From NCBI GenBank assembly GCA_963705105.1, contig CAVPIW010000019.1, forward strand, positions 15,788 through 79,787: a stretch of 64,000 bases of DNA, read 5' to 3'. Under the pieces are notes generated by a model that was not told where the DNA came from, ran no database searches, and saw only the letters and a program-made list of their open reading frames with translations. Of the stretch, positions 1-64,000 are shown in pieces (the stretch's first letter is position 1; each line of letters opens with the position of its first letter). Origin of the DNA: an uncultured Nitrospiraceae bacterium (lineage in GTDB: Bacteria; Nitrospirota; Thermodesulfovibrionia; Thermodesulfovibrionales; Dissulfurispiraceae). The position numbers and the translations under genes are program-made.

Positions 1-1004
1 TACCGTGTCATAGTGTCCTCGGCCTCCTTGACGGTGCTGTTCCAGGCGATGACGACGACAGGCGCCGTCATAACGTCGCGGGCGACCTTCATGGGCCGCA
101 CATGCTTCTCCACGGAATCCAGGAGACGCTCCTCGACGATCTCGAAGGGGATGTCCTTGATCGTCGCCGAGGCGGCGCTCGGATGACCCCCTCCGCCGAA
201 GACGGACAACACCCGGCCGACGTCGAGTTCCGGCACCTTGCTCCGGGCGACGATGAGTATCTTGTCTGCCATGCCGATGAGGAGCACCACGGCGTCGGTG
301 TCCTCCATGTCCATGATCTTGTGGGCGAGATGGGCCACATCGCCGAACCCCTCCATGTTCCCCTTCGCGATCTTTATCCTCACTCCCTGGACGACGATTT
401 CGCGGATCGACCGGAGGAGCTCGTTCAGGAGGTCGAATTCCTCCTTGCTCAGCTCGACCTTGAGGAAATTGGAGACGATGTTCAGGTTTGCGCCACGGCG
501 GAGCAGGTATGCCACGGCCATGAGATCCTTCGGCGTCGTGGACGCATAGAGGAGAGAGCCCGTCTCCTCATAGATGCCGAGGCAGAGGATCGTCGCCTCC
601 ATGGGTGTCGGCATGATGCCCTTCTTCTGCAGGATCCCGGCGAAGATCGTCGATGCGGCGCCCACGTTCTCGAAGATCTCCACCTCTCCCCGTATGTCAT
701 CCTTGCTGCCCGGGTGATGGTCGTACACGTGGACCTTGATGCCACGCCGGGCCAGCACTTCCTTGAAAGGACCGATGCGGTCCGGGTGCTTCGTATCGAC
801 GACGACGAGGCGATTTATCTTGTCGAGAGCGAGGTCCCTGAACCTCCTGATCTCAACGGGCTGAAAGACGTCGACGAAGTCGCGGACCCTTTTTTCCATG
901 GACCCGGGAAACACGATGACCGCTTCAGGATAGAGTTTCCGCGCGGCGATGACCGAGGCGAGGGCGTCGAAATCGGCGTTGATGTGCGTCGTTATGACAT
1001 CCAT
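1..1004 (-). CDS. DHH/CBS-domain tRNA nucleotidyltransferase (A-adding/poly(A) polymerase family), 5' part; runs off the window edge
   Basis: Not in the ORF track; read manually from ATG at 1004: MDVITTHINADFDALASVIAARKLYPEAVIVFPGS (DHH-family N-terminus). It reaches a CBS start (KVARDVMTAPVVVI) at the window edge. Confidence 0.8.
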   Translation of the reverse strand, partial: MDVITTHINADFDALASVIAARKLYPEAVIVFPGSMEKRVRDFVDVFQPVEIRRFRDLALDKINRLVVVDTKHPDRIGPFKEVLARRGIKVHVYDHHPGSKDDIRGEVEIFENVGAASTIFAGILQKKGIMPTPMEATILCLGIYEETGSLLYASTTPKDLMAVAYLLRRGANLNIVSNFLKVELSKEEFDLLNELLRSIREIVVQGVRIKIAKGNMEGFGDVAHLAHKIMDMEDTDAVVLLIGMADKILIVARSKVPELDVGRVLSVFGGGGHPSAASATIKDIPFEIVEERLLDSVEKHVRPMKVARDVMTAPVVVIAWNSTVKEAEDTMTR

Positions 1005-1063
1005 GTGTATAGAATACCATGGATCAGTACGTTTACTTATTGGACATAGCGTCTAAAATCATC

Positions 1064-1150
1064 TGTCATTCCCGCAACCCCGCACTTGATGCGGGGGCGT
1101 CGGGAATCCTTCTGACTACAAAGATAGATTCCGGACAAGCCGAAATGACA
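1064..1150 (+). repeat. Palindromic REP-like repeat, family A, copy 1
   Basis: GTCATTCCCGC...GGGAATCC...GATTCCGGACAAGCCGAAATGAC; near-identical to 40499-40583 and to the reverse complement of 44252-44323. Confidence 0.85.
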
Positions 1151-1384
1151 AACTGAACGGACTTATGTAGTTGTGTATAGTTGCGTCAAAAGGCGGGGCC
1201 TGTGCGACGAGGGGCTTTACCCATTACCTTTGCTTCAGGAGACCGGCAAGATTGACACATGGACACGATGACGATATACTTTAGGGCTTGAAGCCTTCGA
1301 TGCAGTCGATTCCTCCCGACTCCCTGAGCCCATACGTGAGAACTCAGGAACTGCGATCTGCCTGCGAGATCATGGAACGATTCT

Positions 1385-3403
1385 GTGAACCAAAACCGTA
1401 CGGGAAGCCTTGAAAATAGGGCTCTGACCTCAACTTCCCGCTTCGCCGACTGGCCGCCTCTGATTAAGGTCGCCATCTGGGGGGCAGGCACATACGGCTG
1501 CGGCCTGGCGATCCAGGCGCTCCTCACCGCGGCCGGAGCGGACTTCTCCGTGTTTTCCCGCCGCGGCGCATGGCTAATCTTGACGCTGGCCATGCTGACC
1601 GTTGGCATTCTTGCGCGGATGGACCGCAGGCCGCTGAGCGACTATGGCCTCGCCGTGGGGCCGCAGTGGGCGCGGCAGTTCCGGCTCGGCTTCCTGGCCG
1701 GGACGGGTGCGTACGCCCTGTACTTCGGCCTGCTGTGGTACAGCGGCGCAGCCGCTCCGGACCCTCGCGGCCGCCCGCCTTTCGGCTGGCTGTCGGTGCT
1801 GTGGATCTTTCCCGTGTCCGTGGTACTGGCGACTACGCAGGTGGTATTGTTCTCCGGTTACGTGGTGGGCCTGTTCCGCCGGGCCTGGGGCAAGGGTCTG
1901 CCGGCTACGCTCGCCGCCGTCTTTCTGCCGGCCTTGCTCTTCGGCCTGCTCAGCCGCGTGCACGCGCCCTGGGAGATGCTCTGGACGCAAAACCAGCCGC
2001 AACTGGCAGGCCTGGTTTTTGCCATTGCACTGCTCAATGTCCTGAGGTTGACCAGCGGAAGCGTCGTTCTCCCCGCCGCTGTGCTGGCCGGCTTCATCTT
2101 TGTCGTTCGCAGCAACAAAACCCTGCGCCTGGTCAGAACACCGGGCGACGCAGACCTGATGGCACTGCTGGCGCCGGGACTGGAGCCGTTGCGCTCCCCG
2201 GTCCTCTGGGCGATCCTGGCAGCGGCCGTGGTCGCGGGTTTGCTGGTCCTCTGGCGACGGGGCGAGCCGGAACCCGACGGGCGTCAGGACATCCCTGAAA
2301 GCTTCCGCCGCATCTATCCCCTTGCCATGTTCAACCTGGGGGCCCCCCTTGATGTATGGCTCGCACGGCTGTTCAAGGCGCGCTTCCGCATCCCTCCGGT
2401 CTATCTGCCCCGCCTGGCGGTGGCACTGTCCGTATCCTGCCTGAACACGTTGGTGTGTTTGCCGGAACGCTTTCTCCTGCCGCTGATACTGCGACGGTGC
2501 AAGGTCCCCGATCCCGTCTTCATCGTCGGGGCCCACCGCAGCGGGACGACCCACCTGCACAACCTGCTGGCCCTGGATCCCGGCTTGATTCCGGCCCGCA
2601 CCTTTCAGGTCCTCAACCCCAACGGGTACATGGTATGCGGCTGGCCACTGGCTGTGATCCTGGCGGCATTCATGCCCTGGAAACGCCCCCAGGACCACAT
2701 GGACCTGGGTATCCTAAGTCCCCAGGAAGACGAGTTCGCCATGCTCAACTCCACCGGACTGTCCCCCTACTGGGCCATGTCTTTTCCTCAACATTACGGG
2801 CCGTACCTTGAGACCGCCTATCCCGACCGCCTCTCGCCCCGGGACCTGGAGATCTGGCAGAGGCATTACCTGCGCTTTCTCCGGAAGCTGACGCTCTTCA
2901 CCAGCCGGCGGCCTGTGCTCAAAAACCCCTGCAATACGACACGTATCGCCCTCCTGAGGCGGATGTTCCCCGGCGCGCGGTTCATCCACATCTACCGGAA
3001 TCCCTGCGCGGTCTATCGCTCCAACCTGCACATGAAGCATCACCTCTATCCCCTGGTTCAGCTGCAGGAGCATCCTGACGACCGGGCCTATGGCCGGCAG
3101 TTTCTTGAGGGCTACCGTGATGCCATGGAACGGCTGTACCGGGACTCCGCCGATTGTCCGCCGGGACGGTTCGCGGAGGTGCGTTACGAGGACCTGAAGA
3201 CGGACCCGATGGGAGAGATTCGCCGTATCTACCGGGAGCTGGAACTGCCCTGGAACGGGCACTTCGAGGAGCGTCTGCGCCGTTACCTGGCAGAAATCGC
3301 CGGCTATCGCGGGAACCCTTCCCTACCGCTGCCGGAGGACGTGCAACAGTCTGTAGAGGAGACGATGAAGCCCTTTCTTGTCCGGTGGGGATATTTGGCC
3401 TGA
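1385..3403 (+). CDS. Membrane protein: CAAX-protease-like (CPBP/Abi) N-terminal domain fused to a sulfotransferase domain
   Basis: About 8 hydrophobic segments in the N-terminal half. PAPS-binding motifs PVFIVGAHRSGTTHLHNLL and FIHIYRNP, plus VRYEDL, in the C-terminal half. Confidence 0.75.
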   Translation: MNQNRTGSLENRALTSTSRFADWPPLIKVAIWGAGTYGCGLAIQALLTAAGADFSVFSRRGAWLILTLAMLTVGILARMDRRPLSDYGLAVGPQWARQFRLGFLAGTGAYALYFGLLWYSGAAAPDPRGRPPFGWLSVLWIFPVSVVLATTQVVLFSGYVVGLFRRAWGKGLPATLAAVFLPALLFGLLSRVHAPWEMLWTQNQPQLAGLVFAIALLNVLRLTSGSVVLPAAVLAGFIFVVRSNKTLRLVRTPGDADLMALLAPGLEPLRSPVLWAILAAAVVAGLLVLWRRGEPEPDGRQDIPESFRRIYPLAMFNLGAPLDVWLARLFKARFRIPPVYLPRLAVALSVSCLNTLVCLPERFLLPLILRRCKVPDPVFIVGAHRSGTTHLHNLLALDPGLIPARTFQVLNPNGYMVCGWPLAVILAAFMPWKRPQDHMDLGILSPQEDEFAMLNSTGLSPYWAMSFPQHYGPYLETAYPDRLSPRDLEIWQRHYLRFLRKLTLFTSRRPVLKNPCNTTRIALLRRMFPGARFIHIYRNPCAVYRSNLHMKHHLYPLVQLQEHPDDRAYGRQFLEGYRDAMERLYRDSADCPPGRFAEVRYEDLKTDPMGEIRRIYRELELPWNGHFEERLRRYLAEIAGYRGNPSLPLPEDVQQSVEETMKPFLVRWGYLA

Positions 3404-3528
3404 GACGGTCATGGACGATGCAGATGACTTTTCGAAGAGGACGTTGCCGGGGTTCAGGGGCAAGCCCCTTATCACCCCTTGTGACCTTACTGTTACCTTC
3501 CTATAGAGAAGAGGACCAAAGGCAGGAA

Positions 3529-5728
3529 CTAAGGGGCGACGAGGAAATCGACATAATCGAGATAAAGATGATCGAAGTCGATGCGGCCGTTTCTCACCGT
3601 GTCGACAGCGAAGTAGACGGAGTAGGCCCCATGGGGTAACCCGCTCGCGCGAAGCACCTCTATAGCCGGAATATCCCCGAGGGGACCCTGGTGGGCAGGC
3701 ATGAGATCCTCAAAAAGGGGCGCGAAATGCCACATGTCCGGATGAACGTAGTAGAACAAACCCGCCGGAGTGTACGCAACGACCCACCAGTCTGCGTCTT
3801 CCCCGTTGTTGCGTGGGTCTTGAGGCCGACCTTCAGGGAGAGTTCGCTTGCGGTACTGAGGGTCAGCGGGCCACCAGCATCGTTGACTTCAATCTCAGGG
3901 GTATAGAGGCGATCTGACCGGAGGATTGTGCCCCTGTTTCCCACAATGAAAAACGCGTTGTCGCTGAAGCCGACGCTTGTAAGATCGAGATCGGTAGGGG
4001 ATGTTTTGACTGTCCATTGCATGCCGTCGATAGACGCCAGTATCCTGCCCCATGGGCCCCTGGCCCTGTCGCCGACGGCCAGAAACATACGGTTGCGAAA
4101 GCCACCTTGCGGAAGGGACCGACGTCGTCCGGGGCCCTCACAGTCCTCCAGCTTATCCCATCTGAGGACGTCATAAAAATGAAATCTGCCGCCATTGATA
4201 TTGCCGAGCGATCCGCTCCGATGACGGCGAACACCCCGTTATCAAAGAAGAGATCCAGCAGTTCAAAGCCGGGAAGTCCCGCTGCCCTCAGGGTCCAGGC
4301 CGCACCATCCACAGATGTGACAATCGTGTTGTCATCACGCAGTGCGACGAAGAGGCCATTTCCAAAACGCACCCCTCTAAATCCGTGAAATGTCCCGGAC
4401 CACCGGGGGGCCCAGCTCATGCCGTCGGGCGATGTGAAACTGACGCCTGCAGACCCGACTGCGACAAAGCTGCCGTTGCCGTAAGCAATCCCCGAGAGAT
4501 CGCCTCCCGGGACGTTCAATGTCCACGTGAGCCCATCGAAGGACGTCGAGAGACCGCTTCCGCCCACTCCCACAAAGATCCCGTTGCCAAAGGCGACATC
4601 GAAAAGAGTGACGTCCCGCACCAATGTCCCTGTCGACACGCTGCGCACTACCAGGATTTCATCTGCGGCGGGAAAAGTGATGAAGAGCATGCCGCCGGCC
4701 GAAAGTACGCGCGATCCGTCACCACTCACGTCTGGTACCGTGTACCGGGTTCTGAGGGTCCAATTTGCCAAGTCCGGCGAGGTAAATATATCCCTGTCCC
4801 GCACGGCCACAAAGACTGCGTCTCCCCTTACGATGCCTGACGGCGACAAATCGCGGGCAGGCAGGGCAAGTCACTCCAGCGTCAGCGCTGGAGTTGCACA
4901 GAAAGGCGTAGAAGGCGAAACTTGATGCTGGAGCCGATGAAAAGCAGTGTCGAAGGTGAGTGCCTCATCGCCGGTGTCGGAAAACCGCTTCTCTCCCACG
5001 GCCCTCCACCTTGCTCCGTCCGTCGAGACGTAGATCTGCTTGTCCTGCGGGTAGCAGGGGATAAAAAGACAGGGAAAGTCAGGTCGGGCGATCACCGAGG
5101 CTACAGAAAGGCGGTTAGCGAAGGCCACTGTCGAAAAGATATCAGCATCACCCACAGCCACGCGTGTCCATGGAAAAGCGTCCTGTGATATCAAGAAGGC
5201 GGATTCGGCTGCAACGACAAAGACGCCATTCCCGAAGGTTGCCGCCGAAAGTCGGTTTGAGGTGCCCGATTCCTGTCTGGTCCATGTCACGCCATCCGGC
5301 GAAGTGACAATCGTGCCCTGATCTCCAACAGCCACAAATAAACCATTGCCGGCAGCAACGCCCCGGAGCAAGCTGTCTGCGACGGAAGGCCTGTTTGTCC
5401 AGGACATGCCGTCAGGCGAGGTGACTATAGTGCCGCCTTCTCCCACGGCGACGAACATGCCGTTACCGAAAATACTGCCGTGAAGTGCCTTGACAGTGCC
5501 CGTGGCCCTGGGCGTCCAGCTCTCTCCGTCGGGTGAAGTAATTATGCCCCCCGTATCGCCGAAGGCCACAAACAGGTCATTGCCGAAGATGACGCTGTTC
5601 AAAGAATTGCCCTGGGGCTGCGGATTTATCCAATGCCACGTGTCGAGCGGATCGGCTGAGGCAATGAAAGCACATGTAACTATTAAAAGAAGACAGAAAA
5701 AACCGACTGATAGGCCACGGGCATCCAT
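3529..5728 (-). pseudogene. Secreted beta-propeller (GNGxFVAVG...TSxDGxxW repeat) protein, disrupted
   Basis: Signal peptide after RBS GGAGG (ATG 5728). The repeats continue across four ORF pieces, with an in-frame TGA at 4871-4873 and frameshifts near 4093 and 3812. Confidence 0.75.
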
Positions 5729-5799
5729 GGAAGCGCCTCCTCTAAAAGACAAAAAGCTGATGAAATGCAAAGTGGCCCTCGCTGCGCGTCATGAATATC

Positions 5800-5958
5800 A
5801 AGGGCCGTATGAAGGGCGGCGGGAAAAACGGCCCCTACAGAATTCCACCGCTTTGTGTCATCGACCATACTGGCACTCGCCTTTGAGTGGTTATCTTCTG
5901 TGAGGGTTATACGGGTGTCGCCGCAGCAAGGTTTTCGGCGTTCAATACGCCCCGCCTC
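5800..5958 (-). repeat. MITE-like repeat, family B, partial copy
   Basis: Reverse complement of the core GGCGGGG..T....CGCCGAAAACCTTGCTGCGGCGACACC; shares CTGTAGGGGCC with the copy at 50131. Confidence 0.7.
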
Positions 5959-6201
5959 ATCACCACAACCTCAACAGCCCGCGCCCTGAGTCAATGCGCA
6001 ACCAAAACGTTCCCGGGATGTCTATTGCAAATTTTGAGATCGGCTGTCAATAGCGGACAGGGACCTTCCATTTGAGGGAGACAGTTGTGAGGCCAGCCCC
6101 TGAAGCGTGACAATTATGTCTTTCCATTGCCCTCACAACTTCTATTTGTCAAGGATCAAGGGCGTACAATCATAATAAGGGGCACCTCTTTCACTTCCGC
6201 T

Positions 6202-6313
6202 CACCGACCTTGACCTTGATGTCACGACAGGGAGAGCGGTTCCACCCGATTGAGGTCATCCTTTCAATGATGATCAAAATCGCGATTATCCTCCTGCTGG
6301 GGGCACCTGCCTG
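6202..6313 (+). pseudogene. Degenerate internal fragment of a sterol desaturase gene
   Basis: Colinear and similar to 9575-9686 (TDLDLDVT.G.RFHPIE..LSM.IKIAI.LLLG.PA), with an indel. Confidence 0.8.
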
Positions 6314-6334
6314 CAGGGGGAGCTTAGAGTCAAC

Positions 6335-6400
6335 GGATTCAAACGTGCACGCCACGTGTTTGCAGATAGAATTTCACAAGGCATGGTAAAATCGCGAATG
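6335..6400 (+). repeat. 66-bp direct repeat, copy 1
   Basis: 65/66 identical to 8910-8975. Confidence 0.9.
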
Positions 6401-6468
6401 GCGAATGCGATACGGTTACACCTATGTTCCGACGCAAGCCAAGGTCAGACATCATTGAGGGTTGCTTT

Positions 6469-6885
6469 TCACTCACGATTGCGTTTTTGTGCACTCCGGG
6501 TGGACCGTTTTGTTGAGTGTTCATTGAACCACCCGGCTGCACGTTCAATTGAAAGGCGTCCTGTTGCAACAGCCAGCGTGAACCGTTCAAGTTCTTTCTG
6601 GGTGCATTCCAGAACGTACCCGTTCATGCCGAGGAATATTCCCGCAGCCGCGATAGCGGTCCTCTTGTTGCCGTCAATGAACGGGTGGTTCTTCGCGAGC
6701 GATTCCATCAGCGCAGCCGCTTTTTGCACCGGATCGGGATAGAGATCCATGCCTTCGAAGGCCGCTCCGGGCCGTGAGACTGCTGACTGAAGAAGTCCTA
6801 TATCGCGAATGCCGTGAGCGCCGCCCGTGGCCTCGATCAGCCTGCTGTGGATGAAAAGAACCTGCTCCGGAGAGAGGTATTTCAC
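6469..6885 (-). CDS. doc: Fic/Doc (death-on-curing) family toxin
   Basis: Fic motif HPFIDGNKRTA; 138 aa; start overlaps the antitoxin stop. Confidence 0.9.
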   Translation of the reverse strand: MKYLSPEQVLFIHSRLIEATGGAHGIRDIGLLQSAVSRPGAAFEGMDLYPDPVQKAAALMESLAKNHPFIDGNKRTAIAAAGIFLGMNGYVLECTQKELERFTLAVATGRLSIERAAGWFNEHSTKRSTRSAQKRNRE

Positions 6886-7130
6886 TTCTTTGCAAGTTCT
6901 TTCAGGGCAGGTTCGTACCGTGCGATAAAGTCATTCACCTGTGAGACGAACTCACGATCAAGATCCGTTAAGGTCGGTTTCTTTCTCACAGGTTCGATAA
7001 CGATCTTTGATTCCGTCTCGTCGACGCTGACATCAACCTCGGAACCGACGGACAGACGGAGCTTTTCGAGGAATTCGGCAGGTATCGATATGCCCCTGCT
7101 GTTGCCGATGGAGACAATCTTTCTGTGCAT
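6882..7130 (-). CDS. AbrB/MazE/SpoVT-family antitoxin
   Basis: RKIVSIGNSRGISIP swapped-hairpin motif; directly upstream of doc; RBS GGAGG. Confidence 0.9.
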   Translation of the reverse strand: MHRKIVSIGNSRGISIPAEFLEKLRLSVGSEVDVSVDETESKIVIEPVRKKPTLTDLDREFVSQVNDFIARYEPALKELAKK

Positions 7131-7143
7131 GGCCTCCTCCCTG

Positions 7144-7169
7144 ACAACGTTATAACGAAATTATAACAC
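7144..7169 (-). promoter_or_regulatory. Probable TA autoregulatory operator/-10 region
   Basis: Palindrome CGTTATAACG next to a second TTATAAC, just upstream of the antitoxin; TATAAT on the minus strand. Confidence 0.5.
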
Positions 7170-7233
7170 AAACCATAGAGGGCCAAGCGTCTTTACCTTC
7201 CGGTTGCACAGAAAGGCGGGACAAAGTGCCTCG

Positions 7234-8340
7234 TCATGTCAGGACTGCTTCAATCGGGCGTCGCAGCGACGGCGGCAGTTTCGGGCCGCGGCCGAATCGC
7301 ACAACCAGATCCGGCCTGCGGCCGCCAATACCGAGAAAGGTCGCGAACTGAGCCCTCAGCGCAGTGACTTCCACCGGTTGATTGAGCATGGCATTGCGTA
7401 TCCCCAGGGCCGTGGACTGGAGCGCGAATCGTTCGTAGCAACGCCCAACTTCGATCCACTGGGCTGGGCTCTCAGTCTCAGACACAAACACCGCTATGCC
7501 GGATGAGCTGCGCACATGTTTCGCATACTTGTCGTTTTCGCTCTTTGTCGTAAAGAACAAGCCAAAGAGGAGACTGCCCAGCCACGAAGGCACGGACGGA
7601 TTACCCGACGATGCCGAATACAGTCCGTCTCCTGTCCGTACCGCGTCGCTGCCGCTGAATCGGATCCATGCTTTCAATTCTTCGACAAAGGCGCGGTCGT
7701 TCATTTGAGCCGTGTTGCCCTGCACGACGTATTCAAGCACTTCTTCCATGGCCGCACGTTCAGTGAGGAGGACAACCCGGACACCATTGCCGGTACCTGC
7801 TCTCTCCAGCATCGCAAGTTCATTCGTGGAGATCGGCTTCCCATCATACTCGCCCCGGGTGCTCTGGCGCTCCGGTATCGCGTTGAACAGCGCGGAGGCA
7901 ACGGCTTTGGTTGGTTCTAACGACAAGCGCAGCGTCCCCCCCGAGGACGAATCGAACATGGCAGTCCCGTTCAGCCCGTTGGCTGATGCGGCCTGTATCA
8001 GGTTCTCGGTCGCACACCCGATCGAGACAAACAGGTGGTGGTCGTCCGGATCGACTGCGGGGCATCTGCGCGAGAAATCGGGCAAGACCGAGATGGAACG
8101 ATCTTCAATGCGAAACTTCCAGCACTGGGTGTTGTGGCTGGACGGTGCCAGTGTCGCATAGCGCACAAGTTCACGCAGGACCGCCGGCTTGTTGCCCTCG
8201 TCTGCCTTGTCGTGACGCCAAGTGCGGCGCACAGCATGCTCGTAGCTGTCGGTAATGGTCCCCAATGAGCATGCCGATACGGTCGCCAGCCCACCCGTGG
8301 CCGCTATGGAGGAAAGAAGAAACTGTCTTCGAGTTACCAT
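7234..8340 (-). CDS. Acg-family FMN-binding nitroreductase-like protein with Tat signal
   Basis: TRRQFL twin-arginine signal; ATLAPSSHNTQCW motif; C-terminal RFG...PSLRRP. Confidence 0.85.
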   Translation of the reverse strand: MVTRRQFLLSSIAATGGLATVSACSLGTITDSYEHAVRRTWRHDKADEGNKPAVLRELVRYATLAPSSHNTQCWKFRIEDRSISVLPDFSRRCPAVDPDDHHLFVSIGCATENLIQAASANGLNGTAMFDSSSGGTLRLSLEPTKAVASALFNAIPERQSTRGEYDGKPISTNELAMLERAGTGNGVRVVLLTERAAMEEVLEYVVQGNTAQMNDRAFVEELKAWIRFSGSDAVRTGDGLYSASSGNPSVPSWLGSLLFGLFFTTKSENDKYAKHVRSSSGIAVFVSETESPAQWIEVGRCYERFALQSTALGIRNAMLNQPVEVTALRAQFATFLGIGGRRPDLVVRFGRGPKLPPSLRRPIEAVLT

Positions 8341-8497
8341 GGTTGGCTATCCCCGTATTGACGGGCAACATTATTCTTTCGCTGCCGACTGTATTTGATC
8401 ACATCATAGCGGAAAAAAGAGGGCGAGTCAATCAGAAGGACTGGTTTTGCAACGTTTAGGGGATAAAGCAGCCGTCTTACATTACCGAGAAGGTATA

Positions 8498-8690
8498 CCT
8501 TATCGTTGCATACGCTTTTTGGAAAGGCGGGGTGTATGCGCCGAAAACCTTGCTGAGGCGACACCTTAACCGTAACAAAAAGTATCTTTCAAGCCAATGG
8601 TCGAAATATGATCCTCTTTACTCACACTCACACTGTCACTGTCACTGTTTTTTAGCGCTTCGGGCCCCGCCTTTCCATGTAACTGCAAGG
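8498..8690 (+). repeat. MITE-like repeat, family B
   Basis: CCTTATCGTTGCA...GGAAAGGCGGGGTGTATGCGCCGAAAACCTTG...CCCCGCCTTTCC...TGCAAGG; imperfect terminal inverted repeats; internal ACACTC/CACTGT hexamer run. Confidence 0.85.
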
Positions 8691-8909
8691 TATATTATCC
8701 AGTCACCGCACAAAAACCAGGATTTGTTATTTTTGTCCCTGAAGCGACTGCCCACCTGTCTTCACTGGGTGAGCCGTTTCCACGAATTCTGTAACCGCAG
8801 AAATCCTGACGACAACGTCCGGAAGAGCATCGCAGCATGTGTCCAAGATTTGGCAGCGAACCATGAAGACTTGCAGCGATAGAGAGGGCAGGTGGGGTTC
8901 GGAGCCAGG

Positions 8910-8975
8910 GGATTCAAACGTGCACGCCACGTGTTTGCAGATAGAATTTCACAAGGCATGGGAAAATCGCGAATG
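8910..8975 (+). repeat. 66-bp direct repeat, copy 2
   Basis: 65/66 identical to 6335-6400. Confidence 0.9.
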
Positions 8976-8977
8976 AA

Positions 8978-9175
8978 CCTTATCGGTGCAAGAGGAAATC
9001 TCGGAAACGGCGCGAAGATGACATAAAGGGTGTGCTACGACACCTTTGCCTTCCCGATGCGGTTCATTTCAGGATGACGGTTGAAAAAAAGATGAACCTT
9101 TTGTTGACACTCACACTGACACTGACACTGTTTTTTCAGAGCACTTTGTCGCGCTCTTTGCATGCAATTGGAAGG
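8978..9175 (+). repeat. MITE-like repeat, family B, diverged copy
   Basis: CCTTATCGGTGCA...CGACACCTT...ACACTCACACTGACACTGACACTGTTTT...TGCAATTGGAAGG. Confidence 0.7.
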
Positions 9176-9204
9176 TGATAAGTCATGATGGGGAAGATGA
9201 TCCG

Positions 9205-10014
9205 ATGAACATGCTTTCAACCGATTACGAAATCTTCATCAGGCTGGGCTGCTTTTTCGGCATTTTTGTGATCATGGCGCTCTGGGAAGCGATTGCCCCG
9301 CGCCGGCGTCGCACGATCCCCAGGAGTGCCCGGTGGCTCGCTAATATCGGCATAACGGGCCTCAACTCCCTGCTGGTGCGGTTTGTCCCGCTTCTTTCGG
9401 CGACCGCCGCCTCTGTCACCGCGGCCGACCGGGGCTGGGGCATCTTCCGGATCATGGGGTTTTCGGATCTCTCTGCGGGCATACTCTCCGTCTTCATCCT
9501 CGACCTCACCATCTACACACAGCACAGGGTATTCCACACGGTGAAGCCCTTCTGGCGACTTCACAAGATGCACCACACCGACCTTGACCTGGATGTGACG
9601 TCAGGGGCGCGGTTTCACCCGATTGAGATCGTCCTGTCAATGGTGATCAAGATCGCGATTGTCCTCCTGCTGGGGGTACCTGCCTGGTCAGTCATCCTGT
9701 TCGAGGTGCTCCTGAACGCGACGTCCATGTTCAACCACAGCAACGTGTATATCCACCCGGCCATAGACAGGATCCTGAGGCTATTCGTCGTCACGCCCGA
9801 CATGCACCGCGTCCACCATTCGGTCCTGATCCGCGAGACAAACAGCAACTACAGCTTCAACCTGCCCTGGTGGGACCGCATCTTCGGGAGCTATCGCGCC
9901 CAGCCGGAAGCGGGGCATGACGCTATGAATATCGGCCTTGCGAACTACCGGAAAGCGGAAATGCTGACTCTTCCGCGATTGCTCCTGGTGCCCTTCGACG
10001 GAAAGGAGAGGTAA
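9205..10014 (+). CDS. Sterol desaturase / fatty acid hydroxylase family protein
   Basis: His boxes QHRVFH, LHKMHH, FNHSN and MHRVHH; multiple TM segments. Confidence 0.9.
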   Translation: MNMLSTDYEIFIRLGCFFGIFVIMALWEAIAPRRRRTIPRSARWLANIGITGLNSLLVRFVPLLSATAASVTAADRGWGIFRIMGFSDLSAGILSVFILDLTIYTQHRVFHTVKPFWRLHKMHHTDLDLDVTSGARFHPIEIVLSMVIKIAIVLLLGVPAWSVILFEVLLNATSMFNHSNVYIHPAIDRILRLFVVTPDMHRVHHSVLIRETNSNYSFNLPWWDRIFGSYRAQPEAGHDAMNIGLANYRKAEMLTLPRLLLVPFDGKER

Positions 10015-10794
10015 GGTTGATCGCGGTAGATATGAGGGCGGGAGTTGACCAGGAGAGCAAATACTGAATTCACTCCCGTCAGACGCTATTCACTAAATAC
10101 GATTAGTAATAAGATCTCTTCAGGCGGATCGTGATTAGCAATACCAGCGATCCGGTCCGGATTCCAGCATAATAACAAAGCGTCCCTAAAAATGATTCTA
10201 AATGTTTTGTAATAACAATGACCTCGCACATTGGGCATGTCTGTTTCAATAGCCGCAGCGGGAAGGAGAGCGGTAACTTTGTTTCAGAAACGAAATAACG
10301 GTTTCGTCACTCGGAGGATCACCGGAAATATTCCGGATAGGAGTGATAGCATAAACCGTAGAGGAAGTCATGATATCCAAGAAACTGGAAGAACTCTTCG
10401 TGAAGTGGCAAAATGAGCCTAGCGCGAGCACCAACACGTCTGAACCCCGAAGGCTGCTTCCTTATGGAAAGCTGAGTTACAACATACTGGACAAGAAGGA
10501 TATAGACAAGGCTCATTAAAATTATTCAGCTCAGAGACATATGCAGACAATCTAAAAGAATATAATCAACAAACCGGCTGCACTCCACTTCCTTTGCATA
10601 CTGCGAATACCGAGCCTGCAATGAGCGGCGATTAAGAGTTGTCTGGAGGATCGTGCCACTCTATGGGACAGGCTCCTGGGCGGCGGAAGCGAGTAGGTCG
10701 CTTCTGGCCGCATCACGAATTTATAAACTCCGTAAGAAAATTAAGGGCATAGAGCAAATGAATATGAGGCGTTGAAGCACTCGGTTCTCATACG

Positions 10795-11457
10795 GTGCGG
10801 ATTGGCTTTGTACCGTCATGCATATTGTCGGAAGGTCTTGATGAACTCATTCGACAGGCGATCGATTTCGATCCCCGATATGACGCTCGAAATTACCACG
10901 ATAGAATGTGGGCGTGTCAACTCATCGTCGATTATGTCCGACCGGAAGATATCGACAAGTTGATTCCTCTTATAGGACAGGGAGCATACGGTTATATCTC
11001 GGGTCATCTAATCGAGGAGAGGGGAACGTCGTTAATCCCTGTTTTGCGTGATGAACTCAGAAAAGATGGCCAGGTCAATCCATATATAGCACTTACGCTC
11101 TGCAGGTTGGGAGACGCTGAAGGGTTTGAAATCACAAAAGAGATACTTCTTAACTATGACCGCTACCAAATGTTGGACAGCCCCGTCGACTGGTCATCAG
11201 GAGCTCTTACCTTATATGCGGAACACAATCCCGAAATCATTTTGCCGATACTCGTCGAATTCCTCGAAAAAGAGATGCTTCGGCCGAATGGTGGACATCC
11301 CATTCATATAGAATGGGTCGTCAGTCGTTTGAAGAGAATATTCTCATATTCGACAATACAGAACATTCTTGCAAAGATACATCGTCATGTAAGAGATAAC
11401 CCGTATTGGACTGCAAATGACAGAAGGATGGTGGATTATCTCTTTAAATCGGCATAA
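10795..11457 (+). CDS. Hypothetical helical (HEAT-like) protein; start uncertain
   Basis: 220-aa ORF in a lower-GC stretch; ALTLCRLGD motif is HEAT-like. Confidence 0.5.
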   Translation: MRIGFVPSCILSEGLDELIRQAIDFDPRYDARNYHDRMWACQLIVDYVRPEDIDKLIPLIGQGAYGYISGHLIEERGTSLIPVLRDELRKDGQVNPYIALTLCRLGDAEGFEITKEILLNYDRYQMLDSPVDWSSGALTLYAEHNPEIILPILVEFLEKEMLRPNGGHPIHIEWVVSRLKRIFSYSTIQNILAKIHRHVRDNPYWTANDRRMVDYLFKSA

Positions 11458-11586
11458 TAATAACCCGTAGGTCCAATGGGCGGCCCAACTCTGAAAGACA
11501 GGCCTAATGATTTTCTTGAAAGAAGGTGATTAAAGTGGAACAATATGTTTTGCCGGAATGTTGAGCAAGCTAAGAAGGGGAAGGAA

Positions 11587-11835
11587 ATGATCAGGAAATA
11601 TATTCAAACTGCGATGGAGCACGCCAACTACGAGATCCTTCAGGACGACGGCACGTATTACGGCGAGATTCGGGAGTGCCCCGGTGTCTACTCAAACGCT
11701 CCGACGTTGGAGAAGTGCAGGAGTGAGCTGGAGGAGGTTCTTGAGGAATGGATTCTGTTTCGTGTATACAAGAATCTGGATATTCCCGTCATTGATAACA
11801 TCGAAATCAAGATCAGGAAGCAGGCGATTGCCTGA
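11587..11835 (+). CDS. hicB: HicB-family antitoxin
   Basis: YYGEIRECPGVYSNAPTLEKCRSELEEVLEEW. Confidence 0.85.
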   Translation: MIRKYIQTAMEHANYEILQDDGTYYGEIRECPGVYSNAPTLEKCRSELEEVLEEWILFRVYKNLDIPVIDNIEIKIRKQAIA

Positions 11836-12053
11836 TGCCGACCTTTGGTCCGATCAAGAGGTCCGACCTGGTCAGGTATCTTCGGAAATGCGGTTTCGAC
11901 GGCCCCTATTCCGGCGGGAAGCACCCTTTCATGGTCAAGGGGGATCTTACCCTCACCATTCCCAACCCTCATCAGAAAGACATCGGACGGGAGTTCTTAA
12001 AGAGAATACTTCGTCAAGCCGGGATCTCCAAGGAAGAATGGGAAGGGTTATAG
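11835..12053 (+). CDS. hicA: HicA-family toxin
   Basis: GFDGPYSGGKHPFM...IPNPH...ILRQAGIS; TGATG coupling with hicB. Confidence 0.85.
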   Translation: MPTFGPIKRSDLVRYLRKCGFDGPYSGGKHPFMVKGDLTLTIPNPHQKDIGREFLKRILRQAGISKEEWEGL

Positions 12054-12219
12054 TCCAATCGGGTGAGGGACGGCAGCAAACCGGCCATCCCTACTCCGTC
12101 TGACAAGCGAGATCCGTCGATGACTATCGGGAAATCGCGTGAGTCATCGGTCCGGCTTTCGCGAATAAGGGGTAGAGCAGTCGTCAACCTGAACGGCAGA
12201 GGAACCATTCAGTCCGGCT

Positions 12220-13543
<1,324 letters not shown>

Positions 13544-13572
13544 ATGTACCATAATGTTACCTTATGGGGCGG

Positions 13573-13600
13573 AAAAATGAGGGAGGCCCGGGCCTCCCTC
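13573..13600 (-). terminator. Intrinsic terminator after the FMN-binding glutamate synthase gene
   Basis: Perfect palindrome GAGGGAGGCCCGGGCCTCCCTC followed by ATTTTT on the minus strand. Confidence 0.7.
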
Positions 13601-13623
13601 CGCAACACGCAGAAACGAATGTA

Positions 13624-15210
13624 TTAGCTGAAGAGTATCCTCTCGGCCTCTTCCATGTCGGACTCCATGACATAGGGAATACCCGTCACATCCGCAGCCT
13701 CCCTGGTGAGGGAGACGAGGTCGTTCCTCTCGAGGTACTTGAGGGCGAACTTCCTCTCGCCTGCCATCAGCTGCTGGAGACCCAGCTTCAGCCTGTCGCA
13801 GAAGGTGTACATCGCGACGGCGCCGAGGGGGATCTTGTCGAAATCCTTGCCGAACCTGTTCTTCAGGGTCTCATAGGAGATGAATATCCTCTCCGCAACG
13901 TCGCCGTGCTTCTTGATCTCGGCGGGGAGCTTCTCCTCGTCGATCCACTTCTGGATGTTCTTGCCGACGAAAGCGGGGATCATGAGGGCCCTTCCCATGC
14001 AGACGGCCTTGAAGAAAGGCGCGCCGAGCGCGAGGGCCTTGAAGAGGTGATCTTCAAGGGAGAAGCCGCCGGCAATGGCGAGATCGGGGACGTACTTCCC
14101 TTTTGCCTTGAGCTGGGAGGCATACTTGTATGCGAGTGCCTGGAGGTAGATCGTCGGGATGCCCCATTCGTTCATCATCCTCCAGGGGCTCATGCCCGTC
14201 CCGCCGCCGGCGCCGTCGATCGTGAGCATGTCCACCTGCGCATCGGAGCAATACCGCATCGCCCTGGCGAGGTCGGAGACCCTGTACGCGCCCGTTTTCA
14301 GTGAGACGAACTTGGCGCCAACCTTCCTATAATACTCGACGGCCTTCGCGAAGCCATCAGGGTCAACCATGCCGAGCCTTGAATGACGCTCGAACTCCTT
14401 GAACTCCTCCTCGCCGAATGCCTTCTGGACGATGGGATCCGTCGGGTCGGGCAGGACGATATAACCCCTGTTCTTCAATTCCTGCGCCTTCTCCATCTTC
14501 TTGACCTTCACTTCTCCGCCGATGTCCTTGGCTCCCTGGCCCCACTTGAGCTCGATGCATTCGACGCCAAGCTTCTCAACAGCGTATTCAGCAGATCCGA
14601 GCTTGGTGTCTTCCACGTTCTGCTGGAGGATGATCTCGCCGAAACCCTCATCCCAATCCTTGAAGCCCTTGATGCGCCTTTCGAGTTCGGGCGACTTCAC
14701 GACCCTGCCCTTCTTGAACTGGGCGTTCATGTCCATGCCGACGACGTTCTCGCCGATGACGACGATGATGCCCGAGATGGCGGCTCCGATGGCGAGACCG
14801 TCCCAGTTATCGCGGGCGATATCCGTCGAGCCCAGGGCGCCGGTGAACACAGGCAGGCTCATCTTGATCTTCTTGCCCTTGCCGCTATTGCCGCCGAGGG
14901 TGACCTCCGTCGAAACGGCGGGGAAGATGGCCTTGTCGGGGTCGGCCTCGATGCCGACGGCGCCGACGCACGTGCCCTGGATATTGATGTGCGAGTAATC
15001 GACGGGATACTTCTTCGTCGCTCCTGCCGTCACCTTGCCGAAAGGCATCGGGTAGATGACTTCCCTGCCCCTGTATGACGACTTCCCTATCTCGCACGGA
15101 CCCGGGCAGCCGTCGAGGCAGACCGAACAAATACCGGAATAGGGCGCGGGATCGGGAACCCTGTTCCGCGTACCCGTAGCTGAACTTGCGTTTGGCTGAC
15201 CTTGCTTCAT
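13624..15210 (-). CDS. Stand-alone FMN-binding glutamate synthase family protein (GltB2-like)
   Basis: IELKWGQGAKDIGGEV, IDGAGGGTGMSP, FKALALGAP; N-terminal CxxCxxxCxxxC. Confidence 0.85.
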   Translation of the reverse strand: MKQGQPNASSATGTRNRVPDPAPYSGICSVCLDGCPGPCEIGKSSYRGREVIYPMPFGKVTAGATKKYPVDYSHINIQGTCVGAVGIEADPDKAIFPAVSTEVTLGGNSGKGKKIKMSLPVFTGALGSTDIARDNWDGLAIGAAISGIIVVIGENVVGMDMNAQFKKGRVVKSPELERRIKGFKDWDEGFGEIILQQNVEDTKLGSAEYAVEKLGVECIELKWGQGAKDIGGEVKVKKMEKAQELKNRGYIVLPDPTDPIVQKAFGEEEFKEFERHSRLGMVDPDGFAKAVEYYRKVGAKFVSLKTGAYRVSDLARAMRYCSDAQVDMLTIDGAGGGTGMSPWRMMNEWGIPTIYLQALAYKYASQLKAKGKYVPDLAIAGGFSLEDHLFKALALGAPFFKAVCMGRALMIPAFVGKNIQKWIDEEKLPAEIKKHGDVAERIFISYETLKNRFGKDFDKIPLGAVAMYTFCDRLKLGLQQLMAGERKFALKYLERNDLVSLTREAADVTGIPYVMESDMEEAERILFS

Positions 15211-15276
15211 GGAAGACCTCCGTTTAATGATTAGTTATTTTTCGGGCCATAATTTTCAGTATTTATAACCCTAGGA

Positions 15277-15290
15277 GGCAAAAAAATACC
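15277..15290. promoter_or_regulatory. Candidate NrpR operator GGCA-N6-TACC
   Basis: GGCA AAAAAA TACC; same half-sites and spacing as 16779-16792; resembles the NrpR consensus GGAA-N6-TTCC. Confidence 0.55.
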
Positions 15291-15337
15291 GATGATATCT
15301 CCTCGCCCCCGCTTATTTTCCGTCTAATACTCCCGTT

Positions 15338-16627
15338 TCACACCAGTCCTGCCGTTCTTTCCCACATGACAAGAATTTCCGTCTCCTCCTCCCCATCGTT
15401 CTTCCAGCGCGCCGGAAAGGTGTCCCTCACAAAGAGCCCGTCTCCCTGGCTGAGATATTCCGTTTTGGCCTCCAGTGTCACCTCCGCGGCGCCCTTTACG
15501 ACATAGAGGAACTGCGGCGACGTGTGATAGAGGAAGTGCCTGCCCAGGTCCGCCCCGGGTGGAATGACGGCGAGGCTGACGGAGAGGGTACCGGAGTTGA
15601 GAATCGGGAAGACCCTGACCCCGTCTTCAAGCGCAGGGGGCTTCGACAAGACTTTGTCCCTTGGGAAAAGCCACGGCGCCGTCTCTTCCCTGCTTCCCTC
15701 CAGGAAATCCCCCGGCTTGACGGCCACGGCGGCGCACAGCTGGAGGAATGAGCTCAGGGACGGGCTGATCTGATTGTTTTCGAGCTGAGAGATGAAACTC
15801 GGTGTCAGCCCGACCTTGACGGCGAGCTCCTTCTGGCTCATGCCCCGCCTCGTCCTCATCTCCCTGAGCCTGCCGCCGATATCGGTGGCGGGCTCCCGCT
15901 TCTGGGACGTGATGGTCGCCATATCTTGCGTGATCTCGTACAGGTGGGGCTTGAAGGCCTCGCGGTCCTGTCGTCCCGAGAGTTTCAACGCCTTGATGAA
16001 GAGCTTTTCCTTTCTCTTGTAGAGATCGATGACGACCTGCGTGATGTGCCGCAGATTGGCCTTGAAATTCTGGCTATGAGCGTCCTTGTCCAAAATCCAG
16101 TAGGCGACGGTATCGAGATCGAAAAGCCTCGGGCACATGTACGTGAAAAACTTGTATGTGCTGTTCTCGTCACCCCAGAGGTCCTGCATCCCCGTGAGGC
16201 TGTCGAGGACATACCGTGTGCCTGCGGGGACATCGTCCTCGATGGATGTGAGGATGCGGGTGAACTCTTCGATGTTCTTCGGGTCGTTGACGCGGATCGT
16301 CCTGACGTTTCTCTCCCTTTCGTAATACTTCAGGAACGTCGGATCGTTCTTTCCCTTGCCCGACGTGAAGCAGTCGATGAGGATGAAGTATTCCGGTGTC
16401 AGGTACGGCGCGATCTCGTTGATGATGCTCTGAGGCGACCTGTTGAAGCTGACGTAGATGACTTTCTGGGATTCGCTGTTGGACTGGCGGACGAAATTCT
16501 TGACGAATATGTCGTAGGCCGTCCCCGAGTCCACCTCCCATACGACATTATCGCCGATATGGAGTGAGTCGATAAGACTGTCGAGCGATGGTATTCCTGA
16601 TGAAATATTAGCCACGGTAAACGGCAA
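15338..16627 (-). CDS. Regulator: KaiC/RAD55-like (degenerate ATPase) domain + XRE HTH + cupin
   Basis: ISSGIPSLDSLI...YVLDSL N-terminal RecA-like fold; IGGRLREMR...SQKELA...SFISQLENNQISPS HTH; C-terminal cupin. Confidence 0.8.
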   Translation of the reverse strand: MPFTVANISSGIPSLDSLIDSLHIGDNVVWEVDSGTAYDIFVKNFVRQSNSESQKVIYVSFNRSPQSIINEIAPYLTPEYFILIDCFTSGKGKNDPTFLKYYERERNVRTIRVNDPKNIEEFTRILTSIEDDVPAGTRYVLDSLTGMQDLWGDENSTYKFFTYMCPRLFDLDTVAYWILDKDAHSQNFKANLRHITQVVIDLYKRKEKLFIKALKLSGRQDREAFKPHLYEITQDMATITSQKREPATDIGGRLREMRTRRGMSQKELAVKVGLTPSFISQLENNQISPSLSSFLQLCAAVAVKPGDFLEGSREETAPWLFPRDKVLSKPPALEDGVRVFPILNSGTLSVSLAVIPPGADLGRHFLYHTSPQFLYVVKGAAEVTLEAKTEYLSQGDGLFVRDTFPARWKNDGEEETEILVMWERTAGLV

Positions 16628-16726
16628 CCTACTGTTAAGTACTTCAACTATAAATGAGTGCCCCTTCCTTTGTCAAGTAATACTTAACGCCAATCGTGTG
16701 GCTTAAAATATATTAGAATCAATGAG

Positions 16727-16756
16727 TTGACAAAGTTGTCGCCTTGCCTTTACTAT
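16727..16756 (+). promoter_or_regulatory. Sigma70-type promoter of the mvhD-metVF-glt operon
   Basis: TTGACA-N18-TACTAT. Confidence 0.6.
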
Positions 16757-16778
16757 GGAGTAGGAATTATTGTCACTC

Positions 16779-16792
16779 GGCAATCGGTTACC
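16779..16792. promoter_or_regulatory. Candidate NrpR operator GGCA-N6-TACC
   Basis: cGGCA ATCGGT TACCg, just downstream of the -10 box, a typical repressor position. Confidence 0.55.
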
Positions 16793-16881
16793 GTCGGCGT
16801 CTATCCCTCCGTCTGGGCATAGACGCTCTTTTATGTGGAGACGGGTACAGTGAAACTAACAAAAGGATAAAAGAGACCCTC

Positions 16882-17319
16882 ATGGACCAACGAAGCGCCG
16901 GACTCAACCTCTCCATCTTTTTTTGCCAGCAACTGGACCCGGATCAGGATGTCAACAGGCGGGCCCTTGAAAAAGAACTCGGCAAACGCATCAGGTTCTT
17001 CCCCCTGCCCTGCAGCGGCCGGATCGATCCCCTCCACCTCATGCGTGCCCTCGAATCGGGGGCGGACAAGGTCTATCTCGTCACCTGTCCCGAAGGGGCT
17101 TGCCAATACCGCGAGGGAAACATCAGGGCGCGGAAACGTGTCGCCCATACGCAGACATTGATCGAAGAGATAGGGCTTGAGAGGGACCGCATCGAGCTGA
17201 TCCTGTCACCGCCGGGCCCCGTCGCTACGGTTGATGAACTGGCGAGGGGACTCCTGGCCCGGGAGGCGACGGTCGGGGCATCTCCGGTGAGGGACAGGGA
17301 GACAGTAGGTAATAGATAG
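16882..17319 (+). CDS. mvhD: MvhD/FlpD-like [2Fe-2S] subunit
   Basis: IFFC...LPCSGRID...GADKV...CPEGACQYREGN...EEIGLERDRI. Confidence 0.85.
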   Translation: MDQRSAGLNLSIFFCQQLDPDQDVNRRALEKELGKRIRFFPLPCSGRIDPLHLMRALESGADKVYLVTCPEGACQYREGNIRARKRVAHTQTLIEEIGLERDRIELILSPPGPVATVDELARGLLAREATVGASPVRDRETVGNR

Positions 17320-17372
17320 TAGTCAATAGTCAGCAAGGAAAATTTCGTACTGGATATAAAAGGAGTGTGGGC

Positions 17373-18041
17373 ATGATTACAGCAGAAAGAAAACCTTTGG
17401 AGGAAATCAGGGAGATGCTGGCGCCGTACAATAAGATCCTGGTGGCCGGTTGCGGCTCCTGCGTGGCCGAGTGCGCCTCAGGCGGAGAGAAGGAGGTGGG
17501 ACTCCTCGCCTCGGCGCTCCGCATGGATGCAAAGATGTCCGGCAAAGACCCGGTCATTGACGAAATAACGCTGGACCGCCAGTGCGTCTATGAATTCATC
17601 GACGAACTGACAGGTCTTGTCGACCGTTACGACGTCGTCCTGTCCCTCGGGTGCGGCGCCGGTGTGCAGGCCGTGGCGGAGGTCTTCCCGAAAGTCCCCA
17701 TCGTTCCCGCCCTCAACACGACTTTTATAGGGCAAACGAAGGAAGCGGGCCTGTGGATCGAAAACTGCAGGGGCTGCGGCGACTGCAAGCTCGGCTTTTT
17801 CGCAGCCGTCTGCCCCGTCACCCGCTGCGCAAAGGGACTCTTCAACGGCCCCTGCGGAGGGTCCCAATCCGGTCTCTGCGAGGTCGACCCGGACGTGCCC
17901 TGCGCGTGGCAGCTGATCGTGACGAGACTGGAAGACACGGGCCGCCTTGGCCTCCTCAGGGCGGTTCATCCGCCTGCTGACTGGTCGAAGCAGCAGGGGA
18001 AGGGACCGAGGAAAATCTACAGGGAGGATCAGAGAGCGTGA
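17373..18041 (+). CDS. metV: Methylenetetrahydrofolate reductase Fe-S small subunit
   Basis: GCGSCVAECASGGEKEV; CRGCGDC...CPVTRCAKGLFNGPCGGS...CAWQLI. Confidence 0.9.
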   Translation: MITAERKPLEEIREMLAPYNKILVAGCGSCVAECASGGEKEVGLLASALRMDAKMSGKDPVIDEITLDRQCVYEFIDELTGLVDRYDVVLSLGCGAGVQAVAEVFPKVPIVPALNTTFIGQTKEAGLWIENCRGCGDCKLGFFAAVCPVTRCAKGLFNGPCGGSQSGLCEVDPDVPCAWQLIVTRLEDTGRLGLLRAVHPPADWSKQQGKGPRKIYREDQRA

Positions 18042-18961
18042 AGACAGGAAGCCGGCTCAAGGAAGTGCTGCAGAAGGGAGAGTTTGCCGTTACCGCCGAA
18101 TGCGGTCCGCCCAAGGGGGCCGACCCGGAGGTGGTGAAGAACAAGGGAAAAATCCTCAGGGAATACACCGACAGCGTGAACGTCACGGACAACCAGACAG
18201 GCGTGGTCCGTCTCTCCAGCCTTGCCGCCTGTGCCTTGCTGAGGCAGGAGGGGATCGACCCGGTGCTCCAGATGGTCACCCGTGACCGCAACCGCATCGC
18301 GCTCCAGTCGGACATCCTGGGCGCCTCCGCCCTCGGCATACGCAATATCCTCTGTCTCTCCGGCGATCACCAGTGCTTCGGCAACCAGCCCCAGGCAAAG
18401 GGCGTCTTCGACATCGACTCCATCCAGTTGATCCAGGCAGTCCGGCACATGAGAGACGCCGGTGAGATCATCGGGGGAGAGAAACTGACGGAGCCGCCAG
18501 ACCTCTTCATCGGGGCGGCGGCAAATCCCTTTGCCGACCCGTTCAAATACCGCGCCGCCCGCCTTGCCGTCAAGGCCGACGCAGGCGCGGAGTTCATCCA
18601 GACACAGTGCATCTACAACCTCGGCCGCTTCAGGGAATGGATGGACCTCGTGAAGGACTACGGCGTCCTCGACAGGGTCTTCATCCTCGGCGGGGTGACT
18701 CCCCTCAAGTCGGCAAAAATGGCCGAATACATGAGCCGGAATGTCGCAGGCATGGATATCCCCGACGACGTTATCGCCAGGATGAAGTCCGTGCCTCCGA
18801 AGGAACAGCGCCGTGAAGGCATCAGGATCGCCGTGGAGACGATACAGGCCCTCCGTGAGATGGACGGCGTCCGAGGCGTTCATATCATGGCAATCGAATG
18901 GGAAGAGATCGTCCCGCAGATCGTGGAAGAGTCGAAGCTCTTCCCGAGACCGCAGGTCTGA
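18038..18961 (+). CDS. metF: Methylenetetrahydrofolate reductase
   Basis: VTAECGPPKG, NVTDNQ, RDRNRIALQSD, CLSGDH, FIQTQ, GVHIM. Confidence 0.95.
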   Translation: MKTGSRLKEVLQKGEFAVTAECGPPKGADPEVVKNKGKILREYTDSVNVTDNQTGVVRLSSLAACALLRQEGIDPVLQMVTRDRNRIALQSDILGASALGIRNILCLSGDHQCFGNQPQAKGVFDIDSIQLIQAVRHMRDAGEIIGGEKLTEPPDLFIGAAANPFADPFKYRAARLAVKADAGAEFIQTQCIYNLGRFREWMDLVKDYGVLDRVFILGGVTPLKSAKMAEYMSRNVAGMDIPDDVIARMKSVPPKEQRREGIRIAVETIQALREMDGVRGVHIMAIEWEEIVPQIVEESKLFPRPQV

Positions 18962-18974
18962 GAGGAGGACCGGT

Positions 18975-20354
18975 ATGCCCCCGAAATATCATATCAAGAG
19001 CGAAAAAACGCCGAACCACTTTCAGGCGATCACCCGGTCCGGCGTCATCGCCTGGGAGGAGGGGTGCCTGAAGTGCGCCCGGTGCGTGAAAAAGGATTGC
19101 GTCTACCAGGTCTACCACAAGCGGGGCATCGATGCCCGGCAGATGATCGAGTCCCTTGACAGCGTCTGCATGGACTGTTTCCGCTGTGTCCAGGGCTGTC
19201 CGAACAGGCTCATCCAGAAGGGACTCAATCCATCCTACAAGGTCCTCGGGGACCATTACTGGACGCCGGAGATCATCAGCAATCTCTGGTACCAGGCGGA
19301 ATCGGGCCGCATACCCGTCTCAGGCGCCGGCTACGGTGGCCCTTTTTCGGGAGCGGGCTTCGACGCCATGTGGACGGACATGTCCGAAATCGTCCGCCCC
19401 ACACGGGACGGCATCCATGGCCGTGAATACATCAGCACCACCGTCGACGTGGGAAGGAAGCCATCCTTCCTCGAGTTCGACAGCAACGGCGCCCTGGCGC
19501 ACACTCCGCCGCCCCTCGTCGAGCTGCCCCTGCCTATCCTCTTTGACGTCCTGCCCTGGTCGCCGCCGCGGAGGGGGATCCATCCCGCCTTCCTCGAAGG
19601 AGCGAGGTCGACAGGGACCATGACCGTCATCCGCCAGGGGGAATTCGGTCCTTCCATGGATGAGTACCTTCCCTACATCGTTCTGTATGCCGACGAGGAT
19701 GTCTCCGCCGTCCACCCGTCCGTCATCGCCCGGCTGCGCATGGTGGAGATACCGGACGGGGACAGTGTCATGACGGCGCAGCGAACGCTGAAGGAGATGA
19801 ACCCCGGCCTGGTGGTCCTTGTGAGGATATCCCTCGATCCCTCATCGGCCGAGAGGGTCTGCAGGCTTGTCGGAGAGGGCGCTGAAGCCGTCCATCTCGT
19901 TGCCGACGAGTTCGGCAATGAGATGGCGGAGAAACCTCTCTTTATCAAGGAAAGGATGCGCAAGATCCACCTCCGCCTCGTCGAGGAGGGGGTGCGGGAC
20001 CGGGTCACCCTCATTGCCGGAGGCGGCATCGCCATGGCGGAGCACGTGGCGAAGCTCATCATCTGCGGGGCGGACCTCGTGTCCGTGGACATCCCGCTCC
20101 TCGTCGCGATGGAATGCCGCGTCTGCAGGCGCTGCAGGGAGGGCATCGACTGTCCCGTGGAACTGGAAAGCGTCGACCCCCGGTGGGGCTCGGCCCGCAT
20201 CCGGAACCTCATGGCCGGCTGGCACAGCCAACTCCTCGAGATCCTCGGGGCGATGGGCATCCGTGAAGTGCGCAGGATTAGGGGAGAAATGGGCCGCGCC
20301 ATGTTCTTCGAGGACCTCGAGAGGGACATGTTCGCCACTTTGGGTCGAAGGTGA
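18975..20354 (+). CDS. Ferredoxin + degenerate glutamate synthase FMN-domain protein
   Basis: CLKCARC and CMDCFRCVQGCP clusters; WTDMSEIVRPTRDGIHGRE; IAGGGI, GADLV, CRVCRRC...CP. Lacks the GGMSFG, GEGG and QGAKPG motifs. Confidence 0.8.
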   Translation: MPPKYHIKSEKTPNHFQAITRSGVIAWEEGCLKCARCVKKDCVYQVYHKRGIDARQMIESLDSVCMDCFRCVQGCPNRLIQKGLNPSYKVLGDHYWTPEIISNLWYQAESGRIPVSGAGYGGPFSGAGFDAMWTDMSEIVRPTRDGIHGREYISTTVDVGRKPSFLEFDSNGALAHTPPPLVELPLPILFDVLPWSPPRRGIHPAFLEGARSTGTMTVIRQGEFGPSMDEYLPYIVLYADEDVSAVHPSVIARLRMVEIPDGDSVMTAQRTLKEMNPGLVVLVRISLDPSSAERVCRLVGEGAEAVHLVADEFGNEMAEKPLFIKERMRKIHLRLVEEGVRDRVTLIAGGGIAMAEHVAKLIICGADLVSVDIPLLVAMECRVCRRCREGIDCPVELESVDPRWGSARIRNLMAGWHSQLLEILGAMGIREVRRIRGEMGRAMFFEDLERDMFATLGRR

Positions 20355-20366
20355 CCGGGGATATGC

Positions 20367-20452
20367 AAGGCTTTGAGGCGCTTCGCACCGCCTGTGTATG
20401 CAACGACAGGACGAATTTTTCTTTGCGCTCTTTGCGACTTTGCGTGAGACAA
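20367..20452 (+). repeat. Family B right-end fragment followed by family C repeat
   Basis: AAGGCTTTGAGGCGCTTCGC.CCGCC matches 45275-45300; TTTGCGCTCTTTGCGACTTTGCGTGAGACAA matches 52148-52179. Confidence 0.75.
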
Positions 20453-20466
20453 GATGAGGTGATACA

Positions 20467-21987
20467 GTGACGACACTATATGAGACATTGGATTTGCCGG
20501 CGGTGAGGCCGGCGCCGAGCCGTTTCCGCAACGCCCTCGGCAGATACCGCATCTCCGTGAGCAAGGCCTGCACGAACTGCGGGCTCTGCGTGGAGCTCTG
20601 CCCGTACGGCGTGTACCAGGCGGGCGCGAAAAGACCGAAAGTCGCCGCGGAGCACTTCTGCATCGGCTTTCCCTGCAGCGAAAAGGACTTCCACTGCGTG
20701 CGGAGATGTCCCGAAGGGGCCATCGACCTCCGCCTCAACCCGTCCTTCGAGATCCTCGGGGACAGGCGGTGGCCGGCGGACCTGCTCGCCGCCACCTGGC
20801 ATATGGCCGAGACGGGAGAGATCCCGCACCAGGGACTGAATTACAAAACGGGGGATTCCGGCGGCGGCTTCGACAAGCTCCGGTTCATCTTTCCCCGGGA
20901 GCAGGGGCCCGACATCACCGAAGAGGACATATCGACAGCCATCGAGCTGAACCGCTCGGGAGACTCGAGGCCCGGCATTTCGATCCCCGTTCCCTTCTAT
21001 CTCGGCGGCATGTCCTTCGGCTCCGTCAGCATCGTCACCATGCTCTCCCGCGTCAGGGCGGCGGCGGCCCTCAAGACCTTCTGCTGCACCGGCGAGGGCG
21101 GGTACCCCGAGGAGCTCATCCCCTATGATGACTATATCATCACGCAGGTGGCGACGGGGCTCTTCGGCGTCAGGGAAGAGACGATCAAGCGCGTCCGGAT
21201 CGTGGAGTTTAAATATGCCCAGGGGGCGAAACCGGGCCTCGGCGGACATCTCCTCGGCGACAAGGTGACGCCCCGTGTGGCCCGTATGCGCGAGGCCGTC
21301 GCGGGCAACGCCCTCTTCTCTCCCTTCCCGTTCCACAGCGTTTATTCCGTGGAAGACCACAAGAAGCACGTGGACTGGATCAAGGAGACGAACCCCCGCA
21401 CCCTCGTGTCGGTGAAGGTCTCGACGCCGACGGACGTAGACATGGTGGCCGTGGGGAGTTACTTCGCCGGCGCGCACATCGTCCAGCTCGACGGGAGCTA
21501 CGGGGGCACGGGCGCGGCGCCTGACATCGCCAAGAAGAACATCGCCATGCCCGTTGAGTACGCCATCCCGAAGGTGCACAAGTTCCTCAGCGAAGAGGGC
21601 ATCCGGGACAAGATAACCATAATCGCCAGCGGCGGGATACGGTCCGCCTATGACATGGCGAAGGCCATCGCCCTGGGCGCCGACGGCGTCTGCCTCGGCA
21701 CGGCCGATCTCGTCGCCCTCGAATGCATCCGCTGCCACCACTGCGAATCGGGCAGGGGCTGCGCGCGGGGCATCGCCACGACGGACGAGGAACTGACGCA
21801 CCTCATGGACCTCGAATGGGCAACGCAGCGGATCATCAATATGTACATGAGCTGGCGGCGCCAGCTCGTCGGCATCCTCAGGCGGCTGGGCATGAGGAGC
21901 GTCACCGAGCTCGTGGGCCGCTTCGACGTGATCGGGCACCTCGATTACATCAGTCAGGACGACATCGAGGGGGAACTGGAACTATGA
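20467..21987 (+). CDS. Glutamate synthase FMN/Fe-S subunit (GltB2) with N-terminal ferredoxin
   Basis: GGMSFGS, TGEGG, QVATGLFGV, EFKYAQGAKPGLGGHL, DGSYGGTGAAP, CIRCHHC. Confidence 0.9.
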   Translation: MTTLYETLDLPAVRPAPSRFRNALGRYRISVSKACTNCGLCVELCPYGVYQAGAKRPKVAAEHFCIGFPCSEKDFHCVRRCPEGAIDLRLNPSFEILGDRRWPADLLAATWHMAETGEIPHQGLNYKTGDSGGGFDKLRFIFPREQGPDITEEDISTAIELNRSGDSRPGISIPVPFYLGGMSFGSVSIVTMLSRVRAAAALKTFCCTGEGGYPEELIPYDDYIITQVATGLFGVREETIKRVRIVEFKYAQGAKPGLGGHLLGDKVTPRVARMREAVAGNALFSPFPFHSVYSVEDHKKHVDWIKETNPRTLVSVKVSTPTDVDMVAVGSYFAGAHIVQLDGSYGGTGAAPDIAKKNIAMPVEYAIPKVHKFLSEEGIRDKITIIASGGIRSAYDMAKAIALGADGVCLGTADLVALECIRCHHCESGRGCARGIATTDEELTHLMDLEWATQRIINMYMSWRRQLVGILRRLGMRSVTELVGRFDVIGHLDYISQDDIEGELEL

Positions 21988-22006
21988 CAAACAGCGGGGG
22001 TTCACG

Positions 22007-24658
22007 ATGAAAGGGCAAAGCAGAGCAGACGCGATTATCGCTTCGCGGCATCATTTCCGCGAGGCCGAGAGACTGGTGCACAGATCCGGCATGGAGGTCG
22101 AGGAAGGCGGATGCGGGGTCACGGGGTTCGCGTGCAGCATCCCCGTGAGCGGCCGCCACATCTTCGAGCCCTCCGTGCAGATGCACAACAGGGGAAACGG
22201 CAAGGGAGGCGGTCTTGCGGCCGTCGGGCTCAGGCCTGAGCAGCTCGGGGTAGACAGGGAGACCCTCGACAATGATTTCCTCCTGCAGGTGGCGCTCATC
22301 GATGAGACAGTCCTGCCCGAGATGGAGTCCCGCTTCATCCGCCCTCACTTCCGCGTTGCCCACGAGGCCTTCGTCGAGACCGTCGACGACTACCGCGACA
22401 TCCCCGGACTCGAGGTGAAACCGCCGGCAGTGAAACGCTATTTCGTGCGGGCCACGCCGGAGGCCCTGGACCGGTTCGCAAAGGATCGCGGACTCGAAAG
22501 CCTGCCCGCAGAGAGGCTGGAAGAGGAGTTCATCTACCAGAACAGCTATCAGCTGAACCTCGCCCTCTACAGCTCCCTCGGCGACAAGAGGGCCTTCGTC
22601 CTGTCCCACGGCAGGAACATGATGATCCTGAAGATCGTCGGCTATGCCGAGATGGTCGCCCAGTATTACAAACTCGAGCACTTCGACGCCCACATCTGGA
22701 TCGCCCACCAGCGCTATCCCACCAAGGGCCGCGTGTGGCACCCGGGCGGAGCGCACCCCTTCATCGGCCTCGACGAGGCCCTTGTGCACAACGGCGATTT
22801 TGCGAACTACTATTCCGTCTCGGAATACCTGAAGCAGCGCAACATCTATCCGCTGTTTCTCACAGATACGGAAGTCTCCGTCCAGGTCTTCGACCTCCTG
22901 AACAGGGTCTGCGGGTATCCCCTGGAATACATTATCGAGGCACTCGCGCCGACGGGCGAGATGGATTTCGATCACCTGCCGGTGGAAAAGCAGCGCATCT
23001 ACCGGCAGATCCAGGCGACGCACATCCACGGCTCACCGGACGGTCCCTGGTTCTTCATCATCGCGCGGAACCACCGCCGCAGAAAACAGTTCCAGCTCAT
23101 CGGCATCACCGATACGGCGATGCTCCGGCCCCAGGTCTTCGCCATCCAGAAAGGAGAAGTGGAGATCGGGCTGATCTGTTCCGAGAAACAGGCTATCGAC
23201 GCGACACTGGAGAGCCTCGCAAAGGAAGACCCCCGGTTCGGGACCGTGGCCGACCATTACTGGAATGCCCGGGGGGGCAGCTATACCGACGGCGGCGCCT
23301 TCATCTTCTCTATCGGTGGGTCGGAGCCCGGAAAGATGTCCCTCACCTGCACGGACAAGTTCGGACGGCCCGTCGATGTCCCCACGGACCAGCCCCCTCT
23401 CGACGTCCGTGCGAAACTTCCTGTCGCGGCGACACCCTATGTGGACCACATGGCGGACATCATGCGCGGTCTCTCCGGCAATACGGTCGAGGAGCTCTTC
23501 AACGGCCTCAGGCGTGATATGGAGGAATGGGACTATGCACAGCTCCGTGCCTTCCTCAACCACCTCGTCGGCCTTGCGGACAAGGACAACCTGAAAGGTC
23601 CTGTGATCAGGCTCCTCACGCTTCTCCTGGACCGCCGCTACCCCACCGGCAACAAGAGACGCCGCTCCGTGCTCCAGATGGTCAGCGGCACCCTTGATCC
23701 AATATTCAGGGCAATACCCCTGATCAACGATACGGGGACTGTCTCCTCGTTCCGGAGGATCGGCTTTGAAAGCCGCCATATCCTGAGCGGCCCGAGGGAA
23801 GGAGAACAGGTCCTTGTCGCCGATGCAGGACCTTTCCCGCCCGAAGGGGATGAATCGTTCGCACGCCTGATATCGAACGCCTACGACCTCGGCTGGAAGC
23901 GCTTCATCTGTTTCGGCCATCGCGGTCAGCGCTTCCTCGGCTGCGGTTTCGGACCGGACACGAGGGGAGTGCGCATCGACGCCTATGGCTCCAGCGGCGA
24001 CTACCTCGCCTCCGGCGTCGACGGCATGGAGATCCACGTGCACGGCAATGCCCAGGACCAGCTCGGCCAGATCATGAAGGCAGGGAAACTCGTGGTGCAC
24101 GGCGATGTGGGCCAGACCTTCATGTACGGCGCCAAGGGCGGTGAGGTCTTCGTGCTGGGGAACGCGGCGGGCCGCCCTCTCATCAACGCCGTGGGGAAAC
24201 CGCGCGTCGTCATCAACGGCACGGCCCTGGACTACCTGGCCGAATCGTTCATGGCAGGAGATCCTCACAACGGCGGAGGCTTCGTCATCCTCAACGGGAT
24301 AACCTTCGACAGGGACGGCCGCGTCACGCCCCTTGAAATACCCTATCCCGGGTCGAACCTCTTCTCGCTCGCCTCGGGAGGCGCCATATTCGTCCGCGAT
24401 CCCCGTCACAGCATCGTGCCCGAACAGCTCAACGGCGGGCAGATCCTGCGCTTCACCAGGAAAGACTGGGCTTTGATACTGCCTTATCTGAAGGAGAATG
24501 AGCGACTCTTCGGCATCTCCGTCGATGCGCTGCTGACCGTCGACGGAGTGAAACGCAAACCGGAGGATGTCTACCGCACCATCGCCGCCGTCAAGCTCTC
24601 GGTCCTCTCGGCGAGCACGGCCCTTGCCATGAACGAGGAGTGGGTGGAGGCGGAATAG
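22007..24658 (+). CDS. Glutamate synthase amidotransferase (GltB1) fused to GXGXG beta-helix (GltB3) domain
   Basis: EEGGCGV Ntn cysteine, HQRYPT, HNGDF; C-terminal GSSGDYLASG, HGNAQD and HGDVGQTFMYGAKGG repeats. Confidence 0.9.
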   Translation: MKGQSRADAIIASRHHFREAERLVHRSGMEVEEGGCGVTGFACSIPVSGRHIFEPSVQMHNRGNGKGGGLAAVGLRPEQLGVDRETLDNDFLLQVALIDETVLPEMESRFIRPHFRVAHEAFVETVDDYRDIPGLEVKPPAVKRYFVRATPEALDRFAKDRGLESLPAERLEEEFIYQNSYQLNLALYSSLGDKRAFVLSHGRNMMILKIVGYAEMVAQYYKLEHFDAHIWIAHQRYPTKGRVWHPGGAHPFIGLDEALVHNGDFANYYSVSEYLKQRNIYPLFLTDTEVSVQVFDLLNRVCGYPLEYIIEALAPTGEMDFDHLPVEKQRIYRQIQATHIHGSPDGPWFFIIARNHRRRKQFQLIGITDTAMLRPQVFAIQKGEVEIGLICSEKQAIDATLESLAKEDPRFGTVADHYWNARGGSYTDGGAFIFSIGGSEPGKMSLTCTDKFGRPVDVPTDQPPLDVRAKLPVAATPYVDHMADIMRGLSGNTVEELFNGLRRDMEEWDYAQLRAFLNHLVGLADKDNLKGPVIRLLTLLLDRRYPTGNKRRRSVLQMVSGTLDPIFRAIPLINDTGTVSSFRRIGFESRHILSGPREGEQVLVADAGPFPPEGDESFARLISNAYDLGWKRFICFGHRGQRFLGCGFGPDTRGVRIDAYGSSGDYLASGVDGMEIHVHGNAQDQLGQIMKAGKLVVHGDVGQTFMYGAKGGEVFVLGNAAGRPLINAVGKPRVVINGTALDYLAESFMAGDPHNGGGFVILNGITFDRDGRVTPLEIPYPGSNLFSLASGGAIFVRDPRHSIVPEQLNGGQILRFTRKDWALILPYLKENERLFGISVDALLTVDGVKRKPEDVYRTIAAVKLSVLSASTALAMNEEWVEAE

Positions 24659-24691
24659 CGAGGAACGATTTCCTTTTTCAGGAACAAACGG

Positions 24692-24725
24692 ACGGGGTCG
24701 GTGATTGCACCGGCCCCGTTTTTTT
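24692..24725 (+). terminator. Intrinsic terminator ending the mvhD-metVF-glt operon
   Basis: ACGGGGTCGGTG-ATTG-CACCGGCCCCGT followed by a T run. Confidence 0.85.
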
Positions 24726-24887
24726 CATCGTCGTGTACCACAAAAAAAATCCGGCAGACACGGGGCATAGAAGGATTAAAGGTTCCCTGTTATACCACCT
24801 TGGATCTCCTGAGGGCAGTATAAGCCTGATCGGCCGATTTCCGAGGGGCCGCTTTTCTCTTGTATCCCGATCTAGTATGATAAGAGT

Positions 24888-25445
24888 ATGAATATCGAAA
24901 AACTCATTGCCATAGAGGACCCTGTGAAGCGGAAGGCGATGTTCATGGCCATTTTTTCGAAAGAAGTGGCCGGCCGAGGGGGCGCCCCTCCCATAATCGT
25001 GGGCGGTGAGGCCGTAGAGCTTTACACCCAGGGAAGTTACACCACTGGGGACATAGACATTAAATCCCCTCCGGACGTGACAGAAGCCATTCTGAAGGAA
25101 TGGGGATTCCTCCGGGCCGGCAGGACTTGGCTCAACAAAGAGTTGGACATATACATAGACTGGCTTGGAAGTTCACTGGATGAGGGTGAGGAGGCCGAAA
25201 AGAGGGTCACTACCATAAAAATAGCGGAAGGACTCGAAGTCAAGGTTGTTTCCATGGAAGACCTCATTATCGACAGACTCAGCGCCTTCAGACGGTGGGG
25301 AGACACGGATAGTCTGATGTGGGCAAAGGTTCTTATCAATGTAAAGACGTCCATCGATAGCCTCGATGACAACTATCTCAGAGAGAGGGCAAAGAAAGCA
25401 GACCTCTTGAATCTGCTCGAAGAAATCCTTGCATCGGGTGGCTGA
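24888..25445 (+). CDS. Nucleotidyltransferase-like protein (DUF6036-like)
   Basis: IIVGGEAVELYT...TGDIDI (GG...DxD NTase motif); EDLIIDRL. Confidence 0.7.
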   Translation: MNIEKLIAIEDPVKRKAMFMAIFSKEVAGRGGAPPIIVGGEAVELYTQGSYTTGDIDIKSPPDVTEAILKEWGFLRAGRTWLNKELDIYIDWLGSSLDEGEEAEKRVTTIKIAEGLEVKVVSMEDLIIDRLSAFRRWGDTDSLMWAKVLINVKTSIDSLDDNYLRERAKKADLLNLLEEILASGG

Positions 25446-25448
25446 TAT

Positions 25449-25694
25449 ATGGAAATAGCCTATGACAGATTGAAGAATATTGCATCAGAAGTCAGGGCGG
25501 AACTTGTGTTGAAAGGAACTATCGATGTCTCCGGGGGGAAGATACGAAAGAAACCGAGAAGCAAGGAAAAGACGGAATTGCTTTATACCATTGCCATGGA
25601 AAGAATGGTGAAATATCGACCGCGCAAGGAAGATGACAAGATCATCCTCCCTTATTTTCTGCCGGGCGAAGAAGAGATGCCGACTCAATTGTAA
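25449..25694 (+). CDS. Small basic hypothetical protein, possible partner of the NTase
   Basis: 81 aa; starts 3 bp after the upstream stop. Confidence 0.55.
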   Translation: MEIAYDRLKNIASEVRAELVLKGTIDVSGGKIRKKPRSKEKTELLYTIAMERMVKYRPRKEDDKIILPYFLPGEEEMPTQL

Positions 25695-26106
25695 ACTTCT
25701 CCGACTTTCCGGTCGGGGGTATTCTAAACGTTCAACTTGTGATCTATCTTCTCTTCTCATTTTGTCAAGGTTCAAGGGCTTACCCCTTTTCGTTTCCTAA
25801 ATGCCGAGAATAGAATAGAGCAAGGGCTCTGCATATTTCTGTCACCTCTTCAATTATTCGCCGAACGTTCGCGTTGAGCGGTGCGCCGCTTATCGGCGCG
25901 TCCGTTTTCGAACGCGCGGGCAAGCCTCAGCATCACCAGTTCTGTACTATTCCCCAATCAACCGTCCCGGGATATTATCCTTTCCTTTCGTCGCGACGAC
26001 AACAGGAAAAACTCCGGTATTTACTCTGCCGGTGTCATGCGATGCGCCAAGGTGACATGCTCTGAAATGTGTCATAAGGACCACGAATGTCGGATTTCCA
26101 CTTCCT

Positions 26107-26151
26107 TATGCGTCATATGACATTGACAATATGTCAAATGACGCATATAAT
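26107..26151 (+). promoter_or_regulatory. Consensus sigma70 promoter embedded in an operator palindrome (Xre-RES autoregulation)
   Basis: TTGACA(26123)-N17-TATAAT(26146), overlapped by the inverted repeat TATGCGTCATATGACAT...ATGTCAAATGACGCATA. Confidence 0.85.
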
Positions 26152-26191
26152 AAAATAACAACCTGAATCTTTCTTATAGCGGGGTTATACA

Positions 26192-26698
26192 ATGACAGCT
26201 GCGGCTGAAAAAGAATTGAATCTGGAACAGAAGGCCCTCACGATCCTCGGGATGAGATTTCCGGCGGTTCGCGCGGTGTTCAGGGGCGACCTTGCGCAGA
26301 GCGCCCCCAAAAGCTGGGAGGACATAACCGGTGAGCACCTTGATCTGATGATCAGACGTGGACTCTCTGTGGATGCGCTTGAAAATCTCCGCACCAGCCT
26401 CGGTGTCCCACACGCGACTCTGGAAGAACTGCTCGGAACCAGCAGGAGAACGCTCCAGAGGGCAAGGAAAGAGCACAGACGGCTGTCCCCGGTGGAAAGC
26501 GACCGCGCATACCGCCTTGCCAACGTCTTTGCACTCGCCAGCGCGGTATTCGAAAACGAAGAGGCGGCCAGGGCATGGCTGAAAACTCCGCAAATCGGGC
26601 TGGGCGGCAAAGTGCCCTATGACCTCATCCATACGGAGGTCGGCACGAAGGAGGTCATCGAGCTGCTGAAAAGGATCGAATACGGCGTCCTTGCGTGA
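26192..26698 (+). CDS. Xre/MbcA/ParS-family antitoxin
   Basis: LSPVESDRAYRLA...AWLKTP...LGGKVP...L.RIEYGV. Confidence 0.9.
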   Translation: MTAAAEKELNLEQKALTILGMRFPAVRAVFRGDLAQSAPKSWEDITGEHLDLMIRRGLSVDALENLRTSLGVPHATLEELLGTSRRTLQRARKEHRRLSPVESDRAYRLANVFALASAVFENEEAARAWLKTPQIGLGGKVPYDLIHTEVGTKEVIELLKRIEYGVLA

Positions 26699-27150
26699 TA
26701 CCCGCCTGGCGACTGGTCAAGGAGAAATACGCCCCGGAGGCCCTCAGCGGCTTTGGCGGCCAGATGGTGTCGGGCAGGTGGCATCACGCCGGGGTGCCCA
26801 TCGTGTACGCAGCGGACAGCCTCGCCCTTGCAGCCCTTGAAATATTCGTGCACCTGCCTCCCGGTGCTCACGGCATGAAGTTCGTTGCCGTCAAGATCGA
26901 AATACCCGAAGATCTTGAAATCCATGCCCCAAAGGTCCCGCATAACTGGAGGGACACCCCCTCTACTGATTCAACGAGGACACTCGGAACGACCTGGTTC
27001 CACGGAGCGCATACAGCCGTCATGAAAGTCCCCTCGGTTATTGTCCCTGTGGAGAACAATTACATCCTTAATCCTTCTCACCCGGACTTCAGGAAGTTGA
27101 TAATTCATCCCCCCTTGCAGTTCAGCTTCGATCCCAGGATGTGGAAGTAG
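26695..27150 (+). CDS. RES-family toxin (NAD+ phosphorylase/MbcT-like)
   Basis: WRL...SGFGG...GRW...Y...LAALE...VPSVIVP.E.NYILNP.HPDF...FDPR. Confidence 0.9.
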   Translation: MIPAWRLVKEKYAPEALSGFGGQMVSGRWHHAGVPIVYAADSLALAALEIFVHLPPGAHGMKFVAVKIEIPEDLEIHAPKVPHNWRDTPSTDSTRTLGTTWFHGAHTAVMKVPSVIVPVENNYILNPSHPDFRKLIIHPPLQFSFDPRMWK

Positions 27151-27251
27151 CAAGGGATGCAGGGGTGTCACCCATCAATACGGCCCTGGCACTATGGGCC
27201 TGAACCGCTGTAAATATGATATCATTTTGAAAAGTGGATCGAGAGGTGAAT

Positions 27252-27449
27252 ATGAAAGCTAAATTGAACATGATCTATTGGAAGGGTGATAAATTCTGGG
27301 TGGGCAAATTACTTGAGCATCCGGAAATAATGACACAGGGAGAAACGCTGGAAGAACTCGAAGATAATATGAGGGATGCTTATATAATGATGACAATGGA
27401 GGATGTTCCCGAGAAATATAAGGTCAAGAAACTTGAATTGGCAGTATGA
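27252..27449 (+). CDS. hicB: HicB-family antitoxin
   Basis: PEIMTQGETLEELEDNMRDA. Confidence 0.85.
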   Translation: MKAKLNMIYWKGDKFWVGKLLEHPEIMTQGETLEELEDNMRDAYIMMTMEDVPEKYKVKKLELAV

Positions 27450-27622
27450 AGAGGAAAGACCTTATCAAGAGGTTAACCGATGAAGGATGCCTTCTCGCAC
27501 GACATGGCAGCCGGCATGATCTCTATAAAAATCCGACCACAGGCAAGAAACAACCCATTCCAAGGCACATGGAAATAGACGAGGACCTTGCGAAACACAT
27601 AATAAAAGAACTGACACGATAA
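27446..27622 (+). CDS. hicA: HicA-family toxin (58 aa, below the ORF-track cutoff)
   Basis: Manual translation: MKRKDLIKRLTDEGCLLARHGSRHDLYKNPTTGKKQPIPRHMEIDEDLAKHIIKELTR; ATGA overlap with hicB. Confidence 0.85.
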   Translation: MKRKDLIKRLTDEGCLLARHGSRHDLYKNPTTGKKQPIPRHMEIDEDLAKHIIKELTR

Positions 27623-27682
27623 CAGTACCGGGCCGGGATGTCTCAAGTGTAAAGCACACCTGGAAAAGCTTCGAACCATTCT

Positions 27683-29869
<2,187 letters not shown>

Positions 29870-30030
29870 TTAACAAATATTATAGCGCACACTATGAGTG
29901 ACGCAGCACAGAGGCTTTGAGGCACTTTGTCCCTCCTTTTCAACAGTGCCGGCGAGACCATGCAGTTCTATGAACGGCGGAGCCTTTTCCTGTATACTTT
30001 AAAAAAACCATGGATGGCCGGGGGGGCTCA

Positions 30031-30222
30031 ATGGAGAAAAAAGAACGAAGGTCCGGTGCGGACCGCAGGGCCGGTCAGGATCGCAGAGCGGGTCAGGACC
30101 GGAGAAAACGAAACGACCCGAATTACAAGGGGCCTGAGCGCAGAAGCGGCAAGGACAGGAGATCAGGGGAGGAGCGCAGGAACCTCTTCGGTTTCTACAC
30201 GCCGTCCTCGGCGCCTTCATAA
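30031..30222 (+). CDS. Small (E/D)RR-repeat protein
   Basis: ERRSGADRRAGQDRRAGQDRR...YKGPERRSGKDRRSGEERR. Confidence 0.6.
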   Translation: MEKKERRSGADRRAGQDRRAGQDRRKRNDPNYKGPERRSGKDRRSGEERRNLFGFYTPSSAPS

Positions 30223-30240
30223 GCCGGAGAAAGGAGGATC

Positions 30241-31077
30241 ATGCTGAACTTCAAGGTCAATGAGGAGAGGTGCATCAAGTGCGGCGAGTGCGCCGAGGAC
30301 TGCGTGGCGGACATCATCGCCTTCGACGGCGAATATCCCTCCATCAAGCCCGGCAGGGAGGGCGACTGCATCCGCTGCCAGCATTGCTTTGCCGTCTGCA
30401 GCGAAGGGGCCGTCAGCATTTTCGGGCTCGATCCTGACAATGCCGTCAGCCTCGAAGGCAATCTGCCCGACGGGGAGAAGATTGCGACTCTCATCAAAGG
30501 GAGACGGTCCGTGCGGCGTTACAAGAAGGAGCCCCTTGACTGGGCGACGATACAGGAGTTGCTCGAAGTCGTTGCACACGCACCGACGGGGATCAACAAC
30601 CGGCAGAATCTCTTTACCGTCGTCGACGATCCTCTTGTCATGGAGAAGATCCGCCAGGAGACGATGGCCGGCGTCAAAAAGGCCGTCACGCAGGGCGCCC
30701 TTCAGAAGGGCCTTGAATTTTATACCGGCATCGTTGATGCCTGGGATGCCGGCAAGGACGTGATATTCCGCGGGGCGCCCCATATGCTTGCCGTCTCGAC
30801 GCCGAAAAGCGGGCCGTCACCGGAGCCCGACACGCTCATCGCTCTCTCGTACTTCGAGCTGCTCGCACAGGCCAAAGGGATCGGCACGCTCTGGAACGGC
30901 CTTCTGAAATGGGCCATTACCGCCATCGTCCCCGAAATGCGGGCAAGGATCGGCATCCCCGAGGACCATCACCTCGGATACACAATGGTCTTCGGTAAAC
31001 CCGATGTCCTGTACTACCGGACAGTGCAGAAGAGCCCGGACCGTGTACGCAGGGTTACCTTGCAGGCGCCTAACTGA
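30241..31077 (+). CDS. Nitroreductase family protein with N-terminal 4Fe-4S domain
   Basis: CIKCGECAEDC, CIRCQHCFAVC; RRSVRRY; APTGIN. Confidence 0.9.
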   Translation: MLNFKVNEERCIKCGECAEDCVADIIAFDGEYPSIKPGREGDCIRCQHCFAVCSEGAVSIFGLDPDNAVSLEGNLPDGEKIATLIKGRRSVRRYKKEPLDWATIQELLEVVAHAPTGINNRQNLFTVVDDPLVMEKIRQETMAGVKKAVTQGALQKGLEFYTGIVDAWDAGKDVIFRGAPHMLAVSTPKSGPSPEPDTLIALSYFELLAQAKGIGTLWNGLLKWAITAIVPEMRARIGIPEDHHLGYTMVFGKPDVLYYRTVQKSPDRVRRVTLQAPN

Positions 31078-31235
31078 AAATTCTGCAGGAAGAGCCCATC
31101 CAAGGTGCTCTATCTTAACCGGATAGAGATGATATTCATGATATAATGACATTTATCACCCCTATCCAAAATATCTTACAGACAGACCTTGAAAGCGAGG
31201 ATTGGGTGTGGTTTCTGAAGCAAAATTCACGGTTG

Positions 31236-31441
31236 CCTTGCACGAAAAGACGGTGCAAAACGCCTCAAAGCCTCGCTGATAGCGAGCATGATTGTTTATT
31301 ATTGGTGTATCAGGAATTCATTCGACCTGTCATCGATCGTTGGTCTGCAATGGTCTGTACGGGAAGGCAGAGGTTTCGCAGCACCGATGCTTTTCGGCGC
31401 ATTCGCCCCGTCTTTCCGGAGATCTCATTGCGGTGATAAGG
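31236..31441 (-). repeat. MITE-like repeat, family B, inverted diverged copy
   Basis: Reverse complement reads CCTTATCACCGCA...GGAAAGACGGGGCGAATGCGCCGAAAAG...GGCTTTGAGGCG...TGCAAGG. Confidence 0.75.
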
Positions 31442-31608
31442 GTTTATTTTGCGAAGAAGGCATGCCTAATCCTCGTGTCGCGTTATTTTGGACACCAATG
31501 GACATTTATATAATAAAAGATTGCGCTATTTCTCGGTCAAATTGCCTGATATCTTTACTCGAGTCCGACCCTGACTGACTCAAACACCTTGTGAGGAAAG
31601 GAGGGGGT

Positions 31609-34600
31609 ATGGCAGAAATGAAAAGGCCTTCAGAGGAACAATCTCAGCATAAGAGCACTGCCCGCAGGAAGCCGGGGAGCGCTCAAAAGCCCGGCAAAGC
31701 CACACCCCTCACCGTCAAGCAACAAACTCCGCTGCACAGGAGAGGCAGCGGGAGTTTCTATATCGTCGGCATCGGCGCCTCCGCGGGCGGACTGGAGGCC
31801 TTTGAGAAATTCTTCAGGAATATGCCTGCCGATAGCGGCATAGCCTTCGTCTTGATCCCCCACCTGGACCCGACGCACAAAAGCATCCTGGCTGACCTGC
31901 TCCAGCGCTACACGAAAATGACCATCGTCCAGGCACAGGACGGGATGAAAGTGCAGCCCAACGTTGTGCACATCATCCCACCGAACAAAGACATGTCCAT
32001 CCTGCACGGGACCCTTCAGTTGTTTGAACCGGTCAAGAGCCAAGGCATACGGCATCCTATTGATTTCTTTTTCCGGTCACTGGCTGAAGACCAGCGGGAG
32101 AAGGCCGTCGCCGTTATCCTCTCCGGCACCGGGACAGAAGGCGTGCTCGGCTTAAAGGCAATCAAGGGTGAAGGAGGCCTGGTACTTGTGCAGGACGTGA
32201 TGACGGCGAAATATGACGGCATGCCGGGCAGCGCCATAGCAACAGGTCTTGCCGACCACGTGCTGCCTCCGGACAGGATGCCTGAACAGCTCCTGCGCTA
32301 TATCAGGAGACCCTATTCCAAACCCGTTCCGCTCGGTGAACAACCGGCGAGGACGTCCCAGAACCTTTTGCAGAAGATATTTGTGCTGATCCGGGCCCAG
32401 ACAGATCACGACTTTTCCCTTTATAAACAGATGACCATCCTGCGCAGGATCGAAAAACGGATGGCAATGCACCAGATCGGGCGGCTGGCGGACTACGTCA
32501 CGTACCTCCGCGATACCCCCCCTGAAGTCGAAGCACTTTTCAAAGAGCTGTTGATCAGGGTAACCAATTTCTTCAGAGACCCCGAAGCATTCGAGGTCCT
32601 GAAATCGAAAGTGCTTCCCCACGTGCTGAAAAGCAGACCCGCCGATGCCCCCCTCCGGATATGGGTGCCCGGCTGCTCTACTGGTGAAGAGGCATACTCC
32701 CTGGCGATCATCGTTCGTGAATGCGCACAAATGCTGAAAGCGAAATTCAAAGTACAGATATTTGCGACTGACATAGACGGCGCAGCCATCGAAACGGCAC
32801 GTGCCGGCCTCTATGCCGAAAGTATAAGCGTTGACGTTTCGCCCGAGCGCCTGACCGGATTCTTTGTCAGAAAAGGCGCGAAGTACAAGATAAAGGAAGA
32901 TATCCGGGGAATGGTCGTCTTTGCGGTCCAGGACGTCGTCAAGGACCCGCCCTTCTCGCGGCTCGACATGATAAGCTGCAGAAACCTCCTGATCTACATG
33001 AGCGCAGACCTCCAGAAGAAGCTCCTGCCCCTGTTCAGTTATTCCCTGAAGCCCGGCGGCATCCTGTTCCTCGGGTCTTCCGAGAACATCGGAGACCGGG
33101 CCGACATGTTTTCCGTGCTCGACAAGAAATGGAGGATATATGCAGTCAAGCGGTCCGCAGTTGTGCCGTTGCCTGCCGACCTGCATCATGGTCGGCTGCC
33201 CGATGCAGTCGCAAAACCGGAACAGTCCGTCGAATTCAAGACGCCCGGGGATGACAGCATCGGCGTATTGACCGAGCAGTTGCTGCTGGAAAGCTATGTG
33301 CCCGCATGCGTGATCGCAGATGAAAAAGGCGATATCCTCTATTTCCACGGCAGGACCGGCGCCTATCTCGAGCCTGCCTCGGGAAAAGCACGGCTCAATG
33401 TCGTCGACATGGCACGCGAGGGGTTGCGCCGTGAACTCCGGACCGGTCTCGGCAAGGCGATGACCCAGGGAGAGGACATCCTGCTGAAAGGGCTTCGCGT
33501 AAAGATGAACGGGGGCTTCAAGACCGTGGACCTCGAGGTGAAATACATCAAAAAGCCGGAGCGCCTGCGAGGCCTCGTGATGGTCGTGTTTCATGAGACG
33601 GCGCAGATCAGGGGTGAGAAAACGGCGCGTCCAAAACTTCCTCCTGAGGGAAAACCGCACCGCCGCACTGCCGAACTTGAATGGGAACTCAAGTCTGCGA
33701 AAGAACACCTCCAGTCCACCATCGAAGAACTCGAAACCTCCAACGAAGAGCTCCAGTCGTTGAATGAAGAGCTCCAGTCCGCCAACGAGGAACTTCAGAG
33801 CACGAATGAAGAGATAGAGACCTCCCAGGAGGAGCTCCAGTCCGTCAATGAAGAGCTCATAACGGTCAATGCGGAGCTGCAGAAAAAAATCGACGAACTG
33901 GTGGAGCTCAACGATGATATGAGTAACATGCTTGCAGGCACCCAGATCGCCACCATTTTTTTAAGCAACGATCTGCTCATCAAGCGGTTCACCCCGGCGA
34001 CGACCGATATTATCCACCTTATCCAGGCGGATTTGGGGCGCCCCATCAGCGACATCGCCGCGAAACTGGACTATGACGTGGTAAAAGACGCGGAAGAGGT
34101 GCTCAGGACCCTGGCCTCGAAAGAGCGAGAAGTGCCCAGCCGAAACGGGCGATGGTATGTTGTCCGCATCATGCCGTACCGGACCGTGGCGAACGTCATT
34201 GACGGAGTCGTTGTCACGTTTGCAGATGTGACCGCGCAGAAGCGGGCCCAGGAAGATCTGCGGGAGGCCCTCGATTTCACCGAGGCCATCGTCGAGACAG
34301 TGCGGGAACCGCTCGTGATACTCAATGGGAACCTGCAGGTGATACGCGCAAACAACGCCTTCTATAAGACCTTCGACGTGTCCCCCGGAATGACCGAAAA
34401 AAGGCTTATCTACGAGCTCGGCAATCGCCAGTGGGACATACCGGCACTCAGGGAGCTCCTCGAAAGTATCCTGCCGGAAAACTCGCAGGTCCTTGATTTC
34501 GTGGTTGACCATGAATTCCCGGGCATCGGGCGCAAGAAGATGCTGCTTAATGCCCGCCGGATGGCAAGGCAGGAAGCTCGGACACAGACCATTCTCCTGG

Positions 34601-34644
34601 CCATCGAAGACATAACCGACCGGAAAGACAGGCATGAGCAATAG
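31609..34644 (+). CDS. CheB methylesterase-CheR methyltransferase fusion with coiled coil and PAS domains
   Basis: GIGASAGGLEA, ILSGTGTEG; VTNFFRD, WVPGCSTGEEAYS, ISCRNLLIY; EELQSxNEE repeats. Confidence 0.95.
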   Translation: MAEMKRPSEEQSQHKSTARRKPGSAQKPGKATPLTVKQQTPLHRRGSGSFYIVGIGASAGGLEAFEKFFRNMPADSGIAFVLIPHLDPTHKSILADLLQRYTKMTIVQAQDGMKVQPNVVHIIPPNKDMSILHGTLQLFEPVKSQGIRHPIDFFFRSLAEDQREKAVAVILSGTGTEGVLGLKAIKGEGGLVLVQDVMTAKYDGMPGSAIATGLADHVLPPDRMPEQLLRYIRRPYSKPVPLGEQPARTSQNLLQKIFVLIRAQTDHDFSLYKQMTILRRIEKRMAMHQIGRLADYVTYLRDTPPEVEALFKELLIRVTNFFRDPEAFEVLKSKVLPHVLKSRPADAPLRIWVPGCSTGEEAYSLAIIVRECAQMLKAKFKVQIFATDIDGAAIETARAGLYAESISVDVSPERLTGFFVRKGAKYKIKEDIRGMVVFAVQDVVKDPPFSRLDMISCRNLLIYMSADLQKKLLPLFSYSLKPGGILFLGSSENIGDRADMFSVLDKKWRIYAVKRSAVVPLPADLHHGRLPDAVAKPEQSVEFKTPGDDSIGVLTEQLLLESYVPACVIADEKGDILYFHGRTGAYLEPASGKARLNVVDMAREGLRRELRTGLGKAMTQGEDILLKGLRVKMNGGFKTVDLEVKYIKKPERLRGLVMVVFHETAQIRGEKTARPKLPPEGKPHRRTAELEWELKSAKEHLQSTIEELETSNEELQSLNEELQSANEELQSTNEEIETSQEELQSVNEELITVNAELQKKIDELVELNDDMSNMLAGTQIATIFLSNDLLIKRFTPATTDIIHLIQADLGRPISDIAAKLDYDVVKDAEEVLRTLASKEREVPSRNGRWYVVRIMPYRTVANVIDGVVVTFADVTAQKRAQEDLREALDFTEAIVETVREPLVILNGNLQVIRANNAFYKTFDVSPGMTEKRLIYELGNRQWDIPALRELLESILPENSQVLDFVVDHEFPGIGRKKMLLNARRMARQEARTQTILLAIEDITDRKDRHEQ

Positions 34645-36436
34645 TCACGAACAGGAAGATGTATCGCGCCTCCGGAAAAATGCGGAGAAGAAACTGAAGG
34701 CACAGCTTGTGAGGCTCAATAAGCTCTCAACCCTGGATGTGCAGGACCTCGTTCACGAACTTGGGACGCACCAAATCGAACTGGAGATGCAGAACGAAGA
34801 GCTGCGCAGGGCGCAGGAAGAGCTTGAGTCATCGCGGAGCAGGTACGTGGATCTCTACGATTTTGCGCCTGTCGGTTATTTCACCTTTGACAAGAACGAA
34901 CTGATCCGAGAGGTGAATCTCACGGGAGCAAGATTGCTGGGAATCGAGCGCGCATTGCTGCTCAATAAACCCTTTGCCGGTTTTATTGCAGAGGCGGCGG
35001 ACAGAATATTGTTCTCGAACCACCGGCAGGAGGTTTCGCAGGCCCCCGGCAAGCAGACCTGCGAAATCAGGCTCAGGAAGAAAGACGGCACGGTGTTCAT
35101 TGCGCAACTCCGGAGCGTGGCGAAGACAGATATGGACGGCAAAGCCTTGTCTATCCATACCGTCATTGCGGACATCACCGACCGCAAACGGCTTGAAGAA
35201 AGACTCATTAGAGCGCACAGCGAGCTTGAAGAGAGAGTGCGGGAGAGAACGTCGGAACTGGAAGCGACCAACAGAGCGTTACAGATAGAGGTGGCTGAGC
35301 GCAGAAAGGCTGAGGAGGCACAGCGCGCCTCTGCCAAGGTGATTCAGGACCTCTACGACAATGCGCCCTGCGGTTACCACTCGCTGAATGAGCACGGGGT
35401 CTTTGTTCTGATCAATGACACCGAGCTGCGATGGCTGGGATACTCGCGCGAGGAGGTCGTGGGCAGGATGAAGTTCGGCGATGTCCTCAGCCCGGGGAGC
35501 GCCGAGGTCTTCAGGGAGCATTTCGTGAAGTTCAAAGAGCGCGGGGAGAAACAGGATCTCGAGCTTGAGATGACCCGCAAGGACAGGACTGTTTTTGCTG
35601 CCCTCCTCAGCGCTTCTGCCCTGCGAGATGAAGAGGGCAACTTCTTCATGTGCAGATCGACCGTGTTTGACATTTCGGAGCGCAAGAAGGCTGAGATGGA
35701 GGCGATGCGGGCAGCCCGCCTGGCCTCGATCGGGGAACTTGCAGCAGGCGTAGCCCACGAGATCAACAACCCCATCAACAGCATCATCAACTATGCGGAG
35801 ATCATCGCGCAAAAGACGCACGGGGATGCGCCGCAGCACCCGATGGCAGAGGAGATCAAGCAGGAAGGTATGCGGATTGCAGCCATCGTGAAGGGGTTGC
35901 TGTCTTTTGCACGCGATACGAAAGGCAGGAAGACGCCGGTGACTGCAAGAAACATCGTCTCGGCCGCTCTGGCACTTACCAGTGCCGTCATGCGCAAGGA
36001 GGCCATCATCCTCAGGCTGACGGTCCCCGACGACCTGCCCACTGTGCTTGGCAACACGCAGGAACTGCAGCAGGTCGTGCTGAATATCATCAGCAATGCG
36101 CGCTATGCTCTGCAGGAGAAGTATCCTCACGCACACGACGACAAGATTCTGGAAATCATGGGAGGATTTGTTAAGAATGATACCAGACCGGCGGTCCGGC
36201 TCATCTTCCGCGATCACGGCACGGGCATCCCCGCGCCAGTGCTTCACCGGGTTCATGAGCCTTTCTTCACGACGAAACCGGGATCCCTCGGGACAGGCAT
36301 CGGCCTCAGCATCAGTGCCAAGATCGTGGCGGATCATGGTGGCCGGCTCACCATAGACAGCAAGGAAGGATCGTATACAGAGGTGACGGTCGAGTTGCCC
36401 GCTTCAGTTGAAGAGGGCGGCAAGGGGGAGAAATGA
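34634..36436 (+). CDS. PAS-domain sensor histidine kinase
   Basis: H-box GVAHEINNP, N-box NIISNA, DHGTGI, FFTTK, GTGIGL. Confidence 0.95.
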   Translation: MSNSHEQEDVSRLRKNAEKKLKAQLVRLNKLSTLDVQDLVHELGTHQIELEMQNEELRRAQEELESSRSRYVDLYDFAPVGYFTFDKNELIREVNLTGARLLGIERALLLNKPFAGFIAEAADRILFSNHRQEVSQAPGKQTCEIRLRKKDGTVFIAQLRSVAKTDMDGKALSIHTVIADITDRKRLEERLIRAHSELEERVRERTSELEATNRALQIEVAERRKAEEAQRASAKVIQDLYDNAPCGYHSLNEHGVFVLINDTELRWLGYSREEVVGRMKFGDVLSPGSAEVFREHFVKFKERGEKQDLELEMTRKDRTVFAALLSASALRDEEGNFFMCRSTVFDISERKKAEMEAMRAARLASIGELAAGVAHEINNPINSIINYAEIIAQKTHGDAPQHPMAEEIKQEGMRIAAIVKGLLSFARDTKGRKTPVTARNIVSAALALTSAVMRKEAIILRLTVPDDLPTVLGNTQELQQVVLNIISNARYALQEKYPHAHDDKILEIMGGFVKNDTRPAVRLIFRDHGTGIPAPVLHRVHEPFFTTKPGSLGTGIGLSISAKIVADHGGRLTIDSKEGSYTEVTVELPASVEEGGKGEK

Positions 36437-36675
36437 AGCCGACAGTACTTGTCGTCGATGACGAACAGGGCATACGGGCCACCTTTGACATCTTCCTGCG
36501 GCACGAGGGGTGCGAAGCTGCCACTGCAGAAAATGACGAGGAGGCGATGGCGATTATTTCCGGGACCGCCTTTGACATGATCCTCGCAGATACAATCCTG
36601 TAAGGCGAGCCAGGAATCATGCTTCTTCGGGAGATCAGGGATAGGCAGCCGGAATGTCCCGTGGTCATGTTCACC
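36433..36675 (+). pseudogene. Response regulator receiver domain, nonsense-disrupted and truncated
   Basis: MKPTVLVVDDEQGIR...FDMILADTIL*GEPGIMLLREIR...PVVMFT; in-frame TAA at 36601-36603; similarity ends after MFT. Confidence 0.8.
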
Positions 36676-36862
36676 TTCTCCTCATGGTGTCGTCCATATG
36701 AACGATTGATGATCCTGCCGGCTTCGCGCATCAGATTAACGACGAAGCCACATCCCGATAAAGTGGCGCCCGAGTCAGAGTCCCTAAAGAAAGAGGCTCT
36801 GAGAAAGATTTATAGAACAACAATGTGTGTTGTCAGCTTCACCGATTGTAAGGAGGTAGAGC

Positions 36863-37156
36863 ATGTCCGTGATTCTGATCAATCCCTTCGACGTTCCGGC
36901 CGGAAAGGACGAGGAGGCGCTCGCCTTTTGGGAAAAGGCGGCGGATTACATGCGGACGCAGCCGGGTTTCATTTCCACCCGGTTGCATAAGGCGATCGTC
37001 CCATGGGCCCGTTTCCGTCTTATCAACGTCGCCGAGTGGGAATCGTCGGCGCACTTTGAGGCCGCCGTCAACAGTGCGGAATTCAAGACACTCACCGAGC
37101 CCTACATGGAGGAATTCCCCCACTATCCCGGTCTTTATGAGGTGGTGAAAACCTGA
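36863..37156 (+). CDS. Antibiotic biosynthesis monooxygenase (ABM) family protein
   Basis: LINPFDVP...QPGFISTRLH...NVAEWES; RBS AAGGAGG. Confidence 0.85.
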   Translation: MSVILINPFDVPAGKDEEALAFWEKAADYMRTQPGFISTRLHKAIVPWARFRLINVAEWESSAHFEAAVNSAEFKTLTEPYMEEFPHYPGLYEVVKT

Positions 37157-37163
37157 CCGTCGG

Positions 37164-37190
37164 TCAAGATTTCCACCTCCTTCACGATAA
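37164..37190 (+). promoter_or_regulatory. Possible sigma28 (FliA) promoter
   Basis: TCAAG-N14-CACGATAA, similar to TCAAG-N14-GCCGATAA. Confidence 0.45.
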
Positions 37191-37210
37191 CAAGCTCAAA
37201 GGGTTCACGT

Positions 37211-38281
37211 ATGATCATAGAACACGCAAAGCTCAGTCTCTCATCGTTCCGCACCTACGAGAAGTCCCGCGAGGTGAGCGAAAACCTCGAAGCATGGGAC
37301 AACAGGGGAGCACCCCGCGCCGCTGGGATGGGACTGCATGTGGGCGCACTTATAAAGGTAGACACCGTCTCGATTTCGGAAGAGGCGAAGGCATGCCGGA
37401 CCTGCAATGCCGGTGAGACAACAGAGGATGATGATATCTCCCGCATGGACAGCAGGCTTTTCCTGATCAAATCGATCGTCGAGAGGATGATGGGCAGGAA
37501 GATCAGGGTCCTCGATGTGGCAGACTTCCGGGAAGGGGTCGCCGAGGCGGAAGAGTGCGGAGAGGAGCTCTCGAAGGCAACGCAGGGAGCAGGCCGCGGC
37601 AGGGCGAGCAATGAAGGCTGGGGTGTGCGCTATGACAGAACGGACACCCAGGTCGAACATGAGGAGACGGTCTTCAAGGCAAAGGGACAGATCGAGACGG
37701 CGGACGGCAGGAAGATCAAATTCTCCCTCTCGCTGATTATGGAGAGAACATTCATGTCATCGGACAGCGTTTCCCTGAGGGCCGGTGATGCCGCCAAGGA
37801 CCCTCTCGTCATCAGCTTCGACGGAACGGCCGCCGAACTCACCGATACGACATTCTCCTTTGATCTCGACGCGAACGGCGAGGCGGAGGACATCCCCTTC
37901 GTCGGCACCGGAAGCGGTTTTCTCGTCCTCGACAAAAACGGCGACGGCGTCGTCAACGACGGCTCGGAGCTCTTCGGACCCGGCACGGGTGACGGTTTTG
38001 CAGAATTGTCAGCCTACGACGGAGACGGCAACGGCTGGATCGATGAGCGTGATGCGGCCTATGACCGGCTCATGGTCTGGACGAAGGATGCACAGGGCAT
38101 CGACACCCTGACAAGCCTCACTGAAAAAGGGATCGGCGCCATTTCGACGGAACGGATCGAGACGGCTTTCGATATCACAGATGACGACAACTCGCTCCTC
38201 GGGCAGATCAGGCAGTCCGGCGTCTATATCAGGGAAAACGGCACCGCCGGTATTGTGCAGCGCCTCGACATCGTCACCTAA
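37211..38281 (+). CDS. Conserved hypothetical protein with Ca-binding (DxNGDG, VCBS-like) motifs
   Basis: DPLVISFDG, FDLDANG, LDKNGDGVVNDGSELFG, YDGDGNGWIDE. Confidence 0.75.
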   Translation: MIIEHAKLSLSSFRTYEKSREVSENLEAWDNRGAPRAAGMGLHVGALIKVDTVSISEEAKACRTCNAGETTEDDDISRMDSRLFLIKSIVERMMGRKIRVLDVADFREGVAEAEECGEELSKATQGAGRGRASNEGWGVRYDRTDTQVEHEETVFKAKGQIETADGRKIKFSLSLIMERTFMSSDSVSLRAGDAAKDPLVISFDGTAAELTDTTFSFDLDANGEAEDIPFVGTGSGFLVLDKNGDGVVNDGSELFGPGTGDGFAELSAYDGDGNGWIDERDAAYDRLMVWTKDAQGIDTLTSLTEKGIGAISTERIETAFDITDDDNSLLGQIRQSGVYIRENGTAGIVQRLDIVT

Positions 38282-38617
38282 CCCTTCTCTTTCATCTCGC
38301 ACGTATCCGCAAAGACAACTTCCCAATCCCCATCCTCGGGCAATCATCATTAAACCTTTCACGGCGGGCTCACTCCTATAGATTATGAAACGGCTGAGAT
38401 TCCCATGACAAGAACTACCTAACGAACGAGACTGTCTTCATAACGGGTCGTTCACATACATGCAATACGAGGAGCGGACCCGGCTCCACGATGAACTCGA
38501 CAGGGCGAGCAGGCATATCTATAACCAGAAGCACGACAGGCAGCGGCTCTCTCCCTCCTTGGGGTACCGTCCTGAAACCGGCAGGGCGGTACCCCCTCCT
38601 TTTTCCGGATTGTTCAG

Positions 38618-40436
38618 CTACATTTCAACCCGCGTGATGATGCCGTGCAGTTTCTGCGGAGGGAGTTCGTAGAACTTCACGAAAGCGGGAGTGTTTCTCT
38701 TTATGAATGCAAAAATGCGCCATATGATGCTGTCCGTCACAATGTCTTCAAGACCATAGAAGATGGCGACTTCATCGATGCCCGCCTCCTTGAGGATCTC
38801 CTCAACGTCGATCACCTCCATGTATCCCATCTGTATCTCGAAAGTCCTCAAACCCGGTGCGACGGTCTCTTTGAAAAATCCGATCACGCCGAAGGGGTCG
38901 TCCCGCCTCACCAGGGAGACGAAGATGTTGTCCTCATAGACGATCCTCTGGGTCAGCATGGTTCTGACGATGTAGGGAGATACCAGGCTGATGTCACGGG
39001 CGAAGAAAAGAGCCGTCCCCTTGAGTCTGCTCATACTCGTGTAGACATACGTATACCGCCTGAGGAACTCGCTCTGGTTCATCTGTTTCATCGATCTGTA
39101 GAGCTGCTTCTGACCTTTTGTATACAGGAAGATGATCCCGAGGGGAATAGATGCAATGACAATGGACCAGTAGCCGCCGTGAGGGATCTTGTAAATGTTT
39201 GAGAGAAGATAAACGACATCGACGACCGTCACAAGAAAGGATACGAGGGCCAGGGCCTTCTTGCCTTTCAGGTGAAAGATCCAGGTCATGAAGAGCCCCG
39301 TCAGGGTCATCGTTCCGGTGACGGCAAGGCCGTATGCAGCAGCAAGGCGGCTCGACTCACCGAACTCGACCATGACGAAGAGGACGGCAAGGAGGAGGAA
39401 CCAGTTGACGGAACCTATGTAGATCTGAGATCTCATCTCCGTGGACGTGTAATCGACCTTGAAGAGGGGCATCACATGGGTCGTGATCCCCTGATAGACG
39501 ATCGAGAACATCCCGCTGATCATGGCCTGCGATGCAATGACGGTGGCCATGATGCTCAGAATGAGGAAGGGGACGTAGAGTGCCTGCGCATGGTAGAAAA
39601 CCATCCCGAAGAGCACGTTCTTGGACTCCGGGTGCCCGATGAGAAAGGCCCCCTGCCCCAGATAGTTCAAAAGCAATGCAAAAAAGACGAAATACCAGGC
39701 CCTGAGGATCGGCATCCTGCCTAGGTGACCCATGTCGGCATAGAGGGCTTCACCGCCAGTGGCGCAAAGTATGACTTCCGACAGGACGAAGAACCCTGCA
39801 ATACCGTTCTCGTATAGAAACTCCAGGGCATAGTGGGGGCTGATGGCCCTGATCACAGTTGGAAATTCCAGGATGGACAGGACCCCTGAAAGGGCGAGCG
39901 ACCCGAACCACAGGACCATCAGGGGGCCGAAGGCGGCCGATACCTTCTCTGTCCCTTTTTTCTGGAACGAAAACAGGACGATGGCGATCATGCCCGCGAG
40001 CACGACGAGGAGTTCCTTGCTCGTATGCTCCAGTCCCGGGATGAGAAGCATCCCCTCGACGGCGCTCAGGATGCTGATGGCAGGCGTGATGACACCGTCT
40101 CCGATGAGCAGGGAAATGCCGGCATAGGAGAGCACAGTGACAAAGGCCGCTTTTTTGCCCGATTTTAGCAGGGGCACGAGGATTTCTCTGAGGACGATCG
40201 TTCCGCCCTCGCCTTTCCTGCTGAGGCTCATGGCGAGCCAGGCGTATGCAACGGTGACAAGGATGATCAGTGTCCACGTGATCAGTGAAAGGACGCCGAT
40301 GACGTTTGCCTCCGTCGGCTTCGTAAGCAGGATGATGACGGTGAGAGTATAGATGGGGCTTGTCCCGATGTCGCCGAAGACAAGGCCGAGAGACTTGATG
40401 ATGCCTTTTGCTACCGACTCTTTATGGTTAAGCACT
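38618..40436 (-). CDS. kup: KUP/HAK/KT potassium transporter
   Basis: GLVFGDIGTSPIY, DGVITPAISILSAVEG, TGGEALYADMGH. GTG start chosen downstream of the REP-like element; exact start uncertain. Confidence 0.95.
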
Positions 40437-40498
40437 CTTTTTCCCAGAACTTTTGTCAGCAGAGCTACTAAGAATGTCAGGAGTAAAACCCCGCAATT

Positions 40499-40583
40499 TG
40501 TCATTCCCGCAACCCCGCACTCGAGGCGGGGGCGTCGGGAATCCTTCTGAAAAGAGAAAGATTCCGGACAAGCCGGAATGACA
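40499..40583 (+). repeat. Palindromic REP-like repeat, family A, copy 2
   Basis: Near-identical to 1064-1150. Confidence 0.85.
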
Positions 40584-40670
40584 GAATCTTATACCGACCG
40601 TGGCTCCACCAATAGACCCATTAGTAAATACCCTTTCTTACAGCTTAACAACGGGGGCTGTAAATTTTGG

Positions 40671-40710
40671 ATCAATAAAGGGGCTTCAGGTATAAAGATC
40701 CTGTAAAAAA
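40671..40710 (-). promoter_or_regulatory. Candidate KdpE box and promoter of kup
   Basis: Minus strand TTTTTTACAGGATCTTTATAC...AAGCCCC..TTGA; 18/21 match to 49498-49518; resembles the T-rich KdpE site. Confidence 0.55.
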
Positions 40711-40735
40711 GAGGGAGGCGAAGGAGGGCTGACGA

Positions 40736-41452
40736 TCAGGGTGACGGCTCATCGTCGTATTTGAGTCTGTAACCAACACCCGGTTCGTTGAGAAGAAAGC
40801 GCGGCCGCGCCGGGTCATCCTCGATCTTGCGCCTGAGCTGGGCCATGTAGACGCGCAGATACTGCGTCTGCCCCGCATAGGGCGGCCCCCACACGTCCCT
40901 CAGGATCTGGCTGTGAGTGACCACCTTGCCGGCATTCCGGATCAGGAGGGCCAACAGCCTGTATTCTATGGGTGTCAGGTGAATCTCCTTCCCGCCGACG
41001 AAAACCTGTCTCTTCGTCAGATCGACCCGTATAGTACCGAGTTCGAATACCGGCTGCTTTTCCTGTGCGTACTGCATTATCTTGTGACGCAGGGACACAC
41101 GGATGCGGGCGAGGAGTTCCCCGGCGCCGAAAGGCTTTGTGAGGTAATCATCGGCGCCGGCATCGAGGGCACGCACCTTGTCCTGTTCCTGCTCCCGCGC
41201 CGAAAGCACGATGATCGGCATCGAGCTCCATTCACGCAACTGCCCGATCACGTCCAGGCCCTCCATATCAGGGAGGCCGAGATCGAGCAACACGACGTCG
41301 GGATTGCGCGTCGTCGCCTGCATCAGCCCTTCCTGCCCCGTTGCCGCCTCAATAAGGCGATAGCCGTGGCTCTGGAGCGTTATCCTCAGGAAACGGCGCA
41401 TCTGGGACTCGTCCTCTATAAGAAGGATCAGTTCTGCATCCCGCTCTGTCAT
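40736..41452 (-). CDS. kdpE: Response regulator KdpE
   Basis: LLIEDE, LLDLGLPD, ALDAGADDYLTKPF, YLRVYMAQLRRKIE..P.RP...EPGVGY. Confidence 0.95.
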   Translation of the reverse strand: MTERDAELILLIEDESQMRRFLRITLQSHGYRLIEAATGQEGLMQATTRNPDVVLLDLGLPDMEGLDVIGQLREWSSMPIIVLSAREQEQDKVRALDAGADDYLTKPFGAGELLARIRVSLRHKIMQYAQEKQPVFELGTIRVDLTKRQVFVGGKEIHLTPIEYRLLALLIRNAGKVVTHSQILRDVWGPPYAGQTQYLRVYMAQLRRKIEDDPARPRFLLNEPGVGYRLKYDDEPSP

Positions 41453-41480
41453 ACTGTTATCCTCCTGCACGGAGAAAAGA

Positions 41481-44180
41481 TCATTCGAAGACCTCCTCCT
41501 CCTCGGGCAGAGGCAGTTGAGGCTGTTCCCCGAGGGGAAGGGAGAAGCGAAACACAGCCCCCCCGCCCGGACGGTTTTCAGCCCGGATACGTCCGCCGTG
41601 GGCATCGATGATCGCCCTGCAGATCGCAAGTCCAAGGCCGATGCCACCTCCTGAACCGTCCCCTCGCACGAATTTCTCGAAGATCCTCTCCTCTTCGCCC
41701 GGCCGGATGCCTGCTCCCCTGTCGGCCAGTTCCACCAGCACCTCGTCGCCCCTGACGGACGCTGATAACTCGAGCGGAGTGCCCTCGGGAGTGTACCGCA
41801 AGGCGTTTTCGAAGAGATTCATGAGGACCTGTCCGATGAGCAAAGCGTCGACTGAGAGAAGGGGCAGATCACCGGGCAGACGGGTCGTGACCTGGCGGCC
41901 GGCCATTTTGTCCGCAAGACGGTGGAGCACTGCACCAACGATCTCCTCGAAGGATTGCCATTCCCTCTTTATCGTGATTTCTCCCGACTCCAGCCGCATC
42001 ATATCCAGGACGTTCCGGATCAGTTGATTCAGATGCTCCGCCTCCTCGTAGATGGTCTGTGTCAGCTCCTGCCTGTTCGCCTTATCCAGAGCGGCATCAC
42101 CCTGCAAGAGAGTCGTCGCCGCCCCGGTGATCGCGGCGAGGGGCGTGCGCAGATCGTGGGAAACGGAGCTGAGGAGCGTATTGCGCAGGACTTCCCTTTC
42201 CGCCTTCAGGATCGCCTGCTGTGTCTCCTCTGCAAGCAGTGCCCTTTCGAGGGCCATGGCCGTCTGATTCGAAAAGCTCTCGAGAATATGGATCTGTTCC
42301 TGATCGAGAAGGGAGGATGCGGGATCGGGCAGGATGCCGAGGACGCCGACCGTGCCGGATGAAGTCAGGAGAGGCAAATAAAGGCCCATGGCCCCCGGCA
42401 GGGTGTCGGTCCCGAGGCCCGCCCTTTGAGAATGATCGAACACCCACTGGGCGACGCTTGATTCCCTCTCGTCGAGGGCGAACGTTTCAGGCGCCGTGAC
42501 CGGAACCGCCAGGGCGCCCTTTTCGTCGGGAAGCAGAATGACGACGCGGCTCGAGAAGACCTCTCCGATATGCTTCATGGCGACGGCGCATAGCCCCCTG
42601 ATGCTGCGCTCCTGCACAAGCTCCCTGCTCAGGTTGTACAGCGCTGAGGTCCTCTTCTCCCGAAATCTCGCCGCCGTTACCTGCTCCCGTATCCGGAGAG
42701 TGAGCCTGCTAATGACGGAGGCGACGATGAACAGGACGGCAAAGGTGAGAAAGTACCGCACGTCATGGACGGTAAAGGTGTAATAGGGGGGGATGAAGAA
42801 GAAATTGAAGGATGCCACGCTCAGGAGCGTTGCAAGAAGGGACGGCCATTTCCCCGTTCGGCTTGCCACGATCACGATTCCCAGAAGAAAAACCATGGCC
42901 ACATCGACAAGGGTGACAAAGTCATGCATAAGAGCAGCAACAGCGGTGCAGCATGAAACGACGCCCGCACTCAGAAGCCACTCCCCCGGTTTTATCTCCT
43001 GCCGCTCCGACCTGGCGACCGGTCGCGGAACAGGCTCGCCTGAATCGCCTGTGATGACGTAAATGTCTATGTCACCGCTTCCTCTCACGACATCATCGAG
43101 CAGGGAACCGAAGACCTTGTCCTTCCAGCGGGGATGGGTCGGCTTTCCTACGATAATCTTGGTGACATTGCGGTCGCGGGCATAGTTCAGTATCTCCTCG
43201 CTCGCCTTGTGACCCGTGAGTGTCACCGTTTCTGCCCCCAGGCTTTCGGCAAGGCGCATATGTTCGGAAAGCTCCGTGAGATCCTTGTCGGAGGGTTTTA
43301 CCATCGATGGCGCCTCGACATTCACCGCAATCCAGTCGGCCCTCAGGCTCGCGGACATGCGTTTGGCCGCCCGTATCAGGCGGATCGAGCGGGGATTCGG
43401 TCCGACACAGACCATGACCCGCTCCCCTGCGGGCCATATTTCCCTGACCCCCTTGACGACACGGTAGCTCTGCATTTGCGCGTCAACACGTTCGGCCGTA
43501 TGCCGCAGGGCCAGCTCGCGCAGCGCCAGCAGGTTTCCCTTCCGGAAGAAATGCTCCCGCGCCCTCTCCGCCAGTTCGGCAACATACACCTTGCCCTCGT
43601 TGAGCCGCTGCAGCAGGTCTTCCGGCGGCAGATCGGCGAGTTCTATCTCATCAGCCCTGTCGAGCACGGAGTCGGGCAGAGTCTCCCTGACGACGACGCC
43701 GGTAATCTGGGCGACCACATCATTGAGACTTTCGAGGTGCTGCACGTTCAGGGTCGTATACACGTCGATGCCTGCGGCGAGCAGTTCGAACACATCCTGC
43801 CATCTCTTCTTGTGGCGGGAGCCCGGAACATTGGTGTGCGCCAGTTCATCGACGAGTATGATCCCGGGTCTGCGGGCGAGGGCTGCATCGAGATCGAACT
43901 CCTTCAGCCGGGCGCCTCGGTACTCGATCGACCGGCGGGGAACCGTCTCGATCCCCTCGAGGAGAGCCCCCGTCTCCGGCCGCCCGTGAGTCTCCACGAT
44001 GCCGGCGACGACGTCAGCGCCTTCATCACGTTTCCTGCGCGCAGCCTCGAGCATCGCATAGGTTTTTCCGACACCCGGGGCGGCGCCGAAAAATACCTTG
44101 AGTCTCCCCTGGTGCCTGCGCTCCTCCTCCTTCCGGAACTCTCCGAGCAGCAGGTCGGGATCGGGCCTCTTCTCTTCCAC
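41481..44180 (-). CDS. kdpD: Sensor histidine kinase KdpD
   Basis: RPDPD, GAAPGVGKTYAML, VDELAHTN; Usp domain; 4 TM; GAF; SHDLRTPL. Confidence 0.95.
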   Translation of the reverse strand: MEEKRPDPDLLLGEFRKEEERRHQGRLKVFFGAAPGVGKTYAMLEAARRKRDEGADVVAGIVETHGRPETGALLEGIETVPRRSIEYRGARLKEFDLDAALARRPGIILVDELAHTNVPGSRHKKRWQDVFELLAAGIDVYTTLNVQHLESLNDVVAQITGVVVRETLPDSVLDRADEIELADLPPEDLLQRLNEGKVYVAELAERAREHFFRKGNLLALRELALRHTAERVDAQMQSYRVVKGVREIWPAGERVMVCVGPNPRSIRLIRAAKRMSASLRADWIAVNVEAPSMVKPSDKDLTELSEHMRLAESLGAETVTLTGHKASEEILNYARDRNVTKIIVGKPTHPRWKDKVFGSLLDDVVRGSGDIDIYVITGDSGEPVPRPVARSERQEIKPGEWLLSAGVVSCCTAVAALMHDFVTLVDVAMVFLLGIVIVASRTGKWPSLLATLLSVASFNFFFIPPYYTFTVHDVRYFLTFAVLFIVASVISRLTLRIREQVTAARFREKRTSALYNLSRELVQERSIRGLCAVAMKHIGEVFSSRVVILLPDEKGALAVPVTAPETFALDERESSVAQWVFDHSQRAGLGTDTLPGAMGLYLPLLTSSGTVGVLGILPDPASSLLDQEQIHILESFSNQTAMALERALLAEETQQAILKAEREVLRNTLLSSVSHDLRTPLAAITGAATTLLQGDAALDKANRQELTQTIYEEAEHLNQLIRNVLDMMRLESGEITIKREWQSFEEIVGAVLHRLADKMAGRQVTTRLPGDLPLLSVDALLIGQVLMNLFENALRYTPEGTPLELSASVRGDEVLVELADRGAGIRPGEEERIFEKFVRGDGSGGGIGLGLAICRAIIDAHGGRIRAENRPGGGAVFRFSLPLGEQPQLPLPEEEEVFE

Positions 44181-44251
44181 CTTATGCTCCTTGTCCGGGA
44201 TATAGAATTCTCGTGCAGTCGTAGGTGAAGCCTCTGTCAGTATGTAATGCC

Positions 44252-44323
44252 GTCATTCCGGCTTGTCCGGAATCGTTCTTCAGTTCAGAAGGATTCCCGA
44301 CGCGCTCCGCTTGCGGGAATGAC
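44252..44323 (-). repeat. Palindromic REP-like repeat, family A, copy 3
   Basis: GTCATTCCGGCTTGTCCGGAATC...GGATTCCCGACGC...GCGGGAATGAC. Confidence 0.85.
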
Positions 44324-44384
44324 AGCCCGTGTGACTCCACGTATGACCTCCATAACCCCTTCATCCTTCTAAAGTTTATCAGAC

Positions 44385-44957
44385 TTACCTCAACTCGTCC
44401 AATGCAAGGTTCAGCTTCAGGACATTGACCCTCGGCTCTCCGAAAATGCCGAACTGCCTTTCCTCGGTATGCCGGTCCACGAGAGAGCGGACGACAGCCT
44501 CATCGAGACCGCGCTCCTCCGCAACCCTCCTGATCTGGTATTTCGCTGCCGCAGGACTTACGTGAGGATCGAGACCACTGCCTGATGAGGTCACAAGGTC
44601 GGCGGGAATCTGTCTGCTCCCGTCCCGGTGGGCGGCCTTCAGGAGGGATGCGCTCTCCTGCACCCTCTTTATGAGGGCCGGGTTGCCCTGCGAGAGATTG
44701 GACGCGGAGGACGACGCGGCATTATATGGATGGGGCTGGGTTGCCGAGGACCTCCCCCGGAAATATCCCGGACCGTCGAAGTGTTGCCCGACGAGGGCGG
44801 AGCCTGCAGGCCTTCCATCCCTCATTATAATGCTGCCCCCCGCCTGAAGGGGAAACAGCACCTGGGCGATCCCCGTGACGAGCAAGGGGTACAGGGCACC
44901 CGTCAGGACGGTGAAGAGGGCCAGCATTGCGACCGATGTTCGTATGATAGTCAGCAT
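44385..44957 (-). CDS. kdpC: Potassium-transporting ATPase subunit C
   Basis: YPLLVTGIAQVLFP.QA.GS; DLVTSSGSGLDPHVS; GEPRVNVLKLNLALD. The ORF-track extension to 45101 is repeat-derived. Confidence 0.95.
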   Translation of the reverse strand: MLTIIRTSVAMLALFTVLTGALYPLLVTGIAQVLFPLQAGGSIIMRDGRPAGSALVGQHFDGPGYFRGRSSATQPHPYNAASSSASNLSQGNPALIKRVQESASLLKAAHRDGSRQIPADLVTSSGSGLDPHVSPAAAKYQIRRVAEERGLDEAVVRSLVDRHTEERQFGIFGEPRVNVLKLNLALDELR

Positions 44958-44965
44958 AAACCCTA

Positions 44966-45319
44966 CCTTTGCATGCACCCCGGAAAGGCGGGGTGTATGC
45001 GCCGAAAACCTTGGTGCGGCGACACCTGTATTGAGACGGAAGACGAGGCATAAGCCGATGTCAGGAGAATGGGACATATTCTCCGACACTGACCCTGACA
45101 CTCATACCTTATCGTTGCAATACACTCCCGGGAAAGACGGGGCGTATGCGCCGAAAACCTTGCTGCGGCGACACCTTAACCTTCACTGAAGGCAACCTTT
45201 CAAGCCAATGGTCGATTACACAGAGAGTGGAATCCTGAAAGACAAACCTGACGAGGCTCATCGTCGCCTTCAGTAAGGCTTTGAGGCGCTTCGCCCCGCC
45301 TTTTCATGCAGGTACAAGG
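44966..45319 (+). repeat. Two tandem family B MITE-like copies between kdpB and kdpC
   Basis: The core GGAAAG.CGGGG.GTATGCGCCGAAAACCTTG.TGCGGCGACACC occurs at about 44982 and 45131. Confidence 0.85.
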
Positions 45320-45330
45320 CAAAGTCTCTC

Positions 45331-47424
45331 CTAAAAGATGTGCAGCAGCGTTATCATCATATCAATGAGCTTGATGCCAACAAAGGGGATGACAAGACCT
45401 CCGAGCCCGTAGATGAGGAGATTATCGCGAAGGAGCACGGCTGCTCCGACAGGCCGGTATTTTACACCCCGAAGGGCCAGCGGTATCAGGAAGACGATCG
45501 CGAGGGCGTTGAAGATCACGGCCGAGAGGACCGCGCTCTGCGGAGTGGAAAGACCCATTATATTCAGTCCTCCGAGTTCGGGATAAATCGGCAGAAAAGC
45601 GGCGGGGAGAATTGCGAAATACTTCGACACGTCATTGGCGATGCTGAAGGTCGTCAGGGTGCCGCGCGTCATGAGCAGCTGTTTTCCGATCTCCACGATC
45701 TCGATCAACTTCGTCGGGTTGGAGTCGAGGTCCACCATGTTTCCCGCTTCCTTCGCCGCCTGGGTCCCCGTGTTCATGGCGACGGCGACATCGGCTTGCG
45801 CCAGGGCCGGGGCATCATTCGTACCGTCGCCCGTCATGGCCACCAGCCTCCCTCCTGCCTGGTACTCCCTGATGAGTTTGAGCTTCGCCTCCGGTGTCGC
45901 CTGGGCAAGGAAGTCGTCCACTCCCGCCTCCGCCGCGACTGCCGCAGCCGTGAGGGGGTTGTCCCCCGTGATCATGACCGTCCTGATGCCCATGCGCCGG
46001 AGTTCGGCGAATCGCTCCTTCATACCGCCCTTGACGATATCGCTCAACCGGATCGCGCCGAGCACCTTCTTCCCCTCCGCGACGACAAGAGGGGTCCCGC
46101 CGGCACGCGCTATTTCGGTGACCGTGCTTTTCACATCATCCGGATACGCGCCGCCCAGCCCGGTCACATACTCCCTGATGGCATCTGCGGACCCCTTGCG
46201 GATTTCCTTGCCGTCAAAATTCACGCCGCTCATGCGGGTCTGCGCCGAAAAGGGAATGAACCGGGCGCCCAACCCCTGGATATCCCGTTCACGGATGCCG
46301 AAGAGCTCTTTCGCGAGCACCACGATACTCCGTCCCTCCGGCGTCTCATCGGCCAGGGAGGAGATCTGCGCCGCATCGGCAAGGACCTGCGGTTCGATGC
46401 CCTGAGCCGGGATGAAGGCCGTTGCCTGCCTGTTGCCGAGCGTTATCGTGCCTGTCTTGTCGAGGAGCAGCACATCGACGTCTCCGGCCGCTTCCACGGC
46501 CCTGCCGGACATGGCGATGACGTTAGCCTGTATCATGCGGTCCATCCCGGCGATGCCGATTGCGGAGAGCAGTCCTCCTATGGTCGTGGGAATGAGGCAG
46601 ACCAAAAGGGCCGTGAGGATCGTCATCGTCACGGGGCTTCCCTGGCCGGCCGCCTTCACGCTGTACAGGGAAAAGGGCAGAAGCGTGGCCGTCGCCAGCA
46701 GGAAGATGATGGTCAGGCCCGCCAGGAGGATGTCGAGGGCGATCTCATTCGGCATCTTCTGACGCTTCGCCCCTTCAACCATGGAGATCATGCGGTCGAG
46801 GAAGGCCTCTCCCGGGTTGGCTGCAATTATCACGACAAGCCAGTCCGACAACACAAGGGTGCCCCCTGTAACCGCGCTCCTGTCCCCGCCGCTCTCCCGG
46901 ATGACAGGCGCGCTTTCGCCGGTGATGGCGCTCTCGTTGACCGACGCGACTCCGGAAACCACTTCGCCGTCCCCGGGAATGATGTCTCCCGCCTCGACGA
47001 GGACAATGTCTCCCTTGCTGAGCTGTGAAGAGGGGATGGGGGTGATGTCCGCGTCCTTTTCGGGGCGGGAGAGCCTCTTCGCCGTCACGTCCTTCCGGCT
47101 GCTGCGGAGCGTGTCGGCCTGGGCCTTCCCCCGCCCTTCAGCCATGGACTCGGCGAAATTCGCAAATAAGACGGTAACCCAAAGCCAGAGCGAAATGGCC
47201 ATGATGAAGGCCGGTGATTCTTCCCCGTGAGCGAAAAGAGCATGGAGAAAAAGGGCCGTCGTCAAAATGCTGCCGACCTCGACGACGAACATGACGGGCT
47301 TGCGTATCTGATAGAGCGGGTTCAGCTTGACAAGGGAATCAAGCAATGCCCTTCTCACAATGGCGGGCTCAAACAGGGGACGCTGTGTCTTATCCTTGCG
47401 CATGCTCGCTCTCCTCTCCGTCAC
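45331..47424 (-). CDS. kdpB: Potassium-transporting ATPase subunit B
   Basis: [37 protein letters not shown]. Start may instead be ATG 47403. Confidence 0.97.
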
Positions 47425-49202
47425 CGGCCCGTCAGATATTCCGCAACAGGTCCCAGTGCCAGGGCCGGCAGGTAGGTGAGTGCGCCGACGAGGACGATGA
47501 TCATGACAAGGAGGAAGACGAAGAGCGGCGTATGGGTCGGCAGCGTTCCGGCGCCTGCCGGCACCTGTTTCCTGGAGGCCAGGGAACCGGCGATGGCGAT
47601 GACGGGGATCATGACCCAGAACCGCCCGAAGAACATGGCCAGTCCCAGCAGTGTGTTGTAGAAGGGAGTGTTCGCCGAAAGCCCGGCAAAGGCGCTCCCG
47701 TTGTTGTTGCCGGCCGACGAGAAGGCATAAAGCACCTCGGAAAAGCCGTGGGGACCGGGATTGGCTATGCCGGCCCTGCCGGATTCGTTTATGACCGCGG
47801 CAGCCGTTCCTATGAGCACGACTGCCGCAGGCACCAGGATGACGAGGGAAGCCATCTTCATCTCGAAGGAGCCTATCTTCTTGCCGAGATACTCAGGCGT
47901 GCGCCCGACCATCAGCCCGGCGACGAACACTGCGATAATTGCGAAGACGATCATGCCGTAGAGCCCCGATCCGACTCCGCCAAAAACGATCTCACCAAGC
48001 TGAATGAGCCACAGGGGAACGAGTCCTCCCAGGGGACTGAAGGAGTCATGCATGGCATTGACGGACCCGTTCGAAGCAGCAGTCGTCGCCGCCGCCCAGA
48101 GGGCTGATAAGGCCACGCCGAACCTCACCTCTTTACCTTCCATGTTTCCGTCGGTCTGATCGATCCCCAGGGCGTTGAAGAACGGGTTTCCCTGCTGCTC
48201 GAAATGGTACGTCAGAAAAACGAGAGGAATGAATATGACGAGCATGGCGGTGAGGAGCGCCCATCCCTGCCTCACGTCACCCACCATGCGGCCGAAGGTG
48301 TAACAGAGCGCCGCCGGTATAAGGAGGATGGCGAGCAGCTCCAGGAAATTGGACAGTGGTGTCGGGTTTTCGAAGGGATGGGAGGAATTGGCATTGAAGA
48401 ACCCGCCGCCGTTCGTGCCGAGCTGTTTGATGGCGACCTGGGACGCGACGGGCCCAAGCGGCAGTGTCTGTTCCTTTATCAGAATACTCTCACTCCGCCC
48501 CTTCCCTGTTTCGTCAATGCGAGGGGCGCCTCCTTCACCGGCCGCCTCTCTTTCGAGGGAGAGGGGCTGAAGAAGTGACACCCGTATCGGGGCGGTGAAA
48601 CTCTGCACCACTCCCTGCGATACGAGGGCCAAAGCAAGGATGATCGAAAGGGGCAGGAGAATGTAGAGAGTCGAACGGGTCAGATCGACCCAGAAATTGC
48701 CGATCGTCAGTGCCGAACGCCGTGTGAATCCCCGTATCAAAGCAACCAGCACGGCCATGCCCGAGGCCGCCGAGAGAAAGTTCTGCACACCGAGGCCGGC
48801 CATCTGGGTCAGGTAGCTCATCGTCGTCTCGCCGCCATAGCCCTGCCAGTTCGTGTTTGTGACGAAGCTGACCGCCGTATTGAAGGAAGAGTCGGGGGAC
48901 GGGGCGGGCAGGCCCTGAGGATTCAACGGCAGAGAGGACTGGAGGCGCTGCAGCAGGTACAGGACAACCATGCCGCAGAGGCTGAACCAGAGGACCGCTC
49001 CGGCATAGGATCTCCATGTCATCTCCGTTTCTCGCCTTATGCCGCAGATGCGGTACATGAATCTCTCGAGCGGCCCCACGATGCGCTGGGCCAGGCGCGC
49101 TTCCCCCTCGTATACGCGGGCCATGTACGCACCCAGAGGTTTCACCAGGAGGACGATGACAGTGATGTGCAGGATGATTTGGAAGATCCCGCTCAGTGTC
49201 AT
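47421..49202 (-). CDS. kdpA: Potassium-transporting ATPase subunit A
   Basis: [36 protein letters not shown]. Confidence 0.97.
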
Positions 49203-49291
49203 GAGAAGATCTCCGGTTTCAAAAGCGCCACGATGAGGTAGACAAGCAACCCCGCCGTGACGACCCCGCCGATCCAGTAGAAGATGTCCAT
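49199..49291 (-). CDS. kdpF: KdpF small membrane subunit (30 aa)
   Basis: Manual translation: [30 protein letters not shown] (YL..ALL.PE.F motif); ATGA overlap with kdpA. Confidence 0.9.
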
Positions 49292-49300
49292 AAGAACCTC

Positions 49301-49381
49301 TCAGATCCTGACGAAGAGCTGCACGAGAAGCATCGTGACGCCGAAGAGAACGATGCAGTTGGTGAAATAAAGGGCGTCCAT
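49301..49381 (-). CDS. Second small hydrophobic peptide upstream of kdpF (26 aa)
   Basis: [26 protein letters not shown] with strong RBS AAGGAGG; first ORF of the operon. Confidence 0.7.
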
Positions 49382-49497
49382 ACAGCCTCCTTTCCTGTTT
49401 AAAGCTTAGCAGAAAGAAGAATAAAGGTGTTGTAAGAAAAGGAGTTTATCGCATAAATTTTCTGCAAAGAGAATCTTCGGTGAGGGGCACTGCATCC

Positions 49498-49538
49498 TTT
49501 TTTACAGATTCTTAATACACAAAGCCCCGTTCTTGACA
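49498..49538 (+). promoter_or_regulatory. Candidate KdpE box and -35 of the divergent gene
   Basis: TTTTTTACAGATTCTTAATAC...AAGCCCC..TTGACA; same layout as the region upstream of kup. Confidence 0.5.
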
Positions 49539-49623
49539 CCTTTTTAATTGCATTACCTGCTATTATTTGAATAGGAAGTGCACTGGTTGTTTGACAGATT
49601 TTATGAACAGAAAGGAAAACACC

Positions 49624-50040
49624 ATGATAGCGAGATCGATAGCCGCCGGATTTGCGGTGCTTTTCTTTATCTCGACAGGTTTGGCTATTGACCTTATCGG
49701 TCAGCATCCCTCGGGCGACTTTTTGAATGCCCCCCTGGCGATGAAAACAGAAAGGGGACCGGAAAACCTCTCGGTGACCGTCATCGAGTTCAGCAGAGGA
49801 ATCGGCACGTCAAAGAAATGGGAAAAAATTAACGACGACGCCTGGAGACTGATCACGGATTACAGGGACCCCGTTGCGGGTGAAAACAAATATTACAATC
49901 TCGAATTCCGGAAAAAGGACTCCCTTGTCGTCCTCTCAGAGGTCTCCTTCAACGGTCATGCCCTCTCACGTGATGAGATGCGCGCTTTTGTGCAAAGCAT
50001 TATCAAGAACTACGAACAGCGTATCAGTACGCCGAAATAG
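49624..50040 (+). CDS. Hypothetical exported protein
   Basis: Signal peptide MIARSIAAGFAVLFFISTGLA; RBS AAAGGA. Confidence 0.7.
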   Translation: MIARSIAAGFAVLFFISTGLAIDLIGQHPSGDFLNAPLAMKTERGPENLSVTVIEFSRGIGTSKKWEKINDDAWRLITDYRDPVAGENKYYNLEFRKKDSLVVLSEVSFNGHALSRDEMRAFVQSIIKNYEQRISTPK

Positions 50041-50130
50041 ACCTCGTCGCATTCATCCTGTCATTTATTCACTTCGTGAACGACTATCATTCATATCATG
50101 AATACCACTCCCCATGTTGAACAGCCTTAA

Positions 50131-50370
50131 CGTTATCGTTGCATACGCCATCCGTGAAGGCGGGGTGTATGCGCCGAAAACCTTGATGCGGCGACACCAT
50201 ACCCGTCACAGAAGATAACGTTTCAAACCGATGGGATAGGTACAAATAGTGTAATCCTGTAGGGGCCGTTCCCCGAACGGCCCGACATTAATGACGATTT
50301 TCCGACACTGACACTCACACGAACACTGTTTTCAGAGCGATTCGCCCCGCCTTTTCGCGCAACTGGAAGG
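50131..50370 (+). repeat. MITE-like repeat, family B
   Basis: TTATCGTTGCATAC...AAGGCGGGGTGTATGCGCCGAAAACCTTG...ACACTGACACTCACAC...TTCGCCCCGCCTTTT...GGAAGG. Confidence 0.85.
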
Positions 50371-51879
50371 TTAAGGCCGGCCTTCCCGCTGAATAAGTGA
50401 ATCGAACCAGCTCCTGATAAGGAGAAAGGCCGGCACGGCGCAGGCCCTGTGGTCGACGGCGCCGGGGGTTATCAACTGAACGTCCGGGGCGCCCTGCTCC
50501 ACGAAATAACTGTACGCCGTCACCGCGTTCTCATAGGGCACATCCCTGTCGCCGGTGCAGTGATAGAGCCGCGTCTTTGACCGGGGTGTCCAGCGGTAGG
50601 CGTCGTTTTCACGCAGGGCTGTCCTCAGGAGCCTGAGTTCAGCGGTCTCGGGGGCACCGGGAGAACCGGCAATCTGAGGAGATAGTATGTCCCTTGGGAC
50701 CAGTGGTAACAGGTCGTTGATTTCACCGCCGCCGTGGTTGCCGTCAAAGAGCGGGGGGATGGAACCCGCATACGGTTCAGCCATGAGTTGACCAGCCGAG
50801 TCGGCCAGCCCATAGATCCCGTTGTAGGCGAGCAGGAGAAAGGGCAAATAGTAGGGATTGGGCACTGCCGCACCCGAAAGCGCCTGGTTCAGCATCGTCC
50901 CCGAGAGATCATAGGGGCCCGCAGCCGGCGCAGAGGCGGTGATGGCGAACTCGCCGGCATGGAGCGTCTCGATCTCCCTCTGGGCCGCCATGGTTGCATA
51001 ACCGCCCTCGGAATAACCGGCCAGGAAAATCCGCCCGTCCAGATTGATCGCATGGGTCGAACACCAGGCGCGCAGGGCCCGCATCATGTCGATCACCGCA
51101 CCGGAGAGGGTCTTCGCGTGGACGAAGGGATGGAGCCCTGAAGAGCCCCCGAAGCCGAGATAATCCGGGGCTGAGACAACATACCCGGAAGCGGCCATGA
51201 CGACGGCGGGGATGTCATAGCCCACCGCCGACGGCGCCTCGTCTCTCCTCGTCAGTGTGCCGTGCTGGTAGCTGAGCAGAGGAGCCGGCCCGTTCAGGTT
51301 GAGAGGTACCGCCATCAGGCCCGACGCCTGCATGGGCTTACCGAAAGCATCGGCGGTCATGTACAGGACCTTGAAGAGCGAAACCCCATGGGATGCCCTG
51401 AAACCAATAAGGGAGTATGTTGCCGAGATCTCTTCCCGCGTGAACGTCGATAGGGGAGTGACGGAAACGATCTGGCCCCTGCCGGGAGGATCCGGAGCGG
51501 ATGCAGCCGCCGTGAGCACGAAGCCCGGCTGACCGTCTCGGGGCGAAAAGGAAAGGACAGCGGAATAGAGATGACCACCGAAGCCGATGAGGGGAACACG
51601 GAGGGTCAGATCTGTGAGGTCGACAGTCGCACTTGCTCCTGCGGGAGGCCGGGAGGTGCGCTCCGCCACATCGGCGATAGAAAAGAAGGCCGCATCATCG
51701 GACGGATCATAGACGATGTCGAGGGAAAACACCCTGTCCTGCACTTCGACCCAGGGCATGTGCAGCCGCAGGTCTTCAGACAACAGGGCTATGGCAAGAA
51801 CATTGGCCGGCACAAAAAGGGAGAGCACCAAGGCCAGAAGAATTGTTGCGATGCAAGCCCGGGCGTTAACGGTCTTCAT
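50371..51879 (-). CDS. Secreted alpha/beta hydrolase (secretory lipase-like)
   Basis: Signal peptide; SYQHGT, APDYLGFG, nucleophile motif GYSEGG, D.DVPY, H. Confidence 0.85.
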   Translation of the reverse strand: MKTVNARACIATILLALVLSLFVPANVLAIALLSEDLRLHMPWVEVQDRVFSLDIVYDPSDDAAFFSIADVAERTSRPPAGASATVDLTDLTLRVPLIGFGGHLYSAVLSFSPRDGQPGFVLTAAASAPDPPGRGQIVSVTPLSTFTREEISATYSLIGFRASHGVSLFKVLYMTADAFGKPMQASGLMAVPLNLNGPAPLLSYQHGTLTRRDEAPSAVGYDIPAVVMAASGYVVSAPDYLGFGGSSGLHPFVHAKTLSGAVIDMMRALRAWCSTHAINLDGRIFLAGYSEGGYATMAAQREIETLHAGEFAITASAPAAGPYDLSGTMLNQALSGAAVPNPYYLPFLLLAYNGIYGLADSAGQLMAEPYAGSIPPLFDGNHGGGEINDLLPLVPRDILSPQIAGSPGAPETAELRLLRTALRENDAYRWTPRSKTRLYHCTGDRDVPYENAVTAYSYFVEQGAPDVQLITPGAVDHRACAVPAFLLIRSWFDSLIQREGRP

Positions 51880-52147
51880 GAAAGCCTCCTGAAACCTACC
51901 CGTTCCTCTTTTTGAAAAGGATCATGGGAAAAGAGACTGAATCGCTCACGATGAAACTATACAAAGAGTATACCGCATCATTCTTATTCAATGTAATTGC
52001 GCTCGCAATCACCTTGACTGCAATAGGACCTCCGGAAAGGCGGGGCGAAGCTGCAAGGCTCATTCATTCCCAGGGGTATTCCTCTCACCTTGGAAGGAAG
52101 CGCCCTCAGTCGTATAGTATAGAGATGTGTGACAGAGGGATGTTTTC

Positions 52148-52179
52148 TTTGCGCTCTTTGCGACTTTGCGTGAGACAAT
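52148..52179 (+). repeat. Family C short repeat
   Basis: TTTGCGCTCTTTGCGACTTTGCGTGAGACAA; also at about 20422 and, as a variant, about 54606. Confidence 0.75.
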
Positions 52180-52212
52180 ATTTCGCATTATATTAGAAGT
52201 AGGGATAGATTC

Positions 52213-54545
52213 TTGGGCAGGACATCTCAAATAGTCCAACTCGGCAAGCGGAAGATCGAGCTTTCGAATCTCGCGAAATCTCTTTTCCCCGGCGACCACA
52301 TCCTGAAAGCGCAGTTGATCGAGTATTATCTCAAGATCGCTCCCACCGTTCTGGCGCACCTCAAAGGACGCCCCCTTTCGTTCGTACGCTATCCTGACGG
52401 CATCGACGGCGAACGGTTCTTCCAGAAAAACAGACCCGAATGGGCGCCGGAGTGGATGGATCACATCGTGCTGGGGGAGAAGGAGGAAAAAGTCGATTAC
52501 ATGATGGCGACCGATGAGGCCTCACTTGCCTGGATCGCGAACCTCGCCTGTATCGAGATCCACCAGATGCACTGCCGCTCGCCGCACTTCAACAATCCCG
52601 ACTATTTCGTCTTCGACCTGGACCCGCCCGAGAACACAAAATTCGGAGACATAGCCGGCATCGCCCTCGAAATGAAAGAACACATTGAGGATTTCGGCTA
52701 CCGCCCCTTCGTCAAGACGTCAGGCAGAAAGGGCCTTCACATCGTCGTGCCTATCGAACCGAAGTGGACCTTCGGCGAGGTCTTCGGGGCTGTGCGCGAT
52801 GTGGCGGAACCTTTCGTCGCCTCTCACAGCCGGTTAACAACCCTTGATATCAGGAAGGATGCGCGCAAAGGCAGGGTGCTGGTGGACATCTATCGCAACC
52901 GGCCCCATCAGACCATTGTTTCAGCCTACAGCGTACGCGGACTCCCGGGGGCGCCCGTATCGATGCCCCTGCGGTGGGATCAACTGGTGAATGTCAGCAG
53001 TGCCGCTGAATTCACCCTGCGTAACGTTCCCGACCATCTGGTTCTTCACGGAGACGCATGGGAGGGAATCGCTGCATATGCCGCTCCCCTCCATATGGTG
53101 AAGAGAGGAGTGACGGCAAAGAGCAGGATCTCCGTGACATCCCCGTCGACCGGGACAATCCCGGTGCTGGACGAGTACGCCCGAAAACGGATCTTCAGGG
53201 AAACCCCCGAACCGCCGCCCGCAGCGGCGCCAGGCGCCGGCGACTCCTTCGTCCTGCACAGGCACCACGCAACGCGCCTTCATTACGATCTGCGCCTTGA
53301 ACGGGAGGGTGTGCTGAAGTCCTGGGCCGTCCCGAAGGGCCTCCCTCCCCGGCCTGGTATCATGCGGCTCGCCGTCGAGACTGAAGACCACCCCCTGGAA
53401 TACCGGGACTTCGAGGGAACGATACCGAAAGGGCAATACGGCGGCGGCGAGGTGTGGATCTTCGCCCGTGGCAGATACGAGATCACACAGGAAAAGAAGG
53501 ACGGCTTCCACTTCCGTCTTCACAGCGAAGAGATCAGCGCCGAGTTTTACATGCACCGGACCAGGGGAAAGGAATGGCTGCTCGGCCGCGTGGACAGGCC
53601 GCAGGTCGACTGGCTGCGCGACCCCGTCGAAGTGATGCTTGCGCAATCAGCGGATGAGCCGCCTGTATCGGAAGACTATCTCTACGAGGTGAAATGGGAC
53701 GGCGTCCGTGCTCTCATTGTGCTTGACGAAGGCGACGATGAGAATCCGCAGCCGCAATCAGCGCGACATAACCGACAGATTTCCTGAACTCTTTGCACCC
53801 GACCAGGCATTCAGAGCAAGTTCGGCGCTCTTCGACGCTGAGATCGTCTGTCTCGATGAGCAGGGAAGGCCCGTTTTCCGGGACGTCATTCGCAGGATCC
53901 AGCAGAGCGGCAAGGGTGCAGATCGAACGTGCCCGCTCCAGGCACCCCGCAGTCTGCTACATCTTCGATTGCCTCTACCTCGACGGCCGCCCGATCGTGC
54001 ATGAACCGCTGTTTCGCCGCCGCGCATGGATGGAGGATGCTGTGAAGCCCGGCACGGCATACCGGGTGAGCGAGGCCGTCGTCGATGGTGCCGAGTTGTT
54101 CAGGGCTGCAGCGGACATGGGACTCGAGGGCATCATGGCGAAGGAGAGAAACAGCACCTATCAGCCCGGCATCCGAAGCGCACGGTGGCTGAAGATAAAG
54201 AAACGGCAGACGATGGAATGCCTGATCATAGGCTATACGGAGGGAAAGGGTGACCGCGCGGCCCAGTTCGGCGCTCTCCATCTCGCACTGCGCGAAGGTG
54301 ACGGCTTCCGGTATGTCGGGAAGGTGGGAACGGGATTTGACTTGGCTTCAATGAAGGAGATTTCCGCAGAGCTAACGAAAATCAAACGCACAGGCAGACC
54401 GGTCAAAGAGAAACCCGCCGGCGATGCGCAGACCGTGTGGATCGAACCCAGGATGGTATGCGAGGTGCAGTACGCTTCACTGACGAAAGACGGCATGCTG
54501 CGCGAGCCCGTCTTTCTGAGACTCCGCCCTGATCTGACGCCATGA
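52213..54545 (+). pseudogene. ligD: NHEJ DNA ligase D (polymerase-phosphoesterase-ligase order) with two frameshifts
   Basis: POL: RYPDGI, FFQKN, FDLDP, KTSG.KGLH. PE: HHATRLHYDLRLE, SWAVPKG, EDHP. LIG: YEVKWDG, FDAEIV, IFDCLY, EGIMAK, WLKIK. Frame changes near 53734 and 53915. Confidence 0.85.
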
Positions 54546-54605
54546 AACGGCTTCAACTTGCAAAGGGAATCGGACGGGGCTATAATCGAATTATCCTGTT
54601 CTTAC

Positions 54606-54637
54606 TTTGCGCGCTTTGCGGCTTTGCGTGAGACAGA
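54606..54637 (+). repeat. Family C short repeat
   Basis: TTTGCGCGCTTTGCGGCTTTGCGTGAGACAG. Confidence 0.7.
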
Positions 54638-54661
54638 ATGACAAACCCGGTGAGGTGAGAT

Positions 54662-55519
54662 ATGAGAGCAATCTGGAAGGGCCACATTCGCTTCTCCCTC
54701 GTGACGATACCCGTCCTCGTGTACAATGCGGTGGACACGAAGCAGGCGATCAGCTTTCATCTGCTGCACAGGAAAGACAACGGCCCAATCGGGTACGACA
54801 AGCGCTGCAAAAAGTGCGACACCGTTGTGCCCTCCGACGAGATCGTCAAGGGGTACCAGTATGAGCCTGATCAGTACGTCATTGTCGAAAAGGAGGATCT
54901 CGACAGGATAAACCTCAGGAGCACGAAGATCATCGAAATCGAAGGATTCATCGATGCAGGGGAAGTTCCCGCAGCATTGTATGAAGCGCCCTACTATGCG
55001 GGACCTGACGGACCGGTCGCAGTGAAGGCATACACCCTTTTGGCCGCCGCGCTCAGGGAGACGGGCCGGACCGGAATCGGCAAAGTCGTGTTGCGTGACC
55101 GCGAAGACGTCGTCATGATCGCACCCCATGAGAATGCGATAGCGCTCTACAGGCTCCGGTCGCCCGGGGAGATCAGAAAGGTCAGTGAAATCCCTCAGCT
55201 CGACGGCGGGTCTGTGGACCAGGAGGAACTCAAGCTGGCCCGCAGTCTCGTCGAGTCCATGAGCACAACGCTGGATAAGATCGATCTGACAGACAAGTAT
55301 CACGACGCGCTCCGGGCGATCATCGAGGCGAAGGTTGCGGGCAGGGAGATCGTCACCGTCGAAGAGGCGGAGAAACCCGTCGTCGACATCATGACGGCCC
55401 TGAAGCAGAGCATCGAGCGGGCGAAGGCGATGAAGAAGCCGATGGAAAAAGCGGTGGGGAAGCGAAAAGCCGTCGGCGTCCCGAAAGAGGGCAAGGGAAA
55501 ATCAAGGGCGGCGATGTAG
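54662..55519 (+). CDS. ku: NHEJ protein Ku
   Basis: MRAIWKGHIRFSLVTIPV, EIVKGYQY, VVDIMTALKQS; basic tail. Confidence 0.95.
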   Translation: MRAIWKGHIRFSLVTIPVLVYNAVDTKQAISFHLLHRKDNGPIGYDKRCKKCDTVVPSDEIVKGYQYEPDQYVIVEKEDLDRINLRSTKIIEIEGFIDAGEVPAALYEAPYYAGPDGPVAVKAYTLLAAALRETGRTGIGKVVLRDREDVVMIAPHENAIALYRLRSPGEIRKVSEIPQLDGGSVDQEELKLARSLVESMSTTLDKIDLTDKYHDALRAIIEAKVAGREIVTVEEAEKPVVDIMTALKQSIERAKAMKKPMEKAVGKRKAVGVPKEGKGKSRAAM

Positions 55520-55555
55520 CCTTTCTGACAGGGACGGCGGGGTCAAAGAGAGACG

Positions 55556-56179
55556 ATGGGGAAGATCATTCCGTTCTCGGCGAAGCAGCCGGCAAAGTTC
55601 GATTTAGAGCGGGCCCGGAAACGCAGGAAAGTTCACCCCGGTCAGCTGGATCTATTCTGCGCGAAATTGGCGGAGATCCGTTCTTTGCCCACGAACTTGA
55701 CCGTGAGCCCCTTCGAGGAAGCGCTGCTCCTGGACGAGTGCGATGACAGCCGGGCTGAGCAAACATACCTGAGGGCGATCGCAGAAGGCGACCTCGTAGC
55801 CGACGCCTACTGCAACCTCGGCATTATCGAATCAAAAGCGGGACGGGTCGCCAAGGCCTTCGACTGTTTCACGAAAGCACTGGAGCACGATCCGAGGCAT
55901 TTCGAATCGCACTACAATCTCGGGAACCTCTATTTCGAGAGAGACAACCTGCGCCTTGCGAGGATGCATTATGAACTCGCCGCAGAAATCGACCCCGGAT
56001 TCCCGAATCTGCATTTCAACCTCGGCCTCGTCCTCGCCCTTCTCAAGGAGAGGCAGGCCGCCATCGACGCCTTCGCCACATATCAGCGGCTGTCCCCGCC
56101 GGAAGAGCGGGGGAAGGCAGACGATCTGCTAAAAGGCCTCAGGAACTCATCAACCCCGGCCGGCCGGAACCAGAGCTAA
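55556..56179 (+). CDS. Tetratricopeptide repeat protein
   Basis: AYCNLG, SHYNLG and LHFNLG repeats; N-terminal GQLDLF. Confidence 0.85.
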   Translation: MGKIIPFSAKQPAKFDLERARKRRKVHPGQLDLFCAKLAEIRSLPTNLTVSPFEEALLLDECDDSRAEQTYLRAIAEGDLVADAYCNLGIIESKAGRVAKAFDCFTKALEHDPRHFESHYNLGNLYFERDNLRLARMHYELAAEIDPGFPNLHFNLGLVLALLKERQAAIDAFATYQRLSPPEERGKADDLLKGLRNSSTPAGRNQS

Positions 56180-56370
56180 GTCCCCCTGCTTTTATCGGGG
56201 CAGGGTGCCATCGGCCGATAGAGAAACGGCCAATCAAGCAATCACGCGGAAAATCCATCAGCAGATTTGTAATTTCACGCACCTTGGCATGCCAGTGAAT
56301 CGCTTCACGGCCCGGGGGAAAAGCCACCACGACGGCTAATCAGTTGATAATTCAGCATATTTCGATGACC

Positions 56371-56406
56371 TGGCATAAGACCTGCAGAGGCGGTACGATC
56401 CTTGCA
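56371..56406 (+). promoter_or_regulatory. Two tandem sigma54-like -24/-12 motifs
   Basis: TGGCATAAGACCTGCA and CGGTACGATCCTTGCA, both GG-N10-GC. Confidence 0.45.
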
Positions 56407-56506
56407 TATTTATTTCGGGAAATTGTGGATCTTTACGGATGACAGATGATACCGGACAAAACGATGTGTTGTGATCCACCTTTCTCTGTCGTCACAGGAG
56501 TCGCCC

Positions 56507-57895
56507 ATGTTTGAAAATAAGGGTCTGTTTCATTCTTTAGTTCAACACTGCTCGGACATCATTACAATTCTTAAGACCGACGGCACCATCATCTTTCAGA
56601 GCACCTCCATCCGGCGTCTGCTTGGGTATGAACCTGATGAGCTGATCGGGAAGAATGCCTTTCAGATGGTCAATCCGGACGATTTGCCGAGAGTCATGGA
56701 TGCTTTCACGCAGGTAGTGCAAACCCCTCTTGCTCATTTATCCGTAGAGTACAAGTTCAAACACAAAGACGGTTCATGGCGTATGCTCGAGTCCACCGGC
56801 AGCAATCAACTGAACAACGCGTCGATTGCGGGGATAGTGGTCAATTCGCGGGACATAACCAAACGCAGCGAAGTTGAGGAGTTATTACAACGAGCTGTCA
56901 AGCGGGCCGAAGACGAAAAGGCGAAGTCAGAGGCGATCATAGCTGCCATTGGAGACGGAATCAGCATCCAGGACAGATCTTTCAAGGTGCTGTATCAAAA
57001 CCGGATTCACAAGCAAATCGTGGAAGGGGACAAGTCGGGTGAGCATTGCTACGCAGCGTATGCGAATAATGACCGGGTTTGCGAGGAATGCCCTTTAGCC
57101 CTCTCATTCGAAGACGGGGAGATACACACACTGGAAAAAAGAGCACATCGTGAAGAAGGAATATTGTACATTGAAATCAAGGCCTCACCCATAAGGGATG
57201 GGGATGGCAACATCATTGGCGGCATCGAAGTCGTACGAGACATAACGGAACGAAAGGTCGTTCAAGAAAGGTTGCAGGAAAGTGAGGAACGCTTTCGGAG
57301 AATTTTCGACGACGGTCCCCTCGGTATTATTATCTCTGATCCAAACTGCAGGGTTCTCAAAGTCAACAGAGCGTTCTGCGAGATGCTGGGATGTTCGGAA
57401 GAGGAGGTTGTCGGTCGCAGCATTGGAGAACTTGCCCACCCAGAGGACAGGGAGAACAGTGACACCCTATCAGCACTGGCTCTCAAGGGAGAAATTCCCC
57501 TTTTTCGCATGGAAAATCGATACGTGAGAAAGAACGGAGAGAGTTTCTGGGTCAATCTTACAGCGACGGTGATTAAGAACCGCCGTGGAAAGGTGATTTA
57601 TGTCATAGGCATGATTGAAGATATCACGAGTCGCAAGGCTGCTGAACAGGAGAGAGAACAGCTCATCTCCCGGCTTAAGGAGGCCCTTGCAAACATTCGG
57701 ACCTTGAAAGGGTTGCTTCCCATGTGTGCATGGTGCAAGAACATACGGGATGACGAAGGCTATTGGAGAAGAGTAGAAGACTACATTAAAAAACGCACAG
57801 ACGCCTCCTTTACCCATGGCATATGCCCGCAATGTTTGAAGAAGCTTGACCCTGAAACATATCAGCTTCTATTAGGGAAAGTCGAAAGCCCGTAA
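56507..57895 (+). CDS. Multi-PAS sensor protein with C-terminal CxxC...HxxCxxC domain
   Basis: Three PAS/PAC domains; LKGLLPMCAWCKNIRDDEGYW...FTHGICPQC; no kinase boxes. Confidence 0.85.
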   Translation: MFENKGLFHSLVQHCSDIITILKTDGTIIFQSTSIRRLLGYEPDELIGKNAFQMVNPDDLPRVMDAFTQVVQTPLAHLSVEYKFKHKDGSWRMLESTGSNQLNNASIAGIVVNSRDITKRSEVEELLQRAVKRAEDEKAKSEAIIAAIGDGISIQDRSFKVLYQNRIHKQIVEGDKSGEHCYAAYANNDRVCEECPLALSFEDGEIHTLEKRAHREEGILYIEIKASPIRDGDGNIIGGIEVVRDITERKVVQERLQESEERFRRIFDDGPLGIIISDPNCRVLKVNRAFCEMLGCSEEEVVGRSIGELAHPEDRENSDTLSALALKGEIPLFRMENRYVRKNGESFWVNLTATVIKNRRGKVIYVIGMIEDITSRKAAEQEREQLISRLKEALANIRTLKGLLPMCAWCKNIRDDEGYWRRVEDYIKKRTDASFTHGICPQCLKKLDPETYQLLLGKVESP

Positions 57896-58455
57896 CGCAT
57901 GAACGAGTGCAGAGAGAGCGCGAGACCCCGGCTGCTGCATACGTGATGCATGACTAAGTGGCTTGCCCCCGGCGTCTTTGCGATCCCCGGGTGTATGGTG
58001 TTATTAGAAATTCCTCGGAGTGCCTGATAAAGGCGAGTTTGTCGTGAGTCGAAAAAGTCAGAGACGCGGAGCCGTCAGGTAACGAGTAAACTGCAAGCCT
58101 GTGAGGAGTATGCCGTTATCCGTAAACCGCAAAGGAGGTGTCGGGGTTTCACGCCCAGCTATATAAGGACACAGTGTTCGATCGAAGCGGAAAAGAGAGC
58201 TGACAAGGATGAGTACGTCTATGAGATCATCTATCGGCATTGTCTGAGATCACACGGGATTGAGCATATTGAGAAGACAGAGCAGCACTTCTTTCGCGGT
58301 GCTGCGCGGGAGTGTCGCCTGTCCACCGCGCGTTACCGGAAGAAATGTTGCGAATCTTCTCCGCGAGAGGTGCAGTTAAAGCTCCTCATTCTAAACTGAT
58401 CTGAATCTGTTCCGAAAGCGAAAACGACGTGCTGTCAACTGCCCGCATATGAAGG

Positions 58456-59055
58456 TCAGCGAGAAATTTCCACGTCAGGGGCGTCCTGCCCCTGAGGTCT
58501 TAGTTTGCCCCGCTCAAAGATATACTTCTCATTGTCAATCTCTACCTCGATAAGGCCCGTGCCGGTTCTCTGCTGCTCAACTGCGGGTTGTTCAACGCGA
58601 TCAAAATAGAAACTGCCCTTCGGAATCAGCCTTATGACGTTGTAATCCTCATCGATATAATAGCTGTAACCGGCGAAGAAGGAAGCGCCCAAAAGGTTTG
58701 CCGCGGATGAAGGAATATAGACGATGTCATAATTATTCTGTTGGATGTTTCCGACCCGGATGGAATTGATCTTCACAATATAGCTTTCGATCACACCGCC
58801 TGCAGTGTGAGACTGAACCTTCCGGGTATCGTCAAATTCCTTAACACCGACACGCAACAATCCGTCACTGTTAAGAACGATCTTATTAGATCCCGTATCA
58901 AAGACAAGCTCCATAGGCACGTCATTTATATGCACAGTGACATACTTGAGACCGTTCCGTACCGTAAACGGAACGGCTTCATCAGCCACGACCCTGCCAC
59001 CATAAATCAAAGACAAAACGAAAATAACAGACAAAATCATCACATGACGGTGCAT
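58456..59055 (-). CDS. Retropepsin-like (clan AA) aspartic protease, exported
   Basis: LVFDTGS catalytic motif; TAGG; LLGASF; signal peptide. Confidence 0.8.
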   Translation of the reverse strand: MHRHVMILSVIFVLSLIYGGRVVADEAVPFTVRNGLKYVTVHINDVPMELVFDTGSNKIVLNSDGLLRVGVKEFDDTRKVQSHTAGGVIESYIVKINSIRVGNIQQNNYDIVYIPSSAANLLGASFFAGYSYYIDEDYNVIRLIPKGSFYFDRVEQPAVEQQRTGTGLIEVEIDNEKYIFERGKLRPQGQDAPDVEISR

Positions 59056-59212
59056 ATCTCATCCTCGCAGTGATTGATAGCAATCGATTAATTCTACCAC
59101 ATAATTGTTGAGCGGTATTGCTCTGCGATCATGCACCGTGAGTCATTGACATTTAGGCCGCATAGATTTCATAATTCGATCCAATTCGTTTTCCTTTTCG
59201 GATGATACAGCG

Positions 59213-59506
59213 ATGAGTCGACCTTCATATAGTTTCCCCAATAATCGGACATGTGTATCCGTCTTTGTCGTGTCTCTTTTTCTTCTGTCCGTATTGGCGA
59301 TAGCATTTCATTACCACGCCGATGACGCTTCTCATGATGACTGCCCTCTCTGCATATCAGCCCATTATTCCTGCAATGTGCAGCAGAACGGCCATTGTGG
59401 ACATGCGCCACTGACAGCTCCGATAAAGGTAGTCATAAACCGAAAGCCTTTACCCTGCAACTCTTCGCATTTCAGTCTTATTCCCTTCCGCGCTCCCCCG
59501 GCATAG
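59213..59506 (+). CDS. DUF2946-like leader peptide (TM helix, His/CxxC, C-terminal RAPP)
   Basis: FHYHADDASHDDCPLC...FRAPPA-stop. Confidence 0.7.
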   Translation: MSRPSYSFPNNRTCVSVFVVSLFLLSVLAIAFHYHADDASHDDCPLCISAHYSCNVQQNGHCGHAPLTAPIKVVINRKPLPCNSSHFSLIPFRAPPA

Positions 59507-59588
59507 CTCCTTTTCAAGCATCTCAGAACATCGGGACAGGTCCGTCCGTGTCCCGCCGTGCATCAATCCCATTGAAAAGGAGAAGCCG

Positions 59589-61007
59589 ATGCTACAGAAG
59601 ACAGCATTGTCCTTTACGATACTCTGTCTATATCTTGTCGCTCCATCCCATGGCTCCGACATCGAATCACGACTGAAGGCCCTGGAAGAGACAATCAAGA
59701 ACCAGCAGAAGATGATAGAAGACCAGCAGCGGACGATCGATACCCTGAAGGAAGAGAGAGGCCTCAAGGCTGCGGCAGTTCAGAATGAAGGGGCGCCCGC
59801 AGAAGCTGCCGCTGAACAGGCTGCTCCCGGCCGCGACTATCGTGGCGACGACCGTACTCGCCACCTTTCGATGCAGTCGGCGACCCCCATATCCCCCTAC
59901 CAAGTGCGGCAAGGGTCGCCAAGCCTTATGAACCCATCTATAAGCCTCATCCTCGATACCCTCTATTACTATTCGAACCGCTCGCAGACAGAACTCGATT
60001 CTCGGACCATTCCCGGCTTCGTCGGCATACCCGACGAGAGCGCTTTCACAAAGGGCTTCAATCTGCGGAGCGCCGAGCTGTCGTTCTTCGCGCCTGTCGA
60101 TCCCTACTTCAGTCTCTATGCGACGATCCCTTTCGAAGAGGACGACGTGGGGCTTGAAGAAGCCTACTTCGTCACAACCTATCTGCCTTATGCGCTCCAG
60201 ATCAAGGGCGGCAAATTCAAAAGCGGTTTCGGCAGGATCAACTCCCAGCATCCCCATGCCTGGGACTTCGTGGACATTCCCCTTGTCTACAAGGCATTCC
60301 TCGGCGGCGAGGGGCTCATCGAAAAAGGCGCCCAGGTGACATGGCTCCCCGACCTTCCCTTCTACATGCTCATCGGCGGGGAGGTCCTTCAGGGAGAAAA
60401 CGAGATACTCTTCGGTCCTGACGCCCAGCCCGGTCCCCACGCCTTCACAGCCTTTGCAAAAGCATCTCTCGATCTGAGCAATGACTCAACCATCCTTTTC
60501 GGTCCTTTTGTTGTCACGGGAAAGACAAAGACCGGCTCCATCGCCGAAGAAACAGAGTTCAGGGGAACATCAACGCTCTATGGTCTTGAGTTCACCTATA
60601 AGAGACGGCCTTCGAAAAACCAGAGCTTTGTCCTGCAGTCCGAATACTTCTACAGAAGACAAACCGGCGATCTGAAAGATGCGGCAACGTCAACAGAAGA
60701 TTCGCTCAAAAGGGTCCAGGACGGTCTCTATGTTCAGGCCGCATACCAACATGACCGCTGGAGACTGGGTGGACGGTATGACGTCCTTGAGCTCATCAAG
60801 AATGACTACATGCTGTCGGGTTCGCAGCAGGGCTTCGGCAAGAAACCCTGGAGGGCCTCGGGCATGCTCGAATACAATCCTGCCGAGTTCTCCCGGATAC
60901 GGCTTCAATACAACTACGACAGATCGGACAGGACAGGCACGACGAACAACGAGGTGATGCTGCAGGTCATCCTCGGCATAGGCGCTCATGGCGCCCATGC
61001 CTTCTGA
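59589..61007 (+). CDS. Outer-membrane beta-barrel metal receptor/porin
   Basis: Signal peptide and coiled coil; NPSISLILD, VDPYF, LEEAY, N..HPHAWDF, EFSRIRLQY; C-terminal IGAHGAHAF. Confidence 0.8.
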   Translation: MLQKTALSFTILCLYLVAPSHGSDIESRLKALEETIKNQQKMIEDQQRTIDTLKEERGLKAAAVQNEGAPAEAAAEQAAPGRDYRGDDRTRHLSMQSATPISPYQVRQGSPSLMNPSISLILDTLYYYSNRSQTELDSRTIPGFVGIPDESAFTKGFNLRSAELSFFAPVDPYFSLYATIPFEEDDVGLEEAYFVTTYLPYALQIKGGKFKSGFGRINSQHPHAWDFVDIPLVYKAFLGGEGLIEKGAQVTWLPDLPFYMLIGGEVLQGENEILFGPDAQPGPHAFTAFAKASLDLSNDSTILFGPFVVTGKTKTGSIAEETEFRGTSTLYGLEFTYKRRPSKNQSFVLQSEYFYRRQTGDLKDAATSTEDSLKRVQDGLYVQAAYQHDRWRLGGRYDVLELIKNDYMLSGSQQGFGKKPWRASGMLEYNPAEFSRIRLQYNYDRSDRTGTTNNEVMLQVILGIGAHGAHAF

Positions 61008-61018
61008 GGGGGGGAGCC

Positions 61019-62053
61019 ATGAAAGTGCTTCTCCATGCAACAATCATTGTGACAGTGATCTTATGCGCTGTTTCGGCCCATGCAGACGAACGGCCTCTCT
61101 CCGTTGCCGCAACAGTGCCCGACCTCGGCTCTCTGATAAAAGAGATCGGCGGCGACCAGGTCTCGGTCTTCGTCTTCGCCAAGGGACCTGAGCATCCCCA
61201 CTTTGTCGAGGTGAAACCCAACTTCATCAGGGTCGCGAGCAAAGCCGACCTGTACGTCGAAGTCGGCATGGAATCGGAAATAGGCTGGTCGCCTGCTATT
61301 CTCCAGAATGCCCGTAATGCGAAAGTGCTGCCGGGCAATGCAGGGCACCTCGACGTCTCGATAGCCATCAGGGCAATGGACGTTCCCCGGGGTCCTGTTG
61401 ACCGCTCAATGGGCGATGTCCATCCCTTCGGCAATCCCCACTACCTGCTCGATCCCCTGAACGGACTCAACGTCGCTGCACTCATCAGGGACAAGCTGAC
61501 AGAACTGAGGCCCGCGAAAAGGGATTACTTCAGGTCCCGCTACGAGGCCTTTGCGACGAAGGTTGCCAGAGCGCTGGTGGGAAACGAGCTCGCGAAGCGA
61601 TACGATGAGGCCGACGTGAGGAAGCTCGCAGCCTTCTTCGGGCAGGGAAGACTGTCAGACCACCTGAAGGACCGAAAAGAGCTCTCTCTGCTCGGCGGAT
61701 GGCTCGGTGCCATGCTGCCCCATTACGGGCTTAAGGTGGTTGACGACCACAATATGTTCCCCTATTTCGCAGCACGCTTCGGACTCCGGATCATCGGCCA
61801 CATGGAGCCGAAACCCGGCATACCACCCACGACGAAACACCTGACGGAGTTAGTCGGGAAGATGAAGAGCGAAGGAGTAAAGGTGATTGTCGCATCACCA
61901 TTCGTCGACGAGAGGCACCAGAGGTTCCTGGCAGAAAAGACCGGGGCCAGGGTGGCGGCAATTGCCCACCAGAACGGGGCGAGGCCGGGCACGGATGACT
62001 ACATTGCCATGATCGACTACAACATTCGCCACATCCTGGCGGCTGCCAGGTGA
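61019..62053 (+). CDS. Zn/Mn ABC transporter substrate-binding protein (ZnuA/AdcA family)
   Basis: HPHFVEVKP, DRSMGDVHPFGNPHYLLDP, EPKPGIPPT. Confidence 0.9.
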   Translation: MKVLLHATIIVTVILCAVSAHADERPLSVAATVPDLGSLIKEIGGDQVSVFVFAKGPEHPHFVEVKPNFIRVASKADLYVEVGMESEIGWSPAILQNARNAKVLPGNAGHLDVSIAIRAMDVPRGPVDRSMGDVHPFGNPHYLLDPLNGLNVAALIRDKLTELRPAKRDYFRSRYEAFATKVARALVGNELAKRYDEADVRKLAAFFGQGRLSDHLKDRKELSLLGGWLGAMLPHYGLKVVDDHNMFPYFAARFGLRIIGHMEPKPGIPPTTKHLTELVGKMKSEGVKVIVASPFVDERHQRFLAEKTGARVAAIAHQNGARPGTDDYIAMIDYNIRHILAAAR

Positions 62054-62057
62054 CCTC

Positions 62058-62816
62058 ATGATGGCTTCTGACGATCTCACGCTGATCGACGTCGACGGCG
62101 TCAGTCTTGGCTACGGAGACCATGAGGTCCTTCGGGACCTCAGGCTCCAGGTACGGTCCGGGGAGTTCTGGCTCCTCATGGGACCGAACGGCAACGGCAA
62201 GACGACCTTTATCAGGGCCCTGCTGGGGCTCCATAAGCCCCGGCAGGGGGCTGTCAGACTTCACCCGCTGAAGGCGAACCGCGAGGCAATCGGGTTTGTA
62301 CCTCAAAGCTGCGACTTCAACCCCACGCTGCCCACAACAGTTGCTGAATTCGTTCTGCTGGGGCTCGTCGGTATCAACGTGCATTCACATGAGCGGCACG
62401 AGCGGCTCCAATGGGCCTTTTCCTGCATGGCAATGGAAGCCATGGAGCACCACGATTACTGGACCCTTTCGGGCGGCTATCGGCAGCGGGCACTTCTTGC
62501 CCGCGCGCTCGTACGCCGCCCGTCACTGCTTCTGCTTGATGAGCCGACGAACGGGCTCGACATGCCGGCTGCAGAGGCCTTTCTCGGCGCCCTTGCACAC
62601 CTCCACCGCACAGAGGGTTTGACTGTATTGCTGGTGACTCATGACCTGTCCATAGCCTTCAGATATGGCACCAAAGGCGTCCTGTTTTTCGGGGGAACTG
62701 CCATCGCCGGCCCCCTTGAGCGCATGCTCGACCCTGCCGTGCTCGAAAAGGCATACGGCTCTCTGCCGGTGCCATTGGATCACATCTGTCGCACGGGGAA
62801 AACAAAGAAATCATGA
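62058..62816 (+). CDS. Metal ABC transporter ATP-binding protein
   Basis: GPNGNGKTT, LSGG, LLLDEPT, VTHD. Confidence 0.9.
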   Translation: MMASDDLTLIDVDGVSLGYGDHEVLRDLRLQVRSGEFWLLMGPNGNGKTTFIRALLGLHKPRQGAVRLHPLKANREAIGFVPQSCDFNPTLPTTVAEFVLLGLVGINVHSHERHERLQWAFSCMAMEAMEHHDYWTLSGGYRQRALLARALVRRPSLLLLDEPTNGLDMPAAEAFLGALAHLHRTEGLTVLLVTHDLSIAFRYGTKGVLFFGGTAIAGPLERMLDPAVLEKAYGSLPVPLDHICRTGKTKKS

Positions 62817-63670
62817 TAAGCGATTTCCTCGCCTCCTGGGACCTCTTTGCGACCAGCTATCTGGCCGGCTGGATCATCGGGCTGCTGCTTTCGATCATCG
62901 GAGTCTTCCTCGTTGCCCGGAACCAGATCTTCGTGGCAGCCGCCGTATCGCAGGCTTCGGCGCTCGGGGTCTCAATGGCTCTGATATTGATCGAGATCGT
63001 CCCCGCCTTTCAGAGACTCGGCCTGCATGATTTGCTGGGTCCCTGCCTGGCAATCTTCTTTTCGATTGCAGCATCCCTGGCCACAATGGGAAAAGGCGGT
63101 GCCGGCCGCGAGAGTCCCGAGGCATTGACAGGGTTGGTCTATCTTTCGGCTGCCAGCCTCTCCATTATCGTTCTTGCAAAGAGCCCTCACGGTCTCGACG
63201 AGATTAACCGCCTGCTGTCATCGAGCATCGTGGGCGCGACAGAGCGGGAACTCGTGATCTTTTCTGTCTTTGCAGCTTTGACGATTGTAATTGTTGCCGC
63301 ATTCCGCCACAGGCTTATCCTCCTGGCTATGGACCCGCTCGCAGCAGCGGCAGCGGGTATGAAAGTGCGGCTCTATGAGTTTTCCGTCGCCCTCTGGGTA
63401 GGCCTCGCCGTTGGACTATCGATACGTGCAGCCGGGGTGCTTTTCACGTTCGGTTGCCTGATCCTTCCTGCCCTTGCAGCAAAGGCAGTAGGCCGGCGCA
63501 TTGCGCCTCTCTTTTATACCGCCCCGGTCATCTGCCTCGTTGCTGTTGCAATCTCCTTTGTCATGGCCAATCATCTCGACATCCCGCCGGGACAGATGGC
63601 GGTTGCTGTGCTATGCGCATCCGTCCTGATCGCCTGGGTGGCCAGGTTCGTCCGCATCAGGCTTCAGTAA
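62813..63670 (+). CDS. Metal ABC transporter permease (ABC-3 family)
   Basis: Multiple TM helices; GVFLVAR...AVSQ...G; DP..A...G; LILPALAA. Confidence 0.9.
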   Translation: MISDFLASWDLFATSYLAGWIIGLLLSIIGVFLVARNQIFVAAAVSQASALGVSMALILIEIVPAFQRLGLHDLLGPCLAIFFSIAASLATMGKGGAGRESPEALTGLVYLSAASLSIIVLAKSPHGLDEINRLLSSSIVGATERELVIFSVFAALTIVIVAAFRHRLILLAMDPLAAAAAGMKVRLYEFSVALWVGLAVGLSIRAAGVLFTFGCLILPALAAKAVGRRIAPLFYTAPVICLVAVAISFVMANHLDIPPGQMAVAVLCASVLIAWVARFVRIRLQ

Positions 63671-64000
63671 AAAAACAGCCTGTTTCTTGCCGTCATGTTT
63701 GAAGCTCTTTTCAACCTCATAACATGACGAGCTTCTGGCCACTGATAATTGGCGGGACAAACCCTTGCTTTTGCCGGAACCCGTGTCTTTGCCTGTTATC
63801 GGAAGAACATCCGGGTACAAAGCATTCCGGGAGATACAACCTCTATCAAGACCTCTGTCAGTCCCGGTGGGGCAGGTCGCTCATCGTCAAGAGGTTCTTC
63901 AAGCGCCGCCAGGAGCTCAGCCTGACGGACATGCCATTCTTACTGCATAGTCAGGGCAATTAGAGCAGATGGTAGGGCAGGTAAGTCATTGATTTTGAAA

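What the first reader, a model, noticed from the sequence alone, without database searches (positions are those of the whole stretch)
16882..24725. Operon joining an MvhD-MetV-MetF redox module to a split glutamate synthase with no gltD
Seen: mvhD, metV, metF, two ferredoxin-GltB2 genes and a GltB1/GltB3 fusion are co-oriented and closely spaced (metF to the next ATG is 13 bp), between one promoter and one terminator. No gltD, hdrABC or other Wood-Ljungdahl gene lies in the window. Known: MvhD-MetVF usually partners HdrABC in acetogens such as Moorella; GOGAT needs GltD/NAD(P)H or ferredoxin as electron donor; N-methylglutamate synthase (MgsABC) is also a split GltB. Inference: this may be a glutamate synthase wired to the methyl-/methylene-THF couple or using MetVF-MvhD as its electron input, or a methylamine/N-methylglutamate-like route linking C1-folate to nitrogen assimilation. 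I know of no characterised complex like this.
Basis: partly seen in the sequence, partly recalled or inferred. Interest (0 to 1): 0.82.

Follow-up and report, generated by a model that had tools for sequence, protein, structure and literature searches.

The report
Glutamate synthase wired to folate reductase
Six neighbouring genes, kept together in many uncultured anaerobic bacteria, most likely encode an undescribed glutamate synthase (the main ammonia-assimilating enzyme) whose usual NADPH-reading part is replaced by a small iron-sulfur adaptor and a methyl-folate enzyme, which would tie one-carbon metabolism directly to nitrogen assimilation.

Summary
The operon is real and conserved: 58 of 60 related loci with full flanks hold all six genes. 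The genome also has a complete hdrCBA-mvhD-metVF cluster and a second split glutamate synthase with a GltD-type domain, so this module is an extra, dedicated one here. One GltB2 keeps all catalytic motifs. Its sister paralog has lost them but keeps 12 invariant cysteines, so it is probably an electron wire. Operon-linked MvhDs separate cleanly from Hdr-linked MvhDs. Operon-linked MetFs come from at least two lineages, and a single clade is rejected. In distant relatives a GlcD-like flavoprotein fills the same gene slot and is sometimes fused to the wire subunit. Both glutamate synthase operons of this genome share one terminator leader. Best reading: a glutamate synthase fed by methyl-THF oxidation through MetF, MetV and MvhD, downhill overall by about 26-31 kJ/mol on partly recalled potentials. 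Physical binding and electron direction are not shown, and the co-folding job never ran. The N-methylglutamate idea is not supported. I found no description in ten literature searches. This scan noted the same module earlier on other DNA.

The parts
16727..16756 (+). sigma70-type promoter
   Evidence: 10 of 12; a matching -35/-10 pair is seen at the same place in Nitrospirota relatives
16777..16832 (+). Leader: imperfect palindrome/hairpin (16777-16794) followed by a terminator-like hairpin and T-run (16797-16832); probable attenuator
   Evidence: A model built from five relatives, without either copy from this genome, finds two significant sites in 4.2 Mb: this leader (E 9.1e-5) and the leader of the genome's other glutamate synthase operon (E 1.3e-6). 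No Rfam match.
16882..17319 (+). mvhD: [2Fe-2S] adaptor of a glutamate-synthase-linked subfamily
   Evidence: PF02662; C15, C44, C69, C74 invariant in 63 sequences; separates from Hdr-linked MvhD, support 100/98
17367..18041 (+). metV: Fe-S/Zn subunit of methylene-THF reductase (start GTG 17367 or ATG 17376)
   Evidence: PF12225; 13 Cys, all invariant in 63 sequences
18038..18961 (+). metF: flavin subunit of methylene-THF reductase, folate-binding residues intact
   Evidence: PF02219; E21 67/67, D110 68/68, Q188 68/68
18975..20354 (+). B2a: ferredoxin domain + degenerate GltB2 barrel; predicted non-catalytic Fe-S wire and donor-docking subunit
   Evidence: 12 Cys invariant in 75/75; FMN/2-oxoglutarate motifs lost and sister to B2b, 99/98; model pLDDT 85 with an FMN-barrel-type fold; fused to a GlcD-like flavoprotein or to B2b in relatives
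20467..21987 (+). B2b: ferredoxin domain + catalytic GltB2 (FMN, 2-oxoglutarate site, four-Cys cluster motif)
   Evidence: PF01645 E 7.7e-90; aligns with A. brasilense GltB 879-1170; S183, E210, Q227, K249, Q252, K255, R275, K317 in 72/72 and C420/423/426/432 invariant
22007..24658 (+). B13: class II glutamine amidotransferase (nucleophile Cys36 after a 35-residue propeptide) fused to the GXGXG domain
   Evidence: C36 61/61, R62 61/61, H234, R236, N262, G263, D287 62/62
24690..24728 (+). intrinsic terminator
   Evidence: 14-pair stem plus T-run

Best explanation
The six genes encode one glutamate synthase in which MetF-MetV-MvhD takes the place of GltD. B13 releases ammonia from glutamine. B2b binds 2-oxoglutarate and FMN and reduces the imine. 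These two roles rest on conserved residues. B2a is a catalytically dead duplicate of B2b that carries Fe-S clusters and receives the donor module (inferred). MvhD is the adaptor on B2a, and MetVF docks on MvhD (inferred). Most likely direction (inferred): MetF oxidises methyl-THF to methylene-THF, and electrons pass MetV -> MvhD -> B2a/B2b clusters -> FMN, giving methyl-THF + Gln + 2-oxoglutarate -> methylene-THF + 2 Glu. This uses a weak donor that cannot reduce NAD+ unaided. With the separate Hdr-MvhD-MetVF running the reductive way, the folate couple could act as a redox shuttle. I put the glutamate synthase with a dedicated MvhD-MetVF partner at about 0.8, and this direction, given that, at about 0.65-0.7.
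For: Synteny: 58 of 60 loci with full flanks hold all five partners of B2a, out of 80 loci kept from 209 hits. The link survives rearrangement to mvhD-B2a-B2b-B13-metV(-metF) in 6 loci. Dedicated copy: this genome has its own hdrCBA-mvhD(Sec)-metVF, and 48 of 50 operon genomes have two or more MTHFR matches. In four genomes the operon is followed directly by hdrC-hdrB-hdrA and a second mvhD-metV-metF. MvhD: 27 operon-linked and 23 Hdr-linked proteins fall on opposite sides of one branch (100/98); the AAD[LM]AG segment is in 22 of 23 Hdr-type and 0 of 27 operon-type. MetF: operon-linked copies form two separate clades and a single clade is rejected, p-AU 0.00145; with metagenome rows, strongly supported branches force at least three label changes. 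Slot replacement: in 80 distant loci the gene just upstream of B2a is a GlcD-like flavoprotein in 56 and mvhD and/or metVF in 9, never both; 11 had short flanks and 4 no called ORF. GlcD-B2a, B2a-B2b and one whole 3016-aa fusion exist (the GlcD-B2a cluster has 19 members). Nitrogen role: glnA lies in 30 of 80 loci, amtB in 29, glnK in 31. B13 is the only GXGXG match in 31 of 51 operon genomes. The leader is shared with the genome's other glutamate synthase operon. Chemistry: MetVF lacks an NADH site and the methylene/methyl-THF couple is -200 mV (PMC8760232). The glutamate synthase couple is about -37 to -66 mV, giving -26 to -31 kJ/mol (from recalled constants).
Against: No binding or activity is shown. 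In A. brasilense GltS the FMN lies at -270 mV with 2-oxoglutarate bound, and the [4Fe-4S] clusters of the beta subunit are low-potential (PMC8097209), so a -200 mV donor faces uphill hops. Purified MetVF enzymes are mostly reported in the reductive direction with ferredoxin, and methyl-THF oxidation to NAD+ is slow in A. woodii. Some loci keep mvhD-B2a-B2b-B13 without adjacent metVF (L029, L170, L171), so MetVF is not obligatory in cis. The GlcD/MvhD exclusivity is one change on the B2a tree (91/79), so 56 versus 9 is a single event. The GlcD-like partner lacks the GEHG motif of its solved relative, so it is not shown to be a dehydrogenase or a donor. Co-occurrence with acetyl-CoA synthase (47 of 51) does not exceed the background of 191 of 201 in the class. 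The shared leader could be a relic, because the two operons are adjacent in 6 relatives.
Confidence: 0.55

Rival explanations
1. Same complex, but MetVF is a second electron sink. Reduced ferredoxin enters at the ferredoxin domains of B2a/B2b and drives both glutamate synthesis and methylene-THF reduction.
For: Type II MetVF enzymes use reduced ferredoxin in vitro (PMC8760232). B2a and B2b each carry a two-cluster ferredoxin domain. No uphill step is needed.
Against: The genome already has an Hdr-linked MetVF that can make methyl-THF. The slot that MvhD-MetVF fills is filled by a flavoprotein of a dehydrogenase family in the sister clade. A pure ferredoxin enzyme would not need repeated recruitment of MetF.
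Confidence: 0.2
2. HdrABC supplied in trans or from the adjacent genes completes the complex. NADH is oxidised at HdrA and the electrons are split between methylene-THF and glutamate synthase, which would be the unknown second acceptor of type IV MTHFR.
For: hdrC-hdrB(-hdrA) follows B13 in 8 of 80 loci and in two metagenome loci where no second mvhD-metVF is seen within the flank (L195, L202). HdrA is the NADH site in Moorella. Earlier scan notes describe ten-gene strings (unchecked).
Against: In four genomes the adjacent hdr genes carry their own second mvhD-metVF. Operon MvhD has lost the segment conserved in Hdr-linked MvhD (0 of 27 against 22 of 23). Both acceptors lie above NADH, so no bifurcation is needed (inference).
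Confidence: 0.13
3. Co-regulated but physically separate enzymes: a ferredoxin-dependent split glutamate synthase and an anabolic MetVF share a nitrogen-controlled transcript.
For: No binding is shown. Biosynthetic genes often share operons (general knowledge). metVF is missing from a few loci.
Against: MvhD has no known stand-alone role, stays next to B2a even when metVF moves or is lost, and forms its own subfamily. The slot gene is fused to B2a in relatives.
Confidence: 0.09
4. N-methylglutamate-synthase-like enzyme that links methylamine or a folate methyl group to glutamate.
For: MgsABC is also a split GltB1/B3/B2 whose redox cofactor is unknown (PMC6237917).
Against: B2b is 34% identical to an MgsC-type protein and does not group with it. 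It has GEGG and the Lys that MgsC lacks. The genome has one glutamine synthetase, 28% identical to GmaS. MetF is an oxidoreductase, not a methyltransferase (general knowledge).
Confidence: 0.03

Closest known systems
Bacterial NADPH-glutamate synthase GltB/GltD (A. brasilense 1EA0/2VDC/6S6S) and ferredoxin-GltS (1LLW)
   Same: Amidotransferase, FMN/2-oxoglutarate barrel and GXGXG domains with catalytic residues conserved.
   Different: Split into three chains with B1 fused to B3. A dead GltB2 paralog with 12 Cys is added. Four Cys where GltB has three for its [3Fe-4S] cluster. No GltD in the operon; mvhD-metVF instead.
Split (archaeal-type) glutamate synthase GltB1/B2/B3 with swappable donors (GltD-type; FrhB-type F420-dependent, as mentioned in PMC9012536)
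   Same: Separate ferredoxin-GltB2 and a modular electron input. This genome's other operon, GltB1-GltB2-GltB3/GltD, is of this kind.
   Different: B2b is only 29-32% identical to these GltB2s and forms its own clade with B2a. The donor slot holds MvhD-MetVF or a GlcD-like flavoprotein.
Type IV methylene-THF reductase HdrCBA-MvhD-MetVF (Moorella thermoacetica; reviewed in PMC8760232)
   Same: mvhD-metV-metF in the same order, with cysteines and folate-binding residues intact.
   Different: No hdrCBA in this operon; glutamate synthase genes take that place. MvhD belongs to another subfamily. A true type IV cluster exists elsewhere in the genome, its MetF 45% identical.
N-methylglutamate synthase MgsABC
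   Same: Split GltB1/GltB3/GltB2 architecture.
   Different: MgsC-type motifs absent, no gmaS, ferredoxin domains present, domain fusion differs.

Membership tests
Glutamate synthase (GOGAT) | Class II amidotransferase with N-terminal nucleophile Cys and glutamine-binding residues | tested here: met
   B13 C36, R62, H234, R236, N262, G263, D287 invariant in 61-62 relatives; the roles of these residues are recalled
Glutamate synthase (GOGAT) | FMN barrel with 2-oxoglutarate-binding motifs and cluster cysteines | tested here: met
   B2b motifs match GltB; B2a fails this test and is read as non-catalytic
Glutamate synthase (GOGAT) | GXGXG (GltB3) domain | tested here: met
   PF01493 in B13 653-809
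Glutamate synthase (GOGAT) | Gln + 2-oxoglutarate -> 2 Glu activity | not testable with these tools
   needs an enzyme assay
NAD(P)H-dependent GOGAT | GltD-type FAD/NAD(P)H subunit encoded with the catalytic genes | tested here: not met
   none in the operon; the nearest is fused to GltB3 of the other operon, about 28 kb away
MetVF-type methylene-THF reductase | Adjacent metV and metF with Fe-S cysteines and folate-binding Glu/Asp/Gln | tested here: met
   the mapping to E. coli E28/D120/Q183 is recalled
Type IV MTHFR (HdrCBA-MvhD-MetVF) | hdrCBA in the same gene cluster | tested here: not met
   absent in the window; hdrB/hdrC in 8 of 80 loci, and in four of those genomes a second mvhD-metVF accompanies them
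Type IV MTHFR (HdrCBA-MvhD-MetVF) | MvhD of the Hdr-linked type | tested here: not met
   separate side of a 100/98 branch; AAD[LM]AG in 0 of 27
Type III MTHFR (RnfC2-MetVF) | rnfC2 next to metVF | tested here: not met
   the genes flanking metVF in the window are mvhD and B2a
N-methylglutamate synthase MgsABC | gmaS (type III GS) in the cluster or genome | tested here: not met
   one GS match in a 99% complete genome, 28% identical to GmaS
N-methylglutamate synthase MgsABC | MgsC-type FMN subunit | tested here: not met
   compared with one MgsC-type sequence only, identified by its position before a type III GS on P. aminophilus pAMI6
ANTAR-type nitrogen antitermination leader | Twin hairpins with AxxGxx loops overlapping a terminator, plus an ANTAR protein | tested here: inconclusive
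   twin hairpins are seen in several other loci (e.g. L011, L012, L014, L051) but not in this leader (motif recalled); the PF03861 search found nothing here and nothing in its controls

The most novel reading that the evidence does not exclude
B2a-B2b-B13 defines a whole branch of glutamate synthases built to run on weak (about -200 mV) donors that cannot reduce NAD+: methyl-THF via MvhD-MetVF here, an unknown substrate via a GlcD-like flavoprotein in the sister clade. Paired with the Hdr-linked MetVF, the folate couple becomes a redox shuttle, so nitrogen assimilation supplies a free acceptor for methyl-THF oxidation and lets NADH bifurcation at HdrA yield low-potential electrons with every glutamate made.
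Probability: 0.35. Interest if true: 0.9.

Novelty: new variant of a known kind. Interest (0 to 1): 0.76.

Why it matters
Known glutamate synthases take electrons from NAD(P)H, ferredoxin or (proposed) F420. A folate-bound methyl group as donor would be a new entry point and a direct link between the Wood-Ljungdahl methyl branch and ammonia assimilation in energy-starved sulfate reducers and syntrophs. It also bears on an open question: which partners MetVF enzymes use in vivo, and where electrons from methyl-THF oxidation can go without reverse electron transport. In 31 of 51 operon genomes tested it is the only detectable glutamate synthase, so it may be the main route of nitrogen assimilation there. 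The claim can be tested with a simple assay.

Tried and rejected
Co-folding of MvhD + MetV + B2a never ran (queue full or no answer), so there is no verdict on binding. RNA runs: contigs from soil metatranscriptomes of one study cover parts of the operon, one across the metF-B2a junction, but contigs show neither strand nor a single transcript and flanking genes are covered too; not used as evidence. Similarity of the B2a ferredoxin domain to the C-terminal domain of HdrA is no better than to AprB or PsaC and is rejected as generic. Acetyl-CoA synthase co-occurrence is uninformative. The divergent XRE regulator as binder of the leader palindrome is rejected: it occurs in 62 of 201 class genomes and was not found in G202, which has a perfect palindrome. 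NrpR as binder is not supported: 2 of 5 palindrome-bearing genomes pass the family cut-off, and no such site lies before glnA, amtB, glnK or nifH. The 528-aa GltB2-like gene at 13624-15210 is not part of the module: 70 of 201 class genomes against 6 of 201 for B2a. A strict leader pattern found only 2 of 201 genomes. Two searches for a recalled enzyme name, 'GudS', found nothing. The plasmid search found no close relative (best 36%). The 80-row MetF tree is the quick method; the careful one did not finish, and the careful tests used 33 and 31 of the rows.
Full report
Observation. The six genes, their order, the 13-nt metF-B2a gap, the promoter and the closing terminator are as described. The genome is 4.2 Mb and 99% complete. 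Its closest operon relatives are named Nitrospirota (Dissulfurispiraceae, Thermodesulfovibrionia).

Genome context changes the picture. A complete hdrC-hdrB-hdrA-mvhD-metV-metF cluster, followed by cooC and folD, lies on contig C5. Its mvhD has an in-frame TGA, and its MetF is 45% identical to the window's. Acetyl-CoA synthase and formyl-THF synthetase are present. A second split glutamate synthase, GltB1-GltB2-GltB3/GltD fusion, lies about 28 kb from the operon on the same contig. The window module is therefore an additional, dedicated unit here, and patchy in the class: B2a was found in 6 of 201 genomes searched.

Anatomy. B13 keeps the amidotransferase nucleophile Cys36 and the glutamine-binding residues in all 61-62 aligned relatives. 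B2b aligns with A. brasilense GltB across the FMN/2-oxoglutarate motifs, which are invariant in 72 sequences. It has four cysteines where GltB has three. B2a is the sister paralog of B2b (99/98). It lacks every catalytic motif but keeps 12 cysteines in 75 of 75 sequences, and folds as an FMN-type barrel (pLDDT 85). MetF keeps the folate-binding Glu, Asp and Gln. MetV keeps 13 cysteines and MvhD four. The functional labels of these residues are recalled, not from a call.

Conservation. A scan of GTDB genomes gave 209 relatives of B2a, of which 80 were kept. Of the 60 with enough flank, 58 hold all five partners; one lacks metVF and one is cut by a contig end. They span Nitrospirota, several Desulfobacterota lineages and Spirochaetota. 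Six loci have metV(F) moved behind B13 while mvhD stays before B2a. glnA, amtB and glnK lie in 30, 29 and 31 of the 80 loci. I gave 50 of the 80 loci to the whole-genome searches. Of these, 48 have two or more MTHFR matches. B13 is the only GXGXG match in 31 of 51 genomes including this one, 19 have two or more, and one has none. Most are incomplete assemblies, weak GltB3 fusions can be missed, and a second match need not be a glutamate synthase.

Trees. All 27 operon-linked MvhDs separate from all 23 Hdr-linked ones (100/98). The N-terminal AAD[LM]AG segment is in 22 of 23 Hdr-type and none of 27 operon-type; that it is the HdrA contact is my inference. Operon-linked MetFs form a main clade of 30 and a distant clade of 5 among 80 rows (quick tree). 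A single clade is rejected in a 33-row careful tree (p-AU 0.00145); the grouping was defined by gene context, but the test followed the first tree. With metagenome rows, at least three label changes are forced. MvhD is thus the constant partner, and MetVF was paired with the core more than once or replaced while the link was kept.

A swappable slot. Distant B2a relatives include B2a-B2b fusions, fusions of a GlcD-like flavoprotein to the N-terminus of B2a, and a 3016-aa protein joining GlcD-like, B2a, B2b and B13. In 80 metagenome loci the gene just before B2a is GlcD-like in 56 and mvhD and/or metVF in 9, never both; 15 could not be scored. This is one change on the B2a tree, and the GlcD-like protein lacks the GEHG motif of its solved relative. 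It shows that B2a-B2b-B13 is one enzyme with an exchangeable upstream partner. It does not prove what that partner does.

Regulation. A palindrome and a terminator-like hairpin lie between the promoter and mvhD. A model from five relatives, leaving out this genome, finds two significant sites in the genome: this leader and that of the other glutamate synthase operon. The two operons thus look co-regulated, though they are adjacent in six relatives, so the leader may have been duplicated when they split. Other lineages have ANTAR-like twin hairpins there (motif recalled). The regulator here is unidentified.

Mechanism. MetVF has no NADH site, and the methylene/methyl-THF couple is -200 mV (PMC8760232, passages). 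From recalled constants the glutamate synthase couple is -37 to -66 mV, so methyl-THF can drive it by 26-31 kJ/mol. Against this, GltS FMN is at -270 mV with substrate bound and Fe-S relays are low-potential (PMC8097209, passages), so uphill hops are needed. I rate methyl-THF as donor 0.55, a ferredoxin-fed double sink 0.2, Hdr participation 0.13, mere co-regulation 0.09 and an N-methylglutamate route 0.03. The last fails on motifs and on the absence of GmaS. The co-folding test could not be run, so binding is open.

Literature and novelty. Ten searches found no description of this pairing; six of them (15, 20, 71, 117, 118 and, for MgsABC, 75) bore on it directly. I read passages, not whole texts, of PMC5736913, PMC7325909, PMC2702500, PMC9012536, PMC8760232, PMC6237917, PMC8097209 and PMC8674449; other hits I saw as listings only. 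I opened no supplements, and gene tables there or subscription papers could mention the cluster. Earlier notes of this scan report the same six-gene module in four other genomes and a ten-gene Hdr form in two; I treated them as leads. What this genome adds is that the module coexists with both a type IV MTHFR and an NAD(P)H-type glutamate synthase, plus the MvhD split, the repeated MetF pairing, the GlcD-like slot and the shared leader. Verdict: a new variant of glutamate synthase and of MetVF reductases, interest 0.76.

Noticed in passing
window 16777-16832 and G000:C19:5765-5815 (-): A conserved leader (hairpin or palindrome plus terminator) precedes both glutamate synthase operons of this genome and the operon in several Nitrospirota. 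It has no Rfam match and no identified regulator; it may be an undescribed attenuator.
   Followed up: partly
P0138, P0144, P0151, P0270; loci L128-L203: A sister family in which a GlcD-like FAD/Fe-S protein without the usual GEHG motif precedes or is fused to B2a-B2b-B13 (56 of 80 loci; one cluster is named Chloroflexota). Its substrate is unknown and it deserves its own study.
   Followed up: partly
window 12220-16627 (-): Divergent unit: KaiC-like ATPase/XRE/cupin regulator, a 528-aa stand-alone GltB2-like FMN protein lacking the C-terminal cluster cysteines, nrpR and glnK. The regulator and the GltB2-like gene occur in 62 and 70 of 201 class genomes, independently of the operon.
   Followed up: partly
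window 20365-20455: The B2a-B2b gap consists of copies of a short genome-wide repeat (400 blastn hits in the genome).
   Followed up: partly
G000:C5:133504-133872 (-): The Hdr-linked mvhD has an in-frame TGA, probably selenocysteine, and is missed by plain ORF calling.
   Followed up: yes
L023, L024, L027, L053 (G013, G014, G017, G033): In these genomes the operon runs straight into hdrC-hdrB-hdrA and a second mvhD-metV-metF, giving two MvhD-MetVF sets within about 15 kb.
   Followed up: partly
L128, L131, L135, L138: An about 300-aa ORF plus a GltD-like gene (possibly NfnAB) follows B13 in some GlcD-type loci.
   Followed up: no
window 26192-27150 (+) and 24888-25694 (+): RES/Xre type II toxin-antitoxin pair, and a DUF6036 nucleotidyltransferase with a small downstream ORF.
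   Followed up: no
window 52213-56179 (+) and 38618-49202 (-): From N-terminal sequence only: LigD/Ku-like end-joining genes and a kdp/kup potassium uptake cluster.
   Followed up: no
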